Shown piece by piece: positions 1 to 23,672 of a stretch of 23,672 bases of DNA. This DNA comes from a virus. Taxonomy: Duplodnaviria; Heunggongvirae; Uroviricota; Caudoviricetes. How positions within the stretch are numbered: the stretch's first letter is position 1; every line of letters begins with the position of its first letter. Under the pieces are notes generated by a model. That model was not told where the DNA came from. It searched no databases and worked only from the letters and a program-made list of their open reading frames with translations. Position numbers and translations under genes: made by a program. The stretch lies in the IMG/VR virus record IMGVR_UViG_2534681899_000008. The stretch is one strand, 5' to 3'.

Positions 1-1053
1 TTACGGGGTAATGCCAACCGCTGTCGCCACTTTGTCGCCACTTGGCAGCGTTGCCAGAGGATTGAAACGGAGCGCCGTTTCCAGATGATCCGGTGCCAGA
101 TGTGCGTAACGCATAGTCATTTTTATATCGTGGTGTCCGAGAATTTTTTGTAAGGCCAGAATGTTTCCACCCGACATCATGAAGTGCGCCGCAAACGTAT
201 GGCGCAGAACGTGTGTGAGTTGACCGCGAGGGAGCACGATAGACGTTTTTTCCATCACGGATAAAAATTGAAAATAGCAGTCTGTGAAGAAATTGAACCC
301 ATCAAGCGCCATGATCTCTTCGTAAAGCTCTTTACTGATAGGGATGCTTCTGTTTTTCTTCCCCTTCGTTCTTACAAAGGTAATTCGGTATTTGGTCACC
401 TGTGAACGAGTAAGATTTACGGCTTCTCGCCAGCGTGCGCCTGTGCTTAAGCATATCTTAACTACCAGTGCCAGAATTGGGTCCTGACGTTTGCAATCAG
501 CCAGTAATTCAACAATCTGCTCATGGGTAAGCCATGCCATCTCTTTTTCTGCGATGGTGAATTTTCGCATGTTCTCCAGTGGGTTCGGATACGACCATTC
601 GCCCAGGCGGGATAGTTCGCTAAAAACACTACTTAGATAGCTTTGCTCCAGGTTAATGGTGACCGGGCTTGCTCCTTTCTTCCATTTCTCGCTGAAGTAG
701 ATCTCACCTGTCAGGCGTTTATCTCGATAGTGGGCAAACATTTTAGAGGTTAGATCAGTTGCAAGGGGATTGCCCAGAGCGTCAACCATCAGCAGCAATT
801 TGTCATAGACATGCTGCCCAGCAGTCAGTGATTTACCATGTAGTTTGAACCATAGCTCAACCACGTCTTTCAGTGTTCGACGATCCACTGATTCACCTAG
901 CCAGGGCTTTGCTTCGGTTTCTTCCATCGTGTGACGCTCAAAAGCCAGTGCTTCGCCTTTGGTGGCGAATTGTTTACGCACACGACGCCCACTACGTCCG
1001 GCGGGGTAACATTCGCAAAGCCATTTTCCTGTGGTGAGTTTTCGTACAGCCAT
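1..1053 (-). CDS. int: Tyrosine integrase, P2/186 family
   Basis: Translation from MAVRKLTTGKW contains LSTGARW, HVLRHTFAAHFM (H-x-x-R box) and MRYAHLAP (catalytic Tyr box), closely resembling P2 Int as I recall it. ATG at 1053 is preceded by GGAGGG; stop codon occupies window positions 1-3. The ORF track's longer start at 1131 is rejected. Confidence 0.85.
   Translation of the reverse strand: MAVRKLTTGKWLCECYPAGRSGRRVRKQFATKGEALAFERHTMEETEAKPWLGESVDRRTLKDVVELWFKLHGKSLTAGQHVYDKLLLMVDALGNPLATDLTSKMFAHYRDKRLTGEIYFSEKWKKGASPVTINLEQSYLSSVFSELSRLGEWSYPNPLENMRKFTIAEKEMAWLTHEQIVELLADCKRQDPILALVVKICLSTGARWREAVNLTRSQVTKYRITFVRTKGKKNRSIPISKELYEEIMALDGFNFFTDCYFQFLSVMEKTSIVLPRGQLTHVLRHTFAAHFMMSGGNILALQKILGHHDIKMTMRYAHLAPDHLETALRFNPLATLPSGDKVATAVGITP
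19..40. repeat. Left copy of a candidate att core (imperfect direct repeat with 20818-20839)
   Basis: cgctgtcgccactttgtcgcca (19-40) versus cgctgccgccattttgtcgcca (20818-20839): 20 of 22 identical, direct orientation, one copy in the int 3' end and one immediately after the ogr stop codon. Confidence 0.4.
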
Positions 1054-1241
1054 AAAAAATGCCCTCCAATAGAGAGCATTTTTACTGTATGTATAACCAG
1101 TGTCAATGTATGAAATCCTGCGACCATACATCTCACTGAAGCCATAATGAAGTAGGCTATTCTTTTTGCTATGTGATCATGTAACTTTTGCGGTTAACCT
1201 GTGGCTCATTTTTATTTTAGGCGCAGATATAAAAGCAAAAG

Positions 1242-1433
1242 TTATCGTGAGTTTTTAGTACAGATTTTTTTGGATTTACTAATAGTTCCATCATTGCAAA
1301 CGAATTTGCCATCAGAGGTACAGTGAGAAACACCTCCCTTTTTCCCTGAGCAGGGATAATTTCTAGCATAGGTAGCTAGTGGGTTTAATAACAAAGAACA
1401 TGACAAAACCACAAAAAATACCTTACCAAGCAT
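1242..1433 (-). CDS. Small secreted Cys-rich protein (63 aa), candidate lysogenic-conversion moron
   Basis: ATG at 1433 preceded by GGGAGG at 4-5 nt spacing, 16 nt downstream of the cI stop. N-terminus [23 protein letters not shown] looks like a Sec signal peptide with an A-x-A site; mature part has 4 Cys. AT-rich relative to flanking phage genes. Confidence 0.5.
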
Positions 1434-1448
1434 AATTTCCTCCCGGTA

Positions 1449-2024
1449 CTATTTAACATACTTGACTGTTAAACTTATAATTTTACCAATTATTTCAATG
1501 TCTTCTATCTTACATTCGAAGGCTCTGTTTCCACCCTCGACGAAGATTCTTCCACCGGGTAAACGAGTAATGTCACGGATCGTTATTTCGCCATCAATAC
1601 TTATTACCCATTTACCATCACGTATATCATCAAATTCCTTATCACAAATAAATTCAGAATTATTATCTGTGATTACAAAAAGATTCTTGAATGCCGACGG
1701 TAGAAATTCTCTATCGAAAATATAAAAACCGTCTTCACACAAGGCCCCATCAGATAATACATATTTAGCAACTTCCATAGTATTTGTATTACCTGAAGTT
1801 TGCTTTGAACCATGCCCGGTTGTGAGCCAATTAAGCGAGGTGCCTGTTTCAAGGGCGCACTGGATTACCCATTCTGCTGGGAATGAGTCACGCATGTAGC
1901 GTGTGGCGAGTGTACTTTTAGAGATTCCTAAATGATCGCACAACGCCTGTCGAGTCTTGAATCCATAAGCTTCTACCATGCGCTCTATGGCGCCTCGTCC
2001 GCCTTTCTCCAAATTCATGGTCAC
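1449..2024 (-). CDS. cI: CI-type immunity repressor (phage 186 CI-like)
   Basis: 191-aa ORF transcribed with int, divergent from apl and cII; N-terminal HTH-like segment (QALCDHLGISKSTLATRYMRD). Position and size match 186 CI. Start could be ATG 2024 or 2018. Confidence 0.7.
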   Translation of the reverse strand: MTMNLEKGGRGAIERMVEAYGFKTRQALCDHLGISKSTLATRYMRDSFPAEWVIQCALETGTSLNWLTTGHGSKQTSGNTNTMEVAKYVLSDGALCEDGFYIFDREFLPSAFKNLFVITDNNSEFICDKEFDDIRDGKWVISIDGEITIRDITRLPGGRIFVEGGNRAFECKIEDIEIIGKIISLTVKYVK

Positions 2025-2042
2025 TCCAAGTGAACTTTTATC

Positions 2043-2071
2043 TTGACGATTTCACTGTGCGATCGTATGTT
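2043..2071 (+). promoter_or_regulatory. Candidate rightward early (lytic) promoter in the cI-apl switch region
   Basis: TTGACG (2043-2048), 17-nt spacer, TATGTT (2066-2071), about 70 nt upstream of the apl ATG, in the divergent cI/apl intergenic region. Confidence 0.3.
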
Positions 2072-2143
2072 TATGGTGTTCACAAAATACAAACGATCCG
2101 TATTCGTCCTGATTAATCATCATTAAACGAGGAATGTTGCATC

Positions 2144-2365
2144 ATGAGACCTAACATTTCAATCACTCTTACCACGCCTCATGTGACTATTGAACGCTAT
2201 AGCGAGCTGACAGGGCTATCCATCGATACCATCAATGACATGTTGGCTGATGGACGCCTTATCCGTCACCGTCTGCGCAAAGATAAAAAACGCGAAAAAG
2301 TGATGATCAACATAGCAGCAATGACCGTTGATGCGCTTTCAGAATGCAATCTAAACCTTAATTAG
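2144..2365 (+). CDS. apl: Apl/Cox-like excisionase and transcriptional regulator
   Basis: 73-aa basic protein as first gene of the rightward operon opposite cI, the position of apl in 186 and cox in P2. Confidence 0.6.
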
Positions 2366-2397
2366 TTCGATTCTGAAATACATCAGAGGCATTGACC

Positions 2398-2907
2398 ATG
2401 TTTGATTACCAAGTTTCCAAACATCCACATTTTGATGAAGCCTGTCGTGCATTTGCACTGCGCCACAATCTGGTGCAACTGGCAGAACGTGCAGGCATGA
2501 ATGTGCAGATTCTGCGGAACAAGCTGAACCCAGCTCAGCCTCATTTATTAACCGCACCAGAAATCTGGCTGCTTACCGATCTGACTGAAGATTCAACGCT
2601 GGTAGATGGTTTTCTGGCACAGATTCATTGTCTGCCATGTGTACCGATTAATGAGGTGGCAAAAGAGAAACTGCCACATTACGTCATGAGTGCAACCGCA
2701 GAGATCGGGCGTGTTGCTGCAGGTGCGGTGTCTGGCGATGTAAAAACCTGTGCCGGTCGTCGTGATGCTATCAGCAGCATTAACTCTGTAACACGACTGA
2801 TGGCGCTGGCGGCTGTTTCATTGCAGGCCCGTTTACAGGCTAATCCTGCGATGGCGAGTGCAGTTGATACCGTGACTGGCCTCGGTGCTTCATTTGGTTT
2901 GCTGTGA
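2398..2907 (+). CDS. cII: CII-like lysogeny establishment regulator (186 CII family)
   Basis: 169 aa from [20 protein letters not shown]; I recall 186 CII as nearly identical in length and N-terminal sequence. AGAGG lies 8 nt upstream of ATG 2398. Confidence 0.7.
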
Positions 2908-2914
2908 GGTGCTT

Positions 2915-3115
2915 ATGCTGACGAAAGAACCATCATTTGCATCGCTGCTGGTTAAACAAAGCCCGGCAATGCATTACGGTCACGGCTGGATCATGGGTGA
3001 GGATGGTAAACGCTGGCATCCGTGCCGTTCACAAGATGAATTGCTGGCAGAACTATCTACGAAAAAACGGGGGAACAAATGGCTATTGAAGGCGCTGCGG
3101 CGACTGTTCCATTAA
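2915..3115 (+). CDS. Small early protein (66 aa), possibly Fil-like by position
   Basis: ATG at 2915 preceded by GAGGTG; position immediately after cII matches fil in 186. Sequence not recognised with certainty. Confidence 0.4.
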   Translation: MLTKEPSFASLLVKQSPAMHYGHGWIMGEDGKRWHPCRSQDELLAELSTKKRGNKWLLKALRRLFH

Positions 3116-3420
3116 GCCCCGGTGAACGCCTGAATGGACTTAATCACATAGCGGAATTAAGGGCGAAAGTTTTTGGTTTGAATATTGAGTCAGAGCTTGA
3201 GCGGTTTATTAAAGATATGCGTGATCCACGGGATATCAATAATGAACAAAATAAACGGGCACTGGCTGCCATATTCTTTATGGCAAAAATTCCAGCTGAA
3301 CGTCATAGCATCAGCATTAATGAGCTGACCACTGACGAAAAGCGGGAGTTGATTAAAGCAATGAATCATTTTCGTGCAGTGGTGAGCTTATTTCCCAGAC
3401 GGCTAACCATGCCGAATTAA
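3079..3420 (+). CDS. Hypothetical phage early protein (113 aa)
   Basis: ATG at 3079 preceded by GGGGGAA; overlaps the 3' end of the previous ORF in another frame; no recognisable motif. Confidence 0.5.
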   Translation: MAIEGAAATVPLSPGERLNGLNHIAELRAKVFGLNIESELERFIKDMRDPRDINNEQNKRALAAIFFMAKIPAERHSISINELTTDEKRELIKAMNHFRAVVSLFPRRLTMPN

Positions 3421-3487
3421 CCAACTAATGAAATTAATGGCGTAAACCCGCCGGGCATCCCTTTATCTAAATTCAGGAGAATTGCTT

Positions 3488-3721
3488 ATGCGTAATATTG
3501 AAACCCTCACGACCAAAACCGGACCGGATGATGCAGGTCTTAATCTTTTACTGACAGAGGCTCGTCTGGAAGAACGCCGGGCAAGGGCTGAAGCAATGGC
3601 TGCTCGCCTCGATAGCCTGGCGTGTCATATCACCTCCCGCCAGCTAAACCACGTCGAAGCGGCAGAACTGCTGCGTGTGACTGCTGAAGCAATCCAGAAC
3701 GAAGCGCAGGAGATCCACTGA
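3488..3721 (+). CDS. Hypothetical phage early protein (77 aa)
   Basis: ATG at 3488 preceded by AGGAGA; stop TGA overlaps the ATG of the next gene (TGATG). Confidence 0.5.
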   Translation: MRNIETLTTKTGPDDAGLNLLLTEARLEERRARAEAMAARLDSLACHITSRQLNHVEAAELLRVTAEAIQNEAQEIH

Positions 3722-3947
3722 TGGCTGATGCAATGGATCTCGTACAGCAGCGCGTTGAAGAAGAACGCCAACGCCATATCCGTGCTGCCCGTGCCAAAAC
3801 GCCGGGCGTGTCCCGCGTGCTTTGCGTTGAGTGTGAAGCGCCAATTCCGCCAGCACGCCGCCGTGCCATTCCTGGAGTGAGCTTTGCATTACCTGCCAGG
3901 AAATCGCAGAGCTGAAAGGCAAACATTACAACGGAGGTGCTGTATGA
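3721..3947 (+). pseudogene. TraR/DksA-family C4 zinc-finger gene interrupted by an apparent 1-nt deletion
   Basis: Frame 1 gives the first Cys pair (VLCVECEAPIPPARRRAIPGV) then a non-conserved tail to a stop at 3915. Frame 3 from 3879 gives [22 protein letters not shown], restoring C-x2-C-x17-C-x2-C spacing and ending in a TGA that overlaps the dam ATG (ATGA). Confidence 0.55.
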
Positions 3948-4801
3948 GCACCATCCTGAAATGGGCGGGTAATAAAACCGCCATTATGTCCGAACTGAAA
4001 AAATACCTTCCTGCTGGCCCGCGACTGGTTGAACCTTTCGCGGGTTCTTGTGCTGTGATGATGGCGACGGATTACCCCAGCTATCTGGTTGCGGATATTA
4101 ATCCTGATTTAATCAACCTCTATAAAAAGATTGCCGCTGATTGCGAAGCGTTTATATCTCGTGCCAAAGTTTTATTTGAGGAAGCAAACAGTGAGCTGGC
4201 TTATTACAACATAAGACAGGAGTTTAATTACTCAACTGAAATTACTGATTTCATGAAGGCGATATATTTCCTGTATCTCAATCGTCACGGTTACCGTGGT
4301 TTATGTCGCTATAACAAGAGCGGGTATTTCAACATTCCCTACGGTAATTATAAAAATCCGTATTTCCCTGAAAAAGAAATTCGCGCATTTGCAGAGAAAG
4401 CCCAGCGGGCAACGTTTATCTGCGCGAGCTTTGATGAAACGCTGGCGATGCTGCAGGTGGGGGATGTGGTGTATTGCGATCCGCCGTATGACGGTACGTT
4501 TTCCGGCTATCACACTGATGGTTTCACTGAAGATGACCAGTATCACCTGGCATCCATTCTTGAACATCGGTCATCAGAAGGACATCCGGTCATTGTTTCT
4601 AACAATGACACATCCCTGATTCGTTCGCTGTATCGCAATTTTACTCACCACTATATCAAGGCAAAACGCAGCATCGGCGTGTCAGCTGGCGAGGGTAAAT
4701 CTGCAACAGAAATCATTGCTGTTTCCGGGCCGAGCTGCTGGTTGGGATTTGATCCTTCGCGTGGCGTGGATAGTTCTGCCGTGTACGGAGTGTGTGTATG
4801 A
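3944..4801 (+). CDS. DNA adenine methyltransferase, Dam (D12) family
   Basis: [12 protein letters not shown]-terminus, [11 protein letters not shown]-binding-like motif and DPPY catalytic motif in the translation; GGAGGTG SD upstream. Confidence 0.85.
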
Positions 4802-7212
4802 GTCATGACGATATGAACAATTGCAGCGGCTTTAACGAGGCCGCCGCAGCATTTTCATGGAACGGCTCGAAAAAGGCCATTAACCCTTATCTGGACCCGG
4901 CGGAAGTTGCGCCGGAGTCTGCACTTTCAAACCTGATCACTCTGTACGCTGCCGATAACGAGCAGGAACAACTGCGCCGCGAGGCACTGAGTGAGCAGGT
5001 CTGGGAGCGTTATTTCTTTAATGAATCCCGTGATCCTGTCCAGCGCGAAATGGAGCAGGATAAGCTCATTAGCCGGGCAAAGCTGGCGCATGAGCAGCAG
5101 CGTTTTAATCCGGACATGGTCATTCTGGCGGACGTAAACGCCCAGCCTTCCCATATCAGCAAGCCGCTGATGCAACGTATTGAATACTTCAGCAGCCTGG
5201 GCAGGCCAAAGGCTTATTCCCGCTATTTGCGTGAGACGATTAAGCCATGTCTGGAGCGACTGGATTGTGTACGTGACAGTCAGCTATCTGTTTCTTTCCG
5301 TTTTATGGCAAGCCATCAAGGGCTGGAGGGGCTGCTGATCCTGCCTGAAATGAGCCAGGATCAGGTGAAACGCCTGTCCACCCTGGTAGCAGCGCATATG
5401 AGCATGTGTCTTGAGGACGCTTGTGGTGATTTGTATGCCACCGATGACGTTAAGCCAGAAGAAATCCGCAAGACATGGGAAAAGGTGGCAGCGGAAACCC
5501 TGCGTCTGGATGTTATCCCGCCTGCGTTTGAGAAACTTCGTCGGAAAAGAAACCGCCGCAAACCAGTGCCCTATGAACTCATCCCGGGTTCGCTGGCGCG
5601 TATGTTGTGTGCCGACTGGTGGTATCGGAAATTATGGAAGATGCGTTGCGAATGGCGGGAAGAGCAGTTGCGTGCTGTCTGCCTGGTCAGCAAAAAAGCA
5701 TCCCCCTATGTCAGCTATGAAGCCGTGATGCATAAACGTGAGCAGCGCCGTAAGTCGCTGGAGTTTTTTCGTTCTCATGAACTGGTGAACGAAGACGGCG
5801 ACACGCTGGATATGGAAGATGTGGTAAACGCCAGCAGCAGCAACCCGGCGCATCGCCGCAATGAGATGATGGCCTGTGTTAAAGGTCTGGAGCTTATCGC
5901 GGAAATGCGCAGTGACTGTGCCGTTTTCTACACTATCACCTGTCCGTCGCGTTTCCATTCCACGCTCAATAACGGCAGACCAAACCCGACCTGGACAAAC
6001 GCGACGGTAAGACAAAGTAGCGATTATCTGGTCGGCATGTTTGCTGCATTTCGTAAGGCTATGCATAAAGCCGAGTTGCGCTGGTATGGCGTGCGGGTAG
6101 CTGAGCCGCATCATGACGGTACTGTGCACTGGCATCTCATGTGTTTCATGCGTAAAAAAGACCGCCGCGCCATCACTGCATTACTGCGTAAGTTTGCCAT
6201 CCGTGAAGACCGCGAGGAGCTGGGCAATAACACGGGACCACGCTTTAAGTCTGAGCTGATAAACCCGCGCAAAGGTACGCCAACAAGCTATATCGCGAAA
6301 TACATCAGTAAGAACATTGACGGGCGTGGTCTGGCTGGGGAGATCAGCAAGGAAACGGGTAAATCCCTGCGTGATAACGCTGAATACGTTAATGCCTGGG
6401 CGTCTCTGCATCGTGTTCAGCAATTCCGCTTCTTTGGCATTCCGGGGCGTCAGGCTTACCGTGAACTGCGATTGCTGGCTGGTCAGGCGGCAAGGCAACA
6501 GGGTGACAAAAAAGCAGGTGCGCCGGTACTGGATAACCCGCGCCTTGATGCCATTCTGGCTGCTGCTGATGCTGGTTGTTTTGCCACCTATATCATGAAG
6601 CAGGGCGGCGTACTGGTTCCCCGTAAATATCACCTCATCAGAACCGCTTATGAAATCAACGAAGAGCCAACCGCCTATGGCGATCACGGTATTCGTATTT
6701 ATGGCATCTGGTCACCCATTGCAGAGGGCAAGATCTGCACTCATGCGGTGAAGTGGAAAATGGTTCGTAAGGCCGTTGACGTTCAGGAGGCGGCAGCCGA
6801 CCAGGGCGCTTGCGCCCCTTGGACTCGTGGCAATAACTGTCCCCTTGCTGAAAATTTGAACCAACAAGGGAAAAACAAATCAGCTGATGGGGACTCCAGA
6901 ACGGATATTACCCGTATGAATGACAAGGAGTTGCACGATTACCTGCACAGTATGAGCAAAAAAGATCGCCGGGAACTGGCAGCAAGGTTACGCCTGGTGA
7001 AACCGAAACGGCGTAAAGACTACAAACAGCGAATTACAGACCATCAGCGACAGCAGCTTGTCTATGAACTGAAGTCCAGAGGATTTGATGGCAGCGAGAA
7101 AGAGGTCGAGTTGCTCCTTCGCGGTGGCAGTATTCCGTCAGGAGCAGGCCTGCGTATCTTCTATCGGAACCAGCGTCTGCAGGAGGATGATAAATGGCGG
7201 AACATGTATTAA
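4798..7212 (+). CDS. A: Replication initiation endonuclease (P2 gpA / 186 A family, rolling-circle Rep)
   Basis: 804 aa; HWH (HUH-type) motif in [15 protein letters not shown] and paired tyrosines in [10 protein letters not shown] typical of superfamily I Rep proteins; ATG overlaps the dam stop (ATGA). Confidence 0.85.
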
Positions 7213-7304
7213 TTACGCTGATTAACAATTCGTGCTCTTAATAATACCAGGCATATCAGGCTGATGAACGTAAAAAAACGTTTTACATCAGTAAGATTAT
7301 TATA

Positions 7305-7324
7305 TACTGTAAATATAAACAGTA
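7305..7324 (+). promoter_or_regulatory. LexA operator (SOS box) overlapping a putative promoter
   Basis: TACTGTAAATATAAACAGTA is CTGT-N8-ACAG with an AT-rich spacer, close to the consensus TACTGTATATATATACAGTA; TTTACA (7282-7287) and TATACT (7303-7308) could form the overlapping promoter. Confidence 0.7.
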
Positions 7325-7365
7325 GTTATGTATACAGTATTGCTTGTGGTGTCATAGGAGGAAAA

Positions 7366-7554
7366 ATGCAGGACTATTTTTTGGAGTCTTTGAAGCTCCA
7401 GCGCATTGATTTTTTTCTTAAGCTTGTAGCGGCTAGTGAGTGTAGTGATGAAGAGAAGGGGCTGGCTTTGCAGTGGGTTTCTGAACTAACAGATGAACTC
7501 ATGGCAAAAATCAGAACCCACGAATACAACCGCTCAATGGATGTCATCAGTTGA
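7366..7554 (+). CDS. SOS-inducible small protein (62 aa), candidate Tum-like antirepressor
   Basis: ATG at 7366 preceded by GGAGG; first ORF downstream of the LexA box, where 186 carries tum. The longer track ORF from 7264 would overlap the operator and is rejected. Confidence 0.45.
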   Translation: MQDYFLESLKLQRIDFFLKLVAASECSDEEKGLALQWVSELTDELMAKIRTHEYNRSMDVIS

Positions 7555-7564
7555 GGTGACTTTT

Positions 7565-7798
7565 ATGCGCATTGAAATAATGATCGATAAAGAGCAGAAG
7601 ATTAGCCAGTCTACCCTGGACGCTCTGGAGTCCGAGCTTTACCGCAACCTGCAACCCATCTATCCCAAGACCGCTATCCGCATCCGTAAAGGGGCGGCAA
7701 ACGGCGTTGAGCTGAGTGGCTTAAAGCTTGATGAAGACAAAAAGCGGGTGATGGAAATTATGCAACAGGTTTGGGAAGACGACAGCTGGCTGCACTAA
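7565..7798 (+). CDS. DinI-family protein
   Basis: 77 aa beginning MRIEIMIDKEQ and ending QQVWEDDSWLH, resembling E. coli DinI in length and terminal motifs; GAGGTG SD 6 nt upstream. Confidence 0.75.
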   Translation: MRIEIMIDKEQKISQSTLDALESELYRNLQPIYPKTAIRIRKGAANGVELSGLKLDEDKKRVMEIMQQVWEDDSWLH

Positions 7799-8122
7799 GG
7801 AACGTTCCTGATGTAAGAACTTGAATCTGACGTCAGCAAGGTTGAACAACGAGAGTAGCGAGGCGTTAGCCATGGGTAAAAAAGACAGTAATCACCAGAT
7901 TATTTATCGGGGCTAGGTGCTGGAACGTTTAACCCTTGGCGACTGGGTCTTCTTTCAACGCCCAAAGGAGTGTGGCGGAGGTTTTTGGTTGGGCCGCATC
8001 TATGAAGACTGCTTCTGGCTTGAGCTGGAATTCCCCGTTTCGCTATATGACGGCCTGGGGTTTTTGATGGAAGTCACTAGGGTAGAGCAGAGAAGTGATG
8101 AGGTTGACGCGAATTATCCCCT

Positions 8123-8151
8123 GTTTGATTAAAAATGTATTAGCTTATAAT
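8123..8151 (+). promoter_or_regulatory. Candidate sigma70 promoter for the 203-aa cargo gene
   Basis: Perfect -10 TATAAT at 8146-8151 with GTTTGA at 8123-8128 (17-nt spacer), about 30 nt upstream of the ATG at 8181. Confidence 0.4.
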
Positions 8152-8180
8152 GGAATACTATTTTTGCAGGTGGGGGCGCA

Positions 8181-8792
8181 ATGGATTTAGTCTTTAAAGT
8201 TCTGGCTTCGTTGGGTGGGGTGTCTTTTGTTGCATCTGGCATATTTGTTTGGATCGGGAAAGTTTATTTAGAAAGATATAAGTCGCGGCTAAACAAAGAT
8301 ATTGCTGAATTTCAATCACAACTGAGTGCAACTAATGAAAGAATAAAGGCTAAGTTAGACAATTCTGTTTATGTAACGAAAGCGTATTTTGATAAGGAGT
8401 TATCAGCATATAGTCTCATTTGGAATTCGATGTTTGAAACCAGAGAAAGCGTGCTTAAGCTGAGGCCTGCGCTGGATCATGTTGACCCCAACGAACCATT
8501 TGAAGAGAGAAAATTTAGAAGGTTGAAAGTTTTTTTTGATGCATTTAACACTTTTGTTACAAGTGTTGAATCTAACAAACCGTTCATCTCACCAGAGGTT
8601 TATATAATCTTGGACCGTTTCCGGAAGGAATGCCTTTCAGAGTCAATATCGTTTAAGCATAGCGATCCAGAATTTGACGGGCAAAATTATTGGAAAGAGG
8701 CGGAGTTGAACTGTACAACCATCACCAAGCTTTTTGATGAGACGTGTGATGCAATTCGAGACAGGATGCACACATTAACTGTGGTTACGTAG
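8181..8792 (+). CDS. Membrane-anchored protein of unknown function (203 aa), cargo gene
   Basis: ATG preceded by GGTGGGGG; N-terminal hydrophobic helix LVFKVLASLGGVSFVASGIFVWIG then a charged soluble domain; AT-rich; located between the tum/dinI operon and the cos-like site, where P2 carries tin and old. Confidence 0.55.
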   Translation: MDLVFKVLASLGGVSFVASGIFVWIGKVYLERYKSRLNKDIAEFQSQLSATNERIKAKLDNSVYVTKAYFDKELSAYSLIWNSMFETRESVLKLRPALDHVDPNEPFEERKFRRLKVFFDAFNTFVTSVESNKPFISPEVYIILDRFRKECLSESISFKHSDPEFDGQNYWKEAELNCTTITKLFDETCDAIRDRMHTLTVVT

Positions 8793-8883
8793 GTTTCCAA
8801 AAAGTCTCGATGCCCGCTTTGGAGATTGTGCATGTCTATGCCGCATGAATCCGCATGATCGTTTGAGGATCGTTTTAGCTGAG

Positions 8884-8911
8884 GCCCGCCAGGAGTGGCG
8901 GGCTTTTGCTT
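8884..8911 (+). terminator. Rho-independent terminator candidate
   Basis: GCCCGCC / GGCGGGC 7-bp stem with 6-nt loop followed by TTTTGCTT. Confidence 0.5.
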
Positions 8912-8952
8912 ATGTCATGCAGGCGCATGAAAACCGCTACATAAAGCGGGCA

Positions 8953-8971
8953 GGCGTGGCGGGGATACGAT
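8953..8971. other. cos-like sequence (candidate cohesive-end site)
   Basis: GGCGTGGCGGGGATACGAT matches about 16 of 19 positions of the 186 cohesive end as I recall it (GGCGTGGCGGGGAAAGCAT; P2 GGCGAGGCGGGGAAAGCAC). Recall-based, not verified. Confidence 0.35.
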
Positions 8972-8998
8972 TGCGCGCAAGCATAGATTCTGTAATAT
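8971..8998 (+). promoter_or_regulatory. Candidate promoter for the 579-aa cargo gene
   Basis: TTGCGC (8971-8976), 16-nt spacer, TAATAT (8993-8998), about 35 nt upstream of ATG 9032. Confidence 0.3.
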
Positions 8999-9031
8999 GT
9001 ATGGCACATAGCAAATGACAAGGTGATTATT

Positions 9032-10771
9032 ATGCATGCGATCTTGAAACAATACGTCGAAGATCTTTCTAACCAATTTGCGATAGAAGAAGATGAATCG
9101 AAACTCTTCGAGTATTTTTGTAATTATGTTATTGCTTCTAAAAAGTATTTAGGACGATTTAGTCCTATCGATATCACTACTCAAGAGGATGATGCCTCAT
9201 TAGACGGAATTATCTTTCTTATTGATGGTGAATTAATAACTACTGTTGATGATGCTGAGGCGATATTTAAAACCCATAAAACATCATTGCCAGTGGAGTT
9301 AATACTTACTCAGATTAAATCTGGTGAGGCTTTTGTTAAATCAGATATTGCAAATTTCAAGATTGGCTTGGATGATTTTTTAAGTCTTAAACCGAAATTA
9401 CCAAATGGTATCTATAACACTCAAGCTATTGAAATATTGAAAGTAATATTTGCAAATGTAAAAAAAATTAAAAACAAAAAACCATCGCTTACAGTTCATT
9501 ATTGCACTAGTGGTACTTATGTTGAAGAGAGAGAAATTAAAGCTACATTTGATATAATTAAAAAATCATGCTTCGATACTGACTTTTTTGATTCTGTTGA
9601 CGTGAGACCTCTCGGGCGTAAAGAACTAATGGATATGTGGATATCCATAACCGAAAAAAATGAGGCTGAGTTACAGTTGATTGATTACATAGGTATCGAG
9701 GCTATGCCAGGTATCCCTCAATCATATATTGCAATTGTAAAAGCAAAGCATTTTATTGAGAAGCTTGCAAAAGATAGTGATGGAAAAATAAAAGAGTCAA
9801 TTTTTGAAGAAAATATACGTGCGTTCTTAGGAAGTGATAATAATGTTAATAATAAAATCTCCTCAACTTTAGAAGATAAAAAAATAAAAGCAAAACAATT
9901 TCCAGTGTTGAATAATGGAGTGACTATAATTACTCCAGAGTTATCTATACAACCAAACACAAAAGTTATAAATCTTACAAACTATCAAATTATTAATGGT
10001 TGTCAAACAACTAATACACTCTTCCATCATTACGATAATTTAAATGATGATGTTGAGATTGTTGTCAAATTTATAGAGTCTCAAGATGCTGATGTTGCAA
10101 GTAGCATAATTGAAGCAACAAATAGTCAATCAGCAATTGAGGGAGCAGCGTTTTTTGCATTGCGTGAAAAAGCTAAAATGGTGCAGAAATATTTCGATCT
10201 ACAGAGGAAAGACCCAAAACTGGAAAGTATATATTTTGAGCGGCGTGAAAATGAATATCGGCCATATGATATACAATCTACACGTATATATGATATTAAA
10301 GAACTGGCTCGTTGCTTCATATCTGTATTTAAGCGGAACCCGCACAATGCTGCTAGATATGTTAAAAAAGTACTTAGCGAAAGCGATAATATAATATTTG
10401 GTGAGGCCGATAATGAATGCGCATATTATACTGCGGCGTATATATGTTATAAGTATAATACTATGATTAACGGGCGAAGAGAAAATGCACAAAAGTATAA
10501 TAAATATAGATGGCATATTGCAATGTTATATCCTTGGGTCGTAAATAAAAAGGTTGAGAAAGTTGAATTAAATTCAAAGAAAATGAGTGCCTATTGTGAG
10601 CGTATTCTTAAAACATTTTATAACGACAACTATATTAAGCATTTTTCAAAATGCCATGAGATAATTGATGCTCTTGCTTTAGATAATGAGAATGGTGTTA
10701 CAGATGATCAACTAAAACGTGCACGATATACTACTAGTTTAATTGAAAAAGCTACTGAGATTTTGAAATAA
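9032..10771 (+). CDS. Large AT-rich cargo protein (579 aa), candidate anti-phage / abortive-infection protein (possibly AIPR-like); function unassigned
   Basis: Uninterrupted 1.74-kb ORF at roughly 30% GC by eye (backbone about 50%); AAGGTGA SD 5 nt upstream of ATG 9032; own promoter and terminator. No P-loop (so not OLD-like) and no YxDD (so not an Abi-P2-type reverse transcriptase). Motifs NNGVTIITPE and INGCQTT noted. Confidence 0.7.
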   Translation: MHAILKQYVEDLSNQFAIEEDESKLFEYFCNYVIASKKYLGRFSPIDITTQEDDASLDGIIFLIDGELITTVDDAEAIFKTHKTSLPVELILTQIKSGEAFVKSDIANFKIGLDDFLSLKPKLPNGIYNTQAIEILKVIFANVKKIKNKKPSLTVHYCTSGTYVEEREIKATFDIIKKSCFDTDFFDSVDVRPLGRKELMDMWISITEKNEAELQLIDYIGIEAMPGIPQSYIAIVKAKHFIEKLAKDSDGKIKESIFEENIRAFLGSDNNVNNKISSTLEDKKIKAKQFPVLNNGVTIITPELSIQPNTKVINLTNYQIINGCQTTNTLFHHYDNLNDDVEIVVKFIESQDADVASSIIEATNSQSAIEGAAFFALREKAKMVQKYFDLQRKDPKLESIYFERRENEYRPYDIQSTRIYDIKELARCFISVFKRNPHNAARYVKKVLSESDNIIFGEADNECAYYTAAYICYKYNTMINGRRENAQKYNKYRWHIAMLYPWVVNKKVEKVELNSKKMSAYCERILKTFYNDNYIKHFSKCHEIIDALALDNENGVTDDQLKRARYTTSLIEKATEILK

Positions 10772-10777
10772 ATGGAT

Positions 10778-10808
10778 GCAGCCCAAGGAAGGGCTGCTAA
10801 TTTTTATT
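10778..10808 (+). terminator. Rho-independent terminator between convergent cargo gene and Q
   Basis: GCAGCCC / GGGCTGC stem, 6-nt loop, followed by TAATTTTTATT; overlaps the Q stop codon on the opposite strand. Confidence 0.5.
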
Positions 10809-11835
10809 CGAAATGATACGAAAAAAAATTGATAATGTCCTCACCTAACCAATCATTAATCTCTGATATTCTTTTTTGTAAAGGTAATAGCTCATTCCTT
10901 ACAAAAACCTTACTAGCCTTCTCCACATCTCCAAATCCCCCAACATTATTAGGCATTATTCCCATCATCTGCGGCGGCACACGATGCGCCGCCATCATGT
11001 CATCCCGGCTGACGTTCTTAATATTCAAAAACTCATCCTTCGCCGCGACTTCTGACAACGGGATGATCTGAAGCCCGTCCTTTTTGCCGTTAGGCGAGTA
11101 CATAAACAGGTTGCGGAAATTGCCTGGTCCTTTAGCATTTTTCATCGCATTGCGGAGGTTGTTCACGTCCTCCTGATTCTGCGCGGCGTCGGTCATGTAC
11201 ATGATGAAGCCTGCATGGCTGCCGTTGATGTAATACTTACGGCGGAACAGCGTTGCGGACTCGTTGAGCAGGGCGGATGGAATGGCAGAAAGATAGCCGG
11301 GCAGGCCGTAGATCTCCTGGTTGATGTCCGGTTCCATCAGATGAAAAATGCTGCCTTTCGTGAACTGATACGGCTGCGTAGTTATGCCGTATTGCACAAA
11401 CCAGTAGGTATCCAGGTCTAATCCGCGTCGGGTGTATTTTGCCAGGGCAGGTTCAAGGGCGAGCACTTCACCGAAGCGGTTCGTGCGTTTCTCCAGGTAG
11501 GCGTTGCCAAATACCAGATAGTCCTGCACAAAACGTGAAAAAGCCTGCTGGCTGAGCAGCGGGTGGGGGATGTAGGTACTGGCCAGAATGTTGCACTTTA
11601 CTGCAATCGGGGAACTGTGATGCACGGCGGCGCGGAAGGTGCGAGCCAGACCGTCGAAACTCACTGGCGGCTCATACCAGCGATCTGTCTGTACGCATTC
11701 CACATAGTCCAGTAATTCTCGGCGGTCCAGAACAGGAACGGGATCGCCGAAGCTGAATGCTTCGGTTGTAGTTTGACTTTTAAGCTGGATCTGTTTCGTC
11801 GCCGCAGCGCGGTTCTTCTTACTCTTTCCCATCAA
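10804..11835 (-). CDS. Q: Portal (capsid portal) protein, P2 gpQ family
   Basis: 343 aa (P2 gpQ about 344 aa); immediately downstream of and start-overlapping the terminase ATPase gene on the same strand, as in the P2 P-Q operon. Confidence 0.8.
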   Translation of the reverse strand: MMGKSKKNRAAATKQIQLKSQTTTEAFSFGDPVPVLDRRELLDYVECVQTDRWYEPPVSFDGLARTFRAAVHHSSPIAVKCNILASTYIPHPLLSQQAFSRFVQDYLVFGNAYLEKRTNRFGEVLALEPALAKYTRRGLDLDTYWFVQYGITTQPYQFTKGSIFHLMEPDINQEIYGLPGYLSAIPSALLNESATLFRRKYYINGSHAGFIMYMTDAAQNQEDVNNLRNAMKNAKGPGNFRNLFMYSPNGKKDGLQIIPLSEVAAKDEFLNIKNVSRDDMMAAHRVPPQMMGIMPNNVGGFGDVEKASKVFVRNELLPLQKRISEINDWLGEDIINFFSYHFE

Positions 11836-13598
11836 AAAATCTCCACAATATTGCTGGTATTGGCGGATTCGCCCTGCAGCGGTTCGTTAAACAGTGCGTG
11901 CATCGTTGCCCAGGCCAGATCGGCATGGCTGGCTTCTTCGCTGCGGCTGGCTTCATAGGTCGGGCGGTTGCCACTGGCGGTGGTGGCGCGACGGATTGCC
12001 ATGAATGACTGCGCAATGTCGGTGTGCCCGGCGTCAAACTCCAGACGGCGGTGGCTGATAATGTCGTATGCCTTGAGTACCAGGGCGTTTTTAACGTTGG
12101 GGTTGTAGACAAACTCCCGGACGGCAGGAAAAAACGCTTTCACGTTCTCGTAAACCCCGTGACCAACGCCGGTTGAGTCGATGCCGATATAGGTCACGTT
12201 GTACTGTTCGGTCAGTTTTTTGATGGCGTCAGCCTGGGCGCGAAAGTCCATCCCGCGCCACTGGTGACGCTCAAGAATGCGGAACTTGCCGCCCGGCACG
12301 GCTGGCGGTGCCACCACCACACATCCGGCACTGTCGCCATTCTGCGTACCTTTCGCCGGGTCATAACCGATCCACACTTCGCGCCAGCCAAACGGGCGCA
12401 GTGCCAGTGCATGAAAGTCGGTCCAGACTTCCCAGCTGTCCACCATGCACGCCTGCAGCTCGCTGAGCGGGAACACGGACGCGAGATCGTCCACGAACTC
12501 GCACATCAGCAGGTTCTGGTATTCGTCCGGGCTGTACTCCATGCGCAACTGGTCAAGGTCGAACAGGTTGCAGCCGCCGCGCACAGCATCTTCCACGGTG
12601 ACTATCTGGCGGTATTGCCCGTCTGCGCACAGCAGGCCGGGGGCCAGATTGCTGTGGGACAGGTCGATATCCACCTTATCGGCTTTGTTGCGCCCACGGT
12701 TGAACAGCGCACCGGACCAGAACGGATAAGCACTGTGTGTCAGACTGGATGGCGTGGAAAAATAGGTCTGTCGCCATTTTTTGTGAATAGCCATACCTGA
12801 AGCCACTTTGCGCAGCTCCTGGAATTTCGGTATCCAGAAATATTCATCCAGATACAGGTTGCCGTGGTAACTCTGGGCCGTGCGGGCATTGGTGCCGAGG
12901 AAGTAAAGCGTGGCCCCGTTGGGAAGCACCATCGGATCGCCTTTCAGCTCCACTTCCACTTCTTTGGCGAAGTCGATGATGTACTGCTTAAAGACGTGGG
13001 CCTGTGCCTTGCTGGCGGAAAGGAAAATCTGGTTACGTCCGGTCAGCAGGGCGTCAATCAGGGCTTCACGGGCAAAGTAAAAGGTCGCGCCGATCTGGCG
13101 TGACTTCAGCAGGTTGCGGATGCGGTTGGTTTTTCCGGCTTCCCACCAGTGGCGCTGGTAGTTGAACATGGAGGAATGGAAGATTTCTTCCAGCTTCTCA
13201 ATCTGTTCATCGGTGAAAACATTCTTTTCCGGCTGACGGCGCGGGCCTTTGTTGCGGTTGGCGACGTTTGGGTTTAAGTCGGCTTCGTTGCCGCCATTGT
13301 TAAACTTGCCGATCCGCGCGTGGCGTTCCGATTGGCGCGCCAGCAGGTCAATCTCTTTGAAATCTTTCCCTTCTTTGTGCTCCTTCATAATGAGCTGGCA
13401 GTAGCGTGCGGCGGTGGTGAGCTGCATCTGATCCAGCGGCCCATAGTCACCCCACTTGTCGCGTTTTTTCCAGCTGTGAACGGTTGCAACTTTCTCGCCC
13501 AGCATTTCAGCAATGCGGGCTACGCGGTATCCCTGAAAGTACAGCAGCATGGCCTGCCGACGGGGATCGAGATCTGCGGGTGTCAGTGTGGTGTTCAT
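11832..13598 (-). CDS. P: Terminase large (ATPase) subunit, P2 gpP family
   Basis: 588 aa (P2 gpP about 590 aa); deviant terminase Walker A LKSRQIGAT; divergent from O across a short promoter region. Confidence 0.85.
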   Translation of the reverse strand: MNTTLTPADLDPRRQAMLLYFQGYRVARIAEMLGEKVATVHSWKKRDKWGDYGPLDQMQLTTAARYCQLIMKEHKEGKDFKEIDLLARQSERHARIGKFNNGGNEADLNPNVANRNKGPRRQPEKNVFTDEQIEKLEEIFHSSMFNYQRHWWEAGKTNRIRNLLKSRQIGATFYFAREALIDALLTGRNQIFLSASKAQAHVFKQYIIDFAKEVEVELKGDPMVLPNGATLYFLGTNARTAQSYHGNLYLDEYFWIPKFQELRKVASGMAIHKKWRQTYFSTPSSLTHSAYPFWSGALFNRGRNKADKVDIDLSHSNLAPGLLCADGQYRQIVTVEDAVRGGCNLFDLDQLRMEYSPDEYQNLLMCEFVDDLASVFPLSELQACMVDSWEVWTDFHALALRPFGWREVWIGYDPAKGTQNGDSAGCVVVAPPAVPGGKFRILERHQWRGMDFRAQADAIKKLTEQYNVTYIGIDSTGVGHGVYENVKAFFPAVREFVYNPNVKNALVLKAYDIISHRRLEFDAGHTDIAQSFMAIRRATTASGNRPTYEASRSEEASHADLAWATMHALFNEPLQGESANTSNIVEIF

Positions 13599-13644
13599 GG
13601 CACAAACCTACAGCCTTGAATGAAGGCTTTCCCCGCCTGCGGTT

Positions 13645-13662
13645 TGTGTGGTTGTCGGTACA
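13645..13662 (+). promoter_or_regulatory. Ogr/Delta-type late-activator box (TGT-N12-ACA) in the divergent P/O promoter region
   Basis: TGTgtggttgtcggtACA lies about 80-95 nt upstream of the O ATG, consistent with an activator site centred near -55 of a P2-type late promoter. Confidence 0.45.
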
Positions 13663-13740
13663 AATACCGCGCATTGTTTCACTGCCCCCATCACCGCAAC
13701 CATAAGGCTCCAGTAAGTTTTTTCTAACGGAGCACGGCTC

Positions 13741-14574
13741 ATGACAGTGAAAGCAAAGCGTTTTCGCATCGGGGTGGAAGGTGCCACCACCGACGGACGT
13801 GAAATCCAGCGTGAATGGCTGGAACAGATGGCAGCCAGCTACAACCCGGCGGTGTATACCGCGCTGATTAACCTTGAGCACATCAAGTCTTATCTGCCGG
13901 ACAGCACCTTTAACCGCTACGGCAAGGTGACGGCGCTGTTTGCTGAAGAAATCACGGAAGGTCCGCTGGCAGGCAAGATGGCGCTGTATGCCGACGTTGA
14001 GCCAACAGAGTCCCTGGTGGAGCTGGTGAAAAAAGGCCAGAAATTATTCACCTCTATGGAAGTCAGCCCAAAGTTTGCTGATACGGGCAAAGCCTACCTG
14101 GTCGGGCTGGCTGCCACTGATGACCCTGCCAGTCTGGGCACTGAAATGCTGACATTCAGCGCCAGTGCAGCCCATAACCCGCTGGCAAACCGCAAGCAGA
14201 ATCCCGCCAATCTCTTTACCGCCGCAGAGGAAACGGTGATCGAACTGGAAGAAATCCAGGAGGACAAGCCGTCCCTGTTTGCCCGCGTCACGGCGCTGTT
14301 CACCAAAAAAGAGCAGTCCGACGATGCCCGGTTCTCTGATGTGCATAAGGCCGTGGAGCTGGTCGCCACTGAGCAGCAGAACCTGAGCGCACGGACCGAA
14401 AAATCCCTGTCTGAGCAGGATGAACGTCTGTCTGAGCTGGAGACTGCCCTGCAGGCACAGCAGACCGCCTTTAACGAACTGGTGAATAAGCTGAGTCATG
14501 AAGACAGCCGCCAGGACTACCGCCAGCGTGCAACAGGCGGTAACGCCCCCGCTGACACTCTGACCAATTGCTGA
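13741..14574 (+). CDS. O: Capsid scaffolding protein, P2 gpO family
   Basis: 277 aa (P2 gpO 284 aa); first gene of the rightward head operon; GGAG SD. Confidence 0.75.
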   Translation: MTVKAKRFRIGVEGATTDGREIQREWLEQMAASYNPAVYTALINLEHIKSYLPDSTFNRYGKVTALFAEEITEGPLAGKMALYADVEPTESLVELVKKGQKLFTSMEVSPKFADTGKAYLVGLAATDDPASLGTEMLTFSASAAHNPLANRKQNPANLFTAAEETVIELEEIQEDKPSLFARVTALFTKKEQSDDARFSDVHKAVELVATEQQNLSARTEKSLSEQDERLSELETALQAQQTAFNELVNKLSHEDSRQDYRQRATGGNAPADTLTNC

Positions 14575-14590
14575 TGGAGCACAAAACCCG

Positions 14591-15649
14591 ATGAAGAAGA
14601 ATACCCGCTTTGCTTTTAACGCTTACCTGCAGCAGCTGGCGCGTCTGAACGGTGTGGCAGTTGAAGAACTGTCCAGCAAGTTCACCGTAGAGCCGTCCGT
14701 GCAGCAGACATTGGAAGACCAGATCCAGCAGTCCGCCGCTTTCCTGACGCTGATTAACGTCACGCCAGTGACTGAGCAGTCCGGTCAGCTGCTGGGGTTG
14801 GGAGTTGGCAGCACCATTGCCGGAACCACTGATACCACCGCGAAAGAGCGTGAACCTGTCGATCCGACGCTGATGGTCGATGTGGAATATAAATGCGAGC
14901 AGACCAACTTTGACACGGTGCTGACCTACGCGAAGCTGGACCTGTGGGCGAAGTTTCAGGATTTTCAGGTGCGTATCCGTGACGCCATCGTGAAACGTCA
15001 GGCACTGGACCGCATCATGATCGGTTTTAACGGCGTGAAGCGTGCGAAAACCTCCAACCGTAGCGAAAACCCGCTACTGCAGGATGTGAATAAAGGCTGG
15101 CTGCAGAAAATCCGTGAGGATGCACCGGATCACGTCATGGGCAGCACCACCACGGGCGGTGAAACCACACCGGGCGCAGTGAAAGTCGGGAAAGGTGGCG
15201 AATATGCCAACCTGGACGCCGTGGTGATGGATGCCGTCAATGAGCTTATCGACGTGGTCTACCAGGACGATGACGATCTGGTGGTGATTTGCGGTCGTGA
15301 ACTGCTGTCTGACAAGTATTTCCCGCTGGTCAACAAAGAGCAGGAAAACAGTGAAAAACTGGCTGCCGATATGATCATCAGCCAGAAACGCATGGGGGGC
15401 CTGCAGGCCGTGCGTGCGCCGTTCTTCCCGCCGAATGCACTGCTGATTACCCGTCTGGATAACCTGTCCATCTACTGGCAGGAAGACACCCGCCGCCGTT
15501 CAGTTATCGACAACCCGAAACGTGACCGGATTGAAAACTTTGAATCCGTTAACGAAGCCTATGTGGTTGAGGACTACCGCTGTGCCGCACTGGTGGAAAA
15601 CATCCAGATTGGCGACTTCAGCGCCGCCGCAGCAGAAACCGGAGCGTAA
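14591..15649 (+). CDS. N: Major capsid protein, P2 gpN family
   Basis: 352 aa (P2 gpN 357 aa); immediately follows O; GGAG SD. Confidence 0.8.
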   Translation: MKKNTRFAFNAYLQQLARLNGVAVEELSSKFTVEPSVQQTLEDQIQQSAAFLTLINVTPVTEQSGQLLGLGVGSTIAGTTDTTAKEREPVDPTLMVDVEYKCEQTNFDTVLTYAKLDLWAKFQDFQVRIRDAIVKRQALDRIMIGFNGVKRAKTSNRSENPLLQDVNKGWLQKIREDAPDHVMGSTTTGGETTPGAVKVGKGGEYANLDAVVMDAVNELIDVVYQDDDDLVVICGRELLSDKYFPLVNKEQENSEKLAADMIISQKRMGGLQAVRAPFFPPNALLITRLDNLSIYWQEDTRRRSVIDNPKRDRIENFESVNEAYVVEDYRCAALVENIQIGDFSAAAAETGA

Positions 15650-15652
15650 TTC

Positions 15653-16303
15653 ATGAGCCTGAGTCCCGCACGGCAGCATCGCCTGCGCGTTCAGGCTGAA
15701 CAGGCCGCCCGCGAGGGCAGCAGTGTTCGCCACGCGTCGGGCTATGACCTGATGCTGCTGCAACTGGCGGAAGACCGCCGCCGTCTCAAGGGCGTTCAGT
15801 CCACGGTCAAAAAAGCGGAAATCAAGGTGGAGCTGCTGCCGAAATACGCTGCCTGGGCAGAGGGTGTCCTGGCTGCCGGAGGCACTCAACAGGATGACGT
15901 GCTGATGTACGTGATGCTGTGGCGCATTGATGCCGGAGATTATGCCGGGGCGCTGGAGATCGGGCGTCATGCCCTGCGTCATGGCTGGGTGATGCCACTG
16001 GGTAACCGCAATGTGCAGACCGTGCTGGCAGAGGAAATGGCAGACGCCGCGCAGAGCGCAATGCTTGCCGCCACCGGCTTTGATGCCGATCTGTTGTTGC
16101 AGACGCTGGAGCTGACAGACGGTCTGGATATGCCGGACCAGTCACGGGCGCGTCTGCATAAAGCGATTGGCGCTGTCCTGAGTGAAAGCAATCCGGCTTC
16201 CGCCCTTAATCATCTCAACCATGCGTTGCAGCTCGATCCCCGCTGTGGCGTGAAAAAAGACAAACAGCAGCTGGAGCGCAGACTGCGCAATGACAGCCGC
16301 TGA
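15653..16303 (+). CDS. M: Terminase small (endonuclease) subunit, P2 gpM family
   Basis: 216 aa, directly after N with a 3-nt gap; position matches P2 M. Confidence 0.7.
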   Translation: MSLSPARQHRLRVQAEQAAREGSSVRHASGYDLMLLQLAEDRRRLKGVQSTVKKAEIKVELLPKYAAWAEGVLAAGGTQQDDVLMYVMLWRIDAGDYAGALEIGRHALRHGWVMPLGNRNVQTVLAEEMADAAQSAMLAATGFDADLLLQTLELTDGLDMPDQSRARLHKAIGAVLSESNPASALNHLNHALQLDPRCGVKKDKQQLERRLRNDSR

Positions 16304-16398
16304 CAGAACGTGCCCCCGCGCACGGGCGGCACGGGGTGGCGAAAGGCACTGCCACATCAAAACCCCGTCCACCGCCCTCTATTTCAGGAGAAAGCAGC

Positions 16399-16860
16399 AT
16401 GAAGTTTGTTGCGCCAGAACAGGCACCGGAACAGGCGGAAATCATCAGAAATACGCCGTTCTGGCCTGATGTGGACCTGTCGGAGTTTCGCAGTGTGATG
16501 CGCACTGACGGCACGGTGACGCAGCCGCGTTTAAAGCAGGTTGCGCTGTCGGCAATTTCGGAGGTCAACGCAGAGCTGTATGAGTTTCGCAGACGCCAGC
16601 AGATGCTGGGATATGCCTCGCTGGCAGAGGTTCCGGCGGAACAGCTGGACGGGAAAAGCGAGCGAATTCAGCACTATTTCAACGCGGTTTACTGCTGGGC
16701 TCGCGCCATGCTCAACGAACGTTACCAGGACTATGACGCCACGGCATCCGGTGTGAAGCGGGGCGAGGAACTGGCAGAAGCCAGCGGTGATTTGTGGCGT
16801 GACGCCCGCTGGGCCATCTGCCGGGTACCCGCAATATTGAACAGCTCGGCGATGCGCTGA
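16399..16860 (+). CDS. L: Head completion/stabilisation protein, P2 gpL family, possibly C-terminally altered
   Basis: ATG at 16399 preceded by AGGAGA; 153 aa versus 169 aa for P2 gpL; the next gene's frame opens inside its 3' end. Confidence 0.6.
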   Translation: MKFVAPEQAPEQAEIIRNTPFWPDVDLSEFRSVMRTDGTVTQPRLKQVALSAISEVNAELYEFRRRQQMLGYASLAEVPAEQLDGKSERIQHYFNAVYCWARAMLNERYQDYDATASGVKRGEELAEASGDLWRDARWAICRVPAILNSSAMR

Positions 16861-16880
16861 ACTATCTGGATGATAACGCC

Positions 16881-18929
16881 ATGTCGAAAGGGGCGGACAT
16901 CATTGATGTGATGCAGCGTCTGGGCGGTGTGGCTGACCGTCTGGATTATCGTAAAGCGGCGGCGCTGGGTTCCACCTTCCTGACACTGGGCGCTGCGCCG
17001 GAGGTTGCAGCCAGTGCAGCAAACGCGATGGTGCGTGAATTGTCTATTGCCACCATGCAGAGCAAGAGTTTTTTTGAAGGGATGAATCTGCTGAAACTCA
17101 ATCCTGAAGTGATTGAAAAACAGATGACGAAGGATGCGATGGGAACCATCCAGCGCGTGCTGGAGAAGGTGAATGCATTGCCGCAGGATAAGCGCCTGTC
17201 TGCTATGACCATGTTGTTTGGTAAAGAGTTTGGCGATGACGCGGCGAAACTGGCAAACAACCTGCCGGAGCTGCAGCGCCAGTTAAAACTAACAGCGGGC
17301 AATGATGCGCTCGGTTCCATGCAGAAAGAATCCGACATCAACAAGGATTCACTTTCTGCGCAGTGGTTGCTGGTCAAAACCGGAGCACAGAACACCTTCA
17401 GCAGCCTGGGCGAAACGCTGCGCCAGCCGCTGATGGATATTCTGTACATGGTGAAAAGCGTCACGGGGGCGTCGCGTCGCTGGGTGGAAGCTAACCCGGA
17501 ACTGACGGGCACACTGATGAAAGTAGCCGCTGTTGTGGCTGCTGTTACCGTGGGCCTCGGCACCCTAGCTGTGGTGTTGGCTGCTGTGCTGGGGCCGCTG
17601 GCAGTCATCCGTCTGGGATTCTCTGTACTGGGTATCAAAACGTTACCTTCCGTTGCGGCAGCAGTAACCCGAACCCGCAACGCGTTGTCCTGGCTGGCTG
17701 GCGCTCCACTGGCACTGCTGCGACGCGGGTTTGCTTCATCGGGCAAGGCCGCAGGTTTACTTACTGCGCCGTTGTCGTCTTTGCGCCGCACGGCATCACT
17801 GACGAGAAATGTCCTGAAAACTGTAGCAGGTGCGCCGGTTGCACTGTTGCGATCTGGATTATCCGGTTTACGTACTGTTGCTGTGATGTTTATGAATCCT
17901 CTGGCGGTACTGCGCGGTGGACTGGCTGCCGCAGGCGCGGTGCTTCGTGTGCTTGCATCCGGTCCGCTGGCGATGCTGCGCGTTGCCCTGTATGCCGTAT
18001 CTGGTCTGTTAGGTGCTCTGCTCAGTCCGATAGGTCTTGTGGTTACTGCACTGGCGGGCGTGGCGCTGGTTGTCTGGAAATACTGGCAACCCATCACCGC
18101 ATTTCTTGGTGGCGTGGTGGAAGGATTCAAAGCGGCGGCAGGTCCCGTCAGTGCAGCATTCGAACCGCTTAAGCCCGTGTTCCAGTGGATTGGCGACAAA
18201 GTACAGGCGCTGTGGGGCTGGTTTACTAATCTGCTGACGCCCGTTAAGTCGACCTCTGCCGAACTGCAGAGTGCAGCGGCAATGGGGCGGAGATTCGGGG
18301 AGGCACTGGCGGAAGGGCTGAATATGGTCATGCATCCGCTGGACTCCCTGAAATCCGGCGTTTCCTGGTTGCTGGAGAAGCTCGGCATTGTCAGTAAAGA
18401 GGCCGCAAAGGCAAAACTGCCGGAAAGCGTGACGCGTCAGCAACCTGCGACGGTGAATGCAGACGGTAAAGTGATGATGCCATCGGGTGGTTTTCCATCA
18501 TGGGGATATGGCTTTGCGGGGATGTATGACAGCGGCGGGTATATCCCGCGCGGGCAGTTTGGCATCGTCGGTGAAAACGGGCCGGAAATTGTTAACGGCC
18601 CGGCAAATGTGACCAGCCGGAGAAATACAGCTGCACTGGCTGCCGTTGTTGCCGGAATGATGGGCGTTGCTGCCGCACCAGCAGAGCTTCCACCGTTGCA
18701 CCCTTTGGCACTTCCCGCGAAAGGTGGAGAAGCAATTGTGAGTCGCGCAGCCACTGTGCCGCCCGTTTACAGGATTGAGGCACCGACGCAGATCATCATC
18801 CAGACGCAGCCAGGACAAAGTGCGCAGGATATTGCGCGGGAGGTGGCCCGCCAGCTTGATGAACGTGAACGCAGGTTGAAGGCAAAAGCCAGGAGTAACT
18901 ACAGCGATCAGGGGGGATACGACGCATGA
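16881..18929 (+). CDS. T: Tail tape measure protein, P2 gpT family, apparently N-terminally truncated
   Basis: 682 aa (P2 gpT 815 aa) with Ala/Leu-rich repeated segments (PLALLRRG, PVALLRSG, PLAVLRGG, PLAMLRVA); stop overlaps the U start. The frame is open from 16803, so the true 5' end is uncertain. Confidence 0.65.
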   Translation: MSKGADIIDVMQRLGGVADRLDYRKAAALGSTFLTLGAAPEVAASAANAMVRELSIATMQSKSFFEGMNLLKLNPEVIEKQMTKDAMGTIQRVLEKVNALPQDKRLSAMTMLFGKEFGDDAAKLANNLPELQRQLKLTAGNDALGSMQKESDINKDSLSAQWLLVKTGAQNTFSSLGETLRQPLMDILYMVKSVTGASRRWVEANPELTGTLMKVAAVVAAVTVGLGTLAVVLAAVLGPLAVIRLGFSVLGIKTLPSVAAAVTRTRNALSWLAGAPLALLRRGFASSGKAAGLLTAPLSSLRRTASLTRNVLKTVAGAPVALLRSGLSGLRTVAVMFMNPLAVLRGGLAAAGAVLRVLASGPLAMLRVALYAVSGLLGALLSPIGLVVTALAGVALVVWKYWQPITAFLGGVVEGFKAAAGPVSAAFEPLKPVFQWIGDKVQALWGWFTNLLTPVKSTSAELQSAAAMGRRFGEALAEGLNMVMHPLDSLKSGVSWLLEKLGIVSKEAAKAKLPESVTRQQPATVNADGKVMMPSGGFPSWGYGFAGMYDSGGYIPRGQFGIVGENGPEIVNGPANVTSRRNTAALAAVVAGMMGVAAAPAELPPLHPLALPAKGGEAIVSRAATVPPVYRIEAPTQIIIQTQPGQSAQDIAREVARQLDERERRLKAKARSNYSDQGGYDA

Positions 18930-19411
18930 TGATGGTGCTGGGATTGTACGTGTTTATGCTGCGCACCGTGCCGTATCAGGAGCTGCAGTATCAACGCAAC
19001 TGGCGACATGCGGCAAACAGCCGGGTAAACCGACGTCCGTCCACGCAGTTTCTGGGACCGGACAACGACATGCTGACGCTTTCCGGTGTTCTTATGCCGG
19101 AGATAACAGGTGGCAGGCTGTCGCTGCTGGCGCTGGAGCAGATGGCAGAACAGGGGAAAGCATGGCCCCTGATTGAAGGCAGCGGCACGATTTATGGCAT
19201 GTATGTGATTGAGGGACTGAATCAGACTAAAACGGAGTTTTTCCGCGACGGTATGCCGCGCCGGATTGAGTTCACCCTGTCGCTCAAACGGGTGGATGAA
19301 TCCCTGTCCGATATGTTCGGTGATCTCAGTGCGCAACTGAATAATCTGCAGGACATGGCAACGTCTGCTTTAAGCGATATCAGTAAAACGGTGGGAGGGC
19401 TGCTGTCGTGA
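18926..19411 (+). CDS. U: Tail protein, P2 gpU family
   Basis: 161 aa (P2 gpU 159 aa); ATGA overlap with T, followed by D. Confidence 0.75.
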   Translation: MMMVLGLYVFMLRTVPYQELQYQRNWRHAANSRVNRRPSTQFLGPDNDMLTLSGVLMPEITGGRLSLLALEQMAEQGKAWPLIEGSGTIYGMYVIEGLNQTKTEFFRDGMPRRIEFTLSLKRVDESLSDMFGDLSAQLNNLQDMATSALSDISKTVGGLLS

Positions 19412-20508
19412 ATTTCAGCTCTGAACTGCTTAACAAAGGCAACAAAACTCCCGCATTCAGCATCAGTATTGAGGGCAGGGATATCACCACTGTGCTGGAT
19501 AACCGCCTGATGAGTTTGACGCTGACGGACAATCGGGGCTTTGAAGCGGATCAGCTTGATCTGGAGCTGGACGACGCCGACGGAAAAATCGTGCTGCCGC
19601 GCCGTGGTGCGGTCATTACGCTGGCGCTGGGCTGGAAGGGGCAGCCGCTTTTCCCGAAAGGGACATTCACGGTGGACGAGATTGAACACACTGGCGCACC
19701 GGACCGCCTGACTATCCGGGCGCGAAGTGCTGATTTTCGTGAAACGCTGAATACCCGCCGTGAAAAGTCGTGGCACAAGACCACCGTTGGGGAAGTGGTG
19801 AAGGAAATAGCTGCGCGGCACAAACTGAAGATGGCATTGGGTAAAGACCTGTCAGATAAAACCGTGGAACATTTAGACCAGACCAATGAGAGTGACGGCA
19901 GTTTTCTGATGCGGCTGGCGCGCCAGTACGGTGCTATTGCGTCGGTGAAAAATGGCAATCTGTTATTCATCCGACAGGGACAGGGTAAAAGCGCCAGCGG
20001 TAAACCACTACCGGTGATCACTATCACACGTAAGGACGGCGACAGTCACCGCTTTACCCTGGCAGATCGCGGAGCTTACACGGGCGTAATTGCCAGCTGG
20101 TTGCATACTCGCGAACCCTCGAAGAAAGAAAGCACCACGGTGAAGCGTAAGCGCAGGACTAAGAAGCAGACGAAAGAGCCGGAAGCGAAGCAGGGCGATT
20201 ACCTGGTGGGTACGGATGAAAACGTGCTGGTACTTAATCGCACTTATGCCAACCGGAGCAACGCCGAACGAGCGGCGAAAATGCAGTGGGAACGCCTGCA
20301 ACGCGGCGTTGCGTCATTCTCGCTACAACTGGCGGAAGGTCGGGCAGATCTCTACACGGAAATGCCAGTGAAAGTCAGTGGTTTTAAACAGCCGATAGAT
20401 GATGCGGAATGGACCATTACGACTCTGACACATACCGTCAGCCCGGATAACGGTTTTACGACCAGTCTGGAGCTTGAAGTGAGGATTGATGATTTCGAAA
20501 TGGAATGA
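19408..20508 (+). CDS. D: Tail/late protein D, P2 gpD family
   Basis: 366 aa (P2 gpD 387 aa); apparent GTG start overlapping the U stop (GTGA); canonical position between U and ogr. Confidence 0.8.
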   Translation: MNFSSELLNKGNKTPAFSISIEGRDITTVLDNRLMSLTLTDNRGFEADQLDLELDDADGKIVLPRRGAVITLALGWKGQPLFPKGTFTVDEIEHTGAPDRLTIRARSADFRETLNTRREKSWHKTTVGEVVKEIAARHKLKMALGKDLSDKTVEHLDQTNESDGSFLMRLARQYGAIASVKNGNLLFIRQGQGKSASGKPLPVITITRKDGDSHRFTLADRGAYTGVIASWLHTREPSKKESTTVKRKRRTKKQTKEPEAKQGDYLVGTDENVLVLNRTYANRSNAERAAKMQWERLQRGVASFSLQLAEGRADLYTEMPVKVSGFKQPIDDAEWTITTLTHTVSPDNGFTTSLELEVRIDDFEME

Positions 20509-20598
20509 TTCTTCGCAATGGAGAACTTTTAAGTTTGCAAAATGGAATAATACGGTATCATTATTGTGAATTTAGCAAAAATGGGGAGAGCTCGAAAA

Positions 20599-20817
20599 AT
20601 GATGATTTGCCCACTGTGTGGAAGTGCCGCCCATACTCGCAGCAGTTTTCAGGTATCTTCATTGACCAAAGAGCGTTACAACCAGTGCCAGAACATTAAC
20701 TGCAGCCATACTTTTGTTACCCATGAAACTTTTGTTCGTTCGATTGCAACGCCAAAAGAGTCAAATCCGGTTCAGCCGCATCCAATGAAATCAGGACAGG
20801 TGGCGCTCTCTCTTTGA
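20599..20817 (+). CDS. ogr: Late gene transcriptional activator Ogr (Cys4 zinc finger)
   Basis: 72 aa MMICPLCGSAAHTRSS...CQNINCSHTF with C-x2-C-x22-C-x4-C spacing, closely resembling P2 Ogr as I recall it; last phage gene before the att-like repeat. Confidence 0.8.
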   Translation: MMICPLCGSAAHTRSSFQVSSLTKERYNQCQNINCSHTFVTHETFVRSIATPKESNPVQPHPMKSGQVALSL

Positions 20818-20839
20818 CGCTGCCGCCATTTTGTCGCCA
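20818..20839. repeat. Right copy of the candidate att core (attR)
   Basis: cgctgccgccattttgtcgcca, 20 of 22 identical to 19-40, immediately after the ogr stop codon. Confidence 0.4.
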
Positions 20840-20894
20840 TCGTTAAAAAGCAGTGCTTCTAACATCATGATTTTAAAAGGTATAAATTTCAGGC

Positions 20895-20940
20895 AACAAA
20901 AAACCCATCAACCTTGAACCGAAATGGCGGGGTTGATGGG
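20895..20940 (-). terminator. Rho-independent terminator candidate downstream of ybjL
   Basis: Minus-strand hairpin (CCCATCAACC / GGTTGATGGG, 10-bp stem) followed by a T6 run (plus-strand A-run at 20895-20903), about 110 nt beyond the ybjL stop. Confidence 0.4.
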
Positions 20941-21052
20941 CTCCACAAAATGGGGACATCAAAGAAAAGCAGTGGCACTAATTAAGACTGATGCCCTGCG
21001 GAAAAGTTCTGCGGTTGTGCAAAAAAATTTCATTTTCAGGGCAACTTCAGTT

Positions 21053-22738
21053 TTATCCTAATCCTGGCCATACCATGACGATGATTGTCCCTGCCAGCGT
21101 CAGCAGGACGTTGGCGATTGCGTAGGTGCCCGCGTAGCCCAGCGCAGGGATGTTACTGCGAGCTGTATCACTGATGATCTCCATTGCCGGCGCGCAGGTG
21201 CGTGCGCCCATCATTGCGCCGAACAACAGTGCGCGGTTCATTCGCAATACATAAGCACCGAACAAGAAACAGATAACCACGGGCACAAGACTGACAATTA
21301 ATCCGGCAATCAACATCTGACCGCCAATCGCGCCCAGGCCGTTATTAATACCGCTACCGGCGCTCAGACCAACGCCTGCCATAAACACCATCAAGCCGAA
21401 CTCTTTCACCATGCTTAATGCACCTTGCGGAATGTAACCGAAGGTCGGGTGGTTAGCACGCATAAAGCCCAGCATAATTCCGGCGAATAACAACCCGGCA
21501 GCGTTCCCCATGCCGAAACTGAATGTGCTGAACTGGAAGGTGATCATCCCGATCATCAGCCCAATAACAAAGAAGGCGCAAAATGCCAGCAGGTCAGTGA
21601 CCTGGCTGTGAATCGAGATAAAGCCGATGCGATCGGCGATGGTTTTTACGCGACGGGCATCACCGCTGACTTGTAAAACGTCACCTTTGTTAAGCACGAC
21701 GTTGTCATCTATCGGCATCTCAATCTGGCTACGAATGACGCGGTTAAGGAAGCAACCGTGATCGGTCAACTTCAGTTGTGCGAGACGTTTACCTACAGCG
21801 TTATGGTTTTTAACGACCACTTCTTCAGTGACGATACGCATGTCGAGAAGGTCACGATCGAAAACTTCTTTACCGTTACGGAAGCTGGGATCGAGTCGGG
21901 CATGGGCGTCGGGATAGCCTACCAACGCTATTTCATCGCCCATTTGTAGCACGGCATCACCGTCTGGATTTGCCAGAATCCCGTTACGTCGAATACGTTC
22001 AATGTAGCAGCCGGTTTGTCGATAAATACCCAGTTCACGCAGATTTTTGCCGTCGGTCCAGGCCACCAGCTCCGGGCCGACGCGATAGGCGCGGATCACC
22101 GGTAAATAAACCTTACGGTTGGCATCAGTGTCCAGGCCACGTTCGCGGGCGATTTGCTGGGCGCTGGTCTGTAAGTCCTGATGCTGCAATTTCGGCAAGT
22201 AACGCGCACCAACAATCAAACTCACCAGACCGATTAAATAGGTTAAGGCATACCCGAGGCTCAGATTATCCAGTGCCAGTGAGAGCTGCCTGCTTTCCAT
22301 GCCGGAATGACGCAGTGTATCGCCAGCACCGACCAGAACCGGTGTCGACGTCATAGAGCCTGCTAACATACCGGCCGTCAGGCCAATATCCCAGCCAAAC
22401 AGCTTACCTAACCCTAAGGCGATCACCAGCGCACTGCCAACCATCACCAGTGCTAACATTAGGTAATTTTTCCCATCGCGAAAAAAAATGGAAAAAAAGT
22501 TCGGTCCGGCTTCGACCCCGACGCAGAAAATAAACAGCATAAAGCCAAGATTAAGCGCATCGGTGTTAATGCTGAAATGTTGTTGGCCTAATAACAGCGA
22601 TACGACTAAAACGCCAATGGAATTACCCAGTTGGATCGAACCAAGTCGTAACTTTCCGAGACATAGCCCAAGCGCGAGGACCACAAATAATAACAGAATG
22701 TAATTCCCATTTAACAATTCGGCGACGTTTATATTCAC
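21053..22738 (-). CDS. ybjL: Putative transport protein YbjL (AAE transporter family, two TrkA-C domains)
   Basis: 561 aa starting [29 protein letters not shown], recognised as E. coli YbjL; polytopic membrane protein. Confidence 0.85.
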
Positions 22739-23007
22739 GGAGGCTAACTTCTTGTTTACTAGTAAGCTGTTGAAAGAAATGGTAATTTACGATAATGTTT
22801 TTTACCAGAATTCAGGGCGCAGATTCATTCAGCGCACCTAAACGATAGTAAAGTAACAATATATTTTACTAGTGTAATCACATTAGGTATCAACGGCTAT
22901 ATGAATTGCGTTGGCCTATATTAGCATGGAATGCGAAGCGGCTTTATCTTACTGAACGCCACACTGGCGAAAAATGTGTTCGATAGACGCAGTGTCAGGA
23001 GGAACGA

Positions 23008-23385
23008 GTGAAACATAAACAACGTTGGGCGGGGGCAATCTGCTGTTTTGTCCTCTTCATTGTGGTGTGCCTTTTTCTGGCGACGCACATGAAAGGCGCT
23101 TTTCGGGCTGCCGGGCATCCTGAAATCGGCTTGCTATTTTTCATTCTTCCTGGAGCAGTCGCCAGCTTCTTTTCACAGCGTAGAGAAGTCCTGAAACCTC
23201 TGTTTGGCGCAATGCTGGCGGCACCCTGTTCGATGCTCATTATGCGGCTGTTTTTTTCACCGACGCGCTCATTCTGGCAAGAGCTGGCATGGTTACTAAG
23301 CGCGGTGTTCTGGTGTGCGCTGGGGGCACTGTGTTTCTTATTTATCAGTAGTTTGTTTAAACCACAGCACAGAAAAAATCAGTAA
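23008..23385 (+). CDS. ybjM: Inner membrane protein YbjM
   Basis: 125 aa, GTG start preceded by AGGAGG, hydrophobic; sits between ybjL and grxA as in E. coli. Confidence 0.75.
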   Translation: MKHKQRWAGAICCFVLFIVVCLFLATHMKGAFRAAGHPEIGLLFFILPGAVASFFSQRREVLKPLFGAMLAAPCSMLIMRLFFSPTRSFWQELAWLLSAVFWCALGALCFLFISSLFKPQHRKNQ

Positions 23386-23404
23386 AGCCCTCAACGCGAG
23401 GGCT
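23386..23404. terminator. Hairpin between convergent ybjM and grxA (candidate bidirectional terminator)
   Basis: AGCCCTC / GAGGGCT stem with 5-nt loop immediately after the ybjM stop; T-rich run on the minus strand after the hairpin. Confidence 0.35.
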
Positions 23405-23414
23405 TGTCAGACGA

Positions 23415-23672
23415 TCAGGCGTCCAGATTTTCTTTCACCCATGCAGCAAAATCGGTATAGCCGCCGATATGTTGCTGATCGACAAAAATCTGCGGCACGG
23501 TTTCTACGGGTTTACCTGCCTTTTGTTGTAGATCTTCTTTAGTGATCCCTTCCGCACGAATATCTACATACTGATACTGAAAATCATCGCGTTCATTGCT
23601 CAATTTCTCAGCCAGATCTTTTGCACGCACACAGTAAGGGCAACCCGGACGACCAAAAATAACGGTTTGCAT
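23415..23672 (-). CDS. grxA: Glutaredoxin 1
   Basis: 85 aa MQTVIFGRPGCPYCVRAKDLAEKL with CPYC active site; start codon is at the window's right edge. Confidence 0.9.
   Translation of the reverse strand: MQTVIFGRPGCPYCVRAKDLAEKLSNERDDFQYQYVDIRAEGITKEDLQQKAGKPVETVPQIFVDQQHIGGYTDFAAWVKENLDA

Follow-up and report, generated by a model that had tools for sequence, protein, structure and literature searches.

What does a prophage gain from a 63-codon reading frame lodged between its immunity repressor and its integrase, and what might the encoded protein do for a lysogen? The frame lies in a 23,672-nt stretch of DNA (IMG/VR record IMGVR_UViG_2534681899_000008; the whole stretch is called the window here), an Escherichia coli prophage whose integration site is beside rcdA/ybjJ and whose content is P2-like phage genes plus host genes, and nothing else. 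The original prediction, made from the DNA letters, saw in this frame a small exported, cysteine-rich protein expressed with the repressor, in the layout of a lysogenic-conversion or superinfection-exclusion moron. Comparative analysis of the locus makes it very probable that the frame is a real YdcA-family periplasmic accessory gene, and leads to a tentative proposal for its role at the cell envelope.

The predicted 63-codon ORF is present on the minus strand, with an ATG start, a TAA stop and, 5 nt upstream of the ATG, the GGGAGG ribosome-binding site that had been described (Table 1). It lies upstream of int, as claimed, with the int start 188 nt downstream of its stop codon; the distance from the cI stop codon (TAG, 1451..1449) had been put at 16 nt and measures 15 nt. 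The window opens at the stop codon of int, and beyond this gene come the 188-nt spacer, ydcA, the 15-nt gap and cI, and the divergent set beyond cI contains a fil gene after the apl/cox-like and cII genes. The ORF had also been called AT-rich, and its GC content is indeed 0.359 compared to 0.498 across the window, but the low-GC tract extends from ~1100 to 1800 and takes in the 3' half of cI, so this property is not specific to the ORF. No Rfam families were found in the region from 900 to 2300.

Table 1. Features of the lysogeny region and its surroundings, in window coordinates
Feature	Coordinates	Strand	Evidence
int, P2-family tyrosine integrase	1..1053	-	Pfam Int_N and Phage_integrase; RefSeq annotation
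Structured 188-nt spacer, ydcA to int	1054..1241	-	RNA fold MFE -53.9 kcal/mol, z = -4.5 against shuffles
Terminator-like hairpin, 13-bp stem, 3-nt loop, U run	1055..1083	-	MFE -17.5 kcal/mol, z = -5.65
ydcA-family gene, 63-aa precursor plus stop	1242..1433	-	ORF list, translation, NF007463, PHROG 6000, RefSeq
Mature YdcA domain, residues 24-63, basic, four conserved Cys	1245..1364	-	Alignments, codon comparison, AlphaFold2
Predicted Sec signal peptide, residues 1-23, cut after T-Y-A	1365..1433	-	Hydropathy, -3/-1 rule, homologue pattern
Shine-Dalgarno sequence GGGAGG	1439..1444	-	5 nt upstream of ydcA ATG, read from sequence
cI immunity repressor, 186/P2 type	1449..2018	-	Pfam Phage_CI_repr (2.8e-33) and Phage_CI_C (2.7e-27); RefSeq
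Apl/Cox-like excisionase-repressor, first gene of the divergent lytic operon	2144..2365	+	PHROG 575, E 6e-31
cII-like activator	2392..2907	+	Pfam Phage_CP76, E 4e-42

The protein had been set down as not recognized, but profile searches and RefSeq place it in the curated YdcA family. It scores 114.6 bits against NF007463 (NCBIfam, PRK10040.1-2; cut-off 93) over profile positions 1-58 of 58 and matches PHROG 6000 (E 3e-34); the Pfam family PF27300 ('YdcA') is precomputed for an identical database protein, and the identical RefSeq sequence is named 'YdcA family protein' (WP_001513672.1). With a single domain of ~35 aa that contains four cysteines and the near-invariant motif PCSGxKGG(V/I)SHC..GxF(V/I)CxDG(S/T)xSxSKxxC, the protein is a member of this family. 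The four cysteines that had been counted are correct for the mature part (C28, C38, C46 and C58), where alignments of 43 and 149 family members show these four, like the residues of the motif, to be either invariant or conserved at 90% or more. The precursor has five in total, the additional one (C12) being a leader cysteine that is not conserved and is missing from most homologues, whose leaders end in xxA.

The family is broad: when 1.84 billion representative proteins were searched with a profile, 442 clusters at 50% identity were recovered, and a pattern scan found relatives in 225 species-level genomes of alpha-, beta- and gammaproteobacteria. Among 5,426 complete E. coli genomes, int is present in 1,137, the 1.1-kb int-ydcA-cI region in 728 and the ydcA allele group in 648. 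Strain HS carries the gene at 100% identity, and in a BL21-derived T7 Express strain the region is 96.4% identical. A full-text literature search on the family names found essentially nothing, and the genes called 'ydcA' in F-type plasmids and the gonococcal genetic island are unrelated (the ydcA of pS88, for example, is a methylase).

Comparison of alleles provides evidence that the gene is maintained. In the mature domain there are 9 synonymous and 0 non-synonymous differences from the 93%-identical allele L011, and in the comparison with L094, a more remote allele located behind a cI of 72% identity, synonymous sites are saturated (~20 of 23) and there are only 3 non-synonymous changes; the L094 signal peptide is almost wholly replaced relative to that in the window. 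The mature-domain dN/dS is near zero in these pairwise comparisons, which show the domain, as judged from its substitutions, to be under strong purifying selection. Taken with a family score above the cut-off, these counts indicate that the ORF is more than a chance occurrence, and it was intact in 80 of the 80 IMG/VR loci retrieved.

The signal-peptide-like N-terminus that had been proposed is compatible, as a prediction, with hydropathy, the -3/-1 rule and the pattern across 43 homologues. The leader contains Lys4, a 12-residue hydrophobic core (Kyte-Doolittle 9-residue means of 2.2-2.7), Pro18 and the sequence T-Y-A at positions -3 to -1 before Arg24. In the 43 homologues the leader varies in sequence but is always hydrophobic, and Ala23, just before the conserved domain, is kept in at least 90% of them. 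In addition, the cryo-EM model of Dis2, a Legionella relative considered below, begins just past the position that corresponds in the alignment to the proposed cut. These features suggest that the prophage protein is exported by Sec to the periplasm, where its cysteines presumably form disulfides. The mature part is small and basic (pI 9.5 and 4.1 kDa, computed on residues 25-63), and AlphaFold2 predicts a short helix and a beta-hairpin at a pLDDT of ~90 over residues 31-50.

The surroundings of the gene suggest how it may be expressed. Neither a promoter nor a terminator was found by scanning the cI-ydcA gap, and a simple scan of the minus strand of the ydcA-int spacer detected no terminator. 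The terminator-like hairpin in this spacer contains the int Shine-Dalgarno sequence (GGAGGG, 1067..1062) and falls within an int module (1..1113) that Klebsiella phages share at 97-98%. This structure may both have a terminator-like role and hide the signal for int translation. Because the gap is 15 nt, a terminator is absent and the layout is that of the 186 pL/pE operon, ydcA is probably co-transcribed with cI in the lysogen. The folding of the spacer and the U-run hairpin that buries the int Shine-Dalgarno sequence further suggest that a lysogen would make ydcA with cI while int is insulated. The gene is a rider on the cI operon, not an autonomous cassette: no promoter and terminator of its own were detected, the sole terminator-like hairpin being that of the int module, and the low-GC tract takes in the adjoining part of cI as well.

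The cI-int interval in which ydcA resides varies among related phages. In phage 186 and SopEΦ, cI abuts int and the slot is empty; in vB_EcoM-813R9 and KP12, which have an int that is >99% identical, it contains a 558-aa PD-Lambda-1 protein (PADLOC, E 3e-120), and in 4LV2017, whose int is also >99% identical, a 349-aa protein with no family assigned. In loci L012 and L094-L098, ydcA and a KAP NTPase (PDC-S20; PADLOC, E 2e-171) are found together in the slot, and L190, with a cI that is 88.6% identical in nucleotide sequence, has a CI-like protein and a KAP NTPase without ydcA; the int of these loci, too, is >99% identical. Homology among the phages with the same int restarts at ~1113, just upstream of int. 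Comparison of these genomes shows the interval to be, in terms of gene content, a swappable cargo slot in which ydcA behaves as accessory cargo. The proposed moron layout is thus upheld in the presence or absence of the gene between conserved flanks (186, SopEΦ, the PD-Lambda-1 and KAP phages, L190), but not as regards its own promoter, terminator or composition. Previous work counts the cI-int interval of K139-like phages among defence hotspots (PMC9122126), and the int-primase region of P2 was described as a minor hotspot with 8% of P2 defence systems (PMC13586616). As an already catalogued family in a slot already recognized as variable in P2-family phages, the prophage copy is an ordinary annotated member of a curated family with no assigned function, and by itself changes little.

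The proposed check on whether related P2/186-like prophages carry a gene at this position gave a positive answer, as ydcA is found there in E. coli alleles, in Yersinia prophages and in HP2 and S2, the latter two having an unannotated 60-aa homologue that begins at the cI stop codon. The cI-ydcA-int order is retained in Yersinia prophages (cI 38-39%, int 48% and YdcA 70% identical) and in Haemophilus phage HP2 (cI 32% and YdcA 62% identical) even though the flanking genes have diverged far more than YdcA. The extension of this arrangement to Yersinia prophages and to an unannotated HP2 ORF is a modestly useful outcome of the analysis.

Members of the YdcA family are also found outside such prophages. 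The E. coli chromosome encodes a YdcA (b1419; PF27300, NF007462/NF007463, PRK10040) that likewise consists of a leader and a single four-Cys domain of ~35 aa, is 57% identical to the prophage protein over the conserved domain, and has in common with it the motif PCSGxKGG(V/I)SHC...GKFVCNDG(T/S)xSxSKKxC. The two differ in location (the prophage lysogeny operon as opposed to a site between cybB and hokB), in subgroup (the prophage protein belongs to NF007463 and not to NF007462, against which it scores 68.5 bits for a cut-off of 118), in the C-terminal KNSR tail of the prophage protein and in their signal peptides. A hom-ydcA context was also seen in metagenomic contigs. On mobile elements, ydcA is located among the tail genes, outside the lysogeny module, of Moraxella and Acinetobacter siphophages, beside traD and mobA on a 3.9-kb MOBQ plasmid, and, as a YdcA-domain gene, in a type VI secretion cluster on a plasmid, where tssE and a gene for a GIY-YIG nuclease flank it; one family cluster has the UniRef name 'Conjugal transfer protein'. 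Among 149 family representatives, 5 have the architecture signal peptide-YdcA-linker-nuclease (three with Endonuclease_NS, one with SNase and one with PLD), one is a VasL fusion, and several are tandem repeats. Recurrence of the domain on secreted nucleases of three folds, on VasL and in a type VI secretion setting is in keeping with a module for targeting or binding in the periplasm, and the N-terminal position of the domain in these enzymes, together with the secretion contexts, is of modest use as a first testable hint of such a function. A census of the nearest ORF on each side in 77 genomes found no constant neighbour (the commonest were DUF2946, six times, integrase, four times, and CI, three times), so no function can be inferred from operon context.

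Sequence and fold searches of the PDB identified one relative, Legionella pneumophila Dis2 (Lpg0823; chain AN of 7MUC/7MUD), with a phmmer E of 3e-5, a profile E of 1e-4, a Foldseek probability of 0.98 and 39% identity over 38 columns. Dis2 has two similar lobes pinned by five disulfides, adjoins the outer membrane, where it contacts DotK, DotC and DotD, and its loss has only subtle effects in Legionella (PMC8486379, PMC12716638). From the above matches, Dis2 appears to be a tandem YdcA domain, which is a modestly useful result. This link appears not to have been noted in these papers, since they describe Dis2 as Legionella- or Legionellales-specific and without structural homologues (PMC8486379, PMC12716638). 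The two proteins have a homologous domain, and both are exported, disulfide-rich and periplasmic (by prediction for the prophage protein), but Dis2 has tandem lobes and is a stoichiometric subunit, in 13 copies, of the type IVB secretion outer-membrane cap, whereas the prophage protein is a single 63-aa domain and the window contains no type IVB secretion genes, so it does not belong with cap subunits of the Dis2 type. A fold search of BFVD returned nothing meaningful. The idea that YdcA might be linked to DUF3761 by circular permutation was discarded, as Pfam scans of artificial tandem or permuted YdcA sequences and of natural tandems gave no hit, and matches to plant Pin-II proteinase inhibitors (E 0.2-1) and to a GULLO2-like C-terminal domain (E 0.076, below cut-off) were taken as noise from cysteine-rich sequences.

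There are precedents for small exported phage proteins that act in exclusion. The layout in Vibrio phage K139 is cI-orf2-glo-int, and glo is annotated as 'periplasmic protein; involved in phage exclusion'. Nesper and colleagues reportedly described such an exclusion role for Glo in 1999, and our use of it is based on the annotation of the K139 record and on a paper title in a reference list. Glo carries a signal peptide and resides in the periplasm, as is predicted for the prophage YdcA, and its gene likewise lies in the cI-int interval of the lysogenic operon of a P2-family phage; the protein differs in length (137 aa) and composition, and homology between the two was rejected because the hhalign probability is 7% and only the signal peptides align. 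Cor (phi80/HK022), Llp (T5) and Ltp (TP-J34) are other small, exported, phage-made exclusion proteins at the cell envelope. These are lipoproteins, whereas the prophage YdcA is without a proper lipobox: the sequence V-L-S-C12 comes after only 7 hydrophobic residues, Lys4 is within 8 residues, and C12 is not conserved.

One can propose a pathway by which the prophage gene might contribute to exclusion. In this proposal, the cI mRNA of the lysogen would also be the message for ydcA, the strong ribosome-binding site of ydcA itself would direct its translation, the 63-aa precursor would be exported by Sec and cut after Ala23, and the basic 40-residue product would fold in the periplasm into a disulfide-stapled YdcA fold, like that of each Dis2 lobe. 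Mature YdcA would then be a free-standing binder of a polyanion or of a highly conserved component of the envelope, close to the outer membrane or to the peptidoglycan, and the lysogen would benefit from envelope-level protection against incoming foreign DNA or phage, as with K139 Glo. Envelope-level exclusion of incoming DNA or phage by the prophage YdcA is a possibility that we put forward tentatively, and both its ligand and its part in exclusion are speculative.

Several observations favour this exclusion proposal. The slot is polymorphic, and defence genes (PD-Lambda-1, KAP NTPase) and Glo are found in the same interval; the family is present on other mobile elements, including Moraxella and Acinetobacter phages and the 3.9-kb MOBQ plasmid; the mature domain is under purifying selection beside a scrambled signal peptide, and the ORF is intact wherever it was retrieved; gene order has survived the divergence of its flanks in Yersinia and HP2; the homologous Dis2 is disulfide-pinned and lies by the outer membrane; and the domain recurs N-terminally on secreted nucleases and on VasL, and in a type VI secretion cluster. 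The likeness to other cargo of the slot is one of position, in that PD-Lambda-1 and the KAP NTPase PDC-S20 occupy the same interval, from a 186-type cI to the same int, in E. coli and Klebsiella prophages. Those proteins are large and cytoplasmic, of ATPase or nuclease type, and YdcA is a predicted periplasmic peptide of 4 kDa that is absent from PADLOC (0 families of the PADLOC-DB v2 defence models matched at E <= 0.01) and can coexist with the KAP NTPase. That YdcA sits beside this NTPase in some prophages, and does not replace it, means that it may not be defence cargo, and the absence of both a PADLOC match and homology to Glo also counts against an exclusion role. Furthermore, paralogues occur in stable chromosomal contexts (cybB-ydcA-hokB, hom-ydcA), so that a phage-specific role is not established. 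Also unfavourable are that the only hints for the chromosomal gene are linked to stress (an RpoS peak, acid induction and 3-hydroxypropionate sensitivity, see below), that the mature domain evolves very slowly, unlike most phage-targeting exclusion or defence proteins, and that the gene is among tail genes in the Moraxella and Acinetobacter phages. If the exclusion proposal were correct, the prophage would provide a very small, easily studied exclusion factor, as well as a function for a 'y-gene' in most E. coli genomes looked at.

A wider claim, and one we regard as unlikely, is that the YdcA domain is a widespread, hitherto unrecognized periplasmic module by which phages, mobilizable plasmids and type IV and type VI secretion systems govern the passage of DNA or machinery through the envelope, with the stand-alone prophage copy representing a new entry-exclusion class. 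Such a protein would bind either the incoming DNA or a conserved component close to the outer membrane and thereby keep phage or conjugative DNA out, and the claim, if true, would supply a function for E. coli YdcA and Legionella Dis2 as well.

The alternative that survives best is lysogenic conversion, in which the prophage copy would improve envelope or stress fitness in the manner of chromosomal YdcA (acid, organic acids, stationary phase) and have no direct effect on phage, a reading that we consider somewhat doubtful. The 57% identity between the two proteins invites it, and there are data on the chromosomal gene that point to stress: growth of E. coli W is severely impaired at 300 mM 3-hydroxypropionate when ydcA is deleted, and the same study cites acid induction of ydcA via YdcI (PMC7642389), while an RpoS holoenzyme SELEX peak is located in the rydC-ydcA spacer (PMC5493296). 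The chromosomal gene is also up-regulated in a pnp mutant. Conservation of the domain across alpha-, beta- and gammaproteobacteria would fit a conserved host ligand, and ydcA has been kept intact in the defective prophage of the window. However, this chromosomal support is thin and indirect, it is not obvious what a second copy would add in a species that already has ydcA in nearly all its members, and the other cargo of the same slot is anti-phage.

A less probable alternative, which we judge distinctly unlikely, is that YdcA is a periplasmic nucleic-acid binder, its basic Gly/Lys-rich domain sequestering or marking DNA during phage injection, conjugation or transformation and, in fused form, serving as the substrate-binding module of nucleases. 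The fusions to nucleases of three unrelated folds (5 of 149) are consistent with this activity, as are the pI of 9.5 and the conserved lysines, the presence of homologues in phages and plasmids of the naturally competent Haemophilus, Moraxella, Acinetobacter and Neisseria, and the identity of the next gene in HP2, which encodes a secreted OB-fold-like protein (tRNA_anti-like). On the other hand, nuclease fusions are only ~3% of representatives, the only solved case, Dis2, contacts proteins and not DNA, and fold searches gave no known DNA-binding fold.

It is also conceivable, although we think it quite improbable, that YdcA is an accessory or immunity-type partner of envelope machines, which, by attaching like Dis2 to a lipoprotein of the outer membrane or to an OmpA-like protein, would modulate type IV or type VI secretion directed at the lysogen, or block it. 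The tandem YdcA domains of Dis2 in the Dot/Icm outer-membrane cap, the tssE-adjacent gene, the VasL fusion, the traD and mobA neighbours on the MOBQ plasmid and the UniRef name of the 'Conjugal transfer protein' cluster all point in this direction. Against it are the absence of secretion-system genes from the window, the failure of the 77-genome census to reveal a consistent partner and the subtlety of the effects of Dis2 loss.

Two further explanations can be set aside more readily. A cationic, bacteriocin-like antimicrobial peptide secreted by the lysogen would share the small size and disulfide-rich character of YdcA and the presence of the family on phages and small plasmids, but it is highly improbable given that Sec export stops in the Gram-negative periplasm, no immunity or export gene is adjacent, core chromosomal paralogues are without partners, and larger enzymes carry the domain at their N-terminus. 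Finally, the idea that this very short, AT-rich frame packed tightly after cI is a chance ORF, or one whose translation merely couples or spaces cI and int expression, has a negligible likelihood and is effectively refuted by the synonymous bias (9/0 and ~20/3), the NF007463 score, the 442 proteobacterial clusters and the detection of a homologous domain in Legionella by both cryo-EM and mass spectrometry.

The small, predicted exported, cysteine-rich YdcA domain recurs in phages and beyond them. A YdcA-family ORF that carries no annotation is present in Haemophilus phage HP2 (see the table), and the same unannotated ORF is found in S2 (Z71579); the gene that follows it in HP2, orf1(S), encodes a signal peptide and a tRNA_anti-like (OB-fold) domain. 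Published work on Legionella presents the Dot/Icm outer-membrane cap protein Dis2 (Lpg0823; PDB 7MUC/7MUD chain AN) as a Legionella- or Legionellales-specific protein that has no structural homologues. Here Dis2 aligns with the YdcA family, with two YdcA-like lobes arranged in tandem. Secreted nucleases of the SNase, Endonuclease_NS and PLD types carry the domain at their N-terminus, as does a VasL-domain protein (P0120, P0149, P0204, P0218 and P0106), and it is also found as a short protein encoded within a plasmid type VI secretion cluster. In a census of the neighbours of YdcA-family genes (L016-L093), the most common immediate neighbours were DUF2946 proteins, which accounted for 6 of the 149 neighbouring ORFs.

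Features of the window and of retrieved loci
Feature	Sequence	Coordinates	Strand	Remarks
60-aa YdcA-family ORF, unannotated	L001 (Haemophilus phage HP2, NC_003315)	2944-3126		begins at cI stop codon
133-aa YdcA-domain protein	L107	4926-5327		between tssE and GIY-YIG nuclease gene, plasmid type VI secretion cluster
307-aa 'CI-like' protein and 505-aa KAP NTPase, paired	L190 (E. coli AF44)	525-2991		same slot as ydcA
443-aa KAP NTPase (PDC-S20)	L012	1142-2473		same slot, downstream of ydcA
Hairpin	window	1055-1083	minus	-17.5 kcal/mol, z = -5.65; immediately 5' of int ATG
Promoter-like site TTGACA-17-AAAAAT	window	1106-1078	minus	transcript start would lie within hairpin
Sigma-70-like site TTAACA-17-TATAAT	window	1453-1481	+	near-consensus, 11/12 matches
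203-aa ORF, no family match	window	8181-8792	+	gpA-portal hotspot
AbiU/AIPR abortive-infection gene	window	9023-10771	+	PADLOC E 1e-107; gpA-portal hotspot
ORFs at deletion junction	window	16336-16860 and 16881-18929		junction ~16826

The slot between cI and int that holds ydcA carries other cargo in related prophages, and both the CI-like/KAP NTPase pair of E. coli AF44 and the KAP NTPase of L012 are probably defense systems. On the int side of this slot lies a hairpin which looks like an intrinsic terminator and in whose predicted fold the int Shine-Dalgarno sequence is sequestered. Transcripts from the promoter-like site would start within the hairpin and so leave this Shine-Dalgarno sequence unpaired, and the two elements together may constitute a switch that distinguishes read-through from int-specific transcripts. 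Their arrangement is conserved inside the int module that this prophage has in common with Klebsiella phages. The sigma-70-like site lies antisense to cI and is directed into its 3' end; in DNA this AT-rich, the match may have arisen by chance.

The window's prophage is a deletion derivative. At the junction, the head-completion gene L runs straight into a C-terminal piece of the tape-measure gene, this fragment is followed by gpU and then gpD, and the prophage lacks lysis, baseplate, tail-fibre, sheath and tube genes. From ~21053 onward come the host genes ybjL and ybjM. Of 5,426 E. coli genomes, only 3 have the L/tape-measure junction; the single match listed by name is FDN-11, a chicken isolate.

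Follow-up and report, generated by a model that had tools for sequence, protein, structure and literature searches.

An autonomous one-gene moron encoding a predicted membrane-tethered four-helix bundle, and candidate anti-phage factor, in the pre-cos slot of a defective P2-like prophage

Within a 23,672-nucleotide stretch of viral DNA (IMG/VR record IMGVR_UViG_2534681899_000008; hereafter the window), we identified a 203-aa gene that is an autonomous 'moron' in a P2-like prophage, where it occupies the pre-cos slot of the cos-proximal hotspot (Table 1). Its own promoter drives transcription in the repressed prophage, when the lytic genes are silent, and charge bias and structure modelling predict that the product crosses the inner membrane once, leaving a very short N-terminus in the periplasm and a stalk and head in the cytoplasm. 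An anti-phage function is our best guess for this protein, held with confidence a little short of even.

Table 1. Coordinates of the pre-cos gene, its signals and its neighbours in the window
Feature	Coordinates	Strand	Description and basis
Small upstream gene, phrog_2100	7917-8132	+	71 aa here, 86 aa in LF82; function not assigned
Promoter-like site	8125-8151	+	-35 TTGATT at 8125-8130, 15-nt spacer, -10 TATAAT at 8146-8151
Shine-Dalgarno-like site	8168-8176	+	AGGTGGGGG, 4-7 nt 5' of the ATG; read from the sequence
Pre-cos gene, coding sequence	8181-8792	+	ATG start, 203 aa; open reading frame and RefSeq CDS WP_001593243
Single transmembrane helix (codons)	8199-8258	+	Residues about 7-26, KVLASLGGVSFVASGIFVWIGK, rich in glycine and small residues; hydropathy
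Globular head	8364-8789	+	Residues about 62-203; four helices and a two-strand bridge
Intrinsic-terminator-like hairpin	8877-8915	+	Core GCCCGCCA-GGAG-TGGCGGGC, then TTTTGCTT; folding
cos cohesive-end region	8953-8971		GGCGTGGCGGGGATACGAT; alignment with P2 cosR; where the right end of the phage genome meets the left
AbiU/AIPR abortive-infection gene	9023-10771	+	582 aa, 31.7% GC; PADLOC AbiU 1.2e-107, Pfam AIPR 1.8e-41

Along the window, gpA (4792-7212) is followed by the pre-cos gene, by the cos region, whose sequence GGCGTGGCGGGGATACGAT occurs once, and by the portal gene (10804-11835). The pre-cos gene ends 160 nt before cos and has a DinI-type operon on its other side. An initial annotation of this DNA had placed the gene between an SOS operon and a cos-like site, in the equivalent of the slot that carries tin and old in P2; both placements were borne out, as the downstream sequence matches P2 cosR and P2 tin and old occupy the same interval between A and cosR. 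Correspondingly, the Cartapus record begins at its annotated cos and has a homologue of the pre-cos gene as its last gene. The prophage in the window is of the 186/Fels-2 type and has lost lysis and tail genes with the pre-cos gene left intact; it is now defective and can no longer make particles.

The gene carries the marks of a moron, namely a promoter and a terminator (the latter being shared backbone), transcription in the lysogen and deviant base composition, as well as those of P2-hotspot cargo, namely a position between A and the portal gene Q beside cos and variable occupancy. Its GC content is 38.6%, against 50-53% for gpA and portal, in agreement with its earlier description as more AT-rich than the backbone. 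Among about 1160 backbone-matching E. coli genomes we found 41 P2-borne copies (about 4%), and sister prophages with the same AIPR gene hold in this slot either a 630-aa P-loop NTPase or 387-aa and 178-aa hypothetical proteins. The gene resembles P2 tin and old and other hotspot cargo in its slot between gpA and cos, patchy presence, deviant GC and expression in the lysogen, but it is without sequence relation to Tin or Old and lies on the strand opposite to that of their genes. These distributions bear also on whether the protein serves the phage life cycle, for example as a tether at the membrane during the entry, replication or packaging of DNA near cos. Although its adjacency to cos would suit such a role, and a cytoplasmic head anchored in the membrane could retain DNA or proteins of the replisome, the gene is confined to a small fraction of backbone genomes, gives way to unrelated genes in sister phages, differs in GC from the backbone and is expressed when the replication and late genes are not, and we regard a life-cycle role as very unlikely.

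The LF82-type allele corresponds to P2-hotspot system 39, a single gene annotated '1 TM' with 103 occurrences, among the 169 hotspot 'systems' curated by Rousset et al. in 2022 (PMC9122126 Table S5B); its sequence is absent from the table of cloned systems in that work. About a third of the hotspot systems cloned there were antiviral (PMC9122126), as were most unknown loci of P4 (PMC13586616).

Direct reading of the sequence supports the initial annotation in reporting a perfect TATAAT box and a Shine-Dalgarno element for this gene. The best candidate -35 element matches the consensus at 4 of 6 positions, and the site was missing from the output of our consensus promoter scanner because its spacer is 15 nt, the scanner accepting only spacers of 16-18 nt. 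Alignment showed the promoter stretch to be near-identical across E. coli LF82, an Enterobacter prophage and a degraded STEC copy. Furthermore, published RNA-seq covers a copy in E. coli LF82 that is 97% identical in amino acids (CARTA_47/LF82_789), one of two Cartapus 'morons', which is transcribed 7-fold above prophage background with log2 FPKM values of 5.5, 7.2, 8.6, 9.0 and 10.5 over five conditions, rising from 5.5 in LB to 8.6 after 6 h in medium and 10.5 after 6 h in macrophages (PMC9928086). Over the same conditions the LF82 portal gene stays flat at log2 FPKM of about 2.5-3, and the gene immediately upstream of CARTA_47 reaches 2.7 in 6-h broth (PMC9928086). Given this excess of about 60-fold over the upstream gene in 6-h broth, transcription must start in the interval between the two, which backs a promoter belonging to the pre-cos gene. 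Control by LexA was considered and rejected: inspection by eye found no CTGT-N8-ACAG box near the promoter, and expression in LF82 is unlike that of the SOS-type upstream genes.

The terminator required a partial revision. Folding recovered the hairpin that had been described as the gene's own, with a GC-rich stem at 8877-8910 and TTTTGCTT directly 3' of it, and the hairpin is kept in 4 of 4 aligned loci. It lies, however, within a cos-proximal segment (8828-8980) common to many P2-like phages whatever their cargo, and is therefore a backbone element rather than a possession of the pre-cos gene. That the terminator scanner missed it is probably due to the ability of the stem to extend into the T-run.

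Comparison of E. coli and Enterobacter alleles (dS about 0.8) gave a dN/dS of 0.10-0.16, about 0.12; the gene is under purifying selection and is not a chance open reading frame. This result also bears on the upstream phrog_2100 gene, with which the pre-cos gene might form a two-gene cassette of a toxin-antitoxin-like or sensor-effector kind. The two genes are adjacent on the same strand, and the phrog_2100 region occurs in 41 E. coli genomes, equal to the number of P2-borne copies of the pre-cos gene. In six Enterobacter prophage loci, however, the phrog_2100 gene is frameshifted and uncalled, whereas the pre-cos gene there is intact and selectively maintained; the expression gap in LF82 broth, the catalogue entry of Rousset et al. 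as a single-gene system, and the small ORFs upstream of distant homologues also argue against a cassette, as these frequent 60-90-aa ORFs are mutually unrelated and unrelated to phrog_2100. The phrog_2100 gene probably accompanies the pre-cos gene in E. coli without being needed by it, and we consider a two-gene cassette a slim prospect. With no conserved small partner found in the contexts examined, and with the independence from AbiU described below, the earlier view of a single-gene unit stands.

The initial annotation was right to treat this gene as cargo but left out a second cargo gene across cos, encoding AbiU/AIPR. The two are easily mistaken for a two-gene system, being separated by 232 nt on the same strand and both AT-rich, and lactococcal AbiU has reportedly been described with a second, modulating gene, so that the protein could be conceived of as an accessory subunit or regulator of AbiU. 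Yet the cos cleavage site and the terminator lie between the two genes, placing them at opposite ends of the packaged genome. Moreover, the same AbiU/AIPR allele is found without the pre-cos gene (H3-H9), the pre-cos gene is found without AbiU, and AbiU is replaced beside it by at least 14 other post-cos cargoes. Post-cos partners besides AbiU/AIPR include DUF4145, RT+STM3845, OLD-like, AAA_21+RloB and SLFN/HATPase genes, as well as ShosA, PDC-M03, PDC-S59, PDC-S49 and PDC-S33. Obligate co-occurrence was not found, each gene occurring alone, and in searches with the protein neither the AIPR domain (PF10592) nor the PADLOC model for AbiU scored at E<1. The pre-cos gene is independent of the adjacent AbiU; an accessory role is largely refuted by this distribution, and we give it next to no credence. 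The P2 hotspot accordingly consists of a slot before cos and a slot after it, each exchanged separately from the other, which bears on how hotspot 'systems' are to be delimited.

Hydropathy analysis identified one hydrophobic segment in the protein, at residues about 7-26, and none elsewhere, in keeping with the single N-terminal transmembrane helix and the charged soluble domain expected from the initial annotation, which had also called for a topology prediction. The segment is preceded by one and followed by five lysine or arginine residues, and such residues are likewise more numerous after the helix in 120 of 124 relatives (mean 0.4 before, 3.2 after), a charge bias that places the head in the cytoplasm (N-out/C-in). 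An AlphaFold2 model (pLDDT 92.4) comprises the membrane helix, a long stalk helix, whose length varies across the family, and a head in the form of a four-helix bundle. In the model, the head helices span residues 67-92, 107-131, 138-160 and 167-198, and the head is closed by a two-strand bridge pairing 63-65 with 199-201. Residues conserved in the head are E73, R95-P96, P134-F135, E154 and I192-R193-x-R195, of which E73, R95, E154, R193 and R195 are predicted to form a polar patch. The charge of the head is acidic to neutral and not strongly basic.

The initial annotation had been unable to assign a family, and profile and structure searches (Pfam, PADLOC, NCBIfam, PDB and Foldseek) gave none, nor did they reveal the confident morphogenetic or housekeeping homologue that would have refuted the initial annotation. 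Against Pfam, PADLOC and NCBIfam the protein returned only sub-threshold coiled-coil noise, with nothing at E<1 in PADLOC, and 45 diverse relatives had no Pfam match and only scattered chance-level PADLOC matches. A sequence-profile search of the PDB gave no match at E<=1, and a PHROGs scan identified the protein as the unannotated phrog_26391. The best structural matches of the model were sensor kinases, chemoreceptors, a FAT domain and talin, with Foldseek E-values of at least 0.025; as modelled, the fold is a generic four-helix bundle without a catalytic, toxic or pore-forming signature. Several specific identities were also rejected. Alignment with hhalign gave a probability of 0.2% for HP1 orf1 (a 205-aa protein of a P2-family phage, drawn from the BFVD list) and of 0.1% for PdpSau using the 45-member profile; the Rx4-6H histidine of HEPN-type Abi proteins (AbiV, AbiD/F, DUF4145) is not conserved; and the new P4 systems named in PMC13586616 show no resemblance to the protein. 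Its accession numbers were not found in the searchable full text of the literature, nor is it present in those supplementary files of the DefensePredictor paper that were searched.

Phages also encode membrane proteins of superinfection exclusion, such as P22 SieA, HK97 gp15 and T4 Imm, which are small inner-membrane proteins made from the prophage or early in infection that guard against incoming phage. They are not known to be homologous to the pre-cos protein. Parts lying in the periplasm or within the membrane mediate the action of several of them, whereas the conserved domain of the pre-cos protein is predicted to be cytoplasmic. Lactococcal AbiP and AbiC and PdpSau of S. aureus prophages are alike in being encoded by one plasmid- or prophage-borne gene, in having no recognisable enzymatic domain, and in combining an N-terminal membrane helix with a largely cytoplasmic bulk, the arrangement predicted here (PMC13064643, PMC10127798). 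PdpSau is furthermore encoded by an accessory gene of prophages that has a variable locus next to it, and is the only one of the three for which infection-linked membrane perturbation has been described. The pre-cos protein is nonetheless without detectable homology to PdpSau (by hhalign) or to the PADLOC AbiC models, and its modelled head is an all-helical four-helix bundle, whereas a nucleic-acid-binding or OB-like region is reported for AbiP, AbiC and PdpSau. An up-down bundle continuous with a membrane helix is shared with sensor domains of the 4HB_MCP type, including the ligand-binding domain of Tar and Tsr, TorS and Adeh_2942. Those domains are periplasmic, are flanked by two membrane helices and pass signals to a module in the cytoplasm; the pre-cos protein, in contrast, has a single membrane helix, lacks an output domain and is predicted to hold its bundle in the cytoplasm, and at 7-10% sequence identity with no Pfam match the likeness is one of fold class only.

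Relatives of the protein form 927 clusters at 50% identity and are always stand-alone proteins of about 200 aa, ranging across many phyla from Enterobacteriaceae to Firmicutes, Bacteroidota, Planctomycetota and Nitrospirota; a pattern search for loci based on a narrower alignment returned 11 genomic and no viral ones. In mobile elements, a relative adjoins the CI repressor gene of Pseudomonas phage Riah, others come after the integrase gene, one in a Lactiplantibacillus element of PICI-like type and one in a cf-PICI-like element, and another separates terS from terL in Clostridium phage Maintenon; at one further locus (L062) a Shedu-type SduA_C gene is found at a distance of about 4 kb. Homologues inside satellite-like elements, together with the location of the gene beside cos, the sole region that P2 shares with P4 satellites, might suggest a factor serving the P2-like phage against host defences or P4-type satellites, and hotspots can carry anti-defence genes, albeit in low numbers (PMC13586616). 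Such a counter-defence or phage-versus-satellite function is improbable in our estimation, as the gene is expressed in the repressed lysogen with lytic genes silent, is retained in a defective, particle-less prophage, and has many chromosomal homologues without phage context.

The neighbours of these chromosomal homologues are mostly housekeeping genes, and PADLOC models (1e-5) matched 2 of 78 neighbouring ORFs of distant ones, with no defence-island enrichment found around them among about 20 loci sampled. Two homologues, 37% identical to each other, both lie directly 3' of a gene for an HtrA-type Trypsin/PDZ protease, in one case with PspC nearby, and Peptidase_S41 is also among the homologue neighbours. 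These contexts would fit a lysogenic-conversion or host-fitness factor that helps the host under stress, be it of the envelope, of stationary phase or of intracellular life, for instance as a scaffold or regulator of some membrane process. The rise of the LF82 copy from LB to 6 h in macrophages, the resemblance of the model to signalling and adaptor bundles, and the presence of non-defence cargo in the P2 hotspot (for instance partition systems or cytolethal distending toxin) lend further support to this possibility. Conversely, cassette-like occupancy of a defence-dominated slot and accessory positions in phages and satellites typify genes of inter-virus conflict. In LF82, the SOS-type neighbours and the DUF4145 gene also rise in macrophages. 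Induction of the pre-cos gene may consequently represent a general de-repression of AT-rich or SOS-linked prophage genes. On this evidence we consider a host-fitness role unlikely, though a serious contender.

The anti-phage reading remains our best guess, given that the usual cargo of the hotspot consists of known or candidate defence genes, that the gene is transcribed in the lysogen and kept in a defective prophage, and that relatives are found at accessory sites in other temperate phages and in satellite-like elements. The lack of similarity to defence families, the generic bundle, the scarcity of defence-model neighbours and the envelope-protease neighbours are neutral or count against it, and the expression rise in cell-culture medium and macrophages would be unneeded by a phage sensor, a host-fitness role fitting that rise equally well. 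Under the anti-phage reading, the protein would be a one-gene factor guarding the lysogen against superinfecting phages at the cytoplasmic face of the inner membrane. Its bundle head may bind a phage component that appears at the membrane as DNA enters or early in the infection, and such binding could either block that step directly, as in exclusion, or induce oligomerisation of the stalk and membrane helix, which would perturb the membrane and abort the infection. That the protein founds an unrecognised class of one-gene, non-enzymatic, membrane-tethered immune proteins, which sense an early phage event and travel as swappable cargo, is a broader proposition that we put forward tentatively and think rather doubtful.

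Under any of these readings, about 100 RefSeq-type annotations ('valyl-tRNA synthetase', 'hypothetical') could be corrected. Should the function prove to be anti-phage, the protein would represent a defence family of very small, membrane-tethered and domain-poor proteins, whose hundreds of divergent members are spread over many phyla and are missed by the current PADLOC models for defence annotation, and would offer a simple system in which a non-enzymatic helical bundle senses or blocks infection at the membrane. If it instead serves host fitness, the roughly 30-fold rise seen inside macrophages for the copy in LF82, a Crohn's-associated strain, would mark the gene as a candidate means by which the prophage contributes to intracellular life.

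The window matched the E. coli FDN-11 genome (NZ_CP158143) at 100% identity, and holds a P2-like prophage of the 186/Fels-2 type flanked by rcdA and ybjL. The prophage is defective: it lacks genes for lysis, baseplate, tail fibre, sheath and tube, and a head-completion gene directly abuts a 5'-truncated tape-measure pseudogene (L001 17267-18668; L065 3535-7953). Both hotspot cargo genes, encoding WP_001593243 and AbiU/AIPR, are intact despite this decay.

Gene order and sequence elements of the prophage, in window coordinates
Feature	Position	Strand	Remarks
Integrase, CI, CII, Fil, Dam			first genes in prophage order
gpA replication endonuclease	4792-7212
Small gene			between gpA and DinI-family gene
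DinI-family gene	7493-7798
phrog_2100 small gene	7917-8132	+
Best -35 element	8125-8130		TTGATT
-10 element	8146-8151		TATAAT
WP_001593243 ORF	8181-8792	+	203 codons, ATG start
Conserved cos-proximal segment	8828-8980		common to many P2-like phages
phrog_28685 ORF	8845-9018	+	57 aa
Hairpin (T-run after it)	8877-8910		GC-rich
cos match	8953-8971		GGCGTGGCGGGGATACGAT
AbiU/AIPR gene	9023-10771	+	582 aa; 31.7% GC; PADLOC AbiU 1.2e-107
Portal and terminase	after AIPR gene	opposite to AIPR
Region of the head-completion and truncated tape-measure genes	about 16400-20900

All of the elements that the initial annotation ascribed to the gene were recovered. Its perfect TATAAT element is present, at a spacing of 15 nt from the best -35 hexamer; a consensus promoter scanner was silent on this strand because it demands a spacer of 16-18 nt. 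A Shine-Dalgarno sequence, AGGTGGGGG, stands just before the ATG, and the gene is AT-rich relative to the backbone (38.6% GC versus 50-53% for gpA and portal). The terminator also exists, as a hairpin with a T-run about 85 nt past the stop codon, but is a backbone element and not part of the cassette, since it lies inside the cos-proximal segment that P2-like phages share whatever their cargo. The cos match was identified by alignment to the P2 right cohesive end, and the curated record of Cartapus, a P2-like prophage of E. coli LF82, starts at its annotated cos and has the WP_001593243 homologue as its last gene. Given that tin and old of P2 fill the interval between A and cosR, the proposed tin/old-equivalent slot near a cos-like site is accurate, and can be refined by the presence of a second cargo gene, AbiU/AIPR, immediately across cos. 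The phrog_28685 ORF, whose Enterobacter version has 78 aa, runs across the cos cleavage site and shares sequence with the terminator hairpin; it is probably not a gene, though a PHROG family exists for it.

Published LF82 transcriptomes (Misson et al. 2023, PMC9928086) provide expression data for the Cartapus homologue's locus, LF82_789, listed as CARTA_47 in their S1 table and encoding a protein 97% identical to WP_001593243. It is one of just two Cartapus 'morons', at 7-fold over prophage background. Mean log2 FPKM values over the five conditions were 5.5 in LB, 7.2 and 8.6 after 1 h and 6 h in medium, and 9.0 and 10.5 after 1 h and 6 h in macrophages, such that the gene is already on in broth and rises about 30-fold inside macrophages. 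The corresponding values for CARTA_46, the phrog_2100 gene directly upstream, were 3.2, 3.4, 2.7, 5.0 and 7.6, and the portal gene stayed at about 2.5-3 in every condition. The difference between CARTA_47 and CARTA_46 places a transcription start between them, in the interval that holds the promoter-like site; over that stretch LF82 and the window show a single base difference. Also in the S1 table, CARTA_44-46 (small gene, DinI and phrog_2100) show no activity in broth but rise 30- to 100-fold in macrophages, and look like an SOS-type unit. The pattern of CARTA_1, the post-cos DUF4145 gene, tracks that of CARTA_47, for which read-through across cos or a separate promoter are both possible.

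The cos cleavage site and the terminator intervene between the gene and AbiU, placing the two at opposite ends of the packaged genome. Further, the same AIPR allele occurs in prophages with other contents in the pre-cos slot: ECCWS199 has two hypotheticals there, and Survcare253 a 630-aa P-loop NTPase. Conversely, across 27 loci carrying the WP_001593243 gene, post-cos cargo takes at least 14 forms, including AbiU/AIPR, DUF4145, RT+STM3845, OLD-like ATPase-TOPRIM, AAA_21+RloB, SLFN/HATPase, ShosA, PDC-M03A/B, PDC-S59, PDC-S49, PDC-S33 and unknowns. The P2 hotspot is therefore two independently exchangeable slots, either side of cos, and an accessory role to AbiU is highly improbable. A functional pair with phrog_2100 is also improbable, if slightly less so: the phrog_2100 region occurs in 41 E. 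coli genomes, as expected if it accompanied every P2-borne copy, but six prophage loci of Enterobacter, where the WP_001593243 homologue is intact, have it frameshifted by a 1-nt insertion and uncalled (L004 5690-6000). Its expression is moreover uncoupled in LF82 (PMC9928086), and the small ORFs that precede distant homologues bear no relation to it. No conserved neighbour was found among those homologues.

The single N-terminal transmembrane helix described in the initial annotation corresponds to one hydropathy segment at residues about 7-26. An AlphaFold2 model (pLDDT 92.4; 45-sequence alignment) comprises a short N-terminal helix, a helix at 14-61 forming the rest of the membrane segment and a stalk, and a head of helices 67-92, 107-131, 138-160 and 167-198. 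Strands at 63-65, of two-residue scale, and 199-201 pair, which makes the head a four-helix bundle of closed form. Invariant or near-invariant residues among 45 diverse members are F70, E73, Y77, W81, R95, P96, P134, F135, E154, I192, R193 and R195; the bundle lacks a catalytic or pore-forming hallmark. Small residues abound in the membrane helix (LGGVSFVASG), and the stalk varies in length, some relatives having 30-60 additional residues. Lysine and arginine number one in the 15 residues before the membrane segment and five after it, and an excess after the segment recurs in 120 of the 124 family members in which a hydrophobic segment is clear (means 0.4 before and 3.2 after). One member, P0098, has an extra signal-like N-terminal segment ahead of the conserved helix. 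The charge bias and the P0098 segment both point to a predicted topology with the N-terminus out and the bundle in the cytoplasm.

The family is larger than a word-indexed search suggested (17 clusters, all enterobacterial), as an exhaustive profile search raised the count to 927 representatives at E<=1e-3, of which 389 pass E<=1e-10; almost all are 180-240 aa long and align over their whole length. Members occur in metagenome-assembled Deltaproteobacteria, Geobacteraceae, Planctomycetota, Verrucomicrobiota, Nitrospinae, Nitrospira and Acidobacteriota, in Bacteroidota, including one complete Tenacibaculum genome, and in a Pseudomonas phage, a Clostridium phage and a plasmid-borne Lactiplantibacillus element. 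Consistent with the earlier failure to assign a family, no member matched Pfam, PADLOC or NCBIfam above noise, the family profile matched no PDB sequence, and Foldseek returned generic helical bundles only (best E-value 0.025 against PDB, 0.024 against viral models). Many identical or near-identical copies (RefSeq records H10, H14-H16, H18-H24, H54 and others) bear the RefSeq name 'valyl-tRNA synthetase', a misannotation that traces to a match between the stalk and the PF10458 coiled-coil arm below threshold (E 0.009; 16.7 bits, cutoff 25.9). Outside the P2 group the closest relative is P0019 (37% identity), which directly follows an integrase gene and an AlpA-like one (L061 4457-12621), in an element whose D5-type primase and ClpP-capsid fusion make it look like a capsid-forming PICI-type satellite. 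L. plantarum plasmid NZ_CP032651 (L057 2781-5654) carries a PICI-like module in two tandem copies, each with HTH genes, an integrase and a VapE primase; ahead of the family member in the copy examined lies a 233-aa protein with predicted membrane segments and no assigned function.

An anti-phage role is the likeliest candidate function of the protein. Three points in its favour are the slot, with the cargo it usually holds, the fact that the lysogen expresses the gene autonomously, and retention in a prophage no longer able to make particles. A fourth is where relatives lie in other mobile elements: they adjoin the CI repressor in Pseudomonas phage Riah, lie just after the integrase in the PICI-like Lactiplantibacillus element and in the cf-PICI-like element with D5 primase and ClpP-capsid fusion, separate terS from terL in a Clostridium phage, and, on one metagenomic contig, lie about 4 kb from a Shedu-type nuclease gene. 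The architecture resembles that of AbiP and AbiC of Lactococcus and PdpSau of S. aureus prophages, single-gene proteins with an N-terminal anchor and a cytoplasmic domain (PMC13064643, PMC10127798). All three abort infection; depolarisation of the membrane accompanies this in PdpSau, and a phage tail protein acts as the trigger for AbiP (PMC13064643, PMC10127798). Homology to PdpSau was rejected by hhalign. Beyond the anatomy and the expression, which are shown, we infer sensing and effector steps in which the cytoplasmic bundle would recognise a phage component at the membrane, and the stalk and small-residue membrane helix would then either block infection directly or oligomerise and damage the membrane.

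A role in host fitness or linked to the envelope is less probable, but is kept alive by several observations: no homology to known defence proteins was found, the bundle is plain, the LF82 copy rises in macrophages, and only 2 of 78 ORFs neighbouring distant homologues at 11 genomic loci matched PADLOC at 1e-5, most of the 78 being ordinary metabolic genes. In addition, two environmental homologues, 37% identical to one another, each lie directly downstream of, and on the same strand as, an HtrA-type Trypsin/PDZ protease gene (L014 4413-6681, L015; L063 4634-6663), with a PspC-domain gene about 700 nt downstream in L063, which could point to a connection with the envelope for some family members. 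A counter-defence or satellite-conflict factor is unlikely, and a role in the phage life cycle very unlikely.

The gene was found in 52 of 5,426 complete E. coli genomes, with 41 copies in P2-like prophages by matching counts. With about 1,160 genomes showing a match to at least part of the backbone query, the cassette is present in roughly 4% of related prophages. The other 11 copies are about 90% identical, several in STEC strains; the one examined, in STEC strain 2012EL-2448, has frameshifts and a 17-nt deletion (L003 4940-5840) and keeps the promoter and cos-proximal flank within a degraded island adjoining an integrase fragment and a DprA gene. Between E. coli-type and Enterobacter-type alleles (83% amino acid identity), dS is about 0.8 and dN about 0.1, with dN/dS of 0.10-0.16.

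Rousset et al. 2022 (PMC9122126) surveyed the same locus, listing the exact arrangement of the window, 'hypothetical + DinI + hypothetical + AIPR', with WP_001593243 (Table S5A), and curating the protein as system 39, a single gene with no domain, '1 TM' and 103 occurrences (Table S5B); its sequence is absent from their cloned-systems table. Beyond that study we found no literature mention of the protein. Gene and location being already catalogued, the observation is not in itself new; in the literature consulted, we found no description of how large and broad the family is, of a confident structural model with topology, or of the evidence that the gene is independent of AbiU. If a defence gene, it would belong with the single-gene, membrane-anchored exclusion and abortive-infection proteins of prophage hotspots rather than to a new category. 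It is a sound and cheap candidate for a plaque assay, plausible to a specialist rather than surprising.

Follow-up and report, generated by a model that had tools for sequence, protein, structure and literature searches.

Described AbiU and AIPR Proteins

Among the closest described systems to the gene analysed here is AbiU of Lactococcus lactis LL51-1 (AbiU1/AbiUi), which is represented by models in PADLOC and DefenseFinder. According to Dai 2001, as relayed in PMC13064643, a single gene is sufficient in Lactococcus: AbiUi alone brings the EOP down (10^-1 to 10^-2), and phage transcription is delayed by it. The lactococcal phenotype is a weak one. An AbiU protein from Vibrio has also been validated as a defence protein, and a phage inhibitor acting on it, Surt, exists (bioRxiv 10.1101/2024.06.14.598830). 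Neither biochemical work nor a solved structure is contained in the AbiU literature. A linkage of AbiU1/AIPR genes to restriction-modification (R-M) systems was noted by Makarova 2012 and 2013, and the latter placed AbiU1/AIPR in a group with COG1479.

In Escherichia coli, the only AIPR protein that has been tested is that of pFR77, from a P4 hotspot, which was included among the "additional tested systems" and not among the validated ones (Rousset 2022). The same study lists the proteins WP_001154434, WP_001593241, WP_001593243, and WP_001593244 together as cargo of the P2 gpA-gpQ hotspot (Rousset et al. 2022, Table S5A).

Family Membership of the 579-aa Protein

The gene, designated abiU, was located at positions 9032–10771 (+ strand) of the window, that is, the whole stretch of 23,672 nucleotides that was analysed (IMG/VR virus record IMGVR_UViG_2534681899_000008). 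It encodes 579 aa plus a stop codon, and the assignment was supported by the ORF list and by Pfam, PADLOC, PHROG, and RefSeq. The ATG at 9032 gives the 579-aa product, and an alternative GTG at 9023 falls within the Shine-Dalgarno sequence.

The initial annotation had suggested a resemblance to AIPR proteins while leaving the family unassigned. This resemblance was borne out by the HMM search, in which Pfam AIPR (PF10592) matched residues 258–520 and scored 143.3 bits, well over its gathering threshold of 25 (E = 1.7e-41; profile positions 1–274 of 308). The absence of an assigned family did not hold, since the PADLOC AbiU profile PDLC02357 matched over the full length (359 bits, E = 1.4e-107; residues 2–575, profile positions 3–535 of 537) and an identical RefSeq protein, WP_001593244, is already named "AIPR family protein". 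PHROG 1841, labelled "Abi alpha-like", also matched (E = 1.4e-138). The motifs NNGVTIITPE and INGCQTT were found as described, from residues 294 and 321, respectively. Judged from its sequence, the gene is a member of the known AbiU/AIPR family of single-protein anti-phage systems, and both its kind and its locus were already known.

Other assignments were considered and rejected. An OLD-family ATPase nuclease did not fit, as the Walker A motif ([AG]xxxxGK[ST]) was absent, as had been claimed, and no such Pfam or PADLOC match was obtained; OLD of P2, in contrast, is an ATPase-Toprim nuclease. A reverse transcriptase of the Abi-P2/AbiA/AbiK type was discarded because the YxDD motif was likewise missing and no RVT match was found in Pfam. 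MzaE of the MZA system (NF041935) shares the AIPR core (residues 254–376, E = 1.1e-8), but the protein is not a member, reaching only 34 of the 1050 bits that the family requires, and no Mza partner genes were present nearby.

Homologues and Their Neighbours

The family was found to be widespread: 478 clusters (50% identity) matched at E ≤ 1e-30, and the number of species genomes that carry it is 587 or more. Within complete E. coli genomes, the abiU DNA was identical in two and had at least 98.7% identity in nine of 5426. More distant homologues were found in other mobile elements: one with 77% identity in a P2-like prophage of Serratia, where S and V flank it, one with 65% identity adjoining the integrase of a P4-like satellite, and one with 32% identity in Fels-2, where it occupies the same DinI-hyp-cos-[AIPR]-Q-P slot. 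Other AbiU/AIPR homologues adjoin integrases.

By tblastn, 81% of the query could be aligned with AIPR genes of Lactococcus cremoris plasmids, at 26% identity (E = 3e-18). Plasmid pC42 of this species has a 341-aa gene directly after its 589-aa AIPR gene, an order that we take to be that of abiU1-abiU2. The E. coli protein and lactococcal AbiU have the length class in common, are collinear and homologous over the full length, share the invariant motifs (E..D..QxK, NNGxT, NGCQT, TNxQ, and ERR) and are both carried on mobile elements. Nevertheless, the identity with the lactococcal plasmid protein is only 23–26%, no AbiU2/HEPN gene lies downstream of abiU, and the element is an E. coli P2-like prophage instead of a lactococcal plasmid. 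An alignment of eight sequences that included L. cremoris pC42 showed E27, D58, Q94, K96, NNGxT, NGxQT, TNxQ, and RR to be invariant. The pFR77 protein (E. coli E1167) also has an AIPR core, with NNGIT and NGAQT, and an N-terminal region of the D...QxK type, and its gene is likewise cos-adjacent cargo of a P2/P4-system element, but the similarity (23% identity) is limited to the AIPR core.

The neighbours of abiU are DinI, a hypothetical protein, and the portal gene. When the neighbours of 80 distant homologues were counted per family, no Pfam or PADLOC family occurred in more than two of the 143 nearest-neighbour ORFs. This lack of a conserved neighbour was consistent with single-gene action. 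Type IV restriction endonucleases and methyltransferases were seen next to some of the distant homologues. The idea that abiU works together with the 203-aa ORF at 8181–8792 was rejected, as cos separates the two and this AIPR protein has different neighbours in CP032237.

The mobility of the family would also suit a selfish gene (of the addiction or toxin type) or another moron without a defence function, stabilising the prophage or satellite or excluding plasmids and P4-type satellites. Members of the family are carried by prophages, satellites, plasmids, and islands with integrases, abiU persists in a defective prophage, and the systems validated against eight phages do not include another AIPR gene of E. 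coli. We regard this explanation as quite improbable, since no conserved antitoxin-like partner was found, anti-phage phenotypes have been measured for two family members and a phage-encoded AbiU inhibitor exists, which points to phages as the target.

Position in the cos-Proximal Hotspot

The prophage is 186/Fels-2-like, belongs to the P2 family and is defective, having lost its lysis and tail genes; it carries its own Dam-like methylase. Its gene order in this region is A-hyp-DinI-hyp-cos-AIPR-Q-P. The cohesive-end core of cos, GGCGTGGCGGGGATACGAT, lies at approximately 8953–8971 and matches the P2 and P4 cos sequences (Rousset 2022, Table S2) and that of Fels-2. The conserved flank continues to approximately 8985, where the megablast similarity to other P2-like prophages, present in 1153 E. 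coli genomes out of 5426 complete ones, ends; therefore, the cargo begins directly after the cos flank. Its right border is the portal gene Q (10804–11835, − strand), a backbone gene. The cos flank was present in 1153 of the 5426 genomes and abiU in nine, in keeping with hotspot cargo next to cos that varies among otherwise similar P2-like prophages.

The composition of the gene also differed from that of the backbone. The abiU ORF has a GC content of 31.7% and a GC3 of 23.1%, compared with a GC of 54.5% in the Q-P genes and of 52.7% in gene A (GC3 56.8%), which substantiated its description as an AT-rich 579-aa ORF. Gene order, genome counts, and the listing in Rousset 2022 together sustained the proposal of a low-GC cargo in a cos-proximal variable region, and abiU is best read as a moron of the gpA-gpQ hotspot for defence genes beside cos. 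As the arrangement is already contained in Table S5A of Rousset et al. 2022, abiU is not the new single-gene defence candidate that it had been taken for.

The gene has in common with other P2 gpA-gpQ hotspot cargo (tin/old and the systems of Rousset 2022) that it is low in GC, variable, cos-adjacent and located in a P2-family prophage. It differs in that tin and old of P2 lie on the A side of cos, whereas abiU lies on the Q side, as in Fels-2. The gap between cos and Q, which in P2 measures only 167 nt and holds tQ, extends here over 1.83 kb and is filled by abiU.

Expression Signals and Integrity of the Gene

A strong Shine-Dalgarno sequence had been announced, and CAAGGTGA was read at 9019–9026 (+ strand), six nt 5' of the ATG at 9032. 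The terminator said to be shared with the convergent gene Q was also recovered, as a GC-rich hairpin (10778–10797) that is likely bidirectional and sits between the stop codons of abiU (10769–10771) and Q (10804–10806, − strand). The hairpin, GCAGCCC-AAGGAA-GGGCTGC followed by TAATTTTTAT, has a predicted energy of −14.9 kcal/mol. In P2, the annotated terminator tQ lies at the equivalent place, and the sequence of the hairpin differs from that of its Fels-2 counterpart.

The claim of an own promoter fared less well. With a threshold of 9/12, the promoter scan returned no + strand site upstream of the abiU ORF, and the only candidate was a weak putative sigma-70 promoter with a 7/12 match, TTGCGC-N16-TAATAT (8971–8998, + strand). 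Its −35 box (TTGCGC, 8971–8976) would lie in the conserved cos flank and its −10 box (TAATAT, 8993–8998) in the cargo. Transcription of abiU from a promoter of its own is therefore no more than plausible.

Since the prophage is defective, either selection acts on abiU through the host or the gene is a remnant whose ORF looks intact but is silent or without function. The loss of the lysis and tail genes and the lack of a consensus promoter would be in line with a remnant. However, the frame of 579 codons is intact with all the family-invariant residues present, the gene is conserved at 98.7–100% identity in nine genomes whose isolates came from chickens, humans, and yaks, and it retains a good Shine-Dalgarno sequence and a terminator, so that we give this explanation hardly any credence.

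Predicted Domain Architecture

A single-sequence AlphaFold model (pLDDT 31.7) was replaced by an AF2 model based on an alignment of 42 sequences, which reached a pLDDT of 83.7 and a pTM of only 0.45; therefore, the relative placement of the domains in it is unreliable. The protein was predicted to consist of three parts: a PD-(D/E)XK domain at the N terminus, the putatively ParB/Srx-like AIPR core in the middle, and a helical region at the C terminus.

The N-terminal domain (approximately residues 1–250; 9032–9781, + strand) was predicted to be a PD-(D/E)XK nuclease of the FokI/Mrr/MspJI type, and in the model it displayed the core fold of solved Mrr/MspJI/FokI-like PD-(D/E)XK members. Mapping by the order of secondary-structure elements suggested E27 (9110–9112), D58 (9203–9205), Q94 (9311–9313), and K96 (9317–9319), all on the + strand, as the catalytic positions. 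In 114 divergent homologues, D58 was retained without exception, E27 and Q94 in 112 each and K96 in 104.

The AIPR core (9803–10591, + strand) corresponds to the Pfam match at residues 258–520. It contains, on the + strand, the motifs N294-N295-G296-x-T298 (NNG at 9911–9919), N322-G323-C324-Q325-T326 (9995–10009), T363-N364-x-Q366, and E403-R404-R405. The AIPR motifs were invariant among the 114 divergent homologues, T326 being present in all of them. Weak structural matches of the model included the GmrSD N-terminal domain, DUF262, and DndB-like proteins in BFVD, and also ParB-N. No significant match was obtained when the model was compared with the PDB by Foldseek, and a profile search of PDB sequences revealed no relative (best E-value 0.49). 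In a set of 5.8 billion proteins, the profile consisting of the AIPR core only was represented exclusively by proteins of at most 350 aa with PF10592 alone, mostly on short contigs.

GmrSD, BrxU, and SspE would resemble this predicted arrangement in that a ParB/Srx-like module and a DNA nuclease are joined in one polypeptide. In those proteins, a DUF262 ParB-like NTPase precedes a DUF1524 HNH nuclease, whereas here the order is reversed, with the nuclease first, and the nuclease is predicted to be PD-(D/E)XK instead of HNH. The abiU product showed no Pfam match to DUF262 or DUF1524. The signatures would differ as well: if the motifs are equivalent, DGQQR in GmrSD/BrxU/SspE stands against NGCQT here, and the phosphate-binding arginine of a G-x-x-R-type motif is missing. 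The arginine of DUF262 (DGQQR), DndB (DGQHR), and sulfiredoxin (GCHR) presumably corresponds to the threonine of the AIPR motif NGCQT. With threonine in place of arginine, nucleotide binding of the ParB/GmrSD type is not assured.

The likeness of the AIPR core to the GmrSD N-terminal domain raises the question of type IV, modification-dependent restriction (Mrr/MspJI/GmrSD-like), in which modified phage DNA would be recognised directly and destroyed and the host spared, without an abortive response triggered by infection. The type IV restriction endonucleases and methyltransferases beside some distant homologues and the linkage of AbiU1/AIPR to R-M systems (Makarova 2012, 2013) also speak for it. 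On the other side, Pfam detected no reader domain for modified bases (SRA or Mrr-type winged helix) in the protein, and the lactococcal phages affected by AbiU1 are not known to carry modified DNA. With Dam/Dcm methylation in the E. coli host and a Dam-like methylase encoded by the prophage itself, a methyl-directed enzyme would need a narrow specificity. The AbiU1 effect reported in PMC13064643 is a delayed transcription with a modest drop in EOP. Taken together, we consider type IV restriction unlikely, although it deserves some weight.

Proposed Mechanism

The reading that we prefer, and hold to be probably correct, is that of an AbiU/AIPR single-protein anti-phage system, carried as a hotspot moron, whose nuclease domain is gated by the ParB-like core. 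The AbiU protein would be made in the lysogen, and the ParB-like AIPR module would serve as a sensor or gate that may bind a nucleotide or a DNA feature specific to infection. This module would then license the nuclease domain to cut or nick the DNA of the superinfecting phage, and possibly that of the host too, and early phage gene expression would be blocked. Such an outcome would agree with the report that lactococcal AbiU1 delays transcription of the phage.

A more specific version is possible, and we put it forward only tentatively. The module, with its NGCQT motif, may be a degenerate ParB/Srx-like module that senses a signal other than an NTP (such as a DNA structure or a protein of the phage) and activates the Mrr-like nuclease, which would make AbiU/AIPR proteins, with this P2-borne clade among them, a mechanistically distinct class of single-chain immune nucleases.

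Significance

As a discovery, the locus adds little, because the family, the hotspot, and the accession are already in the literature or in RefSeq. The initial annotation's label "poorly characterised" remains valid for the mechanism only, and no longer for the phenotype, for which defence data are available from Lactococcus (2001) and Vibrio (2024). The practical value of abiU is that of a tractable E. coli representative of AbiU, a widespread single-gene defence. The compact protein of 579 aa is suited to mechanistic work, with D58, Q94, and K96 as candidate catalytic residues and N322–T326 and R404–R405 in the putative sensor module. The gene is also relevant to predicting how susceptible its carriers among avian and human E. 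coli are to phages. If the AIPR module does respond to a non-NTP signal as part of a distinct class of immune nucleases, an Abi system orphaned since 2001 would gain its first mechanism, and this would explain why divergent alleles, such as that of Fels-2 with 32% identity, have been swapped into the cos-Q slot.

The Cargo Gene and Its Family

The AT-rich ORF located between cos and the portal gene Q spans 9023/9032–10771 (+), and its ATG at 9032 yields a protein of 579 aa. This start is preceded, with a spacing of six nt, by the Shine-Dalgarno sequence CAAGGTGA (9019–9026, +), within which the alternative start GTG 9023 falls. The GC content of the ORF was 31.7% (GC3 23.1%), compared with 54.5% for the adjacent backbone genes Q-P and 52.7% (GC3 56.8%) for gene A. 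Between its stop and that of the convergent Q (10804) lies a hairpin, GCAGCCC-AAGGAA-GGGCTGC (10778–10797, -14.9 kcal/mol), followed by a T-rich run. The length, composition, strong ribosome-binding site and shared terminator described in the initial annotation were thus confirmed. Nevertheless, the promoter attributed to the gene was not: scanning upstream of the ORF gave no site on the + strand, and the sole candidate, read from the sequence, was TTGCGC-N16-TAATAT (8971–8998, +; 7/12 match).

The protein belongs to the AbiU/AIPR family. Pfam AIPR (PF10592) scored 143 bits over residues 258–520 (cut-off 25), and end-to-end matches were obtained with the PADLOC AbiU model (E = 1.4e-107) and with PHROG 1841, "Abi alpha-like abortive infection mechanism" (E = 1.4e-138). 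The identical RefSeq entry, WP_001593244, is named "AIPR family protein". The likeness to AIPR proteins, proposed initially from the motifs NNGVTIITPE and INGCQTT (found at residues 294 and 321), was therefore correct, as was the reported lack of Walker A and YxDD motifs. The NCBIfam model MzaE matched the AIPR core alone and was rejected, since its 34 bits fall far short of the required 1050.

A Cargo Slot in a Defective P2-Family Prophage

The window was almost identical to a prophage of the chicken isolate E. coli FDN-11, inserted between rcdA and ybjL; two substitutions and one indel separate the two sequences. In the RefSeq annotation the gene order is int, CI, CII, Fil, a Dam-like methylase, A, a small ORF, DinI and a 203-aa ORF, followed by cos, the AIPR gene, Q, P, O, N, M, L, a 5'-truncated tape-measure gene, U, D and ogr. 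The element, of about 21 kb from rcdA to ybjL, belongs to the P2 family, is of 186/Fels-2-like type and is defective. The head-completion gene L (16336/16399–16860) is directly followed by the tape-measure ORF (16881–18929), a pseudogene in RefSeq whose N-terminus is missing; hence, the element lacks the genes that a P2-type phage has for lysis, tail completion, baseplate, tail fibres, sheath and tube.

The cos core, GGCGTGGCGGGGATACGAT, is located at approximately 8953–8971, and similarity to Fels-2 and other P2-like prophages ends at about 8985, so the cargo begins immediately past the cos flank. The cos-Q interval of this prophage is 1.83 kb; in P2 itself it is 167 nt and contains only the terminator tQ, tin and old lying on the opposite side of cos. 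Of 5426 complete E. coli genomes, 1153 contained the cos flank and nine, from chicken, humans and yak, the AIPR gene itself (98.7–100% identity). In P2-like prophages the region close to cos, from gpA to gpQ, has been described as a hotspot of anti-phage systems (Rousset et al., 2022; PMC9122126), and the table of that study includes WP_001593244, together with CP032237, where the same protein has other neighbours.

Several other ORFs surround this slot. The 203-aa ORF (8181–8792, +; GC 38.6%) encodes a hydrophobic N-terminal helix and had no Pfam match over threshold and no PADLOC match. Its position, on the same side of cos as A, is that of tin and old in P2, so it represents a second low-GC cargo gene, as yet unassigned; a tie to the AIPR gene was discarded because of the different neighbours in CP032237. 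The DinI-family ORF (7565–7798; Pfam E = 7e-24) has a Fels-2 counterpart annotated as TumB-like, and the ORFs at 7264–7554 and 7917–8132, between A and the 203-aa ORF, had no Pfam or PADLOC match. Two short ORFs spanning cos, 8845–9018 (+, 57 aa) and 8915–9076 (-, 53 aa), matched no family and are most likely spurious. Directly upstream of A, and overlapping it, the RefSeq-annotated locus has a DNA adenine methylase gene (window ~3944–4801, +), also carried by Fels-2, whose annotation notes a similarity to the Dam methylase of retron Ec67. This enzyme would be relevant if the AbiU nuclease proved to be methylation-sensitive.

Relatives and Their Surroundings

The AbiU/AIPR family is large: in a full scan of 1.84 billion cluster representatives, 478 proteins reached E ≤ 1e-30 and 3344 reached E ≤ 1e-3, almost all of them of about 570 aa and collinear over their full length. 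Additionally, a pattern scan in which each species was represented by a single genome confirmed at least 587 loci, in Proteobacteria, Firmicutes, Bacteroidota, Cyanobacteria, Actinobacteria, Acidobacteriota and others.

Divergent alleles fill several P2/P4 cargo slots. A P2-like prophage of Serratia has a homologue of 77% identity between its S and V genes (8001–9809 of loci L012/L013), and in Salmonella/Citrobacter one of 65% adjoins the integrase of a P4-like satellite (8001–9722 of L005–L007); a 476-aa neighbour without a Pfam match always stood beside the latter. In Fels-2, STM2723.1 (NC_010463 locus L014, 5001–6698; 32% identity, full-length) occupies the same slot, DinI-hyp-cos-[AIPR]-Q-P. 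Homologues of 73% and 52% identity adjoin integrase genes in Klebsiella and the integrase of a Variovorax prophage, respectively, another adjoins Tse2/Tsi2 and transposases, and that of Vibrio cholerae stands alone amid housekeeping genes. In plasmids of Lactococcus cremoris, an AIPR gene of 589 aa (26% identity across 81% of the query) precedes a gene of 341 aa, a layout which we take to be that of AbiU1/AbiU2.

The closer relatives are carried by mobile elements. The distant ones gave a mixed picture. In the 143 ORFs lying nearest to 80 distant homologues, each Pfam or PADLOC family was seen at most twice; restriction-modification components, type IV enzymes, Septu PtuA, PDC candidates, resolvases and transposases were found, as were ordinary metabolic genes. 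With no conserved partner, the AIPR gene is considered to act alone.

On its own, lactococcal AbiUi lowers the plating of three groups of lactococcal phages by a factor of 10 to 100 and slows the onset of their transcription (2026 FEMS review, PMC13064643), and an AbiU from Vibrio is protective for its host, although the phage protein Surt neutralizes it (bioRxiv 10.1101/2024.06.14.598830). Rousset et al. (2022; PMC9122126) cloned another AIPR gene, from a P4 hotspot (pFR77), which appears among their additional tested systems and is absent from the validated table. This negative transfers poorly, since the pFR77 protein shares 23% identity with the present one, confined to the AIPR core. A non-phage, addiction-like role seems improbable, and the protein is probably an AbiU-type single-gene anti-phage nuclease.

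Predicted Architecture and Mode of Action

An AlphaFold2 model built with a 42-sequence alignment (mean pLDDT 83.7, pTM 0.45) confidently predicted a two-module fold, with well-modelled domains whose mutual arrangement is uncertain. No solved structure was related by sequence, nor did Foldseek return any from the PDB; among predicted viral structures it matched an AIPR protein (E = 7e-12), GmrSD N-terminal/DUF262 proteins recurring weakly (best E = 2e-3) and, likewise weakly, DndB-like proteins (E = 0.11). These matches agree with Makarova et al. and with the 2026 FEMS review (PMC13064643), in which an AbiU model was superposed on FokI. In a published PD-(D/E)XK tree, the dual-nuclease defence protein Upx adjoins AbiU-1.

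Across 114 homologues (23–48% identity), D58 was conserved in all, E27 and Q94 in 112 and K96 in 104, and the N-terminal consensus, DxGIDG...FIQxK, reads as an Mrr/MspJI-type D...QxK signature. In the AIPR core, N261, R263, N273, N295-G296, N322-G323-(C)-Q325-T326, N364 and R404 were present in all 114, and were also invariant in an alignment including lactococcal, mycobacteriophage, Fels-2 and E. coli plasmid proteins. As judged from these alignments, residues of catalytic type are conserved. That the gene is an inactive remnant is very improbable.

We infer that the N-terminal domain would be the effector, a DNA endonuclease or nickase, and that the AIPR core, putatively ParB-like, may act together with the helical C-terminus as sensor or gate. 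In GmrSD, BrxU and SspE, a DUF262 ParB-like NTPase governs an HNH nuclease. A ParB-like module and a nuclease would likewise be combined here, but in reversed order and with a PD-(D/E)XK nuclease. The NGCQT of the AIPR family presumably aligns with DGQQR of DUF262, DGQHR of DndB and GCHR of sulfiredoxin, with T where these have R; nucleotide gating is therefore not assured. That the same protein serves as a modification-dependent type IV restriction enzyme is possible, though rather unlikely; the anti-phage nuclease remains the preferred reading.

The initial observation and its AIPR suggestion were sound, but an unassigned or new family is not supported. The AbiU/AIPR family has been known since 2001, its Pfam domain exists and standard defence finders call the gene AbiU; the hotspot paper of 2022 has the accession in its table. 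The gene offers a convenient E. coli entry point to AbiU, a widespread and uncharacterized defence protein.

Follow-up and report, generated by a model that had tools for sequence, protein, structure and literature searches.

Defective P2-like prophages with conserved defence genes have already been described (PMC13586616), as has a cos-side defence hotspot lying between gpA and gpQ (PMC9122126), and the pirating of tails is well established among capsid-forming satellites (10.1101/2025.02.11.637232). A P2-like prophage inactivated by deletion is a well-known kind of object, and in the case described here the tape-measure gene T is already a RefSeq pseudogene. The stretch of DNA analysed (hereafter the window, 23,672 nt in full) resembles the published defective P2-like prophages (PMC13586616), and also several sister remnants found at its own chromosomal site, in combining an internal deletion of structural genes with defence cargo on the cos side and a fixed site of insertion. 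Unlike those sister remnants, which have also lost head or replication genes, the window has lost only tail and lysis genes.

Two relatives share the gene order, the 186-type regulation (CI, CII and a LexA-boxed Tum-like gene) and the cos-proximal defence hotspot of the window, namely Escherichia phage 500465-1 (Wadgaonvirus) and an almost intact prophage in E. coli 2014C-3307. The latter occupies the same att site and encodes Q, P, O, N, M, U, D and ogr proteins that are 94–100% identical to those of the window. In comparison with both relatives the window is without 11–12 kb, comprising the end of L, X, the lysis genes, R to E' and T codons 1–325. The capsid-forming PICIs (cf-PICIs) are superficially alike in having their own capsid, portal, terminase and cos and no complete tail, whereas the window is a recent deletion derivative of a phage that retains a T fragment (T'), U, D and a damaged adaptor and displays no spread across hosts. 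P4 shares a P2-family cos and an Ogr/Delta-type activator which is in principle able to switch on the late genes of a helper, but it has no capsid, portal or terminase genes and uses its own primase replicon, whereas the window has a P2-type A replicon and head genes. On the evidence presented below, the element is very probably a defective P2/186-like prophage, the product of one deletion of ~11 kb and of ordinary decay, which is inherited with the chromosome of one lineage.

Results

A P2/186-like prophage between rcdA and ybjL

The window differs at three positions from the chromosome of E. coli FDN-11 (NZ_CP158143.1), and extends from the integrase of a P2/186-like prophage into the host genes ybjL, ybjM and grxA, with ybjL following ogr as annotated in the near-identical FDN-11 record. 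The chromosomal site lies between rcdA (ybjK) and ybjL in E. coli. The att core is a 14-nt direct repeat, AACAAAAAACCCAT, with copies at positions 3613 and 24596 of the sequence L001; the attL copy falls just to the left of the window in the rcdA–int interval, while the right-hand copy is within it:

20895..20908, no strand assigned: attR core AACAAAAAACCCAT, 14-nt direct repeat

The attL–attR distance is 20,983 bp, giving a remnant of ~21 kb from a parent of ~32 kb.

The element has the divergent Q–P and O–N–M–L operons and the P2-family capsid, scaffold, portal and terminase genes that are typical of P2-like phages (Peduoviridae) of the 186/Wadgaonvirus type, as judged from Pfam matches (Phage_cap_P2, Phage_GPO, Phage_term_smal and Phage_GPL) and full-length tblastn matches to the 2014C-3307 prophage (L005). 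It also has an Ogr/B zinc-finger activator beside attR, a tyrosine integrase at the opposite end and a P2-family cos. Neither the whole contractile-tail module (V W J I H G, FI FII E E' T U D, R S X) nor the lysis cassette is present; the element descends from the P2-like family and is not a functional member of it. As in a defective (cryptic) prophage, essential genes that close intact relatives have in full are truncated or absent, and the sequence data (neighbourhoods, comparison of carriers, and scans of viral and metagenome contigs) place it at one locus, with vertical inheritance and no sign of particles. The dedicated tail-less architecture that capsid-forming PICIs and tail-pirating satellites display in many unrelated hosts is not evident in the gene inventory of the window, because T', U and D are kept, the junction occurs in one neighbourhood and the sister remnants keep different genes.

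A deletion joins L to T

The original prediction for this locus was an internal deletion of lysis and tail genes, such that the head-completion gene L runs straight into a truncated T. We mapped the junction against the two relatives, of which the 2014C-3307 prophage, at the same rcdA|ybjL site, is the better comparator. Window positions 10856–16826 are colinear with L005 2957–8927 (96.5% identity) and positions 16826–23672 with L005 20000–26846 (98.6% identity). An internal deletion is indeed what is found: the window is 11,073 bp shorter than L005 over this interval and 12,027 bp shorter than phage 500465-1, which carries an extra fibre/invertase cassette compared with L005. The features around the joint are as follows:

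16399..16860, + strand: chimeric head-completion gene L', 153 aa (Pfam Phage_GPL 1–128/139, tblastn, protein alignment)
16826..16828, no strand assigned: deletion junction (T-A-C), where L homology stops and homology to T codon 326 starts (base-by-base comparison)
16827..18929, + strand: tape-measure remnant T', T codons 326–1025 of 1025 (BLASTP against L005 T)
18926..19411, + strand: tail gene U, full length (Pfam Phage_P2_GpU 1–120/120; tblastn 161/161 aa)
19408..20508, + strand: tail/baseplate hub gene D, full length (Pfam Phage_GPD; 100% identical to L005 D)
20599..20817, + strand: ogr/B late-gene activator (Pfam Ogr_Delta; 100% identical to L005 ogr, 54% to 186 B)

Measured on these relatives and not on P2, the endpoints are L codon 143 and T codon 326, with 1–3 nt of microhomology that varies with the parental allele. 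Base-by-base comparison with both relatives found neither inserted DNA nor an IS at the junction, as had been anticipated. The ORF layout also agrees with the earlier description of a T-like ORF beginning 20 nt after L, but the junction is not in this 20-nt spacer and lies instead within the L ORF itself.

When all 28 late proteins of L005 were compared with the window by tblastn, Q, P, O, N, M, U, D and ogr were recovered at full length, L over residues 1–143 only and T over residues 326–1025 only. The 18 proteins encoded between L and T (X, holin, lysozyme, LysB, LysC, R, S, a DUF6216 moron, V, W, J, I, H, G, FI, FII, E and E') have no match anywhere in the window, which bears out the claim that the missing genes do not lie elsewhere in the element. 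In all, the last 11 codons of L, 18 whole genes and the first 325 of the 1025 codons of T have been lost. With the lysis cassette gone and the tail module incomplete, we agree with the original prediction that the element can neither make tails nor lyse its host. Judging by how 186 and P2 are annotated, the deletion has also taken the head/lysis (late) operon terminator and the promoter of the sheath operon, such that T'–U–D should now be read from the O-operon promoter. A consensus scan for terminators and promoters from L' to ogr returned nothing above chance.

We conclude that the joint is a genuine deletion that has become fixed in one E. coli lineage. It would have arisen by a single event of illegitimate recombination at 1–3 nt of microhomology, joining L codon 143 to T codon 326.

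L is chimeric and T has lost its N-terminus

L' comprises codons 1–143 of native L followed by ten codons and a stop provided by T DNA read out of frame. It had been described as a shortened gene (153 aa against ~169 aa in P2), but it is chimeric, and the proper comparator is the 154-aa L of close relatives (P2 L is 169 aa). In the protein alignment the C-terminal motif RVQDAPHCTVELI has become RVPAILNSSAMR in L'. The lost motif, R-V/L/I-Q-x-x-P-x-C-x-V-x-x-I/L, is conserved from P2 to 186, and in its absence the head module is not fully intact, at odds with the full head module that had been proposed. Judged from this conservation, which is the basis for assigning a role to the lost C-terminus, L has probably ceased to function and the head–tail adaptor would be damaged. 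A search by sequence of solved structures with L gave no match. A −1 frameshift fusing L' to T' was also considered and rejected, there being no slippery heptamer in 16803–16860.

T' matches residues 326–1025 of L005 T without gaps at 682 of 700 positions (97%). The T frame is open from 16803, as stated previously and confirmed in the ORF layout. Its first in-frame ATG, at 16881, corresponds to T codon 344, an internal methionine, and defines a 682-aa ORF (16881–18929) from which the native start is absent. The ORF matches tape-measure PHROG families with E values of 1e-103 to 1e-142, and positions 93–201 of the 201 in Pfam PhageMin_Tail below the gathering score; the PHROG matches, together with the BLASTP alignment to L005 T, uphold its identification as a tape-measure homologue. 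T in FDN-11 is annotated by PGAP (RefSeq) as a pseudogene ('incomplete; missing N-terminus'), and is the sole gene of the FDN-11 prophage to be flagged in this way.

P2 lengths were discarded as a yardstick, since L is 154 aa and T is 1025 aa in close relatives. The earlier view that T is truncated holds, but the measurement of the loss against the 815 aa of P2 T does not: relative to close relatives, 325 of 1025 codons are gone, and P2 T can be aligned with T' over 153 residues only. The term 'head-only' is also inappropriate for an element in which a 700-codon fragment of T, U and D are still present.

Early, cos and head genes are retained

The remainder of the prophage comprises the following features:

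1..7212: integrase, 186-type CI, apl-like, CII, fil, DUF5347, DUF2732, TraR/DksA-like, Dam and A genes (PGAP annotation of FDN-11, Pfam, tblastn)
7305..7798, + strand: LexA box, 62-aa ORF and 77-aa DinI/Tum-like ORF, a putative SOS induction module
8953..8971, + strand: cos GGCGTGGCGGGGATACGAT, 16/19 identical to phage 186 cos
10804..16303: head/packaging genes, Q portal (− strand), P terminase ATPase (− strand), O scaffold, N capsid and M small terminase (Pfam, tblastn)

Lysogeny control, SOS response, replication and Dam would therefore be kept, as expected, given the presence of int, CI/CII, the LexA-box/tum-like unit, A and Dam genes. The LexA box (CTGT-N8-ACAG, 7307–7322) is of the consensus type and precedes the 62-aa ORF, while the 77-aa ORF is 41% identical to residues 71–145 of 186 Tum. 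The cos site was found with the 186 sequence, and the 68 nt around it share 82% identity with the cos region of 186; a P2 cos 19-mer used as query had no match. An AbiU-type defence gene adjoins cos. Q, P, O, N and M all have full-length tblastn matches to L005 (94–99.7% identity) and carry no PGAP pseudogene flag. Everything but the deletion (cos, att cores, int, CI, A, LexA box) looks intact, such that decay is recent or limited. In comparison with FDN-11, the window also has a 1-nt deletion at position 3880 which frameshifts the non-essential TraR/DksA-like gene.

The junction is confined to one chromosomal neighbourhood

Among 5426 complete E. coli genomes, only two carry the junction, the chicken isolates FDN-11 and GPEC1240, and each matches the 1.1-kb query that spans it at 100% identity; none was found in phage records. 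Contigs with the exact chimeric L' protein number 123 across NCBI, ENA and Logan, and those with the exact 682-aa T ORF number 109. The neighbouring genes are identical in all 26 of the carrier contigs that were read, and three carriers (the window, FDN-11 and a third, draft assembly) have 0–3 differences over 17–24 kb. Exact 25- and 34-nt junction probes had no match in IMG/VR (2.9 M viral contigs), and the 25-nt probe had none in JGI metagenome contigs or GTDB species representatives; a 22-mer from the T side alone is found on at least 119 viral and at least 92 metagenome contigs. Three apparent further junctions, with odd sequence preceding the T-side 22-mer (L222, L150 and L132), were rejected as NuoM-like membrane-protein genes which share the peptide GTRNIEQLGG by chance. 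These observations fit a remnant that has been passed vertically within one E. coli lineage, clonality being judged here from the shared neighbourhood and three sequences as opposed to a phylogeny.

Other remnants occupy the same site

Three other, different deletion remnants are present at the rcdA|ybjL att site, in ECCWS199, G3/10 and TUM10008. ECCWS199 keeps early genes, AIPR and portal, having lost half of the terminase gene through to FII and then E' through to part of D. In G3/10 the replication and head genes are lost, an inverted capsid fragment is present, and L is fused in frame to T via an 8-nt microhomology, GTACAGGA, which is found in L and at around T codon 100. In TUM10008 and an IMG/VR contig (L033), the whole interval between codon 9 of the TraR-like gene and T codon 326 is gone. 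The 2014C-3307 prophage is nearly intact, apart from a stop codon in U. Prophages at this att site thus decay commonly and in varied ways. No head-only architecture recurs among the remnants, which argues against a selected capsid-making satellite and for ordinary stochastic decay. The four remnants at one att site, two of which share a breakpoint, provide a small natural data set on prophage decay.

Discussion

A probable grounded prophage remnant

Of the two fates originally proposed for the element, a grounded prophage remnant is the one favoured by the evidence, given its single neighbourhood, its near-identical carriers and its absence from viral contigs. The deletion leaves neither tails nor lysis proteins and would damage the head–tail adaptor as well, such that the remnant alone cannot produce infectious particles. 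Its persistence may owe something to the loss of the lysis genes, which could make it less harmful, while the host may continue to profit from CI immunity and from the AbiU-type defence gene beside cos. The locus is due for annotation as a defective P2-like prophage in which L is chimeric, T is a pseudogene, the lysis cassette is missing and the tail module is incomplete, and predictions of prophages or host range should leave it out of the inducible phages. It offers a clean, datable case of single-step prophage inactivation that has spared immunity and AbiU-type defence genes, and fits the published view that defective P2-like elements stabilise defence genes in E. coli chromosomes.

Proposed mobilisation by a helper

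The other fate proposed was mobilisation with the tails of a co-resident helper. Under this scheme the element would excise upon SOS induction, replicate, fill its own capsids and borrow tails and lysis through Ogr acting in trans, much as P4 does with delta and P2, making it a satellite in the making comparable to the capsid-forming PICIs. The Ogr, B and delta activators are interchangeable among P2, 186 and P4. The genes and sites that have been kept (cos, both att cores, int/CI/A/Dam, the LexA box with the Tum-like ORF, and Q–P–O–N–M) could still allow excision, replication and head filling, and tail piracy has a precedent in the capsid-forming satellites (10.1101/2025.02.11.637232).

A candidate helper was sought in FDN-11 by counting further P2-like places with blastn in its 'distant' mode and with composite queries anchored on the rare AIPR gene. 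Two further places resemble the terminase–capsid block and two resemble T–U–D–ogr; a composite of AIPR and sheath gave one extra place, and a composite of AIPR, sheath and baseplate J gave two. From these counts of places, tail genes (sheath and baseplate J) are present in FDN-11 at one or more further P2-like loci, which are diverged, since megablast returned one place only. The borrowing of tails and lysis is therefore conceivable.

Despite this, positive evidence for mobilisation is lacking and we consider it most improbable. The L adaptor is without its conserved C-terminus, and a useless fragment of T has been kept along with U and D. All 26 carrier contigs read share one neighbourhood, the three compared are nearly identical, and scans of 2.9 M viral contigs and of metagenome contigs did not find the junction. 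The sister remnants have lost head genes instead, with no head-only architecture conserved among them. Furthermore, a 21-kb genome is ~65% of the ~32-kb parental capacity, and monomers are likely to be packaged poorly. Slightly less credible still is the stronger proposition that the remnant is a newly born, SOS-inducible and cos-bearing, capsid-making satellite whose own Ogr drives co-resident tail and lysis genes to yield a chimeric particle. Were the satellite to be real, it would mean that one deletion is enough to turn a phage into a capsid-forming, tail-pirating satellite.

Two further explanations compete with a defective prophage, and to both we attach next to no probability. An assembly or sequencing artefact, such as a collapsed or chimeric contig, would have to account for the same junction in two independent complete genomes (100% over 1.1 kb) and a third draft assembly, for the exact chimeric protein on 123 contigs from several sources, and for a joint at which the 1–3 nt shared are too little for assembler collapse. 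A natural short allele of T, the tail and lysis genes being located at another point of the element, might be entertained given that P2-like T varies in length from 815 aa (P2) to 1025 aa and that mosaic boundaries exist inside the gene, but T' is colinear with residues 326–1025, has no native start and is abutted out of frame by L DNA, and none of the 18 missing proteins is encoded in the window.

A breakpoint in T shared by two remnants

The right endpoint of the deletion in TUM10008 and L033 falls on the same T nucleotide as that of the window (16827), while the left endpoint is 13 kb further to the left. The flanks of the window and of the L033-type remnant are 2.6–4% different, with SNPs beginning 23 nt from the joint, and the L033 T' is nearer to that of intact phages than to that of the window. 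This divergence makes independent events more likely than descent as the source of the shared breakpoint.

The coincidence to the nucleotide of two diverged remnant types might reflect a weak hot spot for illegitimate recombination at T codon 326. Within IMG/VR, a non-canonical base before the T site is seen in L033 only, which argues that the site is not a frequent hot spot, and folding of the single-stranded DNA there revealed no significant structure (z = +0.6). Alternatively, the two types may descend from a common, lost intermediate (GGGTACA|CCCGC), homologous recombination having since exchanged the DNA on either side of it. An integrase pseudo-att site, serine invertase quasi-sites, GTAC restriction and IS-mediated adjacent deletion were also considered, but on visual inspection the three sequences agree with none of these. 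The left breakpoints both fall in GTACAG, where it encodes Val-Gln; the L breakpoint reads GGGTAC|AGG and that of the TraR-like gene TCGTACA|G.

A tape-measure breakpoint common to two types of remnant

The right-hand end of the deletion in the window, where the tape-measure gene T resumes at codon 326, coincides to the nucleotide with that of a second type of prophage remnant (window 16827, position 6019 of the IMG/VR contig L033 and position 9570 of the TUM10008 locus, L225). In TUM10008 and L033 it is codon 9 of a TraR-like gene that is joined to T codon 326, by a deletion larger than that of the window and in a diverged prophage, and the left breakpoints of both deletions fall within the motif GTACAG. 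The common T endpoint may reflect either a recombination hot spot or a lost intermediate that both remnants once shared. Stretches of 22–28 nt identical to the codon 326 region also occur in NuoM-like membrane-subunit genes on unrelated contigs (L222 5712-5770, L150 and L132), in L222 even crossing the deletion junction of the window (GGTACCCGCAATATTGAACAGCTCGGCG). Because the stretch encodes a peptide common to both kinds of gene (GTRNIEQLGG) and the databases are large, these matches are taken to be coincidental.

An L-T fusion is found in E. coli G3/10 (L008 14100-14200), where the head completion gene L continues in frame into T (...WAISRVQ/ELQQTYNG...). An 8-nt repeat, GTACAGGA, found in L and at T codon ~100, mediated the deletion that created this fusion, whose 932-aa product is called an intact tape measure protein by PGAP. 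The same locus holds a capsid/scaffold fragment in inverted orientation.

Divergence from close relatives

Compared with L005, an almost intact prophage at the same site, the first 1.2 kb of the remaining T sequence (window 16827-18027) differs by ~5% (18–28 SNPs per 400 nt), whereas the remainder of T together with U and D (window 18027-20400) shows 0–1 SNP per 400 nt. This mosaic pattern points to earlier homologous exchange among the prophages that occupy the site.

Relative to the near-identical FDN-11 prophage, the window carries a 1-nt deletion and two further differences, both substitutions. The deletion, at window 3880 (GGAGTG-AGC versus GGAGTGCAGC), lies outside any homopolymer and frameshifts a TraR/DksA-like zinc-finger gene, leaving 64 aa rather than 75. 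The substitutions are at 14830, in the capsid gene, and at 20559, in a -10-like hexamer upstream of ogr. Directly to the right of the window, the annotation of nfsA (nitroreductase; FDN-11 locus, L001 27804-28526) is that of a pseudogene interrupted by an internal stop, and in a second carrier of the junction (L003) a gene call is absent at this position. The pseudogene may be a lineage marker or related to nitrofuran resistance.

SOS module and cos-flanking cargo

Features of the window:
7305-7798, SOS module: consensus-type LexA box, then a 62-aa ORF and a 77-aa DinI-like ORF
8181-8792, 203-aa ORF, left of cos
9032-10771, AIPR protein, 579 aa, right of cos (PADLOC AbiU match, E 1e-107)

The SOS module is unlike that of phage 186, the Tum equivalent being divided into two ORFs; of these, only the 77-aa ORF aligns with 186 Tum (residues 71-145, 41% identity). 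This split is probably native to the lineage, since phage 500465-1, an intact Wadgaonvirus relative, also has two ORFs there.

P2-like phages carry a defence hotspot next to cos, between gpA and gpQ (PMC9122126), and window 8181-10771 is this interval. Cargo lies on both sides of cos, around which GC content is low (31–38% in 1-kb windows, ~8500-11000). A family search with the 203-aa ORF returned no match. The final ~50 nt of the portal gene are unlike those of the relatives.
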